From: Eledone cirrhosa
Taxonomy: Eukaryota
Reading direction: 5' to 3'
Length of the DNA: 64,000 nucleotides
NCBI GenBank assembly: GCA_964016885.1
Contig: CAXHJY010001687.1
Location: forward strand, 62,001 to 126,000
Shown: positions 1 to 64,000 of the stretch, one piece after another
How the letters are laid out: each line of letters starts with the position of its first letter
Position numbering within the stretch: the stretch's first letter is position 1
The notes under the pieces: generated by a model
Told to the model about the DNA's origin: nothing
The model's input: the letters and a program-made list of their open reading frames with translations, nothing else
Databases searched by the model: none
Program-made: the position numbers and the translations under genes

Positions 1-261
1 AGTTTAGATGACCAAAACCCTCGAACAATCAAAATACAATACCTGTAAAACACAAGTAAAAACTTCTCAAAAGATCTTTTTATAAGTTTGTTCATGTTAG
101 CATTGATGACCTGGGTAGACTCTGTCAGTGGATGTTAACAGGAAGTGACTGGTATACATTAATCTAGAGCTTAATCTTCAGTTTTCAAAACACTCTTTAG
201 CACTCAAACTTCATTCAGACTAGATTGGGGTTTAGATTAACTTATCAATTTAATAGGAAAC

Positions 262-1005
262 ACATCTACATTGTCTTGATTACTATCTTGTAGACAGACT
301 TCTCATGTCAGCACTCCTGTGCCATGTTGTTCATGCACACCAATACCACACAGTTATCGGGACATACTCACTCCACCTTCTTTGCAGATCCATGTCTCAC
401 TATCATGCAGGTATCGCACATCCTACTTTTTACTCCAAGAAAGAAATCCTCCAGCTAATTCTCACTCTGGCTACCACACATTTAGAGCATCCCCCACAGC
501 AGACTAGGTCACCCAGGTAACAAAAGTCATGAACAACTTCTAGGGAGCCTCCTTTGCAACTCTTGAGGGTATTTGTTTCATATGTTCTTTAATGCTTTCT
601 TCTTTCAGGCATCTGCCACATACAAAGTCTATCTTCTCTGTTAACCTACCTGTAATTCCACTACATCTCTTGTGTGTCCATAGATTACACTGTATACATC
701 TTGCAGAATTTCTGTCTACCCCTTTTTGATATATTGAACAAGAACACATCGCTGACAATATCAGGTTCCTGTCTGCCTTCCTACTTATTAAAACTTTAGT
801 CTTTGCTAAGCTTACTTTTAAGCTTCTCAATTCTAGAATCCTCCTTCATGTCACAATTTTTGCCCCAAACTCCTACATCAATTCAGCTATAAAGACCAGC
901 TCATTGGTATACAGGAGCTTTCATGGAGTGCCAGTCTCAAACTCTTCCATTATGGCTTGAAAAACAATAAACAGAAGTAGATTAAGGACTTCAACTTCAT
1001 CACCT
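262..1005 (-). mobile_element. Degraded RTE-clade LINE fragment (RT C-terminal half plus Cys-rich insert)
   Basis: ORF 540-830 (LKVSLAKTKVL, CSIY..CIQCNLWTHKRCSGI..FVCGRC) matches the RTE copies at 14313 and 24567; frameshifts and stops; lies in an IAP intron. Confidence 0.85.
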
Positions 1006-1322
1006 TGCCCTTTGCCAACTCTCACTCTGTTGGTTGCACCTCCCCTCTGCATATTTTTGACCTCCTGGTGTCAATTCTCAGTAGCAGCTATTTTCTGCTC
1101 TTAATACGAACAACCTCAACTTCCCATCTCTTAAAAACTTTATACTTCTTTGAGCAAGCAACAAGACACTTTTCCAGAACACCATCCTTGCGAGACTGTT
1201 ACTGCAAGCTATGTTCAGAAACAGATAAAAAAAACACTCAAAGAAATGGTCAAATGTCATCTTTATTTTATTAATTTAAATATGATTTTCTAATGAAGTT
1301 TTAATTCTATTTTAAATTTTAG

Positions 1323-1451
1323 GTATTCTCCCGAAATCTCGATATCTTAAATATTCCTGTCTGGATACACCTCCAGTTCTGGCTGTTTTATCTATGGGTT
1401 ATAAACGAAATGTAGTCAAAAGAGTAGTGAAAAATAAAATCAAAGAAACAG
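1323..1451 (+). CDS. IAP/BIRC-type gene, internal exon (UBA domain, first part)
   Basis: Pyrimidine tract and AG at 1321-1322, GT at 1452; 129 nt, phase 1-1; encodes ILPKSRYLKYSCLDTPPVLAVLSMGYKRNVVKRVVKNKIKETG, matching the IAP UBA pattern TPxVxAxLxMGF/Y. Confidence 0.85.
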
Positions 1452-2037
1452 GTAAACCTACTTACTGTTTTGTTTTCTTAATTATTTTCAATATACAAAA
1501 TGAAGCTATCCAATATGTGTTTAATTCATCACCATAACCATTAATGCTTTAACACATTTCTTCTATTCAGTGTGGATATTCTTTTATTGGTTCATTGGTT
1601 TCAGTCATTAGACTGTGGCCTTGCTGGGACAGTCTTGAATTGTCTACAAAATACAAAGGATTTTCTGTATATCTGCCCTTTATCATTTTATCTATGAAGT
1701 ACAAATTTATAAGATCTAATGTGATAACTTGGCTTAAATTCTTAAATTACGTAGATTTTTTTTCCCCTGGTATTTTTTTTATTTGTTATATTGTCATATC
1801 TTTCAAATTTTGTATATTTTTCAAATTTCTATCAGATATTTCGTAATTAATATATCAAAGTATATTTTCTCGTGGATATTTCATTGAAAACTTGCATTTG
1901 CTTTTTTAGTGGAAAATTCATTCAGTTATCTTTCTGCAAACTATCAAGTTAACCATCAATTTCTGGTTAATTTTGTCTTCTTTTAGTAAGTTTTTCAAGA
2001 AAGGGTGAATATAACTGTTTAGTAACTCCTTTGTTAA

Positions 2038-2240
2038 CCCTTTAACATTACTCTATTTACTGTTGTATTTTTGTGGTAAAAGCTTTACCTCACATAATTA
2101 TTTCACATGATATTGAATCTATGAGATTTTGATATTATTTATTTTGAGAACAATACCTTAACATTAGTATGAGCAGCCAGTTTGAACAGAAGGAGGTGAG
2201 GGAATTCTGGCCGGATATGGGCAGTTTAAATGCTAAAGGG
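2038..2240. mobile_element. piggyBac-like MITE
   Basis: TTAA on both sides; TIRs CCCTTTAACATT / AATGCTAAAGGG; homologous copy in opposite orientation at 9347-9545. Confidence 0.7.
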
Positions 2241-2651
2241 TTAATGAAGTTTCAGAACTATTATGTAAAAATATATTAACTGTAGGGTCAAATTTTCCGA
2301 ACTAATCTGTAAAAATATACCAACTATAGGGTCAAATAGATTAGAAGGGAATGATATTGTCAAAAACAAAATCCACTGCCACCACTAGAGTTTTTTATTA
2401 TTTGGTTTACACATTGATATTTCTGATTCAAACTGAAATTATGAAATGAGGCTGATAAGCTTTAATAAATACTTTATCAACTTATACTTTCCTCCAACAA
2501 AATGTTATTTGTTATAAGCCATCAATCTACACATTTATATATTTGAAATACAGATAGAGGCCTAAGAGAGCAATATAAGATTATGAATTTAAGGGTATAG
2601 AAGATTTGAATTATTCAAATATTTTACAAAGACTGATGTTTTTTTTTTCAG

Positions 2652-2789
2652 GTAATTCTTTTTCAAAAGCATCCCAGTTACTAGAAGCAATCCATAAATG
2701 CCCTGATTTTGATGATGATATTGAAGATGTAAGCGATGAAGAGGAGCCTGCCCAAACAACAATAAAAGCTGACACTGAAATGACAGCTA
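2652..2789 (+). CDS. IAP/BIRC-type gene, internal exon (end of UBA and acidic linker)
   Basis: T-tract CAG acceptor ending 2651, GTAAGT donor at 2790; 138 nt, phase 1-1; GNSFSKASQLLEAI continues the UBA helix in frame with the previous exon. Confidence 0.85.
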
Positions 2790-3479
2790 GTAAGTAAATA
2801 AGTGATTATTCCTCTATTTCTATATATATTGAAATGATTGTTAGTAAATATTAAATGATTCCTTTACTATCTATAAAAGTACTGACAGTGAAGTAGCTGC
2901 TACAAAGTGATCCGTCTCTTGTTTTTACATGGATATTAGATAGTTATTGATTCCAAGGCAAGGAAACATCCAGTCTTAAAACTTTCACTGTCTACACCAT
3001 ATTATCTTCAGTTTAAAAATAAATATCTGCTGTACTTTTCACTAAATTCACTAGCCAGAAACTAAGAAGAGAAAATGGCTTTAAAGTAGTTATAACTATC
3101 AACATCATCATCATTTTATTTCCACTTTCCTTGCTGTCATAGGTTGGATAGGTTGTCACAAGACAGGACAGATACCATGCCAAATTTCAGAATGGTTTCT
3201 ATAGCTGGAAGCCTTTCTTTCTGCCAACTAATTTATATTGTGTACTAAGTGTGTTTTATCGTGGCACCAGCACTACTACTTTACATCATGTACTGGGTGC
3301 ATTTTATCATGGCACCAGCACTATCACTTAAATGACACAAAGTCTAAAGAGGTTGTCATGTACTCAGTGAGACATTGTCTAGGTTCATTCTTCAACCTTC
3401 TTACAAGGTTTACTTAGTGTATTCCATCATGAAACCAACACAAGAGAAATTATCCCACCCACTGTAAGCTAAAAGAAAC

Positions 3480-4040
3480 TTCTCCATTCCATGCAGTCTA
3501 CAACCACTCACCACATTAACTTTCAGCCTCTAACTGACACTGCAGAACATTGACAAACCTCTTACTTTCTGCTCAAACTCTTGCTAAACTTGACATCTAA
3601 TTTCTTTTATAGTTACTTGGTATTGATCCTTGCTTTCCAGTTCTTTGTAACCTGTCTTTTAGTTTTTATGGCCCTATCCACAATAGTTTCACTACCATTT
3701 CACCTTCCTCAACCACCAATCTCATCTGTGCTCTTCAGTAGGTTATCTCATAAGAGTTTTTAGCAATTGTCTGTGTTATAGGGCACTAATTCTTCGACTG
3801 TTTTAGGTTTCTGTATGCATTTAACTTGTATTCTTAAGTCACTAACCACCATCTATGTTGGGTGGTATATTCTTCCCTAGGGTAAGTTTTATCACTTACA
3901 GCCATCTGCTTAATGTGTTTTCTAGTGAGAATAAAGTCAATCTGGTTTGTATGTTCTCCTGATTGGTGAGTGACCAGATGGCTGACTAGTTTCCTGAAGT
4001 TTGTGTGACAGGTTATCAAGTCATTTGCAACACAGAACAC
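3480..4040 (-). mobile_element. RTE LINE fragment (end of AP endonuclease and linker); continuation of 5230-5480
   Basis: FCVANDL..TNFRK..HLVTHQSG.HTNQIDFIL is the APE C-terminal motif set; colinear with the APE piece at 5230-5480. Confidence 0.75.
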
Positions 4041-4200
4041 TAACTCTAACCCTAACCCTTACCCTAAGAAAATTACTAAACCTAACACTGACCCTAACCC
4101 TAACCCTAAACATAACCCTAATTCTATCCCTAACACTAACACTAAACCAACCCTAACTCAAACTCTAATCTTCACCTAAATTGACGTAACCCTAAACCTA
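4041..4200. repeat. Degenerate interstitial telomere-type repeat (CCCTAA)n
   Basis: About 160 nt of CCCTAA / CTCTAA / CACTAA units. Confidence 0.85.
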
Positions 4201-4204
4201 ATTT

Positions 4205-5225
4205 ACATGTGGCTGTTGCAGTAAGCAGCAACTGCTCACAGGAAACAAGCGCTATCAAATTCTTGGAAGGTTTTATAGAAGCAGTAGACAGCTTCTGTCA
4301 CCTGATTGACCAAATCAGCAATGGAGGTGTGTGTTCCGAAAAGCACAGTAGCAAGAGTAAGAACAGAGTGGAGAAAGTTCAAGGAGCTACTACTGCTGCT
4401 AGCTACTAAAGGTTTTTCCCTCAAAATGAAGGGCACATTATATGATGTGTATATAGCAACAGCAATGTTGCATGGTATCAAGGACTGGGCGCTGTGTGCA
4501 GAAGACCTGCGAAGATTGGAAAGAAATGAAGCTTCCATACTTCAATGGATGTGTAATAGTAATGTAAATGAACTGGGAGAGAAACTGGGCATAAGAGGAA
4601 TCAGATGCAGTGTGCAAGAGAGGAGATTGCATTGGCATGGACATGTGATGCATATGAAGGATGACAGCTGTATAAAAAGGTGCAGAGTGCTCAAAGTTGA
4701 TAGAAGCTATGGAGTAGGAAGATCTAGCAAGACTCGGGGTGAGGTGATAAAAGCTGACCTTGCACAATTGCACCTCTCAAAGGCTATAGCACAGGACCAA
4801 AATCTCTGGTGTTATGCAGTAATACAGGAGACCTGCCTTCCCCTGTGCACGGGTTGAAGCATATATCTCCCACATCCCTAGATCTACTTCCCCAATCCCC
4901 ACACACCTTCCCACTGTAAAATAGTTGTGTAGGTGTCATGACAAAAAGCACCCAACCCACACTATAAAGAGGTCATGGAGGTGTCACGACAAAAAACACC
5001 CAGCCCACACTGTAAAGTGGTTGTGTAGGTATCACAAAACAAAGCACCCAGTACACATTGTAAATGTGGTTGGCGTTAGGAAGGGCATTCAGTCATAGAA
5101 ACCAAGCCAGAATCAGTTCTGTATGAGCAAGACACAGTCATCTGATCTGACTTGTCTCACCACAGGACAACTCGTCTAACCCATGCTAGCGTGGAAAATG
5201 GACATTAAACGGTGATGATGATGGT
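4205..5225 (+). mobile_element. 5'-truncated RTE LINE with 3' UTR and (GAT)n tail
   Basis: ORF 4306-4857 (WRKFKELL..LERNEASILQWMC..RRLHWHGHVM); family 3' UTR motif TTAGGAAGGGCAT; GATGATGAT tail. Confidence 0.88.
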
Positions 5226-5229
5226 GAAT

Positions 5230-5480
5230 ACCAAGTGCCTTGGTCCTTCTTCATTTCTCATACCAGGTCCATAACTTCCATGTATGCTGGTGTTGTCCAA
5301 TATGTTCATTGAAGCCACCAGTCAAGATATGTATATCATTTTTATTCATCATCAAGGTAATCTGCAAGAGAACCTCAAAGAAGTAGTCCTTCTTTTCATC
5401 TGTAAAGCCAGCTTGTGGTGCATATACAAAGATCAAACTGGTAATTGTATTATTCAAGACAAGTCTAAACTTAAAAATAT
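5230..5480 (-). mobile_element. RTE LINE AP-endonuclease fragment
   Basis: VYAPQAG...GGFNEHIG, a degenerate GDFNxHVG motif. Confidence 0.75.
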
Positions 5481-5537
5481 GTTAGTTGGCCTCAATAAGT
5501 TTAAGTATTTTCCTTGCATATCTGTTGATGCTTTTAA

Positions 5538-5744
5538 CCCACATTTGTTTCTCTGAAACAAAACCACCCTTTTTAAAGATTTCCTTCTTAAATCAAAACA
5601 TTTCAGTATAATTTTATATAAGAACATTTTGTCGTGTTATAAATATCATCTTAGTGAAATTATAATTTTAGTATATACTTATCAAATTTTTCATTAATTA
5701 CTTTAAATAAAGAATAACTCATTTGAAATATAGTAACTAAAGGG
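5538..5744. mobile_element. Second piggyBac-like MITE (degenerate)
   Basis: TTAA-CCC ... AAAGGG-TTAA ends about 207 nt apart. Confidence 0.45.
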
Positions 5745-5910
5745 TTAATTTAAAAAATATATTTCTTTATTTATTACATTTCATTGTATTTCACCAATAC
5801 ATTAATTCTTGATCATATTCATTCTTGATTTTCTTCTCATTATTTTGCATTCTATTATCATGTTTCTGACATTCAAACTGTAAATGTTTTTGTTTTTTTT
5901 TCAACATCAG

Positions 5911-6101
5911 ATGCTGATCTAGTTAAAGAAAATAATATGCTGAAAGAACTAAAGCTTTGTAAAATCTGTTTAGATGAAGAATTGAGTGTGGTGTTTTTAC
6001 CATGTGGCCATTTGGTCAGTTGTGCATCATGTGCACCTGCTCTCAGTAACTGTCCTGTGTGTCGACAAAAGGTCCATGGAATGGTTAAGACATTTTTCTG
6101 A
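5911..6101 (+). CDS. IAP/BIRC-type gene, terminal exon (C3HC4 RING E3 ligase domain)
   Basis: Acceptor ending 5910; NADLVKENNMLKELKLCKICLDEELSVVFLPCGHLVSCASCAPALSNCPVCRQKVHGMVKTFF-stop (TGA 6099-6101) is the typical IAP C-terminal RING. BIR exons would lie upstream of the window. Confidence 0.93.
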
Positions 6102-6252
6102 GGTATGGCTAGATATTTATTGCTGATGGTTGCACAAATATTTCTGATGCAAATCTCTTCTAATTTGATGAAACAAAGTACAGAACTTCATTGTATAGAA
6201 AATACATCCTCTGTGAAAACCTTTTTCAACAAATTTCTGCTTCCTTATTCTC

Positions 6253-6258
6253 AATAAA
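6253..6258 (+). terminator. Candidate polyadenylation signal of the IAP gene
   Basis: AATAAA about 150 nt after the stop codon, followed by T-rich sequence. Confidence 0.5.
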
Positions 6259-6593
6259 ACTATGTATAATTACTATTTTTTTTTCTAAAGTCTATGACAT
6301 TTAATTCAATAACCCTGTTTTGTTTTAGAAAGTTTAAAATTTTGTTTACTGCTCTCTAAATCTGTACACACAAACTCGAATGATTATTTTCTTAATTATT
6401 TTTTCAACTTGATCTCATATGGGAGAAAATTATCATCATCTATTGAATTAAGGATTAATTTGTGTTGATTGATTCTCCTTCTGATAAGAATTTTTTTCTG
6501 TCTGGTTTAAATATTCCATATATGTATGTATTTATATATGTGTGTGTGTGTATGTATGTATGTATGTATATATATATATATATTTATATATAT

Positions 6594-6685
6594 ATTTTAA
6601 AAAAGGAAAAGAATGGTTTCACTTGTAGTTCTAAACAATTTAATTTAATTTTATATGATTTTACAATTTAGTTTTGAAAATCTAG
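6594..6685 (-). repeat. Left arm of the inverted repeat flanking the fusion-protein retrocopy (PLE 3'-end-like)
   Basis: Reverse complement of about 8190-8290; abuts (TA)n on the left and the poly(T) tract on the right. Confidence 0.8.
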
Positions 6686-6743
6686 TTTTTTTTTTTGTTT
6701 TTTTTTTTTAAGCAGACAATGAAGACCACTGTCGGTTTTTCCG

Positions 6744-8117
6744 TCACCCTACATTACTTTATAGTGACTGACACAGAAAAACCACTGGAGAACGAGATAA
6801 ACAATGATAACGCCTATGAGAATGGTATTAATGATGCTAAGCAAAAGGGCAGGCAATCCAAATCAGCCTGAGAAAAGATCAGCAAATCCATGAAGAGACT
6901 TGAGTGAAATATGATGAATTTGGAACGTGGCATCCAATGCATTTTTGAGGTACATAGAGAACTTGTCAACCCAGGTCAAGTTCAGCAAGCTCTCATTCAT
7001 ATATTCAATCTTGATATCCAGGCATGTTACGCGGAAAGAAGCAGGGACGGAGATATTGTCAAGATGTTTGAAGTACCAATTAGGGAGGCCTGGGACAGAG
7101 ATTTTGTGCTTCTCGCTCTTGACTTACTGACCTACAAAAAACCCTTCAAATTGGTACAAACAATCCGCTATAGGGCAGATCATCAGAGTTCCTTCATAAA
7201 TCATGTGCAGGCCCTGAAGTGCCGCCTGAATATCATCAAGAGCAGGTCGTTTTCAAAAGCTACGGTGGAGGCGGTCCATGAGATTCTCCCAGTTTACGAA
7301 CCACTCGGGGATATACCCATGCTTGAATGACAGCTTCACATTTTTGGCGATCCTGTTTTAGGAGATGGACATGGAGCAAGGTATAATAATGCTCCAAGAG
7401 GCCGGCACAGCACATTGACGTGACCATACGTGCCATCACGAAAATAGCTTGCTGTGTTTCTCGTTTGAGAGTCTGTATTTCGGAGTGAAGACTGGTTTGG
7501 ACCGCACTCAATGCGGCAATAAGTTTGTCCAGGTTCCTCTTGGTCTCCTCATGAAACGCCTTCTCTGCCTCAATAAATTGGATCATCAGGTCCCTGAGTT
7601 GTTTCATAGTTAATCCTGTCTTCTGGAGCGTGATTTCAATATTATCGAAATTCTGGTTGATCTCGCACTCAAGAGCCTCCACTTTTGCTAGAGCGGCAGA
7701 GCCCACTCCCAGTCGACATAGCCAAGGATGAGGCCTGCGAATCGCTTCATATGTGGCTGGGGAGTCAGTAGACGAAGCAAACTACAATTCATCTGATGAG
7801 AGCAATGTATGGAAAGAAAGTTAGCTAATGAGTCCAAAGTGACTTGCGTTTCATCAGGAGCTTTATTGATGAAGATCACATAGGATTTGATAGAAGTTGG
7901 GATGACAAGAAATCCTTGATACTCAATCCACCCGCTGAGATCTTCATGCCAACCTTCCATATAAGGGGGAATGGCGGCTATCACATTGGTCTGGAGGTCG
8001 AGTTGTAGAACAAGATCTGTAGGGGGCTTGTCCTGGGATCAGGTTCTCCTGCCACCGAGAGTCGGTCGAAATGCCTGAAGCGATGGGACGAACGAAAGAG
8101 ATAAGGAAAAACAGCAT
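6744..8117 (-). pseudogene. Degraded class I (F-type) viral fusion glycoprotein gene; candidate endogenous viral element, about 455 codons
   Basis: Manual minus-strand reconstruction: ATG 8117 MLFFLISFVRPIASG (signal-like); HMKR/FAGLILGYVxLGVGSAALAKV (basic cleavage site and fusion peptide); long heptad helix (ORF 7260-7706); KHGYIPEWFVNWENLMDRL; sequons NCS, NIS, NES, NLT; TM FGLPALLLSIINTILIGVIIVYLVLQWFFC; stop 6744-6746. Three frameshifts (about 8040, 7712, 7355) and three internal stops (7253, 7124, 6863). Poly(A) at 6686-6709. Confidence 0.78.
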
Positions 8118-8189
8118 GTCGGAACAATCTTAAAAGACCAGTTTTTCCGTCACTGGATTCTGGGTGTTGGCTCTTGGGAGCTTATGTTC

Positions 8190-8327
8190 TGGAGTTTTAT
8201 TAAACTAAATTGTAAAATTATAATATTATAAAATTAAATTAAATTGTTTAAAACTACAAGTGAAGTCATTCTTTTCCTTTTTTTTAAATATACCTAATTG
8301 TACCAAGGATTTCACACATTTTCCAAT
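8190..8327 (+). repeat. Right arm of the inverted repeat flanking the retrocopy (PLE 3'-end-like)
   Basis: Inverted copy of 6594-6685 plus about 35 extra nt, ending in (TA)n; AT-rich ...AAGTGAA... layout like post-ribozyme pLTR segments elsewhere in the window. Confidence 0.75.
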
Positions 8328-8367
8328 ATATATATATATTTTTATATATATATATATATATATAAAT

Positions 8368-9040
8368 AAATACAATATCGGAGAAAGCTTTTTAGCGATA
8401 CTCTGGCCAAATTCCAACTCACTCAACAAACATTAGGAAATAAGTGATTATATTCCCAATTATGTGTTCGGGGTGCTAACTAAAAGTATTGCGTGGAAAA
8501 TTGGCTGTATTATTTCAAATGAGACATATCTAATATATCTCTTCCCAGGCGGACGTCTCGTTTCATTATAGGATTCCTACAATTTGGGTGAAATTATACC
8601 AATTTATGTAGGAGCTTGTATACCATCAATAGATATATATTCAAGTGGGCTCCTATAATTCATCAGTGGGGGCCCCAATAATACTAATATTGATAATCTA
8701 ACCAACATCAGCATTTAGCGATAATCACTTTCTGTGCCTGAGGTATCTGTCAGGTTGCCAGTCCAGCAGTTCTGAAAGAAGTGCTCGAACTGATTCAAAA
8801 AATGAGGAAGTGAATTACCGCCAAAAAAAACAATACATGCGCGTGACAATGAACTCTGAAAGGAATTCAGGCCACGTGCTAAGAACTCAATTGGAAATTG
8901 AAAAAATATCTATGTGTGTACAACATTTGATGACACACACAGATATTTTCTCGGGCAAAATAACAGAATGAGATATAAGGAACAATCAATATTCATATAT
9001 AAAAAATAAACAAAGAGATGCTAACCTTATACCGGGAATT
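8368..9040 (-). mobile_element. Non-coding hammerhead-bearing element, diverged relative of the 999-nt family at 38218
   Basis: Reverse complement of 8368-8670 aligns by eye with 39168-39481 (TAGTTAGCACCCC, TGTTTGTTGAGTGAG, 3' end TATTGTATT); flanked by (TA)n. Confidence 0.75.
8544..8670 (-). ncRNA. Hammerhead ribozyme with large stem II insertion
   Basis: ccca CTGATGA attatagga...tcctataat GAAA cg-aga-cg TC (cgcc) tggg; stem I needs a 4-nt bulge. Confidence 0.65.
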
Positions 9041-9346
9041 TATATATATATATATATATAATGAATATATATGTATGCATGTATATAAATATATATGTAT
9101 ATAAACATATATGTGTATATATATAATAATAATAATTGTATATAAATGTGTGGGTAGTAGTAGTAATAGCAGTAATTCATTTTATTCTTCTGATAAACAG
9201 TTTTATCTTTATGAAAAGAATCTTGTTTGTGTGGTTTAAATATACCACACAACATTTCTCCCTGTGTCTCTCTCTATAGTAACTAACCTAAAAACTATCA
9301 AATGTTTAACTGCCATTCCATATATGACTATGTTAGTTTTTCTTAA

Positions 9347-9545
9347 CCCATTAACATTTAAACCGTCTATATTTGATCAGAATTCTCTCACCTCTTTCTG
9401 TTCAAACTGGCCATAACCGGCTGCTCATACTTATGTTAAGGTATTGTTCTCAAAATAAATAATATCAAAATCTCATAGATTCAATATTCTGTGAGATAAA
9501 GCCTTTACCATGAAAATATAATAGTAAATATAGAGTAATGTAGGG
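9347..9545. mobile_element. piggyBac-like MITE, same family as 2038-2240
   Basis: TTAA-CCC...GGG-TTAA; interior is the reverse complement of the 2038 copy. Confidence 0.7.
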
Positions 9546-9829
9546 TTAATACTTTTTAATGAAAACCTACTAAAATTGGTAATATCAGATCAGAACAAGA
9601 GACACTACTTACTATTTACTCAGCATTTATATAAAAATGCCATATTTTCAGATATTTGCAAACATTTTGTTTCACCAAATAACAATGCTCTTCTCTATCT
9701 TTTAGTTTGTATTCTGCCAAAAATTAATTAAGATCCATCACTGTTAAGACCATAAATTCTAATATCAAACAGTTTCCAATTTCATAAATATACTTTTAGC
9801 TGCCATTATCATTGTTGTTGTTGTTTGAG

Positions 9830-11430
9830 GAGGGGAAGGATGGGCAGAATCAGAGCCACAAACGAAATGCTTTGTGGCATTTTCTCTTGCTCTTTGCATT
9901 TGGAGTTCAAATCCCGCTGAGGTCAACTTTGCCTTTCATCCTTACGGGCTTGATAAAATAAAGTACCAGTAATGCCTGGGCTCAATTTAATCAACTTTCC
10001 CTTTCCCTTCAAATTGCTGGCCTTGTGCCAAATTTAGAGACTGTTATTATAATTCGGGTGGTAAGGGCAGGGGGTGGGCAGAATTGGTAACATGTCAGAT
10101 AAAATGCTTTGTGGTAATTATTCTGGCTCTTTACATTCTGAGTTCAAATCCTGCCATGGTCAACTTTGCTTTTCATTCTTTCAGACTGGGGTTAATATAG
10201 TTGACTCTCCTCTTTCCATAAAATTACTGGTCTTGTGCCTAAATTAAAAACTTTTATTCTCATTTGGTCTTGTGTCTGTTTTTCCATGTTAGCATGGGTT
10301 GGTTGAGAATTTTTGAGGCAGGATGCCCTTCCTGATGCCAACTCTCATTTGTTTTTTCAAGGTACAGATCTTTGCATGCATAGCTGCTGATTTGCTGGAT
10401 CTCTATTTAAGCAGAACATAAATAAATATCACTGCCTGTGATGTAAAAGCAAAGAGAACAAACAAACGCACACACACATATATATGATGGGCTTCCTTAC
10501 AGTTTCCATCTACCAAATTCTGACATGGTATTTGTCAGCCCAAAGCTATAGAAGAACATGTTTAAGATGTCACATGTAGTAGGATAGAACCTAAATCCAC
10601 ATGATTGTGAAGCAAACTCTTAACCACACAGCTATGCCTGCACCCATATTATTATTATTGGGGGTGGTGGATTGGCAGTATTGATAGCGTCGTGCCAGAC
10701 AACATGCTGTGTAGCATAGAGTTACGGCCCTTTGCGTTCTGAGTTCCAATCCCGCTGGGGTCAACTTTTCCTGTCATCCTTACAGGATCGATAAAATAAA
10801 ATACCAGTAATGCACTGGGCTAGATTTAATTGACTTTCTCCTCCACTACAAATTGCTGACCTTGTGCTTAAAGTAGAAACTATTATTATCCTTTCTGGGT
10901 CGATATAAGTGCCAGTAATGCATTGGGGTTGATTTCATTGACTTTCTCTTTCCCTTCATATTGGTGGCTTTGTGTCAAAATTAGAAACATTATTATTAAA
11001 GCAGTGGATTAGCTGTTACATCATCGAACAAAATTCTTTGCAGTATTTAGTCATGGCTCTAGACATTCTGAGTTCAAAGTCACCTTTGCCTTTCGTCCTT
11101 TCAGGGCCGATAAAATAAAGTACCAGTGAAGTACTGGGGCCAATGTAATCTACTTTCCCCTCCCCACAAAATGATTGGCTTTGTGTCTATGTTAGAAATT
11201 ATTATTATTGAGGTTTGTGAATGGTAGAATCTGTAATGTAACAAGATTTAGTTACATACCCTAAATTCTGAGTTCAAATCCCACTGTAGTCAACTTTGCC
11301 ACTCATTCTTCCAGGGTCAATAAAATAAAGTCCTGGTGAAATACTGGAACCGATTTCATCAACATTCCCCTCTCCCCTAAAAATTACTAGCCTGCTGCCT
11401 CATTTAGAAACCATTGTTATTATTATTATT
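9830..11430 (+). mobile_element. Head-to-tail cluster of about six diverged tRNA-derived SINEs
   Basis: Repeated A-box-like GGCAGAAT, B-box GAGTTCAAATCC, body GGTCAACTTTGCCTTTCATCC...GATAAAATAAAGTACCAGT, each ending in (ATT)n. Confidence 0.8.
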
Positions 11431-11446
11431 ATTTATATATAAGTAT

Positions 11447-11614
11447 ATAAAGAAAGTGCTCAAGCACAGATATGCTATAAATATAGCTTATGAAATAGGG
11501 TGAAAGCCCTTAAAAATTGAGAAAAGAAGTTGCCATCGGCCACCTTTTAAGGGTCTTCACCATATTTTATGAGCTATTTTTATAGCATTTCTGTGCTTGA
11601 GCACTTTCTTTATA
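11447..11614. repeat. Short fold-back (about 65-bp arms) in TA-rich DNA; MITE-like
   Basis: TATAAAGAAAGTGCTCAAGCACAGA... versus ...TCTGTGCTTGAGCACTTTCTTTATA. Confidence 0.7.
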
Positions 11615-11640
11615 CATATATAGATATATATATATGTGTG

Positions 11641-11697
<57 letters not shown>

Positions 11698-12836
11698 CAT
11701 TTTATGTCCCAAATGCAAAGTATGGGTGCATAAAAGATGTAGTGGGATCACAGGCAAGCTAACTAAGAACACAGATTTTACATGTGGCCGGTGCTCTGGT
11801 GCAATAAATAGCAGCAAGTGCCCACAAAATACTAGCTCTTTCAATTGCACATAGGGTTCTATAGAAATAGTGGACAGCTTCCGTTACCTGGGTGACAAAA
11901 TCAGCAGTGGGGGAGGGTGCTCTGAAAGTACAGTAGCTAGAGTCAGAACTGGATGGAAAAAGTTCAGAGAGCTTATACCACTATTAGCCGCTAAAGGGTT
12001 CTCCCTAAAAATGAAAGGCAGGTTGTATGATGCCTGCATACGAACAGCAATGTTGCATGGCAGTGAGACCTGGGCATTGTGTGCAGAGGATATACGCAGA
12101 CTAGAGAGGAACGAAGCTTGCATGCTCCGCTGGATGTGTAATAGTAATATACGTGAACGGCAAAGCATAAACGAACTAAGGAAAAAATTAGAAATAAGAG
12201 GGATCAGATGTTGTTTACTCGAGAGAAGGCTACGTTGGTATGGTCACGTGATGCGCATGAAAGACGACAGCTGTATAACAAAGTGCAGGGCAATAAAGAT
12301 AGATAGTAGCCACGGAGTAGGCAGACCCAGAAAAACCTGGAACGAGCTGATAAATTCCGACCTCACACACTTACACCTCTCCAAGACAATGTCACTAGAC
12401 CGAGACCTTTGGCGGTACTCAGTAACAGAGAAGACCCGCCTTACCTAAATACAAAGTAAAACCTACTACAGTCAGTAGGCATCTCTAACAAAACACACCC
12501 CCGTCCCACCACCCCCACCCCATCCACACCGCCCCTTTCAATGCAAAGTTATGTTGGTGCCACAACATCCAGGCCGAAACAAATAAGATCGTGTAGGTGT
12601 CACGACAAAAAACACACAGGCCACGCTGTAATGTGGCCGTGTAGGCAACACGGTAAAAACCTCCCAGTCCAACACTGTAAATGTGGTTGGTGTTAGGAAG
12701 GGCATCCAGCTGTAGAAATCACGCCAGACAGTCCTATGTGAGCAAGACAACCACTCTTGCCTCAAGTGGGAAAACCCCCGTCCAAACCCATGCAAGCGTG
12801 GAACATCGACGTTAAACGATGATGATGATGATGATG
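11698..12836 (+). mobile_element. 5'-truncated RTE LINE with (GAT)n tail
   Basis: ORF 11870-12448 (FRYLG..AMLHGSETW..RLRWYGHVMR..GRPRKTW); family 3' UTR; GAT tail. Confidence 0.92.
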
Positions 12837-12837
12837 T

Positions 12838-13160
12838 GAAAGGTGAGTAATATTGTAGAACAATAAAACTATGCATATATCAGATAAGTAGCACTCAGCA
12901 GTTGGTAGAACTGGAGTATATATTAAAGAAGAAATTAAAAGATGTTTAAAGAAGTTCCATATATTTTATTATGCGCATTTCGAAAATAACATCTTCCTGG
13001 GACAAAATTGTGTTCTCATCAGATAAAATAAGGTAACATGATATGAGGCCTATATATCATGTTACACAATTTTTGTCCCAGGATGATGTTGTTTTCGAAA
13101 TGCGCAAAATAAAATATATGGAACTTCTTTAACTGTCATTTAATTTCTTCTTTTATATAT
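12838..13160. mobile_element. Fold-back fragment of a Naiad-type pLTR, related to 43871-44100
   Basis: About 12920-13012 is inverted at about 13064-13158; clearly similar to the 3' pLTR of the 45242 element. Confidence 0.8.
12964..13028 (-). ncRNA. Hammerhead ribozyme (PLE-type, palindromic stem III)
   Basis: ttttat CTGATGA ...c GAAA tgcgca TA ataaaa. Confidence 0.75.
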
Positions 13161-13377
13161 ATATATTATATATTAAATGTATATATTATATATATATATA
13201 TGTATTATATATTATATATATATATATTATATATATATAGAGAGAGATATTATATATATATATATATTATATATTTTATATATATATATATATATTATAT
13301 ATTTTATATATATATATATATATAGATATTATATATATATATATATATATAGAGATATTATAGATTTTATATATATA

Positions 13378-13438
<61 letters not shown>

Positions 13439-13473
13439 TATTATATATATATTTATATATATATATAGATATT

Positions 13474-14091
13474 ATCCTTAGGGCATCAACATACGTTAAC
13501 CTTGGCCTTCCTCTTCTAGTGTGTCCATGTAGGGGCTCCCAAAGGAGTACTGAGTGCAATGTCAACTCTGGATGTCGGTGAGCATGTCCAGCTAACCTCA
13601 GTCTCCTCTGTGTCACTTTTGAGCTGACTTTTGGGATGCTCCCATACAGCTCTGAGTTTTTCATCCTCAGTGTATACTGATTAATGTTCAGAGCCATCCT
13701 CAGCATTCTCGTGTAGCACCCATCCACCATCTGAGTGAGTTTCTTGGTCAGTGTCCAAGTCTCAGACCCATACAGCAGCACAGACTCCACTACAGCAATG
13801 AAGAGGCGGACCTTCAGGTCTCTACGAAGGTCCGACTTCCACACCGATCTCAAGCTGTGGCACGCCGCCCAGGCCTTGCTCTTCCTCTCAACCACATCAT
13901 CCTCCGTATTCCCAATCTTTGCTCCCAAATACAGGAAGTCCTCAACCAATTCCAGCGGCTTCCCGCCTACATTAGTGATCCCCTCTGGCTTCTCAACATT
14001 CTCTACCAGGACATGGCAGCGAAAATGAGGGACAGAGACCGCTGGAGGGAACTCGTCCATGGATCTCGGGAATTTTACCCGCCTTAGATAG

Positions 14092-14092
<1 letters not shown>
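13474..14092. mobile_element. RTE-like LINE of a second family with 5' inversion (twin-priming structure)
   Basis: Minus strand 14005-13474 encodes FLYLGA..VLLYGSETWTL..RRLRLAGH..RGRPRLTYVDAL; plus strand 14007-14087 encodes the following C-terminus QDMAAKMRDRDRWRELV-stop, then a TAGA tail. Confidence 0.82.
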
Positions 14093-14124
<32 letters not shown>

Positions 14125-14291
14125 TTGTATAGATATAGAGAGATATTATATATATTTATATATATATATATAGATATTATATATATATATATAGATATTA
14201 TATATATATATGTAGATATTATATATATATATGTAGATATTATATATATTTATATATATATAGATATTATATATATATATGTAGATATTAT

Positions 14292-16440
14292 ATCATCATC
14301 ATCATCATCATTTTACGTCCGCTTTTCCCTGCTTGCAAGGGTGGGACGGGTCTTATTCAGCACAGCATCTCTCCACTCATCACGGTCCCTCGTCATCTCC
14401 ACCGTGAGCTTCAATGATCTGAGGTCTGTTCTCACCACCTCCGCCCATGTTTTTTGTGGTCTACCTCTACCACGTCTTTCTTCAACTGGCAATTCCTGGC
14501 ACTTCTTCACCCATCGGTCATCCTCCATGCGCATCACATGTCCATACCACCTCAGTCTCCTCTCCCGTACACTACATTCTATCCCTCTCAGACACAGTTT
14601 CTCTCTCAACACATTTATGCTGGGTCGTTCACGCACATTTACACTGCACATCCAACGGAGCATGCTTGCCTCATTTCTCTCCAGCCGTCGCATATCCTCT
14701 GAAGTTGCTGCCCATGTCTCACTACCATGCAGCATCGCGCTCCTCACGCAGGCATCATACAACCGGCCTTTCGTACGCAGGGAGAAACCCTTCTTCGTCA
14801 ACAGAGGAAGCAGCTCCCTAAACTTCTTCCAACCCGTCCTTATTCTAGATACTATGGCCTCGGAACACCCTCCTCCCATGCTAATCTGATCTCCTAGGTA
14901 CCGGAAGCTATCCACCACTTCTATAGCGCCCTCTTGCATTTGAAAAATGTGTCTATCAGTGCGACTTCTACTGTCTAATTTCCCTGTACATCTACTGCAT
15001 ACATATTTCTCCCTACCTGATAGTTTGCCTGCTATCCCGCTACATCTCTTGTGTACCCAGGATCTGCATTGTGTGCATTTTATAGAATTTATGCCAGTTC
15101 CTTTTCTGCATATCGAACATGGCCATTTCCGTGACGGAATCAGGGTTTTGTCCTCTTTTCTACTCATCAACACTTTTGTCTTAGCTAGATTCACTCTGTC
15201 CTCTTGCTTCCAACTGCTGTTTCCATAGCCAGAATTTATTCTCTAGCTCCTCTACTGATTCTGCTGTAAGAACCAGATCGTCAGCGTAGAGAAGTTCCCA
15301 TGGACAGCCAGTCTTAAACTCCTCTGTTATGGCTTGGAGGACTATAATGAACAAGAGCGGGCTGAGGACGAACCCTGATGTACTCCTACTTGTATCTGGA
15401 ATTCCTCACTAAACTCCATTCCTACCCTGACTTTACTGAGAGTACCTCTGTACAAAGTTTGCACTGTCCTCACATGCCATTCCTCAACACCTAGCTTCCT
15501 TAGGGACCACCAGATGACAGATCGGGGTACCCTATCAAAGGCCTTCTCTAGGTCAACAAAGGCTAAGTATAGTGGCTTATTCTTCTCTAAGAACCTCTCT
15601 TGCAATTGTCTCACCAAGAAGAGGGCATCTGTTGTACTCTTCCTAGGCACAAAACCAAACTGCATCTCATCTAGTTTGACCCTTTCTCTAATTAGTTGTG
15701 CTAAAATCCTTTCTGCCACTTTCATAACCTGATCTATCAGTTTTATACCCCTATAATTGCTCCTCTCCAAAGCATCCCCTTTACCTTTGTAGCAATTTAT
15801 GAGAATACTGCTGCACCAGTCTTTGGGTATGACACCACCATATATAGTCTGATTGATGATGCGTGCAACCAGTTTAGTGCCTACGTCCCCTGATGCCTTC
15901 AGCATCTCAGCAACTATTCCCGATGGTCCGGCAGCCTTACCATTTTTCATTTCCCTAATCGCCTCTTGGACCCTATATTCGTCAATCTCAATAGCTGGTC
16001 CCTCTGTTGGATCTACCAAGGGTAATTTCTCTCTCTCCCATTTGTTCTCCACATTCATCAGTCTCTCATAATGACATTTCCAGGCCTCCTTCTTTTGATC
16101 ATTTGTGACACTAAGTACACCGGCATCATCCCGGACACATTTATCTCCAACAACATCCTGATTTGCATTGACACACTGCCTTGCAATGTGGAACACCGCA
16201 CGCCTCTGATCTTCCCGTCGCAGAACATTGGCAAACCTCCTACTGTCTGCCTCCCTGCGTGCTAAGTACACCTGACGTCTAGCTTCTCTCTTAGTGGCTG
16301 TATATTCTTCCCTACTCCCACCCTTTTTCCAAGCCTTCCATGCTAGTCTTTTGTCTCTAATAGCCTTATCTACTGTGCTGTTCCACCACCAGGTCACTCT
16401 CTGTCTGGTTGGAGCTCTGCTCCAGCCACAGGTTTCATCA
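14292..16440 (-). mobile_element. 5'-truncated RTE LINE; RT nearly complete but frameshifted
   Basis: ORFs 15342-16397 and 14313-15194 (KGKGD..NYRGI, QFGF, FVDLEKAFDRV, GVHQGS; LYADD in the gap); (GAT)n tail at 14292-14310. Confidence 0.95.
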
Positions 16441-16515
16441 GTAGATATATATATATATGTAGATATTATATATATATATATATGTAGATATATATATATA
16501 TATATATGTTGATAT

Positions 16516-16550
<35 letters not shown>

Positions 16551-16876
16551 GATATTATATATATATATGATATTATATATATATATATATGATATTATAT
16601 ATATATATATATATAAGATATTATATATATATATATGATATTATATATATATATATATATATATAAGATATATATATATATATGATATTATATATATATA
16701 TATATATGATATTATATATATATATGATATTATATATATATATATATGATATTATATATATATATATATATATATATGATATTATATATATATATATATG
16801 ATATTATATATATATATATATATATATATGATATTATATATATATATATATGATATTATATATATATATATATATG

Positions 16877-16912
<36 letters not shown>

Positions 16913-16996
16913 ATTATATATATATATATATATATATATGATATTATATATATATATATATATATGATATTATATATATATATATATATATATATG

Positions 16997-17028
<32 letters not shown>

Positions 17029-17163
17029 ATATTATATATATATATATATATATATGATATTATATATATATATATATATATATGATATTATATATATATA
17101 TATATATATATATGATATTATATATATATATATATATATATATGATATTATATATATATATAT
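16441..17163. repeat. GAT-punctuated (TA)n minisatellite
   Basis: About 30 units of GATAT(TA)n. Confidence 0.9.
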
Positions 17164-18022
17164 ATGAAAAGGCCTTTTCAAAGACCCTCATGTATAGATA
17201 AGAAATGTATAACCTGTAAAATAAGCCCCCATATTAACTGTAAAACTAGAAATGTAGTGTATAGCATAAGATGTACTGAAGGACAATGTAGAGACAAAAA
17301 TATAGTGTACATAGGTGAGACAGCTCGTAGTGTAGGGGAACGGATAAATGAACACTGGCGAGACCTTCAAGATAATAAAGAATCATCTGTACTCTACCAA
17401 CATGCTAAGATAGAACAGAAGGGTAAATTAGAGAAAATAAAAATAGAATCTACACACAGAAAAGATGCAATGTTTAGACAAATTACAGAGGCAATAAACA
17501 TAAAAGAATTACAACCAAAATTAAATAGAAAATATGAGTGGAACAGCAACATCACAACTTACAATTAAGGACAAAATGAAAACACACACACATAGAACAA
17601 ACAACCAACCAATAACATGTAAATAAATAAATAAATAAACAAATAGATAAATGAACATAAACACACACAGACACCCGGATGTGGCGCATGCGCAAACTGA
17701 GCACACAACACACACACAGAAACAAAATGGCATAGGACAGAACAAAGGAGAGGCACAGAAACAAAGAAAGGAATCCCCAGTCACTGAAGAGGTCACAGAG
17801 TGTGTGACGAAAGGACTATGACTATATATAAACAACTATCTGGTTGTGGAACCAACCAACCAACCAGAAATTTATAAATTTATAAATATATAATAAATTG
17901 AAGTGAAAGCAACTGGTGTGTGTGTTTCTTATTGGCAACATGACCCTCCCAAAGTATAACAATATCGGTTTCAACACACGATTTCAGATAAAGAATCTTG
18001 CTAAACAAATTCAGAAACGAAA
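17164..18022 (+). mobile_element. PLE 3' fragment (Cys linker, GIY-YIG, pLTR); same family as 26220-30451
   Basis: ORF 17164-17568 CITC..NVVYSIRC..VYIGET.RS..ER..EH..RQITEA; 3' UTR nearly identical to 30060-30451. Confidence 0.9.
17779..17823 (+). ncRNA. Minimal hammerhead ribozyme
   Basis: agtca CTGAAGA g gtcac-agagtgt-gtgac GAAA ggac TA tgact. Confidence 0.75.
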
Positions 18023-18029
18023 TATATAT

Positions 18030-20828
18030 ACTCTTTTACTCTTTTACTCTTTTACCTGTTTCAGCCATCCGGCTGAGGCCATGCTGGGGCACCGCCCTTG
18101 TTCCTACACATTTTATCTCCAGCCTGTATAGGTTGGCCACTGGTGTAGGAGGGAGTTTGTTGCTGCTGCCCTTAGGTTTCCCTCGTGTCTTGCTGTGGGC
18201 TCATCCGGGATCCACCTCCACGTCATGCAAGTCTCTCAGATGCCTCGGCAGCCTGTTGAAGAGTTGAGGGCCCTTGAATCCCAGTCTATTGCAATACCTG
18301 CTCCTTATTCTAGATGTGGAAGACGGGACCTTTGGCACCACACAGTGACGTCCTGTTCGACGGTTGGTCCAGCTCCCAATGCCAAAGTTTGGTGCTAGTC
18401 CCTCCAGGATTTTCCACATGTAGATCACTGCGTATCTCTCCCGTCTTCGCTCCAAGGAGTAGAGGTTCAGTTCCTTTAGCCTCTCCCAGTAGCTTGTCTC
18501 CCTCATCTTGGCAATCCTCTTGGTGTAGCTTGGCTGGATTGCCTCAAGCTCCGTGGTTAGTTTGACACTATGAGGTGACCACAACTGGGAGCAGTAGTCC
18601 AGGCGGCTTAGGACAAAAGTCCTCCACAGTGTCAACATGGTGTCTCGATCTCTTGTCCGGAAAGTCCTCAAGATCCAGCCAGCGAGTCGTCTGCATGTTG
18701 TCGCCACTTTCATGATGTGTGAAGAAAAAGATGCATCATCGCTCATGTCTATGCCCAGGTCTCGTATCGATTTTGACACGGGGATATCGGTCCCTCCTGG
18801 TCCTGTGTAGCTGTGTTCCACTATATTTGTGTTTGCAGGTTTGTATTGTAGGGCTTGGAATTTGCCAGCATTAAACTGCATGTTGTTTTCTTCCGCCCAT
18901 CTGTATATGGCATCCACATCCTGCTGTAAAAGGGCAGCGTCAGCCGGGTTTTTGATTGCCTGTGCTACCTTAGTGTCATCAGCATAGCTAGTGAGGGATG
19001 TTGTTGCATGCACCACAGAGGGCATGTCCGAGAGAGCCACCAAAAACAGTAGTGGTCCCAGGACTGTCCCCTGGGGCACTTGTTATCGGTGTTTCCCTCG
19101 AGAGGGCCCCATTTGCTGCGACTGCCTGGCTTCTGTCCCTTAGGAAGCCATGCAGCCACTCACCTACTTTTCCAGTTATGCCGAGTCCGTGTAGTTTGTG
19201 ACATATCATTCCGTGGTCGACCTTGTCAAAGGCCTTCGCAAAGTCAAGATATATCACGTCCACATGTGAGCTGTCTAGTAGTTGTCTCAGTACCCAGTCG
19301 TAGTGATGTAGCAGCTGTGTAAGGCAGCTTCTTCCTGGGCGGAAGCCATGTTGCGTGCTAGTCAGGCAGTCATTTTCTTCGAGGAAAGTGATTAGTTTCT
19401 TTCTGACGACTCGCTTCATGACCTTACTGATATGCGATGTCAGGGAGACTGGCCTATAGTTCTTGGCCAGCTCTACTACCTCCTTTATGGATAGGGCATA
19501 TTATGCCTTCTTTCAGCTCCCTGGGTAGTACACCGCTAGCCAAGGAGCTTCTGAAGAGCATCTTCAGTGGAGTTGCTAAGGCCCGCTTACATATTTTTAG
19601 GAGAACTGCTGGGAATCCATCAGGTCCAGCAGCCGAGTCTGTTCTAATTTCATCAATGGCGTACACCACATCCTCCTCCGTTATGTCTATGTGGTTGATG
19701 GTTGCCATTTCTTGATGTAGTGTTGTGGCATCAAAGAACTCCTCTGGCTTCGTTATTTGCATGTGCCTCAGTGGACATGTGAAGACACTTTTGTACTGTT
19801 CGTTCAGTATTTCATATATCTCTTGGGGATTTTCGGTTAATGAACCGTCCGTGTGGAAGAGTGGCCCAATCTTGCAGTGTACTGAGGCAGTTTCTTTTGC
19901 AAATTTAAAGAAGGCCTTAGGGTTTGTTTTAATGTTTTCTATGGCCCTGTTCTCTTTCTTTGCCCTCTCATTCTCATGTGAAAGTTTGAGTGCAATCTCG
20001 GTGTCAAGTAGTGCACGTTTCAAATAGGATTCCTTCTTGTTTTTGTTTTGTTGACTATTCAACTGGTTTGAGAGTTTAGTTCTACGTCTCATAAGGATTT
20101 TCCTATCTCTGGGAATAAGATTTTTGTGTCTGTTTGCCTCTTTCTCCGGGACACACTTTTTGCATATGGTGTGTATCGTTGTCATGATGTGTTGAAATTG
20201 TGTGTTAGTGTCTTGTGTGGCGGTGTTTTCACTCCATGTTTGCTTCCGGATTTCACTCTTAATCTTTTTCCAGTTAGCCTTGTAGAAGTTAAGGTTGGAT
20301 AGCGTCCCGGAGCTTCTTGGTGGTTTTGTCTCTGTTGGTTCTCTTGGACCACATATCATTAGCTCTACTAAGTTATGATCCGAGTGAATTGTTGGTGTCA
20401 CCTTTACATTGTGGATGAGCACTTCGTTGTTTGTAAAACAGAGGTCCAGGACATTTTCGCCTCTTGTTGGGAGGAGTATTGCTTGCTCCATGAACAGCCT
20501 GTGTGTGAGGGCCAGCAGGGATTCCGTCTGTCTCTGTTCTATTGATGTCATTCCAGGGAGGAGGTGGCCCTCAGGCCATTTGACCTTTGGTAGGTTGAAG
20601 TCTCCCAGCAGTAGGATGTTGAGACCCTGGTCCAGTTTGTCAAGGACCTCTTCTATCCTACTTAGGCTATCCTCAAATTTACCCTCATGACTGGGGGTAT
20701 CGGGCGGCTGATATGTGACACATATTACTGTCTGTAGTTGCTTCATATGTATTATCAGTGTGTCACAGACTGAGTTTGAATGTGTCAACAGTACAATTGG
20801 TGTGACATCTTCACGGATATACAGGGCA
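18030..20828 (-). mobile_element. 5'-truncated CR1-type LINE (APE and RT, frameshifted)
   Basis: ORFs 19454-20788 (LGDFNLP, LDLCF, SDHN), 18988-19419 (QHGFRPGRSC, YLDFAKAFDKV), 18201-19079 (PQGTVLGP, YADD, LYSLERRRER); (GTAAAAGA)n tail at 18030-18055. Confidence 0.93.
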
Positions 20829-21023
20829 ATATATATATATTTATATATATATATATTTATATATTTATATATATATATTTATATATATATTTATATATAT
20901 ATATTTATATATATATTTATATATATATATTTATATATATATATATTTATATATATATATTTATATATATATATTTATATATATATATATTTATATATAT
21001 ATATATTTAGATATATATATATT

Positions 21024-21162
<139 letters not shown>

Positions 21163-21165
21163 ATT

Positions 21166-21251
<86 letters not shown>

Positions 21252-21370
21252 TTTATATTTATATATTTTTATATTTATATATATATATATATATAATACA
21301 TACATACTTACATATATAAATATATATATTTAGATATATATATATATTTAGATATATATATATTTAGATA

Positions 21371-22011
21371 TACTGCTCAGAAGTGATTCCTAGAGCTGAA
21401 ATGATTGTAAATGACCTCTTTGAGTCTAAACTCTAAGCTATTTATCACTGCTCCCCCAGGTGAGCTGAATTTTGTAATCCCATATAAACGGCTGTTATTT
21501 CTAGCACTATGTGTGGGACGTTAGAGGACTGGAATAAGCCGTGTGCAAAACCTTGTGTATTTTCGCTACGCTAACCAGACCTTAGATATTTTTCTGAGGT
21601 TGAGTTATTTTATTTTTATCTGGGTACCTATTGATAAACACAGAAAAAGTTGATTAACTCACTGCTAATTAGTTAATTATTTTACTATTATACCATCCTT
21701 TGTGAAACATGTTTGAAGTTTGAAGTTCTGACCGATCTGCGGAAAAAGTTTGTATTTTGAATTTTAAACGTGTCTAGGTACCAATGCTTTTTGCCCATAT
21801 GAGTCTGTGAGTATTGATTTATTATTTTCTAGATCGTACAGGCAGACCTTATGTTGTTGAATTAAGATTTTTCACTCTAGCGATCTTATTAGTCAATTGC
21901 AACTATAACATGTAAATGTTCATCAAATATTAATTTATACTGCTCAGAAGCGATTCCTAGAGCTGAAATGATTGTAAATGACCTCTTTGAGTCTAAACTC
22001 TAAGCTATTTA
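21371..22011 (+). mobile_element. Retrozyme-like non-coding element, 567-nt unit (about 1.13 units)
   Basis: Direct repeat 21371/21938 (period 567); no ORF in the track; internal hammerhead; (TA)n both sides; second copy at 30488-31335. Confidence 0.82.
21623..21782 (+). ncRNA. Hammerhead ribozyme, U3-A8 core variant with long stems II and III
   Basis: ggtaccta TTGATAA acacag...ctttgt GAAA catgttt...aaacgtg TC taggtacc; 8-bp stem I; stem III extends about 17 bp with G-U pairs. Confidence 0.78.
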
Positions 22012-22193
22012 TTTAGATATATATATATTTATATTTATATATATATATATTATATATATATATTATATATATATTTATATATATATATATATTATATATA
22101 TATTTATATATATATATATTATATATATATATATATTATATATATATTTATATTATATATATATTTATATATATATATTTATATATATATATT

Positions 22194-22227
<34 letters not shown>

Positions 22228-22282
22228 ATATATATATATTTATATATATATATATTTATATATATTTATATATATATATATT

Positions 22283-22321
<39 letters not shown>

Positions 22322-22326
22322 ATATA

Positions 22327-23140
22327 TCATCATCATCATCATCATCGTTTAACGTCCATCTTCCACGCTTGCATGGGTTTGGACGGGAGTTTTCCCACTT
22401 GAGGCAAGATTGGTTATCCTGCTCGTATAGGACTGTCTGGCGGGTTTTCTACTGCTGGATGCCCTTCCTAACACCAACCACGTTTACAGTGTGGACTGTG
22501 TTTTTTTTTGTCGTGACACCTACACGACCTCATTTGTTTCGGACTGGATGTTGTGGTACCAACATAACTTCACATTTAAGGGGGAGGGGTATTTTGTTAG
22601 AGGTGCCTACTGACTGTTTGGTTTCGCTTTGTACTTAGGCAAGGCGGGTCTTCTGTATAACTGTGTAGCGCCAAAGTGACATTGTCTTGGAGAGGTGTAA
22701 GTGTGTGAGGTCGGAATTTATCAAGTCGTCCTAGGTTTTTCTGGGTCTGCCTACTCCGTGGCTACTGTTTATTTTTATCGCCCTGCACTTTTTTATACAG
22801 CTGTCGTCTTTCATGCGCATCACGTGACCGTACCAACGTAGTCTTCTCTCGAGTAAACAACATCTGATCCCTCTTATATATATATATATATACATCATCA
22901 TCACCACCACCACCATTTAATGTCAATTTTCTACGTTAGCATGGTTTAGACAGGTTGTCCTATTTGAGGCAAATTGAGGTCAGATGACCTTGTCTTGCTC
23001 ATACAGAAATGGTTTTGGCTTGGTTTCTATGGCTGGATGCCCTTCCTATTGCCACATTTACAGTGTGGACTGGGTGTTTTTTGTTGTGACACTTACACGA
23101 CCAAATGGACTGGATGTACTGTGGTATCAACATAACTTTA
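22327..23140 (-). mobile_element. Two short RTE 3' fragments (22327-22875 and 22893-23140)
   Basis: (CAT)n tails on the plus strand; reverse complement of the 11698 family 3' end; RRLRWYGHVMR. Confidence 0.85.
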
Positions 23141-23459
23141 CAGAGAAATATATTTATATAATAAATTATACCTAAATATATATATAACCAGTTGACTTAA
23201 GAAGCATTGAGATAATTTCCAACTTGAAATGTGTGCATTCAAACACAAATAACTAAAATAGTCAATTACATATATACAAATATATATATAATTATACCTG
23301 TATATAGTTGTTTTATAATCTAGGTTAGTTGATTGTTACTGTTGAATTATAATAACCACACACGTTACACACCCACAACACACAGTACACCTTCACCTAC
23401 TTATATACTGTACATATCAGTACACATTACCTCACACACACGCTATACACACACTATAA

Positions 23460-23790
23460 CTCACTGGGAAGAAAAACTTAACTCCTCATCTGTAACAACA
23501 ATGGAGATAAAGGTGAGCAAGGCACTACCCCTGGAGCAGATACAAACTATGCAGTGTGGAAATGCCTAAACAGACTAAGATCTGGTGTTGGACGTGCAAA
23601 AGTCACTCTTGCAAAATGGGGATATTTAAAGGATGGGGACGTTGTGGGAGACTGGCATTGAACTAGACTACACAGTACCTCCTGATATGCCCCCTGCACA
23701 GCATTGGACTAGGCAGAGTTTAATGAGAAAGGACAGCAATGTGTTTAGCTGTGGCAGAACCACATCTAGCCAAGCTTTGTAACCGACACT
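23460..23790 (+). mobile_element. Degraded 3' fragment of another non-LTR element (Vingi/Ingi-like C-terminus)
   Basis: Reads LNRLRSGVGRAKVTLAKWGY...YLLICP, a C-terminal zinc-knuckle region; frameshifted. Confidence 0.55.
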
Positions 23791-23962
23791 CTTGTAGACA
23801 CAAGAACTACAACCACACATACACCTTCCTATACAGTGTATGTATATCACTAGACACTCACCACAGCCACTACACCAACCTTTACAGTGTATATATCATT
23901 ATACACTCACCACCACCACTACAACCTATACAGTGTATATATATCACTATCCAGGGTATATT

Positions 23963-26001
23963 ACATAGAGACCAAGAGGGAAGCTAGGCGACAAGTATAC
24001 TTAGCTAGGAGGGAAGCAGAGGATAGAAAATTATAGAGGGACCAGCAGTACAAGTCAGCAGCAGCGTAGTAAGTAAGGCAATCAAAGATATGAAGATGGG
24101 GAAGGCAACCGGTCCATCGAGTATAGCTGCCGAGATGCTGAAGGCATCTGGGTCTGTAGGTCACACTATAACCACACGTATCGTTAACCAGGTAATACTA
24201 GAAGGGGCCATACCAAAAGATTGGTGCAGTAGCATCATTGTCAACTGCTACAAAGGCAAAGGCGATGCACTAGATAGAGGAAACTATAGAGGTATAAAGT
24301 TGATGGACCAGGTCATGAAAGTAACAGAAAGAGTTATAGCACAGCTGATTAGGGACTGGGTGAATATAGACGAGATGCAATTTGGGTTTGTACCAGAAAG
24401 AAGCACCACTGATGCCCTCTTCCTTGTGAGGCAATTACAGGAAAAGTACCTAGCTAAAAGTAAGCCACTCTACTTGGCATTTGTCGACCTTGAGAAAGCC
24501 TTTGACAGAGTTCCACGTGCTGTAATCTGGTGGGCTCTTAGAAAACTAGGAGTAGATTAATGGCTTGTGAAAGCGGTACAAGCCATGTATAGGGGAGCAG
24601 TCAGCAAAGTTAGGATTAGCAATGAGTATAGCGAGGAATTTAGCGTACAGGTTGGGGTCCACCAGGGCTCTGTTCTTAGCCCTCTCCTGTTCATTATAGT
24701 CCTGCAGGCAATAACGGAGGAGTTTAAGACCGGATACCCTTGGGAACTCCTGTATGCTGATGACCTCGCACTCATAGCTGAATCTATGGTAGAACTAGAG
24801 AATAAATTCCAAACCTGGAAGCAGGGACTAGAGAGAAAGGGTCTCAAAGTCAACATGACCAAGACTAAGGTCCTTGTAAGTAGACGAGAAAACAGAACCC
24901 AGATCCCCTCAGGGAAATGGCCTTGCTCAGTATGTAGGAAAGGTGTAGGTAGGAACTCCATTCTCTGCCCCAAATGCAAACAATGGGTACACAAGAGATG
25001 TAGTGGGATCTCAGGAAGCTTAATTAAGAATGTAGGATTCACATGCAGCAGCTGTGCTGAAACAGCAAGCAGTAAACAGCCACAGGAAACAAGTACCACC
25101 AATCTCTGGGAGGGCCCTGTAGAAACAGTAGACAGCTTCTGCTACCTAGGTGACCGAATTAGCAACGGAGGTGGGTGTTCAGAAAGTTCAATAACTAGGG
25201 TAAGGACGGGATGGAAGAAGTTTAGGGAACTACTACCACTGCTAGCTGCAAAAGGCTTCTCCCTCAGAATGAAAGGCAGACTGTATGATGCGTGTATCCG
25301 AACAGCGATGTTGCATGGTAGTGAGACCTGGGCGCTGAAGGTGGAAGACTTACGTAGATTAGAGAGAAACGAAGCCTGCATGCTCCGATGGATGTGTAAC
25401 AGTAATATACGTGAACGACAAAGCATAAATGAATTGAGAGAGAGACTGAGCATAAGAGGAAACAAATGCTGTGTGCAGGAGAGGCGGTTGCGCTGGTATG
25501 GACATGTGATGCGTATGAAGGATGACAGCTGCATAAAAAGGTGCAGAGCACTAGAAGTTGATGGAAACCGCGGAGTGGGGAGACCCAAGATGACCTGGGA
25601 TGAGGTGATAAAAGCCGACCTTACCCAATTACACCTCTCAAAGACAATGACACACGACCGTGACTTCTGGCGTCACGCAGTAATACAGAGTACCCGACCT
25701 CCCATGGGTACATGCTGAAGCATATAAACAATATGCCCCCACACCCCCCACCGCAAGGTGGTCGTGGAGGTGCCATGGCAAAAAAGCACCCAGCCCACAC
25801 TGTAAAGTGGACGTGTAGGCGCCACGAAAAAGCACCCAGCACTCACTGTAAATGAGGTTGGTGTTAGGAAGGGCATCCAGCTGTAGAAATCAAGCCAGAT
25901 CAGTTCCTGTATGAGCAAGGCATGGTCAGCCGACCAGACACTGCACACAACAGGACAACCCGTCTAACCCATGCTAGCGTGGAAGAACGGACGTAAAACG
26001 G

Positions 26002-26032
<31 letters not shown>
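23963..26032 (+). mobile_element. 5'-truncated RTE LINE; complete RT with one nonsense codon
   Basis: ORFs 24090-24560 and 24567-25718 in one frame, split by TAA; LYADD; (GAT)n tail to 26032. Confidence 0.95.
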
Positions 26033-26219
26033 CCAACAACCACTACACCAACCTATACACAACTACTACACCTACCTATAAACCACAACTACTACACCAA
26101 CCTATACACAACAACCACTACACCTACCTTTACACCACAACCACTTAATACACCTACCTATACAATATACATATATATCACTATACTTTATATATATATA
26201 TATATTTATGGTCCTGTGT

Positions 26220-29200
26220 ATATAAACAACTATCTGGTTGTGGAACCAACCAACCAACCAGAAATTTATAAATTTATAAATTTATTATAATAAATTGAAG
26301 TGAAAGCAACTGGTGCGTGTGTTTATTATTGGCAACATGACCCTCCCAAAGTATAACAATATCGGTTTCAACACTCGATTTCAGATAAAGAATCTTGCTA
26401 AACAAATTCAGAAACGAAATATCGTAAGCCTTAGCCAGGCTAACAAGATACTGAAAACCACCACCATGTTCTGTTGTCTACGAAAAACCATAACATCTCG
26501 ACAACTATCCTTCATAAAGCAGTGTGCCTCTTCCAGAATCTACACCAACACCATCAATACCGACGTTAGAAGATTACAACTCACCAAAAAACAAGCAGAT
26601 AGGCTAAAACGAACATTAATTCTAAACATAAAAAAGAAGATCTATAGAGAATTAAGTCATCAAGAAAAACAAAAGCGTAACCTAATACAAGAAATAGCTA
26701 GAATCACCACACCAAGAGAGAAACTAATATTTATAAGCCTTATACGCCCTGAAGAACAATACATTACTCAAGAATGTGATAAGCACTTTAACAGGAAACT
26801 AAAGTGGCTTAAACAGGCAAAGCTAAATCAGGATACTATAGAGTATACCAATAGATATCCCGACAAAATTGACGGTATCAACATGGCCGACACCTCATTA
26901 TCAGAAGAGTTCAACAACAAAAACACCAACATATATGGGAACACACAAAAATAGATAATGATGAAATGTCTGTGTTATGTTTGCCGCCGAAATTTGCGAC
27001 ATTCAAGAAGGTAAATATGATTAGTTGTCTGTCAGAAATAGAAAAATCATTTACAAAACTACGCTGGAGCCTCAAAAACAAAAACAAAAGCAACAATATA
27101 CGCACACACATATACAACACACATCCCAACAACAACAGATACACAGACACAAACAACAATAACAACAACACACACACCAACAACAACAACAACAACAATA
27201 ACAACATACCCAGAAACAACAACAAGACACGCAGACACAAACAACAATAACAACAACACACACACCAACAACAACAACAACAATAACAACATACCCAGAA
27301 ACAACAACAAGACACACAGACACAAACAACAATAACAACACACACAACAATAACACACACGGAGACAACAACAACACACATCAACAACAGCACACATCAA
27401 CAACAACAACACACACACATTCAATGCCTCTCACCACCACCACAATCTTAACAAACACACAGACACAGAAAACAAGTAATGACAGTAGCACAGAAATCAT
27501 AGAAATAAGGGAAAGTAATAGGATTAAAAAGAGAAGGGAGACTAAGGACAAAGAGAATAACCAAGACGAACACACAGACACACAAAATAGGGTAGATAAC
27601 AACAATGAGCCAGTGGAAAGAGACAGGAGTAATTGTGAGAGACATAGAAACAACCATGAGGCTGTTGGTGGAAATAGAAATAGAAACAACACAACTAACA
27701 ATAACAATAGCACTAGTACACATAAAGCAGCAGCCTGGAACTCTACGTTTTATAATCCCTCCGATAAATCATTCGACCTGCGACGAGTCCACGCCACGAC
27801 TTTACCATTTAACAAACGCACGCAATTGCCGTCGCAGGTCGATGAACAAACAGAAGCACAATTTAGTATAACTAGATCCGAACTTAGAAATATTATAGAA
27901 CAGTATAGCAAGAAGCATAATAGAATGGAGGCCCAGCAACTGGGAGAAAAATCTGCAAATGGCTTGCGTAAGCTCATGCAGCGCTCACGTAATGGAGAGA
28001 TAGCATGCTTTCCAACAGACAAGTCTGGCAGAATGTCGGCTGACAGCCTGCCAAACTACATCAGGCAATGCAACCCCACATCACTAACACAAGAGAGGTA
28101 ACACCACAGGAGCATGAGGATAGAGAAAAAGCCCTCAATGCCCATATGGTGATGTGGACGAATATAATGCAGCCCAACAAAAGGACTGCCAACAACTTCC
28201 AGGCCTGGAACAATGACGTGCCGGCGTTGTATGGGCTTCGAAAAGACCATAAAACGGGCTGTGACCCTGTCGCGGGACCACCAACACGGCCAGTCTGTGG
28301 AGCTAACATTGCTAGTAACTACAGACTGTCCTACTTCCTCTCCCTGATCATACGCCCCATCATTGAAATGTCCCCAGATGTATGTGACAGCACGGAGAAC
28401 CTCCTCAGCAGAATCGGCGTGAGTAACCGATCTGCATAATAGGCAGTATGGATGTTGTGTCCCTGTATCCATCTATTGGCGTGGATTTTGCTGTGGAGAA
28501 ATGCGTAGAAATGATCAGTGAGAGCAAGGTTGAGTTCCGTGGTATTGATACCAGTGAGCTGGGACTCCTACTTAAGATTATCTATAGTAATAATTACCTA
28601 GACACATATGACCTTAGCAATCTGTGCCCTACAAGACCAGCAAGAGGCAGACCACCTACCATTACCTCAATGGCCAAGAAAACCCATACAGATAGATGGA
28701 ACGGGTGGGCCAGAGCCATATGGACACCCGAAAACCACGATGAACTGAAGAAAATGATTGCACATGCGGTAGGGGCCAGCATAAAACTAACCCTTAAGGA
28801 ACATATGTTCAAATTTAATGGAAAAACATATGCCCAAGAGGAAGGAGCAGCCATTGGTGTTAGCATTGCAGGCGACATAGCTAACTTATTCATGGTATGG
28901 TGGGACAGTAGACTTAAACTTAAACTTAAAGAACAATTAGAAGACAGCTTAACCCTGATAATGTACTCCCGCTACGTAGATGATATAAACATCGTAGTTA
29001 AGACACCCCCACTAGAGAACAGTCAGGAACTAGAGAAAAACACAATGGAAAGCATCCAGCAAATAGCAAACTCCATCCACCAGAGCATTAGAGTTACTAT
29101 AGACTACCCAAGTAAACACCCCAACCATCGATTACCTGTACTAGACACAGAGCTCTGGTTAGATACCATTAACAACAAAAAACAAATCCTCCATTCCCAT

Positions 29201-30451
29201 TATGCCAAACCCATGACTTCCAAACATCTGATCCACCGAAACTCGGCCGTTTCGGACCATACCAAAATCAACATACTGATTGCGGATTTGGTACGGGTGA
29301 TGAGAAATGTGTCCCGCATGTGCAACCCCGAAGAACTAGAGAGACACATACAACACTTCATCCACCGTATGCAGTTCTCTGGCTACAATCAGAGAGATAA
29401 AATCAGAGTGTATAGAGGAGCCAGAACCAAATGGGAAAAAATGGTAAATAATGACATAAATGGGACCTGCCCCTTGTATAGGAGCAAATTTTGGAATAGA
29501 ATAGAAAGAACTAGGAACAAGGCTAATAGAATAAACTCATGGTATGATAGCAATAAATACCAGAGTGTAATGTTCATCGATACAACCCCTAGAGGTGAAT
29601 TAGCTTACAAATTTAGAAGGGCCCTAAATAAACATAAACTCAATATTAAGATAGTAGAAAGACCAGGTACCTCCGTAAAAACATTTATTAGCAAGACATA
29701 CCCGTAAAATAAGCCCCCATATTAACTGTAAAACTAGAAATGTAGTGTATAGCATAAGATGTACTGAAGGACAATGTAGAGACAAAAATATAGTGTACAT
29801 AGGTGAGACAGCTCGTAGTGTAGGGGAACGGATAAATGAACACTGGCGAGACCTTCAAGATAATAAAGAATCATCTGTACTCTACCAACATGCTAAGATA
29901 GAACACAAGGGTAAATTAGAGAACATAGAAATAAAAATAGAATCTACACACAGAAAAGACGCAATGTTTAGACAAATTACAGAGGCAATAAACATAAAAG
30001 AATTATAACCAAAATTAAATAGAAAATATGAGTGGAACAGCAACATCACAACTTACAATTAAGGACAAAATGAAAACACACACACACATAGAACAAACAA
30101 CCAACCAGTAGCATATAAATAAACAAATAGATAAATGAACATAAACACACACAGACACCCGGATGTGGCGCATGCGCAGACTGAGCACACAACACACACA
30201 CAGAAACAAAATGGCGTAGGATAGAACAAAGGAGAGGCACAGAAACAAAGAAAGGAATCCCCAGTCACTGAAGAGGTCACAGAGTGTGTGACGAAAGAAC
30301 TATGACTATATATAAACAACTATCTGGTTGTGGAACCAACCAACCAACCAGAAATTTATAAATTTATAAATTTATTATAATAAATTGAAGTGAAAGCAAC
30401 TGGTGCGTGTGTTTCTTATTGGCAACATGACCCTCCCAAAGTATAACAATA
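26220..30451 (+). mobile_element. Near full-length Penelope-like element (RT and GIY-YIG), disrupted, with direct pLTR repeat
   Basis: ORF pieces 26313-26954, 26966-27250 (LPPKFA), 27424-28101 (TDKSG), 28068-28439 (LYGLRKDHK..RPV), 28448-29707 (DVVSLYPSI, RYVDD, LPVLD), 29745-30008 (VYIGET). 26220-26362 repeats at 30310-30451, starting about 8 nt after the ribozyme cleavage site. AAC-rich expansion at 27075-27430. Confidence 0.93.
30263..30307 (+). ncRNA. Minimal hammerhead ribozyme in the 3' pLTR
   Basis: agtca CTGAAGA g gtcac..gtgac GAAA gaac TA tgact. Confidence 0.78.
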
Positions 30452-30487
30452 TTTATATATATATTTTTATATATATATATATATATT

Positions 30488-31335
30488 TAAATTAATATTT
30501 GATGAACATTTACATGTTATAGTTGCAATTGACTAATAAGATCGCTAGAGTGAAAAATCTTAATTCAACAACATAAGGTCTGCCTGTACGATCTAGAAAA
30601 TAATAAATCAATACTCACAGACTCATATGGGAAAAAAGCGATCTTATTAGTCAATTGCAACTATAACATGTAAATGTTCATCAAATATTAATTTATATTG
30701 CTCAGAAGCGATTCCTAGAGCTGAAATGATTGTAAATGACCTCTCTGAGTCTAAACTCTAAGCTATTTATCACTGCTCCCCAAGGTGAGCTGAATTTTGT
30801 AATCCCATACAAACGGCTGTTATTTCTAGCACTATGTGTGGGACGTTAGAGGACTGGAATAAGCCGTGTGCAAAACCTCGTGTATTTTCGCTACGCTAAC
30901 CAGACCTTAGATATTTTTCTGAGGTTGAGTTATTTTATTTTTATCTGGGTACCTATTGATAAACACAGAAAAAGTTGATTAACTCACTGCTAATTAGTTA
31001 ATTATTTTACTATTATACCATCCTTTGTGAAACATGTTTGAAGTTTGAAGTTCTGACCGATCTGCGGAAAAAGTTTGTATTTTGAATTTTAAACGTGTCT
31101 AGGTACCAATGCTTTTTGCCCATATGAGTCTGTGAGTATTGATTTATTATTTTCTAGATCGTACAGGCAGACCTTATGTTGTTGAATTAAGATTTTTCAC
31201 TCTAGCGATCTTATTAGTCAATTGCAACTATAACATGTAAATGTTCATCAAATATTAATTTATACTGCTCAGAAGCGATTCCTAGAGCTGAAATGATTGT
31301 AAATGACCTCTCTGAGTCTAAACTCTAAGCTATTT
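30488..31335 (+). mobile_element. Retrozyme-like 567-nt element, second copy (about 1.23 units plus inverted 5' segment)
   Basis: Period 567 (30696/31263); same 3' end (CTCTAAGCTATTTAT) as the 21371 copy; 30488-30637 is the reverse complement of about 31111-31260. Confidence 0.82.
30948..31107 (+). ncRNA. Hammerhead ribozyme, U3-A8 variant (copy of 21623-21782)
   Basis: Same motif as 21623-21782. Confidence 0.78.
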
Positions 31336-31416
31336 ATATATATTTATATTTATATATATATATATTTATATATATATATATTTATATATATATTTATATA
31401 TTTATATATATATATT

Positions 31417-31448
<32 letters not shown>

Positions 31449-31476
31449 TATATATATATATTTATATATATATATT

Positions 31477-31507
<31 letters not shown>

Positions 31508-31508
31508 T

Positions 31509-31539
<31 letters not shown>

Positions 31540-31554
31540 ATATATTTATATATA

Positions 31555-31992
31555 CGATATTAAATAAATGGAAACTATATTTATAAAACCATATTTATTT
31601 CATTATATATATTTCAGGGATATCATATTAAAAATATGGTATGCCTTCATCAGACAAAATACAATATAAACAGTCTTATAAATAGATAGATTTGACATAC
31701 CTTACACTTCAACTTCCATTTAAAAAGTTGATTTTAAGTGTAAGTTGAAGTGTAAGGTATGTCAAATCTATCTATTTATAAGACTGTTTATATTGTATTT
31801 TGTCTGATGAAGGCATACCATATTTTTAATATGATATCCCTGAAATATATATAATGAAATAAATATGGTTTTATAAATATAGTTTCCATTTATTTAATAT
31901 CGTAAATATACTCCAAATACTTGTTGAGTGCTTTTATATCAGTTATAAATATTTACTCGTTGTAACCCAACAATTTAAATAAAACTTTGCAT
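31555..31992. mobile_element. Fold-back Naiad-type pLTR with hammerheads on both arms (31598-31659 minus, 31798-31859 plus)
   Basis: About 160-bp inverted arms; ttttgt CTGATGA agg...ccct GAAA tatata TA atgaaa. Confidence 0.85.
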
Positions 31993-32067
31993 ATATTTAT
32001 ATATATATATTTATATATATATATTTATATATATATATTTATATATATATATATATTTATATATATT

Positions 32068-34503
<2,436 letters not shown>

Positions 34504-34509
34504 TTTGTG

Positions 34510-34628
34510 AAGGCGTGTGGCTGAGTGGTTAGAGAATTGGATTCGCAATCGTAAGGTTGTGAGTTCGATTCCTGGACCAGGCGATGCGTTATGTCCTTGA
34601 GCAAGACACTTTATTTCACGTTGCTCCT
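34510..34628 (+). mobile_element. tRNA-headed CORE-type SINE, truncated
   Basis: TGGCTGAGTGG A-box, GAGTTCGATTCC B-box, TGTCCTTGAGCAAGACACTT core; second copy at 49613. Confidence 0.75.
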
Positions 34629-34793
34629 TCTACCTGGAGTTGCGACCGATAGATAGTATTAGCAATTCGGTCCGATTTGACGAAAGTCGATCGTTAAAAT
34701 AATAAAATAAAAAATAATATATATATTTATTTATATATATATATATATTTATTTATATATATATATTTATTTATATATATATATATATTTGTT

Positions 34794-34848
<55 letters not shown>

Positions 34849-34863
34849 ATTTATATATATATT

Positions 34864-34890
<27 letters not shown>

Positions 34891-34895
<5 letters not shown>

Positions 34896-35565
34896 ATGTA
34901 TTTTGCAATACACTTTATGCTTAATTAAAAGCATTTTGAAGACCGTAAGCTATTGTTTTAAAGTAGTAACAAATTCACTTACTTTGATCTCAGCAAACAG
35001 GGGAGATAAGCCGACAAGTCTTGTTTCGCTTTGGTTGAAGCTTATCAAGGCCAACTACCCCTCCAGTCTACCGAGATCACTGATGTTATATTCTTAGTTT
35101 GCTGAGATCAAAGTAAGTGAATTTGTCACTACATTAAAACAATAGCTTACGGTCTTCAAAATGCTTTTAATTAAGCATAAAGTGTATTGCAAAATACATT
35201 ATATATACATCTATATATATATTGCTATTTCAGATCTCCAATTCTAATTTTTAATTTCTGCCTGACCAACAACCGCTCTGCATAATCAGCTCCTGGTTAT
35301 TTACTAGATTTCTATAAGAATATAACATCAGTGATCTCGGTAGACAGGAGGGGTAGTTGGCCTTGATAAGCTTCAACCAAAGCGAAACAAGACTTGTCGG
35401 CTTATCTCCCCTGTTTGTTGAGATCAAAGTAAGTGAATTTGTCACTACTTTAAAACAATAGCTTACGGTCTTCAAAATGCTTTTAATTAAGCATAAAGTG
35501 TATTGCAAAATACATTATATATACATCCATATATATATTGCTATTTCAGAGCTCCAATTCTAATA
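34891..35565 (+). mobile_element. Retrozyme-like non-coding element, 316-nt unit (about 1.5 units plus inverted 5' segment)
   Basis: Direct repeat 35097/35413 (period 316); 34891-35095 is the reverse complement of about 35316-35520; (TA)n both sides. Confidence 0.85.
35360..35401 (+). ncRNA. Hammerhead ribozyme, U3-A8 variant (inverted copy at 35010-35051)
   Basis: gcc TTGATAA gctt-caacca-aagc GAAA caag-a-cttg TC ggc. Confidence 0.8.
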
Positions 35566-35569
35566 TATT

Positions 35570-35618
<49 letters not shown>

Positions 35619-35619
35619 T

Positions 35620-35670
<51 letters not shown>

Positions 35671-35671
35671 T

Positions 35672-35702
<31 letters not shown>

Positions 35703-35725
35703 ATATTTATATATATATTTATATT

Positions 35726-35756
<31 letters not shown>

Positions 35757-35757
35757 T

Positions 35758-35792
<35 letters not shown>

Positions 35793-35793
35793 T

Positions 35794-35826
<33 letters not shown>

Positions 35827-35827
35827 T

Positions 35828-35974
<147 letters not shown>

Positions 35975-35991
35975 ATATATTTATATATATT

Positions 35992-36044
<53 letters not shown>

Positions 36045-36047
36045 ATT

Positions 36048-36114
<67 letters not shown>

Positions 36115-36167
36115 ATTTATATATATATATATTTATATTTATATATATATATTTATATATATATATA

Positions 36168-37645
36168 TCAAGGACTTATTTGTGCATTACAACTCAGCCC
36201 TCCCCTACAACGCTAGGAGAGGCTATGTCCTAAATGAACTGACACGGATCACTAACAGATGCAGCGACCCGATGGGTGGTCTCACCCATACCACGCAATT
36301 CCGTAATCTACTCAGGTCTAATGGATATCCCAAGCGACTGATTAACGGAATTAGAGACCCCAGACCCAATAGACAGACACCCACTAGATACTTAAATAAA
36401 AGCAGGTGCTTCTTTAAAATCCCCCACCTGAGTGAATATACCACGAACGCCATCCGCAGGGCCATACGGACTGAGGGACTTGACATACATTTGGCCCACA
36501 CAGGACCTTCGCTGCGAAGATGCCTCTCCAACAAACCCGACGAGTCAGATGGGACGTGTTCCCTCAGCAACTGCCCGATACGAGGGGAAGATTGCCTACG
36601 CACCTATGTCGTATATAAGATTCAATGCGATAAATGTAACAAGTTTTACATAGGTAGCACCATCCGACCCCTACATGTTCGTATCAAGGAACATATCAAA
36701 ACCAACGCATCTTCCTTCCGTAAACACATCCTTAAATGCGGAAACCCACAGGGTAGACCCTTGGTCACAGTCCTAGCGACTGAACGCAGCATCGGATCCT
36801 TAAGGATAAAGGAAGCCCTTGTTATTAAGAACCTCAGACCCCCACTTAACAACCGGGCTGAGAGAAATGAGCTGACATGGCTAACTTAACCATAGTGACC
36901 ATTCACAGCCCTTACGGCCTGCTATTTTCACACACACGCACGTATATGCATACCCATACGCATACACACACACATCTATATTTATACACGCACACATGTT
37001 TTTACAACCTACCACCTTTCACACCCTTTGATTTCCAGCTTCTACAGCCCACTATCTTTCACACACACACGCACTCACACATATACACACACAGTTACAC
37101 ACACATGTATACCCATACGCTTACACACAAACATCTATATTTATACACGCACACATGTTTTACAACCTACCACCTTTCACACCCTTTGATTTCCAGCTTC
37201 TACAGCCCACTATCTTTCACTCACACACACACTCACACATATACACACTTACACATATACACACACAGTTACACACACATATTTTACGGCTTTCACACGC
37301 TAGCGCACCCTCTTGATTTAACCCATTTGGTCAGTAGCTTTTGCCACAGCCTATCACTCGCACGCGCATTCTTTCCCTCATTTAAATTTAAAATAATTTT
37401 TCTCCCCATAACGGCATTCCTGTTTTAACGACATCACAACTTTCTCCGCTTAGCCTGTTCCCCCCCTTTTGGAACTTTCCCCCGTTGATGGGCGTGAGCC
37501 CGAAATATTGGGATTAAATCTCCACTACGGTAACCCTTCTACCTTTGTTTTGTTTTCATCTTTTCTCTCTCAATTTTCACTTTATCCTATTTCTCCTATC
37601 TATCATTCACTTCCTACCTCGAGATTTCCCTCTGCATTGTTGTGG
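36168..37645 (+). mobile_element. PLE 3' fragment (thumb, GIY-YIG, 3' UTR); Penelope/Poseidon-like
   Basis: ORF 36182-36889 HYNSALP..NGYP..VVYKIQCDKCNKFYIGST.RPL..RIKEH..IKEAL.I..LRPPLN; atypical hammerhead-like motif at 37478-37513. Confidence 0.9.
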
Positions 37646-37664
37646 CTTTCTAAACTACGTATTT

Positions 37665-37701
<37 letters not shown>

Positions 37702-37738
37702 ATATTTACATTTATATATATATATTTATATATATATA

Positions 37739-37780
<42 letters not shown>

Positions 37781-37782
<2 letters not shown>

Positions 37783-38097
37783 AAGTATTAAAAAAATAAT
37801 GAATAAAACAATGAAACAGTTCCTTATATTAAACAAAAAAAGTTCATTATTTAACGATCGTTTCTAGGACATATATGTGTTAGAATTGGCATGCATATTA
37901 AACAGATCTATGTACAAAATTATACAAAATTATACAAACTATCAAATACAATATACATACCAACACATACATATGCCGTCTTCAGAAATAATGAAATATA
38001 TTTATTGATAATAACAACAATTCAAAATTACAGGTCTGTTTGGGAACATACGGATTGGACACTACCGTAAACTCTTGGTAGATTTATCTACGTAACT
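37781..38097. mobile_element. pLTR fragment, mostly inverted, with hammerhead 37843-37995 (minus)
   Basis: Reverse complement of 49280-49540; last 50 nt match 62130-62175. Confidence 0.8.
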
Positions 38098-38098
38098 T

Positions 38099-38212
<114 letters not shown>

Positions 38213-38217
38213 AAGAT

Positions 38218-39481
38218 ATATGTTAGGCTTCTACATAAACTGGAAACATTCTCCCAACTTGTAGAAAACTTATAATGAAACAATTGTTTGGAAAGAGAGA
38301 TGTATTTTAACTTTAATTATATCTCATATAAAATAATACAACTGGCTTTCCACAAAATACATATAGTTAGCACCCCAAACACTTAAATTGGGTTTATACT
38401 AACGTATAACCTTATGTTTGTTGAGTGAGATGGTTACCAGTCGGAGTTTAGCTTAAAGCTATCTCTGTTATTGTATTAAATATTTTACTCTTGATTTGGC
38501 CAGAGATTTTTATTTCCAGGTACCTTATAAACTTGACTTTCCGTATTTATTACTGTTATGAGATATTGTTTGTTTGTTTTTTGGTATAACTTCTCTGTTT
38601 TTAGCCTAGGAAAATATCTATATGCGTGTGTAAATAATCACATGCATACATTTATTTTTTAAAATTAATTGAGTTCTTAACACGCGAAATTAATATTAGT
38701 TTTGAAATAACTAATTAACTCGCGTGTATCAAATATTTTACTCTTAATTTGGCCAGAGATTTACATTCCCAAATGCCTTTTAAAGCGTAACTTTCCGTAT
38801 TTATTACAATTATGAGATGTGGTTGGTTTTTAGGTATTCACTTCTCTGTTTTTAGCCTAAGAAAATATCTATATGCGTGTGTAATTAATACACGCATACA
38901 TTTATTTTTTTAAAATTAATTGAGTTCTTAACACGCGGGATTGATAATGTTTTTGAAAAAACTAATTAACCCACGTGTATATTATTTTATTTTTCTCGTG
39001 ACTAGTGGTTGTCTCCCTTTTCCGCTTCGTGACTCTATGATACTTCCTCAGTCAAAAGACTGCTGGAATTTCAAATTTGGCGGTCATTCGATGCGTGAAG
39101 GGTCAACTTAACAGACATGAAAATTAACTGCGGTAAGAATTTTTTCTTATATCAAAGTTTAATGGGCTTCCACTGAAGATTTATAAGTGCCCACCTAAAT
39201 ATATTCTTACATGAAAATATGTTAGGCTTCTACATAAACTGGAAACATTCTCCCAACTTGTAGAAAACTTATAATGAAACAATTGTTTGGAAAGAGAGAT
39301 GTATTTTAACTTTAATTATATCTCATATAAAATAATACAACTGGCTTTCCACAAAATACATATAGTTAGCACCCCAAACACTTAAATTGGGTTTATACTA
39401 ACGTATAACCTAATGTTTGTTGAGTGAGATGGTTACCAGTCGGAGTTTAGCTTAAAGCTATCTCTGTTATTGTATTAAATA
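38218..39481 (+). mobile_element. Retrozyme-like non-coding element, 999-nt unit (about 1.26 units)
   Basis: 38218-38481 repeats at 39217-39481 (period 999); internal diverged tandem duplication of about 255 nt; no ORF of 60 aa or more; (TA)n both sides. Confidence 0.82.
39168..39292 (+). ncRNA. Hammerhead ribozyme with branched stem II insertion, GUU cleavage triplet
   Basis: ttcca CTGAAGA t ttataagt...acttataa t GAAA caattg TT tggaa. Confidence 0.8.
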
Positions 39482-39501
39482 TATATTTATATATATATAT
39501 T

Positions 39502-39582
<81 letters not shown>

Positions 39583-39615
39583 ATATTTATATATATTTAT
39601 ATTTATATATATATA

Positions 39616-39656
<41 letters not shown>

Positions 39657-39689
39657 TTATATTTATATATATATATATTTATATATATA

Positions 39690-39925
39690 ATGGAAAAATT
39701 TGAACAGGAACAAAACAGAGAGGCAGTACAACGAATGTTTATTAATTTCACGCCCTGGAGAGTGGGGTGGTGGTGGGGAACGACGTTTCGGGCATAAGCC
39801 CTTCCTCAGGTGAGAGGTGTGTGGGAACAGAGTTCAAAGGGTGTGTAGGGGAGTGGTGGAGAGACATATAGCGAAAGGAAACGGTGTGAATGAAATTAAA
39901 AATAAAAATAAAAATAAAGCATGAT
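39690..39925 (-). mobile_element. Short pLTR fragment with minimal hammerhead (39779-39811)
   Basis: Minus strand CTGAGGA a gggc-ttat-gccc GAAA cg TC; stem I weak. Confidence 0.65.
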
Positions 39926-40025
39926 TATATATATATTTATATATATATATATTTATATATATTTATATATTTATATATATTTATATATATATATATTTAT
40001 ATATATATATTTATATATATATATT

Positions 40026-40057
<32 letters not shown>

Positions 40058-40061
40058 AATA

Positions 40062-40107
<46 letters not shown>

Positions 40108-40132
40108 TATATATATATATATATATTTATAT

Positions 40133-40497
40133 AAGAGAGTATTGAAATTTGCTTGAAGCATTGTGGAACAATAAGTAAATATCTTTAAGTCGTTTGGAAG
40201 CCTCGACAATGCAAATGGGTAAATCTCCGGGTAACGAGGTCCGGTGGTGGAGAGAGAGATGTAAGTGGGTGTACGTTGAGATGCGTGGTGTGTATAAGAT
40301 GTGTGAGATGTGTAGAATGAAGGGAAGAGTAAAAGGATAAAAATAAGAATAACAACACAAGAGAGAGTTACCTTGGAAGAGATTTAATAGTCCCTATATA
40401 TTTCAGATTCACATCCATCAACTGGGGTTTTTTCCGGGGTGGGGGAAAAGGTTGTCTGTCGGACAATCCGGAACGCGTCTTTCGCTGTTTGTTGATT
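40133..40497 (-). mobile_element. pLTR fragment related to the 3' end of the 36168 element
   Basis: Minus strand ccc CAGTTGA t ggat-gtga-atct GAAA tata TA ggg ... TTAAATCTC ... GGTAAC parallels 37478-37537. Confidence 0.6.
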
Positions 40498-40515
40498 TAT
40501 ATATATATTTATATT

Positions 40516-40548
<33 letters not shown>

Positions 40549-40549
40549 T

Positions 40550-40580
<31 letters not shown>

Positions 40581-40595
40581 TTATATATATATATT

Positions 40596-40654
<59 letters not shown>

Positions 40655-40741
40655 ATTTATATATATATATTTATATTTATATATATATATTTATTTATTT
40701 ATATATATATATTTATATTTATATATATATATTTATATATT

Positions 40742-40772
<31 letters not shown>

Positions 40773-40785
40773 ATATATTTATATA

Positions 40786-40850
<65 letters not shown>

Positions 40851-41069
40851 ATATATATACATATATATATTTATATATATATATTTATATATATATATAT
40901 ATATATTTATTTATATATATTTATTTATATATATATATTTATATATATGTTTATATATATATATTTATATATATTTATATATATATATATTTATATATAT
41001 ATTTATATATATATTTATATATATATATTTATAAATATTTATATATATATATATTTATATATATATATT

Positions 41070-41118
<49 letters not shown>

Positions 41119-41197
41119 ATATTTATATATATATTTATATATATATATATATATTTACATATATATATATATTTATATATATTTATATATATATATT

Positions 41198-41292
<95 letters not shown>

Positions 41293-41313
41293 TTATATAT
41301 ATATATGTATATA

Positions 41314-41401
<88 letters not shown>

Positions 41402-41435
41402 TTTATATAGATTTATATATATATGTATATATATT

Positions 41436-41464
<29 letters not shown>

Positions 41465-41467
<3 letters not shown>

Positions 41468-42291
41468 AGAATAAAAGAACACCTCAATACTAACGCTTCC
41501 TTATTTAAGAAACACCTAGTTAAATGCAAAAACACCGATAAAAACATAACAGTTAGGATAGAAACTAAGGAAAGAAACCTCGGCAATCTTAGAATTAAGG
41601 AAGCACTTATTATAGATAAAACACATCCTCCAATCAATAATAGACTAGAGCTCAACACCCAATTTATAACCTGATAGGGCCTCTAGCCCCATATTTACAC
41701 ACCCCACACACACGCACGCGCACACACACACACGCACGCGCACACACACACGCTTACACCTCCACTTAATATCTCTCACACATACACACACAAAACCAGT
41801 TCTAACACCAGATAACACCTACCCCCCACTTTTACGATTAGACCTTTCTTCCCACACTCACACACACACACCCACATACCTACACCTTCATGCATTCTCC
41901 CACACACATATACAGGCATGTATATAAAATTTAAAAAAAAAAAAAACCTAAACAAACCCCTCTTAAAGGGAGACTACTCTTTATCCACCTAATTTTAATT
42001 CTTTGATATTAGAGTTAGAACAGATACTCTATACTATTTCCGGTCAGCATAGCTTGGCTAGAGATTTAAGACGCTGGTTTGAGACCTTTACTTCCCTCCG
42101 AAGAAGAGATATTATCTCGAAAATTAAGGACATTTAAATAAATTCAAGGTGAAAGACAAATTCTCAACAATATCTTTTACTATTGCATTCTTTTTTTCTA
42201 TGTCCATACCTGCATTGTTTTGGCCTTATTACACATATTCAAACGTTTATACCTCATTACACAATGCTTCAAGTGAACTATAACCTCCTCC

Positions 42292-42292
<1 letters not shown>
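41465..42292 (+). mobile_element. PLE 3' fragment (GIY-YIG end, 3' UTR) with hammerhead variant at 42095-42129
   Basis: IRIKEHL..LRIKEALII..PPINNR; cct CCGAAGA a gagat-att-atctc GAAA at TA agg. Confidence 0.85.
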
Positions 42293-42324
<32 letters not shown>

Positions 42325-42343
42325 ATATATATTTATATATATT

Positions 42344-42374
<31 letters not shown>

Positions 42375-42375
42375 T

Positions 42376-42548
<173 letters not shown>

Positions 42549-42742
42549 ACATATATATATTTATATATATATATATATATATATTTATTTATATATATTT
42601 ATTTATATATATATATTTATATATATATTTATATATATATATTTATATATATTTATATATATATATATTTATATATATATTTATATATATATTTATATAT
42701 ATATATTTATATATATATATATATATTATATATATATATATT

Positions 42743-42776
<34 letters not shown>

Positions 42777-43004
42777 TATATATATATATTTATATATATA
42801 TTTATATATATATATATATATATATTTACATATATATATATAGAGAATTAGCCGTCGAAACGGCTTGAACTCAGCTGTCGGAGTCTTACTGGTTCCCATT
42901 ACCCACTCTATTACCTCAAGTATTGAGTACTTTGGTGCGTTATGGTCCACCTGGTTCCTTACCACATTTCCTCCGTTATTTATATATATTTATATATATA
43001 TATT

Positions 43005-43036
<32 letters not shown>

Positions 43037-43110
43037 TATATATATATATATATATATATTTCTATATATATATATATATATTTATATATATTTATATATA
43101 TATGTATATA

Positions 43111-43210
<100 letters not shown>

Positions 43211-43276
43211 GATTTATATATATATGTATATATATTTATATATTTATATATATATATAAATTTTTATATATATATT

Positions 43277-43345
<69 letters not shown>

Positions 43346-43353
43346 ATATTTTT

Positions 43354-43385
<32 letters not shown>

Positions 43386-43400
43386 ATATATATATTTATT

Positions 43401-43433
<33 letters not shown>

Positions 43434-43436
43434 ATT

Positions 43437-43569
<133 letters not shown>

Positions 43570-43572
43570 ATT

Positions 43573-43603
<31 letters not shown>

Positions 43604-43625
43604 ATTCATATATATATATATATAT

Positions 43626-43762
<137 letters not shown>

Positions 43763-43819
43763 ATATATATATTTACTTATATATATATATATTTATATAT
43801 ATATATATATATTTATATA

Positions 43820-43873
<54 letters not shown>

Positions 43874-43993
43874 GTAGGAGGTGAGTATTACAATAAAGCA
43901 ATGCAGATATCGGATAAGAAGCACTCTACAGTTTGTAGGACTGGAGTATACATAATATATAAGATCAAAAGATGGTTAAAGGAGTTCCATGTA

Positions 43994-44060
43994 TTTTATT
44001 ATGCGCATTTCAAAAACAAACATCATCATGCAATAATATTTGTGTTTTCATCAGATAAAA
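43994..44060 (-). ncRNA. Hammerhead ribozyme in the Naiad 3' pLTR
   Basis: ttttat CTGATGA aaaca...tgttttt GAAA tgcgca TA ataaaa. Confidence 0.78.
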
Positions 44061-45241
44061 CAGGAGAACATGATATGAAGGCTAAAAAACACTTGTGGAT
44101 AGTGCAGTTTTAAATCAACATATGAAAAGTGGTTTTAGATTGATGTGTGATATTGGGAAAAATATTTTATTTAGAGAGGGGGGGGAGGATGAAAAAGGGG
44201 AGGAGATGAGAGTGAAGGTGGAGAGGGAGAGATGGGTGATAGAGAGAAAGAGATAGTTTTTATAACTGAGAGAAGATATATTGTTTTACATAGAGAGGTT
44301 GAAAACCGTTGGAAGATAATGTATAAATTAAAAGAATTTGAAAATTAACGAAGGGAAAAATATGTACGAGGAAAAAATATTTTATTTAGGGAGGGGGTGG
44401 GGTGGAAAGGATGAAAAAAAGGGGAGGAGATGAGAGTGAAGGTGGAGAGGGAGAGATGGGTGAAAGAGAGAAAGAGATATTTTTTATAACTGAGAAAAGA
44501 TATATTGTTTTACATAGACAGGTTGAGAACCGTTGGAAGATAATGTATAAATTAAAAGAATTTGAAAATTAACGAAGGGAAAAATATGTACGAGGAAAGA
44601 GAGGGAGTTGATATGTATGAAGATAGAGAAAAAAAATAATAATTGCGGATGAATATTCTAACGTCAAAAGGTGTATGTTTATAAGTATTGTGGCAATTTC
44701 AAAATTAACGAAGAGAAAAAATTATTAAGGTTTGTGTGTAGAAGGATTTGAGAAAAATAATGTGAAGTTAAAGTTTGTATATTGAAGGAATTGATAATAT
44801 GTGCGAAGAAAGAGTTAATATGTATTAAAAAATTATTAAGGTTTGTGTATTAGATGATTTGAGAAAAATAATGGGAAGTTAAGGTTTGTATATTGAAGGA
44901 ATTGATAATATGTGCGAAGAAAGAGTTAATATGTATTAAGAATGAGTTCGTTGATGGGGAGAAAAAAATAATAAATTAAGGATGAAATTGAGATTAAAAA
45001 GTTTTATGATAGAGAGAAAAAAATAATAATAATTGCGGATGAATATTCTAACGTCAAAAAAACAAATGTATATGTTATGAAGGATTTTTACAAGGTGAAG
45101 ATAGAATGAGGGTAATGAGTAAACAAGTATTATAGAGTGTATAATGCCCTTTGAAGTAAGGTTGGAAGATGGGTATATTTTAAAGAGGTGTATGTATATG
45201 TGCCTTTGAGAAAAGATTCTAAATTGATAAAGAATTGAATA

Positions 45242-47704
45242 TTAGCTGTATACTTTGTGAAAAGTCCTATGGAATTTATGCAGGCAGATAGAAAACAAAT
45301 CTGTACGTCTATTTATTATAGAATCTAGATTAGAGATAATGGTAAATTTTTCATTTAGGCAGAGATTACAGATTTTAGATAGAGAGCTGTTCAAGTATGA
45401 GGACGCAGAAGAAACCTTCTTCCAAAAGATGGTATATTTAATGTTTTTGTCTTTCAAGGACCATATGAGTTCTGAAAGAGCCGTGTTGGTTCTTTTAAGT
45501 TTGTATTTAAAAGATGAATGGTGATTATAGAGACGAGCTTTAAAAGAGGTGGAAGTGGAGCCAAAATAGGTGAAGGAATTGGTGCTAGTTATAACTTTAC
45601 ATTCATAAATTAAGTTTTTATCAAGACAATGGTTGTTGAGAGGACATTTATTTTTAATGCGGCAGTTGCAATTAGAGAGATTATTAATGAGTGACCTAGT
45701 GTTATCTATAGAAGGAATTGGATTGGAGAAGTTGTTTGCGATAGGAATAATAGGAATAATAGTTTCTTGATTTAGAGTTGGATTATGAACATTTAGCGAA
45801 GTTGTGTTTGACGTTGTATTTGGGTTTACAGAAGTTAGCCTAGGGTTTACAATGACGTCGGGAGTACTATTACTGTTATTATGAAATTCAATGTTGGAAG
45901 GAAGAGATTTAGTATTTAGTATTTTATTGTTGTGTTTAGAGATGATGTTGGAAATATTGGAGGATGTAGAATAAGAAAATTTGATGGTGTGTTTGTTAAA
46001 TATTTTACTATAGATATGTGAGGGAGGGAAGCATTTATTTAAGGCACTAAAAAATAATTTAGGAATATTGTTACTAATAGAGATGGAGAAAGGAGCATTA
46101 TACCAGATTATGTTTTTGTATCTAGGTCTTTTATTAAAGTTATTGGAATGATCATGATTAATTATTCTACTGTAAGTTTTTCTAGAATTTGTTTCTTTAC
46201 TATATTTGATTTTATCTGGATAACCGGCTTTAGAAAGTGCGTTATTATAGTAATTGGCGTTAGCATCAAAGATGTTTTTATTAGAAGATATGTTGGATAT
46301 TCTTTTTCCAATATTACTAACTATAGCATTCTTGATATTGGTAGGATGGTTAGATTTAAAGTTAACATAATTTAGGTTCTCATTGTTTTTATGGTAAGGG
46401 TAATATAGGCCAGTGTCAAGATTAAGAGATACATCCAAGAAATTAGCTAGTTTGATACTATTATCAAATTCAATTTTTAGGTTATGTTGGTTAAAGAGAT
46501 TACGTATATTGTTCTTAATAATATTAAGGTTAACTATATTGCAATTTAAGATAGTAAAGAGTCCATCGTCACGATAAATTCCACCGCGAAGTTGAGGAAT
46601 TTTCCGACTCAAAGATTTCAAAATAAAGATACCAATTAAATCAGTCAATTGGGATGAATCGGATGCTCCCATTGTGATGTCGAAGTTGTTAGAGGTATCG
46701 GCTCTGGTCCAATATTCGTTGTTGAACTCTAGGATGGTTTTACGTGCGGTGAGGATGATGTGAAGTTCATCTGTGGTGATGTCAGAATATTTAAGTGCGA
46801 AAGATAGAGCATTATTGAGAAGTGAAGGCGAAATGGAGGAATAGTAGCTGGCAATATCAAATTGAATAAATTTTAGTTTGTTTTTATTATCCAATTTGTT
46901 GAACCAGCCAATCACTTCAGAAGTACCAAACCATAAATTTAGGTTCAAAGAAGAGCAATTAGAACTAACCTGTGGGATAATTCTATTCAAGATGGCTTTA
47001 CTAACAACCCCCAGATCAGATTTAGAGGGGGCGATTAATCTAACAGGAAGTTCAGTGCGAAAATTGTTTTTGTGATCCTTGAGATTTATCCTCGGAGTTC
47101 TTGGGAGGAATGGTTCGGTCTTTTTTTCAATGCCAAGTTTTGACATAATCTCAGAGGCTTCAAGGTTTATGTATTCTAAATTTTCATGGTTGGTTTTACG
47201 ATACTTTTTCCTAAGTTCCTTTAGGATAAGGTTGTTATAATTATCCTTGGAAATACCATATAAGTTATTGGTTTTGTCAGAGTGGACTAAAACATTTTTT
47301 GAGGAATTTAGGTTAGAAATTGTGTTCTTGAGATTTACAAGGTGCTCTTGTCCTTTGTAAGGGTATCTCTTGAATTTAAGATTTTTTATTATTTTAGTTA
47401 ATTCTTCCTCGAATTGTACTAGATTTTTGTTGGAAGGAGGATTTCGTCTAGAATTAAATAGATGATCGAGGAAGTTATGTTCTTTGGTACGGAAGTTCCC
47501 TTTTAGGCGCTGGTCATAGAAATAGGCTGTCCATCTAAGTCTTCTTACGAAGGAGTCAGTTTTTTCAATAAGAAGTTTGGTGAATTCAGATTTACCAGGT
47601 ATAGGAATGTCTTTAGTTGAATTGGTTATGTTGTAATAATCCATGTTGTAGAAAAATAGGTAAAAGACCATCAAAAGGTATCCAATATGAGAGTAAGCGC
47701 TCAA
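45242..47704 (-). CDS. PLE polyprotein, RT plus C-terminal GIY-YIG (Naiad-type); probable ATG at 47644
   Basis: STKDIPIP..RRLRW, SDKT, LKDHK..RLI.PSKSD, FDIASYYSSI, FDITMG, IYRDDG, NFLDV, CNC..CPL..CL, IYEC..YFGST, CNLCLNEK, CLH; no internal stops. Confidence 0.93.
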   Translation of the reverse strand: MSAYSHIGYLLMVFYLFFYNMDYYNITNSTKDIPIPGKSEFTKLLIEKTDSFVRRLRWTAYFYDQRLKGNFRTKEHNFLDHLFNSRRNPPSNKNLVQFEEELTKIIKNLKFKRYPYKGQEHLVNLKNTISNLNSSKNVLVHSDKTNNLYGISKDNYNNLILKELRKKYRKTNHENLEYINLEASEIMSKLGIEKKTEPFLPRTPRINLKDHKNNFRTELPVRLIAPSKSDLGVVSKAILNRIIPQVSSNCSSLNLNLWFGTSEVIGWFNKLDNKNKLKFIQFDIASYYSSISPSLLNNALSFALKYSDITTDELHIILTARKTILEFNNEYWTRADTSNNFDITMGASDSSQLTDLIGIFILKSLSRKIPQLRGGIYRDDGLFTILNCNIVNLNIIKNNIRNLFNQHNLKIEFDNSIKLANFLDVSLNLDTGLYYPYHKNNENLNYVNFKSNHPTNIKNAIVSNIGKRISNISSNKNIFDANANYYNNALSKAGYPDKIKYSKETNSRKTYSRIINHDHSNNFNKRPRYKNIIWYNAPFSISISNNIPKLFFSALNKCFPPSHIYSKIFNKHTIKFSYSTSSNISNIISKHNNKILNTKSLPSNIEFHNNSNSTPDVIVNPRLTSVNPNTTSNTTSLNVHNPTLNQETIIPIIPIANNFSNPIPSIDNTRSLINNLSNCNCRIKNKCPLNNHCLDKNLIYECKVITSTNSFTYFGSTSTSFKARLYNHHSSFKYKLKRTNTALSELIWSLKDKNIKYTIFWKKVSSASSYLNSSLSKICNLCLNEKFTIISNLDSIINRRTDLFSICLHKFHRTFHKVYS

Positions 47705-47799
47705 CCGTTAAGGAGCTTACAAATACGAATAATTATAGGGGGGGAAGGGGGATTAAAATTATTAGTGGTAAATAGTAAATATAGGTTTCAAGGAACATA

Positions 47800-48740
47800 G
47801 AATATTAATCTGCATTTAAATCATAATATGTGTTTACATAGTAGTGTCAGTATTAGGAAATGGTATTTGTAAGAAAGAAGGCTAAATTATGCATTTTAAT
47901 ATAAGTAGACTATTAATTATAGGTTAATTAAAGTAAAAATAGTTAATATATTAATTTCTAAGGTGTATACTACTTAGGTTTATAATATTTAAAGCGGAAT
48001 TTTGAAGTTAAACAGTAGTAGAGTATTAATTATAGCATAACTAAATTAAAAATATTAACATGATGGTATCAATTTTAGGAAATGAATTTTGTAATAGGGA
48101 AAGCCAAATCAAGTATTTCATCGGTAGTAGAATATTAATTATAGGTTAACTAAATTAAAAATGATATATTAATTTCTATAGTATATGTTAATTAGGTTTA
48201 TAATAATTAAAGCAAATTTTGTATTTTATCTATAGTAGAATATAATTATAGGTTAACTAAAATTAAAATTAATCTATATATTTATTTGTAAAGAATATAT
48301 TAATTAGGTATATATTTAAAAGTTTTTCTCAGTTTATGATTACATGATATTCTGCAATCCATCTGTATTAGAATTTTAATTTTAAGCTAACTAAATTAAA
48401 ATTATAGGTTAACTAAATTAAAATTAATTTATAAATTAATTTCTAAATTGTACATTAATTAGGTTTATAATATTAAAAAGTATTTCTCTGTTATTGATTA
48501 CACGATATTTTGTTATATTTCATCTGTAAAGGAATTTAATAAAAGGTTAAATAAACTAAAATTAATCTATAAATTAATTTCCAAAGTATATATTAATTAT
48601 GTTAATAATATTTAAAAGTTTTTCACAGTTTATGATTACACAATATTTTTTAATTTCATCTGTAGTAGAATTTTAATTAAATTAAAATTATAGGTTAACT
48701 ACATTTAAATTAATTTATATATTAATTTCTAAAATATATA
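47800..48740 (-). repeat. Degenerate tandem array of about 130-150-nt units derived from the end of the upstream Naiad ORF
   Basis: TTAGGTTTATAATATT..TTTCTCAGTTTATGATTACA..ATAT recurs near 48750, 48600, 48460, 48300 and more weakly below. Confidence 0.7.
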
Positions 48741-48743
48741 TTA

Positions 48744-49532
48744 TTAATTAGGTTTATAATATTTAAATGTTTTTCTCAGTTTATGATTACACGATATAAT
48801 TAATTCCTGTCGCTTATTTAATAGGATATCCTTAGATTTCATTATTTCAAATAGTTCTTGGGAACACAATCTACATTCATTTCTATTATTTTGATAAGGG
48901 GTGGCTCTTTTGAGCACACTCCAGGTCATATCATATTCTATATTCTTATTTCTATAACAATTAATTTTTTCTGCTAGAGATGTTGTATTAGCCAGTGCGG
49001 CATTTTAAAAACTATGTTTGTGGGTATTAAACCTTACCTTAAAATTGTTAGAAGTAGCTCCTATATATGAGCAAATAGAATCTTTAGTTTTAACTTTACA
49101 TTTATAAACTATGTTGTTAACAAGACAATTTCCTTTTAATGGGCAGTTTGCTTTGTTTCTAAAGTTACAACCTTTCGTTAATTCTGTATTTGAGGAGATA
49201 TTATGGTTAGTTTGATGTATTGGTGGTATACTTATGTATTTTCTTGATGAATTTTTATGTATTTCATTGGTCTATTTAAAATCTGTTCCCAAACAGACCT
49301 GTAATTTTGAATTGTTGTTATTATCAATAAATATACTTCATTATTTCTGAAGACAGCATATATATGTGTTGGTATGTATACTCTCTTTGATAGTTTGTAT
49401 AATTTTGTACATAGATCTTTTGAATATGCATGCCAATTCTAACACATATATGTCCTAGAAACGATCGTTAAATAATGAACTTTTTTTGTTTAATATAAGG
49501 AACTGTTTCATTGTTTTATTCATTATTTTTTT

Positions 49533-49540
<8 letters not shown>
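48744..49540 (-). mobile_element. Second Naiad-type 3' fragment (Zn linker and GIY-YIG, disrupted) with inverted pLTR at its 5' junction
   Basis: CPLKGNCLVNNIVYKC..YIGATSNNFKVRFNTH; ECRLCSQE..LLNKRQE..CNH; inverted pLTR 49280-49540. Confidence 0.85.
49337..49479 (+). ncRNA. Hammerhead ribozyme with about 100-nt stem II and 10-bp stem I, GUU triplet
   Basis: ttcattattt CTGAAGA ..atatatgtgtt...aacacatatat.. GAAA cgatcg TT aaataatgaa; copies at 37843-37995 and 61784-61935 (minus). Confidence 0.8.
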
Positions 49541-49612
<72 letters not shown>

Positions 49613-49614
<2 letters not shown>

Positions 49615-49950
49615 AGGCACATGGCTTAGTGGTTAGAGCATTGGCCTTGCAATTGAAAGGTTGTGAGTTCAATTCTCAGACCGGGTGATGTGTTGTTTCC
49701 TTGAGCAAGACACTTTATTTCACATTGCTCCAGTTTACTCAGCTGTAGAAATGAGATGATAGGGACTGGGGTCCCTATCATTCCACTGCAAAGTTGTCGT
49801 GTAGGTGCCACGGAAAAAAAGCACCCAGCACTCACTGTAAATGAGGTTGGTGTTAGGAAGGGCATCCAGCTGTAGAAATCAAGCCAGCATCAGTTCCCGT
49901 CCCACCCTTGCAAGCAGGGAAAAAGCGGACGTAAAATGATATGATGATGA
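49613..49950 (+). mobile_element. CORE-type SINE followed by an RTE 3'-UTR fragment
   Basis: A/B boxes and CCTTGAGCAAGACACTT at 49613-49760; TTAGGAAGGGCATCCAGCTGTAGAAA and GAT tail at 49790-49950. Confidence 0.7.
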
Positions 49951-49976
49951 ATGAATGATGATATATATATATATTT

Positions 49977-50104
<128 letters not shown>

Positions 50105-50125
50105 TTATATATTTATATATATATT

Positions 50126-50156
<31 letters not shown>

Positions 50157-50173
50157 TTATATATATATATATT

Positions 50174-50204
<31 letters not shown>

Positions 50205-50209
50205 ATAGT

Positions 50210-50262
<53 letters not shown>

Positions 50263-50277
50263 ATTTATATATATATA

Positions 50278-50354
<77 letters not shown>

Positions 50355-50363
50355 TTATATATA

Positions 50364-51437
<1,074 letters not shown>

Positions 51438-51445
51438 TATATATT

Positions 51446-51477
<32 letters not shown>

Positions 51478-51491
51478 TATATATATATATT

Positions 51492-51525
<34 letters not shown>

Positions 51526-51557
51526 TATATATACATATATTTATATATATATATATT

Positions 51558-51593
<36 letters not shown>

Positions 51594-51637
51594 TATATAT
51601 ATATATATTTATATATATATATTTATATATATATATT

Positions 51638-51660
<23 letters not shown>

Positions 51661-51668
<8 letters not shown>

Positions 51669-52633
51669 TTATTTGGGGAGGGTCATATTTGTGTAATATT
51701 GCCAGAATTAATAACAGAACACACTCACTGTTTGGTTGGTTTTCGCTTCTCGCTGTCTTTTATATCTGCGATCTAACTTACTCGGTCCTCAATGTTGCCA
51801 TTGACTGACCCACGGTCAAAAATAATACAGATACAATATAGACACAAACACATATATATAGTTTACATAATTTACATAAATCTTTCGTTGCACATCTGCA
51901 ACATCGTCAGTGGTGTTATATTTTTTCCTCCTGTTGTGTTGTATGTCTACGCCATTTTTTATTCAGTCTGTCTATATATTTATTTATTTATTTGGTCTTC
52001 TAAAGACCAAAGCTAAACAGAAAGAATGAGTGGAACAACAACAACACCCAAACAACACTGACCTAAGAGAAGTATAAATAAGTAAATAAAATAAAATAAA
52101 ATAAGATAAATAAATACATACACAAGCACAATAACAACAAGCACATAAACACACACTAGTCACCCAGCAGACACAATACTATACACACTAGTCACACAGC
52201 AAACATAACACTATACACACACGCAAACGCATGCGCAAAGAAGACAAAATAAAATAAACAAACAAGCAAATAAATAAATAAATATATAGACAGACTAAAT
52301 AAAAAATGGCGTAGACATACAACACAACAGGAGGAAAAAATATAACACCACTGACGATGTTGCAGATGTGCAACGAAAGATTTATGTAAATTATGTAAAC
52401 TATATATATGTGTTTGTGTCTATATTGTATCAGTATTATTTTTGACCGTCGGTCAGTCAATGGCAACATTGAGGACCGAGTAAGTTAGATCGCAGATATA
52501 AAAGACAGCGAGAAGCGAAAACCAACCAAACAGTGAGTGTGTTCTGTTATTAATTCTGGCAATATTACACAAATATGACCCTCCCCAAGTATAACAATAT
52601 TTGTTTCGACACGATTTCATATAAAAAACCTGG
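51661..52633 (+). mobile_element. PLE pLTR with inverted 5' copy; sister of the 26220 family
   Basis: 51661-52000 inverts about 52265-52600; shares ATGACCCTCCC..AAGTATAACAATAT; hammerhead-like CTGACGA t gttgca..tgcaac GAAA at 52349-52386 and 51875-51912. Confidence 0.8.
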
Positions 52634-52652
52634 CTAAACTAATTCATCGCCG

Positions 52653-52841
<189 letters not shown>

Positions 52842-52880
52842 ATTTATATATATATATTTATATATATATTTATATATATT

Positions 52881-52915
<35 letters not shown>

Positions 52916-52918
52916 ATT

Positions 52919-52950
<32 letters not shown>

Positions 52951-52973
52951 TATATATATATATATTTATATAC

Positions 52974-53443
52974 AATATTAAATAAATGGAAACTATATTT
53001 ATAAAACCATATTTATTTCATTATATATATTTCAGGGATAACATATTAACAATATGCTATGCCTTCCTCAGACAAAATACAATATAAACAGTTTTATAGA
53101 TAAATAGATTCGACATACCGTAACAACATCTACTTGCATTTGAGAAGGTTGATTTGGTTGTCGACACAACCAAATCAACCTTCTCAAATGCAAGTAGATG
53201 TTGTTACGGTATGTCGAATCTATTTATCTATAAAACTGTTTATATTGTATTTTGTCTGAGGAAGGCATAGCATATTGTTAATATGTTATCCCTGAAATAT
53301 ATATAATGAAATAAATATGGTTTTATAAATATAGTTTCCATTTATTTAATATTGTAAATATACTCCAAATATTTGTCGAGTGCTTTTATATCAGTTATAA
53401 ATATTTACTAGTTGTAACACAACAATTTAAATATAACTTTCCA
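52974..53443. mobile_element. Fold-back pLTR (about 188-bp arms, 4-nt loop at 53162-53165), family of 31555
   Basis: Hammerheads CTGAGGA...GAAA tatata TA at 53250-53311 (plus) and 53016-53077 (minus). Confidence 0.85.
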
Positions 53444-53503
53444 TATATATTTATATATATATTTATATATATATATATTTATATATATATTTATATATAT
53501 ATT

Positions 53504-53536
<33 letters not shown>

Positions 53537-53601
53537 ATATATAGTATTAATTGTACTATTAACTGCTCCTTATTGTTGAGCTGACATATAATATTACCAA
53601 T

Positions 53602-56046
53602 ATGCTAATCAAAGACCAACTCCCCATGTCAACCAAGAAAATACCAATACCATCCAGGAATACATATGAGAAATTGATGATCAACAGTGTAAATTCATTT
53701 ATCAATAGAGTGAGATGGAGGGCATTCCATTATGATAGAAACAGATCTAACAACGTGAATAATACTAACCAATTTGACTCCTTCGGTTTTAAAACCTTTA
53801 AAAGCCCCCCTCATAACACACTACTTAACTCCTTTGAAAATGACCTAGTTAAACTAGTTAAGAACATTAAATACAATAAGCACCATATTAGAAGCAACAC
53901 CTTCTTAAACAAACTTAACACCTCTATTAATGGATTCAAAACTAGTAATAAAATTATTGTACACGCAGATAAAACTAATAACATATACAGCCTAGATTAT
54001 AATACTTATAGAAAATTTATATATAATGAACTACATAAAAGCTACAAAAAGACCACCTTGAAAAACTTAGAAGATATTAATATAGAGGGATATAATATAG
54101 TGTCTAAACTAGGACTTCAGAGACTTACACAACCATTCACCCCAAACCCCCCTAGATTCTCTCTGAAGGACCATAAGGAGGACTTCATCAGCAACCCCTC
54201 GATAAGACTTATCTGCCCTTCCAAGTCCGACATTGGTAGTATCAGCAAGAAAATCTTGGATAAAATCATCCCACAAATTAAACACAAGATACACCTTAAA
54301 CAATGGGGAAATACGGGTGAAGTGATTGAATGGTTCAAAGATATCAAGAATAATAAGGACAAAAAATGTATTCAATTTGATATCAATTCATACTACACCT
54401 CTATTTCCCCTATCCTATTAAATAAGGCACTTATCATGGCCATGAACAATAGCGACCTGACTAGAGCCCAGATTGATGTCATCCTTGGGGCCCGTAAAAC
54501 CATAATCACCTTCGAAGACCAACTATGGACACGCAAGGATACGCACAACAACTTCGATATAACCATGGGATCTAGTGACTCGGCGCAAGTCACTGATTTG
54601 GTCGGCCTATACCTTCTCAATGAAATCCATAAGGACCTCCCTTACCTCAACGGTGGTGCACTTCTACTTATAGAATATAAAAAATTTAATATAGAACGAG
54701 CTAGAAAACAATTGCATAAGACATTCAAAAACTTTAACCTTAGTATCACCATGGACAAAAACACTAAAAATGTAAACTTCCTAGACGCCACACTATACCT
54801 AGACTCAAAAATATATACACCTTTCCATAAGCCTAACGAAAAACTCATTTACGTAGATACTAAGTCTAATCACCCTAGATCAATATTAAACTCTATCTCT
54901 AAGGGGGTATCCAATAGAATCTCTAGCCTGTCCTATGACGCAAACATATTTAGCAAAAACTCACAATATTACAATCAAGCATTAGCTAGATCCGGCCATA
55001 ATATAGAAATTGAGTTCCTACCTAAGAAAACACATAGCTACAACATCATCTCGCACAACATGTCCATGAGGAAACCTAATAATAGGAATAGCAACCACAA
55101 GTACACCAAAGCGGAGGGTGCCACCGGAAGTAACCATTACCACGCAAACTACTGTGGTGCCGTAGGAAGCAACAACACACCAAACACTAAAAGCAAAAAT
55201 AGAAGAAGAAATAATACTTTTTTCAACCCTCCTTTCAACCTAAATGTCTCCACCAACATACCTAGGGCTTTCTTCTCACTACTAGATAAAAACTTCCCTC
55301 TAGGACACAAGTACCACAACCTTTTAAACAAAAACACTATTAAAATCTCATACTCTACGACGCCTAACTTAGCATACCACATAGCTAGCAGTAATAAAAA
55401 TAAAATTAATTCTTACTTCCAACAAACGAAATCACAACAGGATCCAAACCTTCTAAATACCACTGTAGCAAGCAACCATAGTAACGGCAGTAACAATAGA
55501 AATAACACTAGTATAAGAAATAACACTGGGGTTGACAACCAGAATGTCCAAAATCCTATAGCTACCACCCAGACTTCTGCACTGCATTATAACCTGCAAA
55601 CTAACACACAGGATAATTGCAACTGTAGAGCTAATAGAACCTGCCCTTTGGATAAAAAATGCCTAACCAAGGATATCATATACTCATGCACCGTCACAAC
55701 TAGCAACTCTTCAGAAACCTATGTAGGCTTCACTTCTAACAGCTTCAAAATCAGATATAATTCGCACATCCACTCGTTCAAAAAGCACAGCCTAGCTAGC
55801 TCCACCTCACTATCTAGCTACATACACTATCTAAAAACTAAAAATAAACCATACACACTCAAATGGGAAGTGATAGGCAGCGCGACTTCGTACAAACCAC
55901 CTAATAAATTTTGTAACCTCTGTATACTAGAGACCCACAATATTATCTTCTCCAACTGTAACCTACTTAACAAAAAATCTGAGGTGTTTGCAACTTGCCA
56001 GCACCGCTTCAGACATTCCTTCCAAAACTTTAAGCCCAATATATAG
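53602..56046 (+). CDS. PLE polyprotein, RT plus GIY-YIG (Naiad-type), lacking the catalytic YxDD motif
   Basis: Colinear with the 45242 ORF (STKKIPIP, ADKT, LKDHK, FDINSYYTSI, FDITMG, NFLDA, CNC..CPL..CL, YVGFT, CNLC) but reads LNGG-ALLL where the other reads LRGGIYRDDGLF. Confidence 0.9.
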   Translation: MLIKDQLPMSTKKIPIPSRNTYEKLMINSVNSFINRVRWRAFHYDRNRSNNVNNTNQFDSFGFKTFKSPPHNTLLNSFENDLVKLVKNIKYNKHHIRSNTFLNKLNTSINGFKTSNKIIVHADKTNNIYSLDYNTYRKFIYNELHKSYKKTTLKNLEDINIEGYNIVSKLGLQRLTQPFTPNPPRFSLKDHKEDFISNPSIRLICPSKSDIGSISKKILDKIIPQIKHKIHLKQWGNTGEVIEWFKDIKNNKDKKCIQFDINSYYTSISPILLNKALIMAMNNSDLTRAQIDVILGARKTIITFEDQLWTRKDTHNNFDITMGSSDSAQVTDLVGLYLLNEIHKDLPYLNGGALLLIEYKKFNIERARKQLHKTFKNFNLSITMDKNTKNVNFLDATLYLDSKIYTPFHKPNEKLIYVDTKSNHPRSILNSISKGVSNRISSLSYDANIFSKNSQYYNQALARSGHNIEIEFLPKKTHSYNIISHNMSMRKPNNRNSNHKYTKAEGATGSNHYHANYCGAVGSNNTPNTKSKNRRRNNTFFNPPFNLNVSTNIPRAFFSLLDKNFPLGHKYHNLLNKNTIKISYSTTPNLAYHIASSNKNKINSYFQQTKSQQDPNLLNTTVASNHSNGSNNRNNTSIRNNTGVDNQNVQNPIATTQTSALHYNLQTNTQDNCNCRANRTCPLDKKCLTKDIIYSCTVTTSNSSETYVGFTSNSFKIRYNSHIHSFKKHSLASSTSLSSYIHYLKTKNKPYTLKWEVIGSATSYKPPNKFCNLCILETHNIIFSNCNLLNKKSEVFATCQHRFRHSFQNFKPNI

Positions 56047-57486
56047 CAATGTCGGACTTGAACCAAACACCGCATCTAGCATCTAACACCAGGGGCACAC
56101 CTTATACCACATACATAACACTAACTGATCAAATATAACACAAACTACGACATCCCTCCGGAACCCTTCGCTGGGAGAATACCCATTTATACCTCTACGT
56201 TAGGGGTGGCAACATCCACCCACTTGAACTGCACTACACCGCTCTATAGGTAATTTAAGCAGGAATTGATTAGTTTGGTGGTGTTGTGAGGAGGTAGTGC
56301 CTTCCTTAGACAGATGAGTAACGATTTAATCTAGTAACGCTGTTGAGCAGTGGGACCGGGACGCTGAGTGCAGAGAATGAATGTATTGCAACTGCCGTGC
56401 GGGTTGTACATATATGGATGGTTTGATGGTCAGAGTGGGGTCATGAGGACTGCGGATTGACCTCTGGCCGGCCCTGATGATGATTACCTTTCGACATCCA
56501 ATGTAGCAAGCGATGACCCAGAACTTACCAGAAACCATTGTGTCTTGGAGTGATTCTGCAATCACCGCGCCTGGTCCTACGAGTAGGGTACAACCACAGG
56601 GATCATTAATTTAGAATCCTCGCTCATCGTCTATAATATTCATTTGTGGCACCCTAGGATGGGGGTTAATTCACCATAATAATACGAACACCTCAGCACA
56701 ACTTAATAAACTACTCTATATTTAAAACACTTTATGCTTTAAAAATTTTTTGGAAGTTGCGCATAACCATAGAAATTAGGGTTTATTTTGAGACATTTCA
56801 ATAGCTAGGTATAGAAACCCCGGAGTTACCTCCCCTCATGCATTAACTCCCCTTAGCCACACACAAACTTCCGGGTGGTATTCAATGTCGTCTCGCGAAA
56901 CGTAACAGCCTCCAGTATTGAACTAATGAACATCGGACTACGATTCTCTAACTGGATTGTCAAACGCTCAATATAGAATTGCCGTGGATTATGTGAGGGG
57001 CATATAATCGAATACACTCCCCCGATCATGAAAATGTCGAAGTACATGAGGTCCTTGTCATCCCTTCACTGTCCATCTCCAATACGTTTAATACTTTTAA
57101 TGCTTGCACTATTTTTAATGCTTATATTGTTTCTCCACACACAGACTATAACAATCATATAAAGAATTTCCCACCAGATCAACCAACCTAACACTCTTCT
57201 TTACCTACCTAAGTGCTTCTACCACACATATCTCTCTGCCACACTATATAAACAAGACGCACGTGCTTGCCACACATAACATTTGCACTATATAACCGCT
57301 TATCTTCATGTTGTATTTTAACCTGTATTTTTGATTTTTGATTGTACCTTTTATTATGAATGTAATCTCGAAGTGTGTACTGCCACTCTAAATTCTGTAA
57401 TGAATGTTGACCCACAATATTTGCATATGTATCGGTATTCTCTTGGCTGAAAAGGAGGTCATATAACTGTCCATTCATTAATAAAT

Positions 57487-57533
57487 TGCTCCGAAGAATC
57501 CAAATCTCGGTTTGGAAGAAACAGCTGTAAGCA
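57487..57533 (+). ncRNA. Hammerhead ribozyme, U4C variant
   Basis: tgct CCGAAGA a tccaaat-ctcg-gtttgga a GAAA cagctg TA agca. Confidence 0.68.
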
Positions 57534-57600
57534 CAATAATGTTTTGAACAGTTCTTTGATTCTTACATTTCATATATATATATATATATATTTATATATT

Positions 57601-57631
<31 letters not shown>

Positions 57632-57696
57632 TTATATATTTATATATATATATATATATTTATAAATATATATATATTTATATATATATATATATT

Positions 57697-58348
57697 TAAT
57701 ATAGATGAGATTCTACAGGACTAGAACTGTTTCATTCTTTAGAAATCATCAGGAATCTGGGTATCAAAAAATAAATATGGTATTTATAGGTCTCTACAAG
57801 TGGTAGGAAAGGGTGGGGAGTGGGATGGGTGTAGGTCATTGGTTGATAGAAAAGGGAATTCATTAAAAGCTAATTCTACAAAGCTATAGTTTATTTTTAT
57901 TTTAATTTCTATTTTAATTTTAATTTTTAGAGTAACAAAGGCAGACAGAATTCTATAAACAGGTTCCGGATGGCATACCATTCCTTGTCATTAAGTTTCT
58001 CTTAAGCTAACAGATGTCTATAAGATCAGTGGGGGGTCAGTCATGGTAGATAGAATTAAAGGAAAGGGAGATTCTTTAAAAGCTAAATTCATTTAGGTTC
58101 TACTAAGTCACAAAGGTTTAGAGAATTCTGTAGACAGATTCAAAATACTGAGTGCATATCTTACAATTATCTTCGAACTTCTCTTAAACTAATCAACTAT
58201 ATGCCAAAAATCAACAGACACATTCACAAAAAAACACACTCACTCACACACTCGCGCGCAACTATAAACACACATACACATACACATATACACAAAAAAA
58301 AACCCCACACACATATATAAATATATTTATATACACATATATACACAC

Positions 58349-58409
<61 letters not shown>

Positions 58410-58412
58410 TAC

Positions 58413-58447
<35 letters not shown>

Positions 58448-58640
58448 TATATACACATATATATATACACTCACACACATACATACATACACACAAATAT
58501 ACATGTGTATACATACATATACACATACATATACATATATACACATATATATATATATATAAATATATATATATAAAAATATACACATATACATATACAC
58601 ACACACATATATACATATATATATACATATACACACACAT

Positions 58641-58685
<45 letters not shown>

Positions 58686-58742
58686 TATATACACATAAAC
58701 AAATATATACATATACATACACACACATACACACATACATAC

Positions 58743-58777
<35 letters not shown>

Positions 58778-58803
58778 TATACACATATATAAGGAAAAAG
58801 CAC

Positions 58804-58880
<77 letters not shown>

Positions 58881-60376
58881 TTTCTGAATTTGTTTAGCAA
58901 GATTCTTTATCTGAAATCGTGTGTTGAAACCGATATTGTTATACTTTGGGAGGGTCATGTTGCCAATAAGAAACACACGCACCAGTTGCTTTCACTTCAA
59001 TTTAATTTATTATATATTTATAAATTTACAAATTTATAAATTTCTGGTTGGTTGGTTGGTTCCACAACCAGATAGTTGTTTATATATATATATAGTCATA
59101 GTTCTTTCGTCACACACTCTGTGACCTCTTCAGTGACTGGGGATTTCCTTCTTCGTTTCTGTGCCTTTCCTTTCTTCTATCCTACGCCATTTTGTTTGTG
59201 TGTGGGTTGCGTGCTCAGTTTGCGCATGCGCCACATCCGGGTGTCTGTGTGTGTTTGTGTTCATTTTTCTATTTTTCTATTTATATTTTTCTATTTGTTT
59301 ATTTATTTATTTATTTATTGTTGGTTGGTTGTTTGTTCTATGTGTGTGTGTGTTTTCATTTTGTCTTGTGTGTGTTTTCATTTTGTGTGTGTTTTCAATT
59401 GTAAGTTGTTTGTTCTATGTGTGTGTGTGCTTTCATTTTGTCCTTAATTGTAAGTTGTGATGTTGCTGTTCCACTCATATTTTCTATTTAATTTTGGTTT
59501 TAATTCTTTTATGCTTACTGCCTCTGTAATTTGCCTAAACATTGCGTCTTTCTTGTGTGTGGATTCTATTTTTATTTCTATGCTCTCTAATTTACCCCTG
59601 TGTTCTATCTTAGCATGTTGGTAGAGCTACCTCTACCAACATGCTAAGATAGAACACAGGGGTAAATTAGAGAGCATAGAAATAAAAATAGAATCCACAC
59701 ACAAGAAAGACGCAATGTTTAGGCAAATTACAGAGGCTGTAAGCATAAAAGAATTAAAACCAAAATTAAATAGAAAATATGAGTGGAACAGCAACATCAC
59801 AACTTACAATTAAGGACAAAATGAAAGCACACACACACATAGAACAAACAACTTACAATTGAAAACACACACAAAATGAAAACACACACAAGACAAAATG
59901 AAAACACACACACACATAGAACAAACAACCAACCAACAATAAATAAATAAATAAATAAACAAATAGAAAAATATAAATAGAAAAATAGAAAAATGAACAC
60001 AAACACACACAGACACCCGGATGTGGCGCATGCGCAAACTGAGCACGCAACCCACACACAAACAAAATGGCGTAGGATAGAAGAAAGGAAAGGCACAGAA
60101 ACGAAGAAGGAAATCCCCAGTCACTGAAGAGGTCACAGAGTGTGTGACGAAAGAACTATGACTATATATATATATAAACAACTATCTGGTTGTGGAACCA
60201 ACCAACCAACCAGAAATTTATAAATTTGTAAATTTATAAATATATAATAAATTAAATTGAAGTGAAAGCAACTGGTGCGTGTGTTTCTTATTGGCAACAT
60301 GACCCTCCCAAAGTATAACAATATCGGTTTCAACACACGATTTCAGATAAAGAATCTTGCTAAACAAATTCAGAAA

Positions 60377-60453
<77 letters not shown>

Positions 60454-60479
60454 GTGCTTTTTCCTTATATATGTGTATA

Positions 60480-60528
<49 letters not shown>

Positions 60529-60575
60529 GTGTATGTGTGTGTATGTATATGTATATATTTGTTTATGTGTATATA

Positions 60576-60616
<41 letters not shown>

Positions 60617-60803
60617 ATGTGTGTGTATATGTATATATATATGCATATATGTGTGTGTGTATATGTATATGTGTGTATTTTTATATATATATATTTATAT
60701 ATATATATATATGTGTATATATGTATATGTATGTGTATATGTATGTATACACATGTATATTTGTGTGTATGTATGTATGTGTGTGAGTGTATATATATAT
60801 GTG

Positions 60804-60844
<41 letters not shown>

Positions 60845-60847
60845 GTA

Positions 60848-60918
<71 letters not shown>

Positions 60919-61570
60919 GTGTGTATATATGTGTATATAAATATATTTATATATGTGTGTGGGGTTTTTTTTTGTGTATATGTGTATGTGTATGTGTGTT
61001 TATAGTTGCGCGCGAGTGTGTGAGTGAGTGTGTTTTTTTGTGAATGTGTCTGTTGATTTTTGGCATATAGTTGATTAGTTTAAGAGAAGTTCGAAGATAA
61101 TTGTAAGATATGCACTCAGTATTTTGAATCTGTCTACAGAATTCTCTAAACCTTTGTGACTTAGTAGAACCTTAATGAATTTAGCTTTTAAAGAATCTCC
61201 CTTTCCTTTAATTCTATCTACCATGACTGACCCCCCACTGATCTTATAGACATCTGTTAGCTTAAGAGAAACTTAATGACAAGGAATGGTATGCCATCCG
61301 GAACCTGTTTATAGAATTCTGTCTGCCTTTGTTACTCTAAAAATTAAAATTAAAATAGAAATTAAAATAAAAATAAACTATAGCTTTGTAGAATTAGCTT
61401 TTAATGAATTCCCTTTTCTATCAACCAATGACCTACACCCATCCCACTCCCCACCCTCTCCTACCACTTGTAGAGACCTATAAATACCATATTTATTTTT
61501 TGATACCCAGATTCCTGATGATTTCTAAAGAATGAAACAGTTCTAGTCCTGTAGAATCTCATCTATATTA
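57697..61570. repeat. 3.9-kb palindrome (arms about 1.93 kb, spacer CTAC at 59627-59630) made of two PLE ends and a TA/TG microsatellite
   Basis: Mirror ORFs in the track; right arm = GIY-YIG end and pLTR of the 26220 family (59631-60378, hammerhead 60119-60163, mirror 59094-59138), microsatellite, then a second pLTR continuing to 61648. Confidence 0.95.
61509..61559 (+). ncRNA. Hammerhead ribozyme (mirror copy 57708-57758)
   Basis: agattc CTGATGA t ttct-aa-agaa t GAAA cag-ttctagtc-ctg TA gaatct. Confidence 0.8.
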
Positions 61571-61657
61571 TAACTTTTATACTCTGCAATGTATTGAGTA
61601 CCTTACTTACTGTGGTTACCTCCGATTCAACCCGGAATAACGTACTATATATATATT

Positions 61658-61706
<49 letters not shown>

Positions 61707-61724
61707 ATATATATTTATATATAA

Positions 61725-62175
61725 AATATTAAAAAAATAATGAATAAAACAATGAAACAGTTCCTTATAATAAACAAAAAAAGTTCATTATTTAACGATC
61801 GTTTCTAGGATATGTATGTGTTAGAATTAGCATGCATATTCAACAGATCTATGTACAAAATTATACAAAATTATACAAACTATCAAAATTAAATATACAT
61901 ACCAAACACATATATATGCCGTCTTCAGAAATAATTCTAACACATATATATCCTAGAAACGATCGTTAAATAATGAACTTTTTTTGTTTAATATAAGGAA
62001 CTGTTTCATTGTTTTATTCATTATTTTTTTAATATTTTATCTTGACTCTGTATTCCGTTTATCTTTCACCGAAAGTGATTTTTCATTGCATCTCTTCTTT
62101 CCATGATATCCGGATTACATTGAGTTCTTCATACGGATTGGACACTACCGTAAACTCTTGGTAGATTTATCTACA
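61725..62175. mobile_element. Fold-back pLTR, family of 37781 and 49280
   Basis: Inverted arm 61725-61935 with full hammerhead; forward arm 61935-62175 carries the 3' half and element end. Confidence 0.8.
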
Positions 62176-62211
62176 TATATTTATATATATATATTTATAT
62201 ATATATATATA

Positions 62212-63769
<1,558 letters not shown>

Positions 63770-63810
63770 TTGGCTCCTTCGGTTGAGCACTCTACTGACT
63801 TATATTCATC

Positions 63811-64000
63811 ATGCAGAAACAACATCTGAATATTTCTACAAAGAACATACCCGTACCAAGCAGGAAAACATACCTAAAACTCCTGATACAGAAAACAGAC
63901 GCGTTCATTAAAAGGTTGCGTTGGCGTGCCTTTTATTTCGATAATCCGCGAAAAGCAGACAACAAACGGGATAAATTTGGATTTAAAACTTATAATGACC
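63811..64000 (+). CDS. N-terminus of a third Naiad-type PLE ORF (runs off the window)
   Basis: MQKQHLNISTKNIPVPSRKTYLKLLIQKTDAFIKRLRWRAFYFD..FGFKT matches the N-termini of the 45242 and 53602 ORFs. Confidence 0.88.
   Translation, partial: MQKQHLNISTKNIPVPSRKTYLKLLIQKTDAFIKRLRWRAFYFDNPRKADNKRDKFGFKTYND

Follow-up and report, generated by a model that had tools for sequence, protein, structure and literature searches.

A decayed gene resembling a class I viral fusion glycoprotein, probably captured as RNA between the inverted ends of a Penelope-like element in the genome of Eledone cirrhosa

Results

A broken reading frame behind an IAP-like gene

The window (the whole stretch of DNA analysed, 64,000 nucleotides of the E. 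cirrhosa genome) includes an IAP-like gene (window 1322-6101 and L122), whose BIR domains lie upstream of the window and whose last (RING) exon occupies 5911..6101 on the plus strand. Sequencing reads reveal close paralogues of this gene, and one of its introns harbours a degenerate (CCCTAA)n telomere-like tract (4037-4200). Approximately 490 bp past its stop lies an insertion composed of a short arm (6592..6685, minus strand), an island of 1.5 kb (6686-8194), 7 nt of A-rich filler joining the long arm to the cargo (8195..8201, minus strand), and a long arm (8202..8326, plus strand). The GC content is 42-48% across 6751-8250 compared to 23-33% in the adjoining DNA, and the minus strand of the island, opposite to the host gene, carries an intronless, decayed and viral-like open reading frame (ORF) of about 455 codons. 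The minimum number of stops plus frame changes between the ATG (8117) and the last codon is 6, compared to 11.1 ± 1.8 in shuffled sequences (6 of 1000 dinucleotide shuffles reach 6), and the opposite strand of the island requires 10. The GC-richer, intronless, broken 1.5-kb ORF of a preliminary description, made from the letters of the DNA, was thus borne out.

Read along the minus strand, the island begins with a 5′ non-coding stretch of 77 nt (8118..8194), followed by the ATG (8115-8117) and a short hydrophobic start (8039..8117; hydropathy 1.28), a candidate signal peptide with a break directly after it. The F2-like piece (7713..8038) contains one sequon, two cysteines, the basic KR site (7742-7747) and the first half of the putative fusion peptide, with a break near 7712; the middle piece (7263..7712) contains the second half of this peptide and the putative HR1 (~7506-7694), with another break in ~7200-7300; the C-terminal piece (6749..7252), interrupted by in-frame stops at ~7126 and ~6865, would encode the ectodomain with three sequons, HR2 (~6869-7015), the transmembrane (TM) segment (~6791-6847) and a short tail, down to the stop (6749-6751). 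A 3′ non-coding stretch (6710..6748) and an A-run (A12 C A11, 6686..6709), both on the same strand, complete the island. The order is therefore hydrophobic start, KR/FAGLILGYV, LGVGSAALAKV, long helix, sequons, TM segment and short tail, and all of those elements that had been picked out beforehand (the two peptides, the sequons, the TM segment, the tail) are present. The 3′ non-coding stretch had been given as 35 nt and measures 39 nt; its lack of AATAAA stands. The inverted flanking arms and a duplicated 13-mer had been overlooked.

The island gives one match in the 3.0-Gb assembly as DNA, and its middle piece gives one match as protein (both copy counts are lower bounds). The short-read contigs assembled from X1-X3, runs on two samples from a single study, contain the island without any differing letter and continue into both arms, which excludes an assembly error and confirms the island as a real single-copy genomic feature. 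The RAD run X5, from another study, includes reads 1-3 deep at 7644-7817, and no island reads were found in RAD runs X6 and X7.

Aligned over 83 sites, the arms show 5 differences, about 3% each. At 3% per arm, 424 codons should have gained approximately 1.5 new stops; 2-3 are observed, a count near expectation that fits the neutral decay of a gene intact on arrival; the captured copy would have decayed more or less neutrally and would make no protein. Run X1, which lacks an RNA record and whose contigs carry no strand information, contains spliced IAP joints; its depth is 2-6 over the introns, 22.5 over the last-exon contig and 36.5 over the island. None of the runs listed as RNA among those searched carries the island. 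Read-through of the IAP-like gene likely transcribes the island, which would give RNA antisense to the viral frame.

Fusogen-like features of the predicted protein

The TM segment has a hydropathy of 2.73 over 19 aa (1200 of 45014 shuffles reach the same criterion) and folds as a helix with a pLDDT of 73-89 in the single-sequence fold of the C-terminal piece; the broken ORF includes four N-glycosylation sequons. The hydropathy of the KR/FAGLILGYV stretch is below the preset fusion-peptide cut-off, which 4883 of 45014 shuffles (11%) reached. As to the 80-residue heptad helix of the preliminary description, the long helix stands and the heptad periodicity is by itself borderline, the observed values being reached by 99/2000 and 132/2000 shuffles.

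A language-model search with the piece ending at the basic site ranks Fusion_gly clusters first and second (0.90 and 0.89). PF00523 accounts for 16% of the members of the former, which also includes 12% TLV_coat, and for 70% of the latter. The next neighbours are an unnamed cluster, retroviral env, baculovirus F, gypsy env and haemagglutinin, so that seven of the eight top rows shown fall in class I fusogen families; the Baculo_F, Gypsy env and TLV_coat clusters score 0.82-0.83. Since recognition is low (1283, with 4-10 in 100 shuffled proteins reaching 0.9), the Fusion_gly ranking counts as weak, though the family had been named beforehand. The middle piece gave no usable hit in this search.

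A bundle of three HR1 and three HR2 was predicted with a score of 0.68, against 0.00 for the best of three controls; the runs agree in at least 93% of the contacts, with a partner pLDDT of 72 or more, and the best contacts are antiparallel across ~63 and ~49 residues. The score mark, reached by 51 of 78 solved pairs and 2 of 108 mismatched pairs, comes from a calibration unlike the 3+3 job, and the score may reflect likeness to solved fusogens and cannot separate F from env. The predicted HR1/HR2 pairing shows likeness to a trimer of hairpins, which is not proof of binding. The single-chain folds are uninformative on the fusogen reading: the middle piece folds as a single long helix (pTM 0.38) without any BFVD match at E 0.001, and the C-terminal piece has a pLDDT of 44.

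From these predictions we are confident that the island gene encoded a class I fusogen. The class I fusion glycoprotein of the preliminary description finds support in the language-model neighbours and the 0.68 bundle, but in none of the alignment-based searches. An F-type protein accounts better than retroviral or filoviral TM subunits for the short N-terminal subunit and the ~160 residues that separate HR1 from HR2. The predicted protein, ~455 residues overall, would have a signal peptide, a short F2, cleavage after KR, a fusion peptide and an HR1 trimer, into whose grooves HR2 would fold back ahead of the TM anchor.

Searches for relatives

The Pfam HMM search with the island pieces gave no match at the cut-off, with PF00523 (Fusion_gly) not matched by these fragments, and only coiled-coil rows below threshold (for example Vps53_N, E 0.001); the PF00523 profile search of the whole genome found no match, the search control being likewise silent. 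Among PDB sequences no relative of the island pieces was found, the best rows being importin (E 0.009) and ExoIII (E 0.05); the latter, with the N-terminal piece, was treated as chance because Pfam gives no such family. The protein similarity searches with the middle piece in a 5.8-billion set, including longer and near queries, returned no homologue, and neither did phmmer among 1.84 billion representatives with one frame holding only the first and last pieces, where the lone hit was rejected since it falls in an out-of-frame stretch. The viral and metagenome contigs searched with the island gene contained no relative and no exogenous virus. At the sequence level, phmmer, HMM and tblastn searches found no homologue of the gene in the libraries covered.

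The copied RNA

A 13-mer ending in GAAAAAC (GTGACGGAAAAAC), followed by TGGTCTT, is present twice: 36 nt ahead of the ATG (8134-8153) and 1 nt past the stop (6722-6747), with spacers of 0 nt in the 5′ copy and 6 nt in the 3′ copy between the two elements. This 13+7 pair is reproduced by 0 of 5000 shuffles and occurs only at these two places in the genome; the literature search with the motif matched no described virus and returned one unrelated paper. A stop signal ending in A5, a variable spacer and a restart signal are the look of a mononegavirus gene junction, which the 13+7 motif would resemble by analogy.

The A-run is 24 nt long including one C, with neither AATAAA nor ATTAAA in the preceding 120 nt, and may be an mRNA tail or an A-run made at the junction. 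The preliminary description took it as the tail of a polyadenylated mRNA produced by stuttering on a U-tract, which is possible; given the junction-like motif that flanks the ORF on either side, stuttering is not required to explain the A-run. If the motif is a gene junction, the template covered two junctions and the A-run stands ~19 nt into the next unit, indicating a read-through or a tailed fragment rather than a plain mRNA. Against stuttering as the sole source, another locus (L040) carries A12 at the same arm junction without cargo.

Flanking arms of a Penelope-like element

The preliminary description proposed no mechanism of integration; the flanks of the island point to a Penelope-like element. 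They are inverted repeats belonging to an arm family with 1365 candidates genome-wide. Both arms terminate in (TA)n; the long one, an inverted copy of the same Penelope-like end, has a tail of 34-35 nt (~8292-8326), and the short one, the 3′ end (pLTR) of the element, has none and abuts the A-run with its inner CTAG. Eleven other arm loci comprise five that extend into more of the element, four empty hairpins, one cut short and one (L006) with foreign cargo. At the RT loci of the family other than the query, the arm or its upstream sequence was found within 1.5 kb in 11 of 19: eight inverted at the 5′ side, two direct behind the ORF, and one (L054) with the tail running into the ORF start. A DNA-transposon reading of the arms (MITE or Pack-TIR) was dropped once they had been found beside Penelope-type RT ORFs.

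The element ORF contains RVT_1 (E 2e-12) and GIY-YIG (E 5e-6) domains, with a Cys finger (CxxxxCxxC) ahead of the nuclease in L050 and L057, a trait described for Neptune and Nematis (PMC8557442). Judged by the Cys finger and GIY-YIG traits alone, independently of a tree, the arm-bearing element is likely of the Neptune type. Inverted ends, a tail of 30-40 bp and a (TA)n bias are reported as Penelope-like hallmarks (PMC8557442, PMC3846280), and in vitro two RT start sites flank the Penelope tail and both target strands are extended (PMC11167929). The insertion in the window combines the ends of an RT plus GIY-YIG element, inverted pLTRs, a tail on one end and a microsatellite target.

Three further Penelope-like ORFs are located in the window (28427-29707, 45242-47707 and 53563-56046), in two of which the nuclease is preceded by long Asn-rich stretches like those reported for rotifer Penelope (PMC3846280). 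Read inwards, the arm (e.g. L010:1384-1400) also presents an acceptor-like signal, TTTTGTAG, and a donor-like GTAAGT around the cargo-joining palindrome.

Other cargo between the arms

The foreign cargo of L006 (508-1622; G000:C24:10738100-10739240) is a spliced, 3′-truncated Rab2-like cDNA (Ras family, E 7e-19) between the same arms as the island, with its first 79 nt inverted and four exons that map to the parent gene at sites 8-14 kb apart. It is joined at ACTAG, with neither A-run nor duplication, and a LINE insertion into an old hairpin cannot account for it for this reason. One arm of this locus is split by a younger repeat.

A pattern search for arms broken at ACTAG gave six matches: L042 and L046 hold RT pieces that end at different codons at the same joining point, L040 has A12 only and no cargo, and the three others contain short or tandem filler. 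As the pattern itself fixed the break point, these six matches indicate recurrence and not a hotspot, and the tally of inner ends is crude and biased. In the window, L040 and L046, one arm stops at the same TTT and A-rich letters come next; only one exact A12-CTAG copy exists in the genome. AAAACT flanks the cargo of the window on both sides, as a candidate target duplication, and A(A/T)AAAACT at both junctions resembles a duplication of 6-9 bp, for which the L040/L046 filler is an explanation too.

Viral fossils elsewhere in the genome

PF00946 matches eight stretches at four places, a count that is a floor since it derives from a stricter first look. The nearly complete copy (G000:C3:130160114-130164811; L069, L070, L072, L078) is a broken rhabdovirus-like L gene of near 4.8 kb (PF00946, 496 bits; VSV L, E 7e-137) whose end carries a short internal duplication. 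The second place (G000:C27:16993500-16998800; L082:3497-8782) has rhabdovirus L pieces, 74-77% similar to the nearly complete copy, that are partly inverted and include an 83-bp tandem array; on either side, in (TA)n, stand tailed arms in inverted orientation that belong to a second Penelope-type family. A tail of ~40 nt is optional in this second family (14 of the 26 loci examined carry it), and in L110 and L116 pieces of the Penelope ORF are joined at the same palindrome. The third place (G000:C23:16220900-16222900; L080:4930-6920, minus strand) is a very divergent mononegavirus-like L fragment, apparently with GDD and not GDN, for which no homologue was found and the PDB rows are weak (E 0.002). 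The fourth (G000:C3:37502164-37502541; L081) is a short L fragment (E 8e-8). No Penelope arms were seen at the three places other than C27, indicating that Penelope is one route and not the sole route for these fossils.

The F-like gene of the island is not linked to any of the L fossils. Rhabdovirus G belongs to class III, which makes a rhabdovirus an unlikely source of an F-type gene. The C23 fragment is a candidate for an unlinked partner of this gene, and base composition gives no tie between it and the island. A metapneumovirus-like glycoprotein is reported in a tunicate chu-like virus, and a GDD polymerase is reported basal to those of paramyxo- and pneumoviruses (bioRxiv 2024.12.15.628590); by analogy the source virus may possibly have been chu-like or a basal mononegavirus.

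Discussion

Origin of the island

The reading that we favour, with moderate confidence when taken as a whole, is that the island is a decayed F-type gene, derived from a negative-strand RNA virus and brought in by a Neptune-type Penelope-like element. Taken separately, the capture by a Penelope-like element is highly probable, and the derivation from an F-type gene of a negative-strand RNA virus is fairly probable. The element would nick both strands of the target and start cDNA at two sites, with and without the tail; after ~95 nt, one cDNA would jump at the palindromic ...TAGATCTA... point to the 3′ end of the viral RNA, would copy 1.5 kb, and would then join the other cDNA via the A-rich filler. 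Template jumping to a separate RNA has been demonstrated for the R2 RT (PMC8857657), and the material examined includes no such demonstration for Penelope.

The same Penelope capture might instead have acted on the env transcript of an errantivirus/baculovirus-F-type LTR element, or of some other F-bearing element that has since disappeared from the genome. A short N-terminal subunit and a six-helix bundle are found in such env proteins too, and the Baculo_F, Gypsy env and TLV_coat clusters at 0.82-0.83, together with the 12% TLV_coat in the top cluster, are what this origin would predict; LTR elements are moreover reported to capture viral glycoproteins (PMC7642597). We nevertheless regard it as unlikely, although worth serious attention, given the single match in 3 Gb as DNA and as protein (lower bounds), the lack of LTR, gag or pol beside the island (it neither sits between pol and a 3′ LTR nor has related copies), the junction-like motif unique to the island, and Fusion_gly ranking on top. 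A viral origin over an LTR env, as preferred in the preliminary description, is accordingly favoured by the single copy, the absence of adjoining LTR or gag-pol and the mononegavirus L fossils, and is unproven. Alternatively, an ordinary LINE could have placed a viral mRNA by target-primed reverse transcription into an older, empty Penelope-end hairpin: A(A/T)AAAACT at both junctions is like a duplication of 6-9 bp at a TT/AAAA site, the empty L040 copy with its A12 spacer offers a plausible target, and RTE-type LINEs are abundant within the window. This becomes distinctly improbable, as the cargo of L006 and L046 is joined at the same arm point without A-run or duplication, L046 shares the A-rich filler after the other arm, the one exact A12-CTAG copy genome-wide implies no such subfamily, and the Rab2 cargo itself takes part in an inversion.

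Two other sources of the RNA deserve mention. A class I spike gene from a positive-strand or segmented RNA virus, the motif then being a transcription-regulating or terminal sequence, would fit a genuine poly(A) behind a short UTR, as well as the position of the motif, 36 nt ahead of the ATG. The language-model neighbours are however mostly Negarnaviricota, no ORF stands behind the second motif copy, and nidovirus spikes are unlike the short N-terminal subunit seen here, so that such a source is very unlikely, even though glycoproteins are reported to pass between virus orders (bioRxiv 2024.12.15.628590). Least probable is a processed pseudogene of a host coiled-coil membrane protein, a reading largely refuted: the same arms do capture host mRNA (L006) and coiled-coil Pfam rows appear below the cut-off (Vps53_N, E 0.001), but the genome contains no parent gene or exon match at the ~3% divergence expected, whereas the Rab2 parent was found readily, and the predicted structure is a trimer of hairpins.

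More tentatively, and in our judgement somewhat short of probable, the Penelope-like elements of the cephalopod germ line may form a general RNA-capture machine that jumps at fixed palindromes to host and viral RNAs, and that has here recorded an unknown negative-strand virus with a compact mollusc F; the copy, antisense in a hairpin-ended IAP transcript, could feed antiviral small RNAs.

Comparison with known systems

Non-retroviral viral fossils are a known kind of insertion (PMC5497376, PMC6580184, PMC7642597), and for RNA viruses, LINEs or LTR elements are the vehicles usually named, mostly on grounds of proximity. Vehicle ends joined to cargo in two element families and for two kinds of virus would make the Penelope route testable genome-wide, as well as in the existing in vitro Penelope system. 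Penelope capture would be a little-noticed way for RNA viruses to fossilise in animal DNA and, if the favoured reading is true, the island documents that a mollusc virus had an F-type fusogen. One proposal is that paramyxo- and pneumoviruses acquired their class I fusogens when they moved to vertebrates (bioRxiv 2024.12.15.628590). Our literature search, which covered few subscription journals and no preprint supplements, found no Penelope-framed viral inserts, no octopus elements of this kind and no mollusc F-type gene.

The predicted protein resembles the F of paramyxoviruses and pneumoviruses (PF00523) in the order of its parts, the short N-terminal subunit, the basic site before a hydrophobic peptide and the predicted antiparallel HR1/HR2 bundle, and PF00523 provides the nearest language-model clusters, yet no HMM match for the island fragments. 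Paramyxovirus and pneumovirus F proteins have roughly 550 residues and a Cys-rich domain, whereas the island protein has ~455 residues, ~160 of them between HR1 and HR2, seemingly lacks the F Cys-rich domain, and comes from an invertebrate host. Pneumovirus-like glycoproteins are reported in the Ciona chu-like and Tasmanian devil chu-like viruses (Jingchuvirales; bioRxiv 2024.12.15.628590, 2024.11.25.625296). The former is a negative-strand virus outside the paramyxo-/pneumoviruses and occurs in a marine invertebrate (bioRxiv 2024.12.15.628590); the GP gene of the latter (TDCV) has 2226 bp versus ~1370 in the island (bioRxiv 2024.11.25.625296).

Host genes moved in trans by Penelope in Adineta vaga share with the island the pLTR frame, the inverted ends, the tail and the palindrome at the inner junction (PMC3846280); in that description the rotifer cargo kept its introns and lies between direct pLTRs with a TSD, whereas the cephalopod cargo is a spliced host mRNA or a viral RNA, between inverted ends and in (TA)n. 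The non-retroviral EVEs of mosquitoes and ticks are likewise RNA-virus genes, often of glycoproteins, copied by a retrotransposon RT, probably by template switching; they are tied in these reports to LTR elements or LINEs by proximity, Penelope appearing in tables only (PMC5497376, PMC6580184, PMC7642597), while in the island the ends of the vehicle are joined to the cargo base by base.

Follow-up and report, generated by a model that had tools for sequence, protein, structure and literature searches.

Introduction

The reverse transcriptases (RTs) of Penelope-like elements (PLEs) are the closest relatives of telomerase RT. Partial tandems, a tail, inversions, internal initiation and U3-A8 hammerhead cores are all already published for PLEs. 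For the Hydra clade, Craig et al. (2021, PMC8557442) describe insertion into (TA)n, partial tandem copies with a 5' inverted copy, a tail and a hammerhead near the 3' end. The choice of internal start sites by a PLE RT is known for a single element, Poseidon PAc, where two-site internal initiation was demonstrated in vitro: the two sites set the tail, the target is AT-rich, RNA on the 3' side of the start is needed, and the hammerhead is protein-assisted and dispensable (Frangieh et al. 2024, PMC11167929).

Metazoan non-LTR retrozymes are non-coding, carry a type I hammerhead and occur in copies longer than one unit, and a PLE helper has been proposed for them; the passages covered here from the two sources point to no cis signal that the helper RT would use (PMC7229834; bioRxiv 10.64898/2026.07.22.740005). 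The helper of animal retrozymes has so far been argued from co-occurrence and pLTR similarity.

Here we analyse a 64-kb stretch of Eledone cirrhosa DNA (the window) that holds two copies of a 567-nt family. We consider it very probable that this family is non-autonomous and retrozyme-like and derives from a Hydra-clade PLE. It shares with that clade all of the features listed above, and differs from the elements of PMC8557442 in having no ORF and a tail of 75 nt rather than 30-40 nt. Its hammerhead also differs, with 160 nt, a U3-A8 core and a 19-bp stem III, whereas the Hydra rows in File S2 of that paper are C3-G8 with a stem III of 3-4 in 26 of 26 cases. It resembles the retrozymes in the traits named for them, and its length falls inside the 51-972 bp range given in the preprint; unlike those described there, it has a long helix III and carries one hammerhead per copy (a 'monomer' in the preprint's terms). 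In contrast to Poseidon PAc, a conserved bulged hairpin follows the ends at a distance of 4-6 nt; this hairpin is found upstream of the ORF and is common to the clade and to its ORF-less passengers.

Results and Discussion

Organisation of the 567-nt unit

The two full copies available both lie within the window (Table 1). They were mapped by blastn; repeat-finder output was dominated by (TA)n. The copies are 98.9% identical, with 7 differences over 642 nt and none within the ribozyme. Both exit the unit after CTCTAAGCTATTTAT, 238 nt beyond C21774 (site A, 22012), in line with the initial annotation of this DNA, which had placed a fixed 3' end about 237 nt past the GUC site. There is, however, a second fixed end at 21937 (site B), which that annotation lacked, as it did the identity as a PLE derivative. 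Its interpretation is partly supported. The start of copy 1 (unit positions 21936-21940; a TATA microhomology leaves the boundary within 21369-21373) coincides with the outer end of the inverted arm of copy 2. The 5' ends, described earlier as variable, do differ between the copies, but they are not simply variable, since one of them is site B.

Table 1. Coordinates of the features in the window.
Feature	Position	Strand	Remarks
Copy 1	21371-22012	+	642 nt: 567-nt unit and 75-nt terminal repeat
Copy 2, direct part	30637-31337	+	701 nt: 567 nt and 134-nt terminal repeat; 1.24 units
Copy 2, inverted arm	30488-30639	-	Reverse complement of 21786-21937
Tail	21938-22012	+	75 nt, site B (21937) to site A (22012)
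Probable target-site duplication	21361-21372 with 22010-22021	+	5-12 bp; AG placement in TA tracts
Type I hammerhead, U3-A8 core	21623-21782	+	160-nt span; predicted cleavage after C21774
Stem I, 8 bp	21623-21630/21775-21782	+	Strict descriptor
Core TTGATAA	21631-21637	+	
Core GAAA	21704-21707	+	GUC triplet ends 21774
Copy 2 hammerhead	30948-31107	+	Strict descriptor
Hairpin 1	21942-21963	+	GCTC, upper stem with A.C mismatch, TA bulge, GAGC; begins 4 nt past site B
Hairpin 2	21450-21465	+	GCTC, C-G pair, 4-nt loop, GT bulge, GAGC; 4 nt past internal site A (21445)
Hydra-clade PLE ORF	53565-56046	+	RW, DKT, CxCX5C, CxxC, CxH; hairpin 53565-53581 just upstream
Second Hydra-clade PLE ORF	45242-47716	-	Hairpin 47716-47699 upstream
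Third Hydra-clade PLE	62392-64000	+	ORF from 63811; hairpin 63773-63788, 22 nt upstream

One of the two copies thus carries a 5' inversion. The direct part of copy 2 ends at site A and then passes into (TA)n; its inverted arm begins at site B and meets the direct part at a 3-nt microhomology (AGC). The roughly 12 nt noted earlier between the arm and the cleavage site is corrected to 11 nt if one mismatch is allowed, or 19 nt by exact match. A link between this stop and the cleavage site would rest on one event, and 6 of the 9 other inverted arms in the window include an entire hammerhead.

Insertion into (TA)n is seen for both copies and for two contigs of sequencing run X1, which stop at site A and pass into (AT)n; summed depth drops at B and A. 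The right TA tract of copy 1 has its sole AG at 22015, while three of the four AGs on the left adjoin the junction, and the length of the probable target-site duplication is given as a range because the left flank is itself periodic. A junction in X1 at the edge of the reference reflects ordinary continuity of the unit and was discarded as a sign of a circle; of the four sequencing runs analysed, out of nine, X4 and X5 (11 and 7 of 30 bins covered) were left out, and RAD-seq 'ends' in X7 were not counted as element ends.

The unit contains no ORF, and tblastn with four PLE proteins of the window revealed no ORF remnant in it (two short matches with E of 0.04-0.07 were discarded). By blastn, it has no nucleotide similarity to the autonomous PLEs of the window beyond the hairpin. 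A 19-mer scan gave no matches in viral contigs; its four metagenome-contig loci, where the remaining hammerhead was absent and the longest alignment was 46 nt at 83%, were rejected as chance.

Sites A and B each lie 4 nt ahead of a bulged stem-loop of the form GCTC-stem-2-nt bulge-GAGC. Hairpin 1 recurs at 21375-21396, 30700-30721 and 31267-31288 with pair probabilities of 0.94-0.96, and the variant C>T at 30715 converts its A.C mismatch to A-U; hairpin 2 recurs at 30775-30790 (0.97-0.98). Two fixed ends at this spacing support the sequence-specific RT initiation suggested by the initial annotation, and judging from the sequence the hairpin probably positions the starts of reverse transcription. 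The presence of two hairpins would account for the 75-nt tail. Our literature search found no published description of the bulged hairpin, and the main text of PMC8557442 does not mention it, though it is visible by eye in the consensus sequences of that paper; by the same visual judgement, 3 of 6 published Hydra consensus sequences have a perfect version.

The hammerhead fold

The elements of a hammerhead core are all present (UUGAUAA / GAAA / GUC): positions 3 and 8 are paired, G12-A13-A14-A15.1 is there, and so is an NUH site. The span, the TTGATAA core and the 8-bp stem I are as first annotated; stem III comprises 19 bp plus A15.1-U16.1, including 6 G.U pairs, instead of about 17 bp. Helices I and III have pairing probabilities of 0.65-1.0 in local, full-length and circular folds. 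None of 2000 dinucleotide shuffles of the unit attained at least 8, 3 and 8 bp in stems I, II and III (best summed stems 16 vs 31), and across the window the strict hammerhead descriptor matched these two copies only. Rfam returned no match at gathering score and six chance matches at E<=10, none of them to a hammerhead model.

U3-A8 cores also occur in Schistosoma Cercyon PLEs, with ~1,300 matches in Schistosoma, and PLE ribozymes of fungi and protists can have a large helix III (Cervera and de la Pena 2014, PMC4209133). The U3-A8 variant described there came from among minimal motifs, and no animal element in the passages of that paper covered here combines U3-A8 with a helix III of 19 bp and a domain II of 66 nt. 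It is true, as had been pointed out, that searches for CUGANGA would miss the present motif, yet U3-A8 PLE cores have been in print since 2014. The fold, described at first as unusually large, is real, and the window holds a second U3-A8 family.

Stem II is the weak point of the structure, with three contiguous bp followed by a C.U mismatch and two further possible bp, and an ensemble pairing probability of ~0. In the predicted fold, a slipped stem II register beats the catalytic register by 5 kcal/mol at 37°C and 5.7 kcal/mol at 20°C, and buries G12. On these models, we regard the chances that the 160-nt ribozyme can cleave after C21774 as evenly balanced. The hammerhead might instead be a genuine descendant that has stopped cleaving, a relic now dead or dispensable, and we give this somewhat less than an even chance. 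Besides the unfavourable energy of the active fold, such a relic would fit the failure of 8 of 9 Xenopus retrozymes to cleave in vitro, and the insertion of Poseidon, which is unaffected by ribozyme mutants (PMC11167929). On the other hand, the core is intact, as are the cleavage triplet and both stem I and stem III. The 40 variants listed (of 68) include none in the core, which is weak evidence, as less than one would be expected there by chance. Among the same 40, two of the three stem variants retain pairing by one-sided change while the third breaks a pair, and no double-sided compensatory change occurs in the hammerhead stems. A diverged sister sequence from run X7 retains GUC and the stem I strand and differs in the stem III arm. 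The ribozyme widens the known range of animal PLE hammerheads, on its own a modest finding.

The RNA template

The initial annotation had called for a circular or multimeric RNA. A template of more than one unit is indeed required, because copy 2 could not have been made from fewer than 794 nt and runs across one hammerhead, but a circle and an uncleaved multimer both fit, and we think it rather unlikely that the template is circular. A classic non-LTR retrozyme cycle, with tandem masters elsewhere, 567-nt circles that form once the hammerhead has cut and the ends are ligated, and copying by rolling-circle RT, is likewise possible but doubtful. It has a published model behind it (PMC7229834), and copies that exceed one unit, one of them reading through a hammerhead, are what it leads one to expect; the long stem III would allow ribozyme activity of a monomer, as in the fungal type (PMC4209133), and the hairpins and stems I and III are predicted to form in a circular fold as well. 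Against this, each copy has a single hammerhead, no tandem dimer or array with at least two hammerheads is seen in either copy in the window, and unprocessed RNA is the main substrate in the Poseidon system (PMC11167929). The retrozyme circle is compatible with the hairpin model; the template is the only difference.

The hairpin in Hydra-clade elements

The window holds two near-full Hydra ORFs and one N-terminus (RWK-like, DKT, CxCX5C, CxxC, CxH), one of the ORFs apparently without the catalytic YRDD stretch. The hairpin lies ahead of all three ORFs with a visible 5' end, and in the third element the inverted arm (62392-62908) terminates 3 nt short of it. The pattern TGCTC-N6..16-GAGCTGA has seven matches in the window vs 0.01 expected, six in the 567-nt element and one before a Hydra ORF. 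At 14 other element ends in the window, the strict GCTC/GAGC hairpin was found once, in a Hydra-ORF element (null 0.2%, P 0.03), and a relaxed CTC/GAG form four times (null 1.8%, P 9e-5, post hoc); nine of the ends, among them the Hydra-looking fragments 33152 and 62040, have not even the most relaxed form within 9 nt. The hairpin is also kept in other ORF-less families.

For Hydra loci outside the window, the descriptor was set in advance of the scan. A hairpin outside the ORF, either past the hammerhead or ahead of the ORF start, was present in 10 of 13 loci from 4 of 6 assemblies; a single assembly supplies five of the loci, three of them belonging to one family. L018, at 26% identity, was excluded before counting, while L006, which is cut within its hammerhead, was scored as a miss. 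In total there were 20 matches vs 1.45 +/- 1.4 in 100 shuffles. In 17 of 18 hairpins the first upper pair closes over a 2-nt bulge, vs 1-2 of 18 with other bulge sizes. Copy ends fall at -4 to -6 relative to the hairpin in five of six informative cases. On the opposing side, a microsatellite-anchored scan for ends in these outside loci gave one of three. Three loci (L005, L010 and L013) have paired hairpins 62-68 nt apart ahead of the ORF, comparable to the 75 nt of the 567-nt element. Hairpin pairs were tabulated by script because MAFFT could not align the variable loops: among 31 distinct hairpins, the first upper pair is C-G in 19, U-A in 9 and unpaired in 3, and the lower stem occurs as GCTC/GAGC, ACTC/GAGT, GCAC/GTGC and GTTC/GAAC. 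Hydra protein scans of viral contigs confirmed none of 17 and none of 47 candidate stretches.

We propose that the bulged stem-loop, with its 4-bp base, a 2-nt bulge on the 3' side and an upper stem that varies, may be a clade-wide recruitment and ruler signal for Hydra PLE RTs, with cDNA starting 4-6 nt upstream, two hairpins engaging both target strands to give tail and 5' inversion, and several ORF-less hammerhead RNAs, among them the 567-nt one with its very large, switched-off U3-A8 ribozyme, spreading by retaining the signal; for a proposal of this breadth, the odds seem to us about level. A different function of the hairpin, as an element of promoter, translation or endonuclease recognition, with A/U-rich microhomology to (TA)n setting the ends, appears improbable. 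It is true that AT microhomology of 3-6 nt occurs at all ends, that the hairpin can be close to the ORF (22 nt upstream in the third element), and that in D. virilis the endonuclease required the tail to recognise DNA (cited in PMC11167929). However, the hairpin is kept twice in the 567-nt element and again in other families that have no ORF, the offset stays at 3-6 nt despite differing flanks, and neither copy is seen to end at any of the other AT-rich runs of the unit. A 2-nt bulge on one side only, combined with an upper stem that varies freely, suits an RNA structure, not a DNA palindrome. That the neighbouring Neptune-type PLE (26219-30452) or else an RTE/CR1 LINE mobilises the element is very improbable, for although copy 2 begins 35 nt past the 3' end of the former, and ORFs that we take to be RTE-like and CR1-like are present in the window, the Neptune-type element has no sequence in common with the unit, its shared (TA)n tract is a common target only and the hairpin is found at none of the three Neptune-type ends in the window, while the 567-nt element itself carries neither poly(A) nor a simple-repeat tail.

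Proposed mechanism

The 567-nt unit retains the clade junction in order, hammerhead, hairpin 1 and hairpin 2, a structural motif common to autonomous Hydra elements, and the Hydra-clade PLE at 53565-56046 is a candidate for the type of helper. We suggest that a Hydra RT/GIY-YIG protein would bind a more-than-unit RNA, either an uncleaved tandem transcript or a circle, in trans at the hairpins. The endonuclease would nick the (TA)n target, and the nicked strand would anneal to the A/U-rich stretch immediately 5' of hairpin 2 and prime cDNA at site A, giving the fixed 3' end. The other target strand could prime at site B, ahead of hairpin 1, to produce the inverted arm of copy 2, while copy 1 may result from joining at site B without inversion; the tail would then be the distance between the two sites. 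The start of copy 1 at B could alternatively arise by deletion of a copy-2-type palindrome. The hammerhead would be mostly off and read through by the RT, because the slipped register is predicted to bury G12; cleavage would probably be slow or else need the help of a protein, and free the RNA from longer transcripts. Taken as a whole, this account of a Hydra-clade derivative with hairpins, RT acting in trans, two start sites and a mostly inactive hammerhead seems likely to us.

The small, covarying hairpin accounts structurally for the tail and the inversion, and can serve in searches to find ORF-less passengers and assign them to the clade. Its fixed spacing from the ends offers a direct mutational handle on start-site choice and on the helper of retrozymes. 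If the proposal is true, the hairpin would be a portable cis element with which any chosen RNA could be inserted at (TA)n by target priming.

The two copies and their end sites

The 567-nt element singled out in the initial annotation is real; the traits flagged with it are mostly known biology of Penelope-like elements (PLEs), whose standard features include partly tandem copies, inverted segments, tails and a preference for (TA)n targets (PMC8557442). The DNA of the window is animal-like and dense in retroelements, and both copies are housed in (TA)n tracts, copy 2 beginning 35 nt beyond the short end of a Neptune-type PLE. Seven of 642 positions distinguish the copies, all outside the ribozyme, and both copies finish on CTCTAAGCTATTTAT, 238 nt beyond the predicted cleavage site, in agreement with the shared 3' end first placed ~237 nt past the GUC site. 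Copy 1 has a probable target-site duplication of 5-12 bp, and in copy 2 the direct and inverted parts meet at a 3-nt microhomology. A long ORF is absent from every frame of the unit, and tblastn with the four PLE proteins of the window gave just two short matches to it (E 0.04-0.07). At 31110 (equivalent to 21785) both copies carry T, where organism A near-always has G (depth 2481/2490 in sequencing run X1; 185/190 reads in run X7); either the two copies form one sub-lineage, or the window stems from a related species.

Positions of the 567-nt family and of neighbouring elements in the window
Feature	Positions	Strand	Remarks
Copy 1, 567-nt family	21371-22012		567 nt + 75-nt repeat of own start
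Copy 2, direct part	30637-31337		567 + 134 nt
Copy 2, inverted part	30488-30639		reverse complement of 21786-21937
Compact U3-A8 hammerhead family	35363-35398	+	TTGATAA core
Compact U3-A8 hammerhead family	35048-35013	-	TTGATAA core
Neptune-type PLE	26219-30452, 17165-18030, 58868-60389		minimal hammerhead; two end sites ~55 nt apart
PLE ORF, hairpin upstream	start 53602	+	near-full, Hydra-clade
PLE ORF, hairpin upstream	start 47644	-	near-full, Hydra-clade
PLE ORF, hairpin upstream	start 63811	+	aligns to N-terminus of the two near-full ORFs

Each copy exceeds one unit, as had been noticed; the accompanying claim of differing start points needs revision, since the 5' boundary of copy 1 (unit 21936-21940) falls where the copy 2 inversion has its outer end (21937). 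Ends thus favour two sites, B (21937) and A (the shared 3' end at 22012, with an internal copy at 21445), and the 75-nt interval between them is the PLE 'tail'. In run X1 two contigs end at A, with (AT)n following, while summed contig depth, a rough measure, drops from 18495 to 5839 at B and from 3307 to 570 at A. The start of copy 1 at B may instead be a product of palindrome loss, in which case copy 1 is no independent evidence for B.

A bulged hairpin beside the ends

Wherever the unit reads on past A or B, GCTC starts exactly 4 nt beyond the site and pairs with GAGC. The window has seven occurrences of the pattern TGCTC-N6..16-GAGCTGA, for an expectation of 0.01; six are in the 567-nt family and one is just upstream of a PLE ORF. 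The variant 30715 C>T (X1 depth 1579/3801; X7 15/45 reads) mends the sole mismatch in the upper stem of hairpin 1, the one following B. The common shape is a 4-bp base, an upper stem and a 2-nt bulge on the 3' side; this geometry is found 35 times in the window against 14.1 +/- 3.8 in 60 shuffles, and bulge sizes 0, 1 and 3 are found 16, 25 and 23 times, none above the shuffle maximum, all these counts being inflated by repeated copies. Many X7 reads match only 30800-30832 and 31116-31153 and diverge beyond: sister families have the sequence past hairpin 2 (that following the internal A) and past the hammerhead in common, one of them with a GCTC/GAGC hairpin of its own.

The hairpin precedes all three PLE ORFs of the window with visible 5' ends, and the two near-full ones bear the Hydra-clade marks RW, DKT, CxCX5C, CxxC and CxH (criteria of section 11 of PMC8557442). 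The ORF at 53602-56046 has 814 open codons and misses ~6 residues at the YRDD position of the 45242-47644 ORF. The element whose ORF starts at 63811 has an inverted arm that stops 3 nt ahead of the hairpin. An end scan of the window gave 43 rows, of which 12 were left out (both copies entering simple sequence, or noise) and the rest merged to 16 sites. Among the 14 sites outside the 567-nt family, strict GCTC/GAGC lies within 9 nt of the end at one (null 0.2%, P 0.03); with patterns relaxed post hoc, CTC/GAG does so at four (null 1.8%, P 9e-5) and YTC/GAR at five (null 5%, P 4e-4). Nine of the 14, including 3/3 Neptune-type sites, have no hairpin pattern within 9 nt.

Loci outside the window were drawn from a homolog search (55 sequences aligned, 14 loci from genome contigs); L018 was left out as a weak match, leaving 13 loci from six assemblies. 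These are animal-type PLEs with (TA)n flanks in contigs of bacterial genome assemblies, presumably contaminating host DNA. With a descriptor set before these loci were examined, the hairpin was found after the hammerhead or ahead of the ORF start in 10/13 loci and 4/6 assemblies; of the other three loci, L006 is truncated, and L007 and L015 carry variant forms (GCAC/GTGC, longer loop). GCTC/GAGC gave 20 matches; 100 shuffles averaged 1.45 +/- 1.4. The first upper pair closes across a 2-nt bulge in 17/18 hairpins and across other bulge sizes in 1-2/18, under a filter that demanded T as first bulge base. A microsatellite-anchored end scan, nearly blind on these loci, had the hairpin in 1/3 rows; in a hairpin-anchored scan five of six informative copy ends, from four families, fell at -4, -4, -6, -6 and -6, the sixth being a rearrangement at +15. 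Three loci (L005, L010, L013) carry a hairpin pair 62-68 nt apart ahead of the ORF; as in the 567-nt family, C-G closes the second hairpin. Of 31 distinct hairpins, two of which are probably spurious parses, 19 have C-G as the first upper pair, nine have U-A and three leave this position unpaired; the base varies over four paired forms. Read by eye, the consensus sequences in File S7 of PMC8557442 have the hairpin perfect in 3/6, imperfect in one and unclear in two; Hydra-1_Ajap has it perfect twice.

The U3-A8 ribozyme

A hammerhead descriptor accepting any paired 3-8 core matched, at strict settings, the two 567-nt copies alone in the window, recovering the 160-nt span, TTGATAA core and 8-bp stem I of the initial annotation. 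The fold comprises UUGAUAA, a 66-nt domain II, GAAA, stem III and GUC; stem III, put at ~17 bp before, is indeed long and has 19 bp, six of them G.U. None of 2000 shuffles of the unit comes near this fold, and Rfam missed the hammerhead. For stem II in its catalytic register (3 bp, C.U, 2 bp) the computed probability is ~0, because a one-base-slipped register pairs G12, and the active fold has a computed cost of 5 kcal/mol, which counts against activity.

Covariation had been proposed as a check. Four of the nine sequencing runs listed were compared with the family, among them X1 and X7 of organism A. Among the 40 variant rows listed from X1 and X7, with 28 more lying beyond the listing, six lie inside the ribozyme and none in its core: two keep pairs (A-U to G.U at 30951; G.U to A-U at 31040), one breaks a G.U pair (31087) and three are in loops. 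This pattern is compatible with selection, without demonstrating it. U3-A8 cores are known in Schistosoma PLEs, and long helix III in fungal and protist PLEs (PMC4209133). By contrast, 26/26 Hydra hammerheads in File S2 of PMC8557442 are C3-G8 with a short stem III, and the 567-nt ribozyme is thus atypical for the Hydra clade.

Neighbouring families

The compact U3-A8 family sits in a direct-plus-inverted insertion (34898-35560) and ends without the bulged hairpin. A U4C core (CCGAAGA) is present in hammerhead-like folds at 57491-57529 (+), 1.4 kb past the Hydra ORF 53602-56046 and ~45 nt short of the element end, and by eye near 42135 (+). Further short, apparently ORF-less (TA)n families lie at 31555-31990, 32100-32250, 52973-53442, 50484-51433, 38215-39478, 12838-13143, 43874-44250 and 42843-42976; most have a hammerhead, several have inversions, and variant hairpins (ACTC/GAGT, GTTC/GAAC) occur. 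They are probably additional Hydra passengers. C3-G8 hammerheads at 51292-51363 and 39173-39287 have a much enlarged domain II (51 and ~95 nt), so ribozyme expansion recurs among these families. A 3.9-kb near-perfect palindrome (57697-61570; inner arms 1314 nt, 97%) holds a Neptune-type fragment nested within the arms of another element. The labels Neptune, RTE and CR1 on neighbouring elements are tentative assignments from their motifs.

Template and mechanism

Copy 2 requires a template of at least 794 nt with one uncleaved hammerhead. The circular or multimeric RNA suggested earlier accords with this, since either an uncleaved multimer or a circle fits. The inversion of copy 2 stops 11-19 nt from the cleavage site, in keeping with the ~12 nt first reported, and is a single event; stem I may have stalled synthesis there, or the stop could mark a 5' end left by cleavage. 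Under the full descriptor six of nine other inverted arms in the window include a complete hammerhead, and under a loose core pattern 7/9 do.

Beyond its anatomy, ends, hairpin and offsets, which are observations, the 567-nt element is most likely an ORF-less Hydra PLE junction mobilised in trans. We suggest that a protein would bind at the hairpin and AT microhomology immediately upstream of it would prime, with first-strand synthesis starting from A and the other strand of the target engaging B. For Poseidon, internal initiation at two sites and a protein-assisted hammerhead have been demonstrated (PMC11167929), and animal retrozymes have been proposed as PLE passengers (PMC7229834; bioRxiv 10.64898/2026.07.22.740005). 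No published account of the bulged hairpin was found in literature searches that reached few subscription journals, or by term in the main texts of PMC8557442 and the bioRxiv preprint. The conserved hairpin beside the element ends is the part that merits pursuit.
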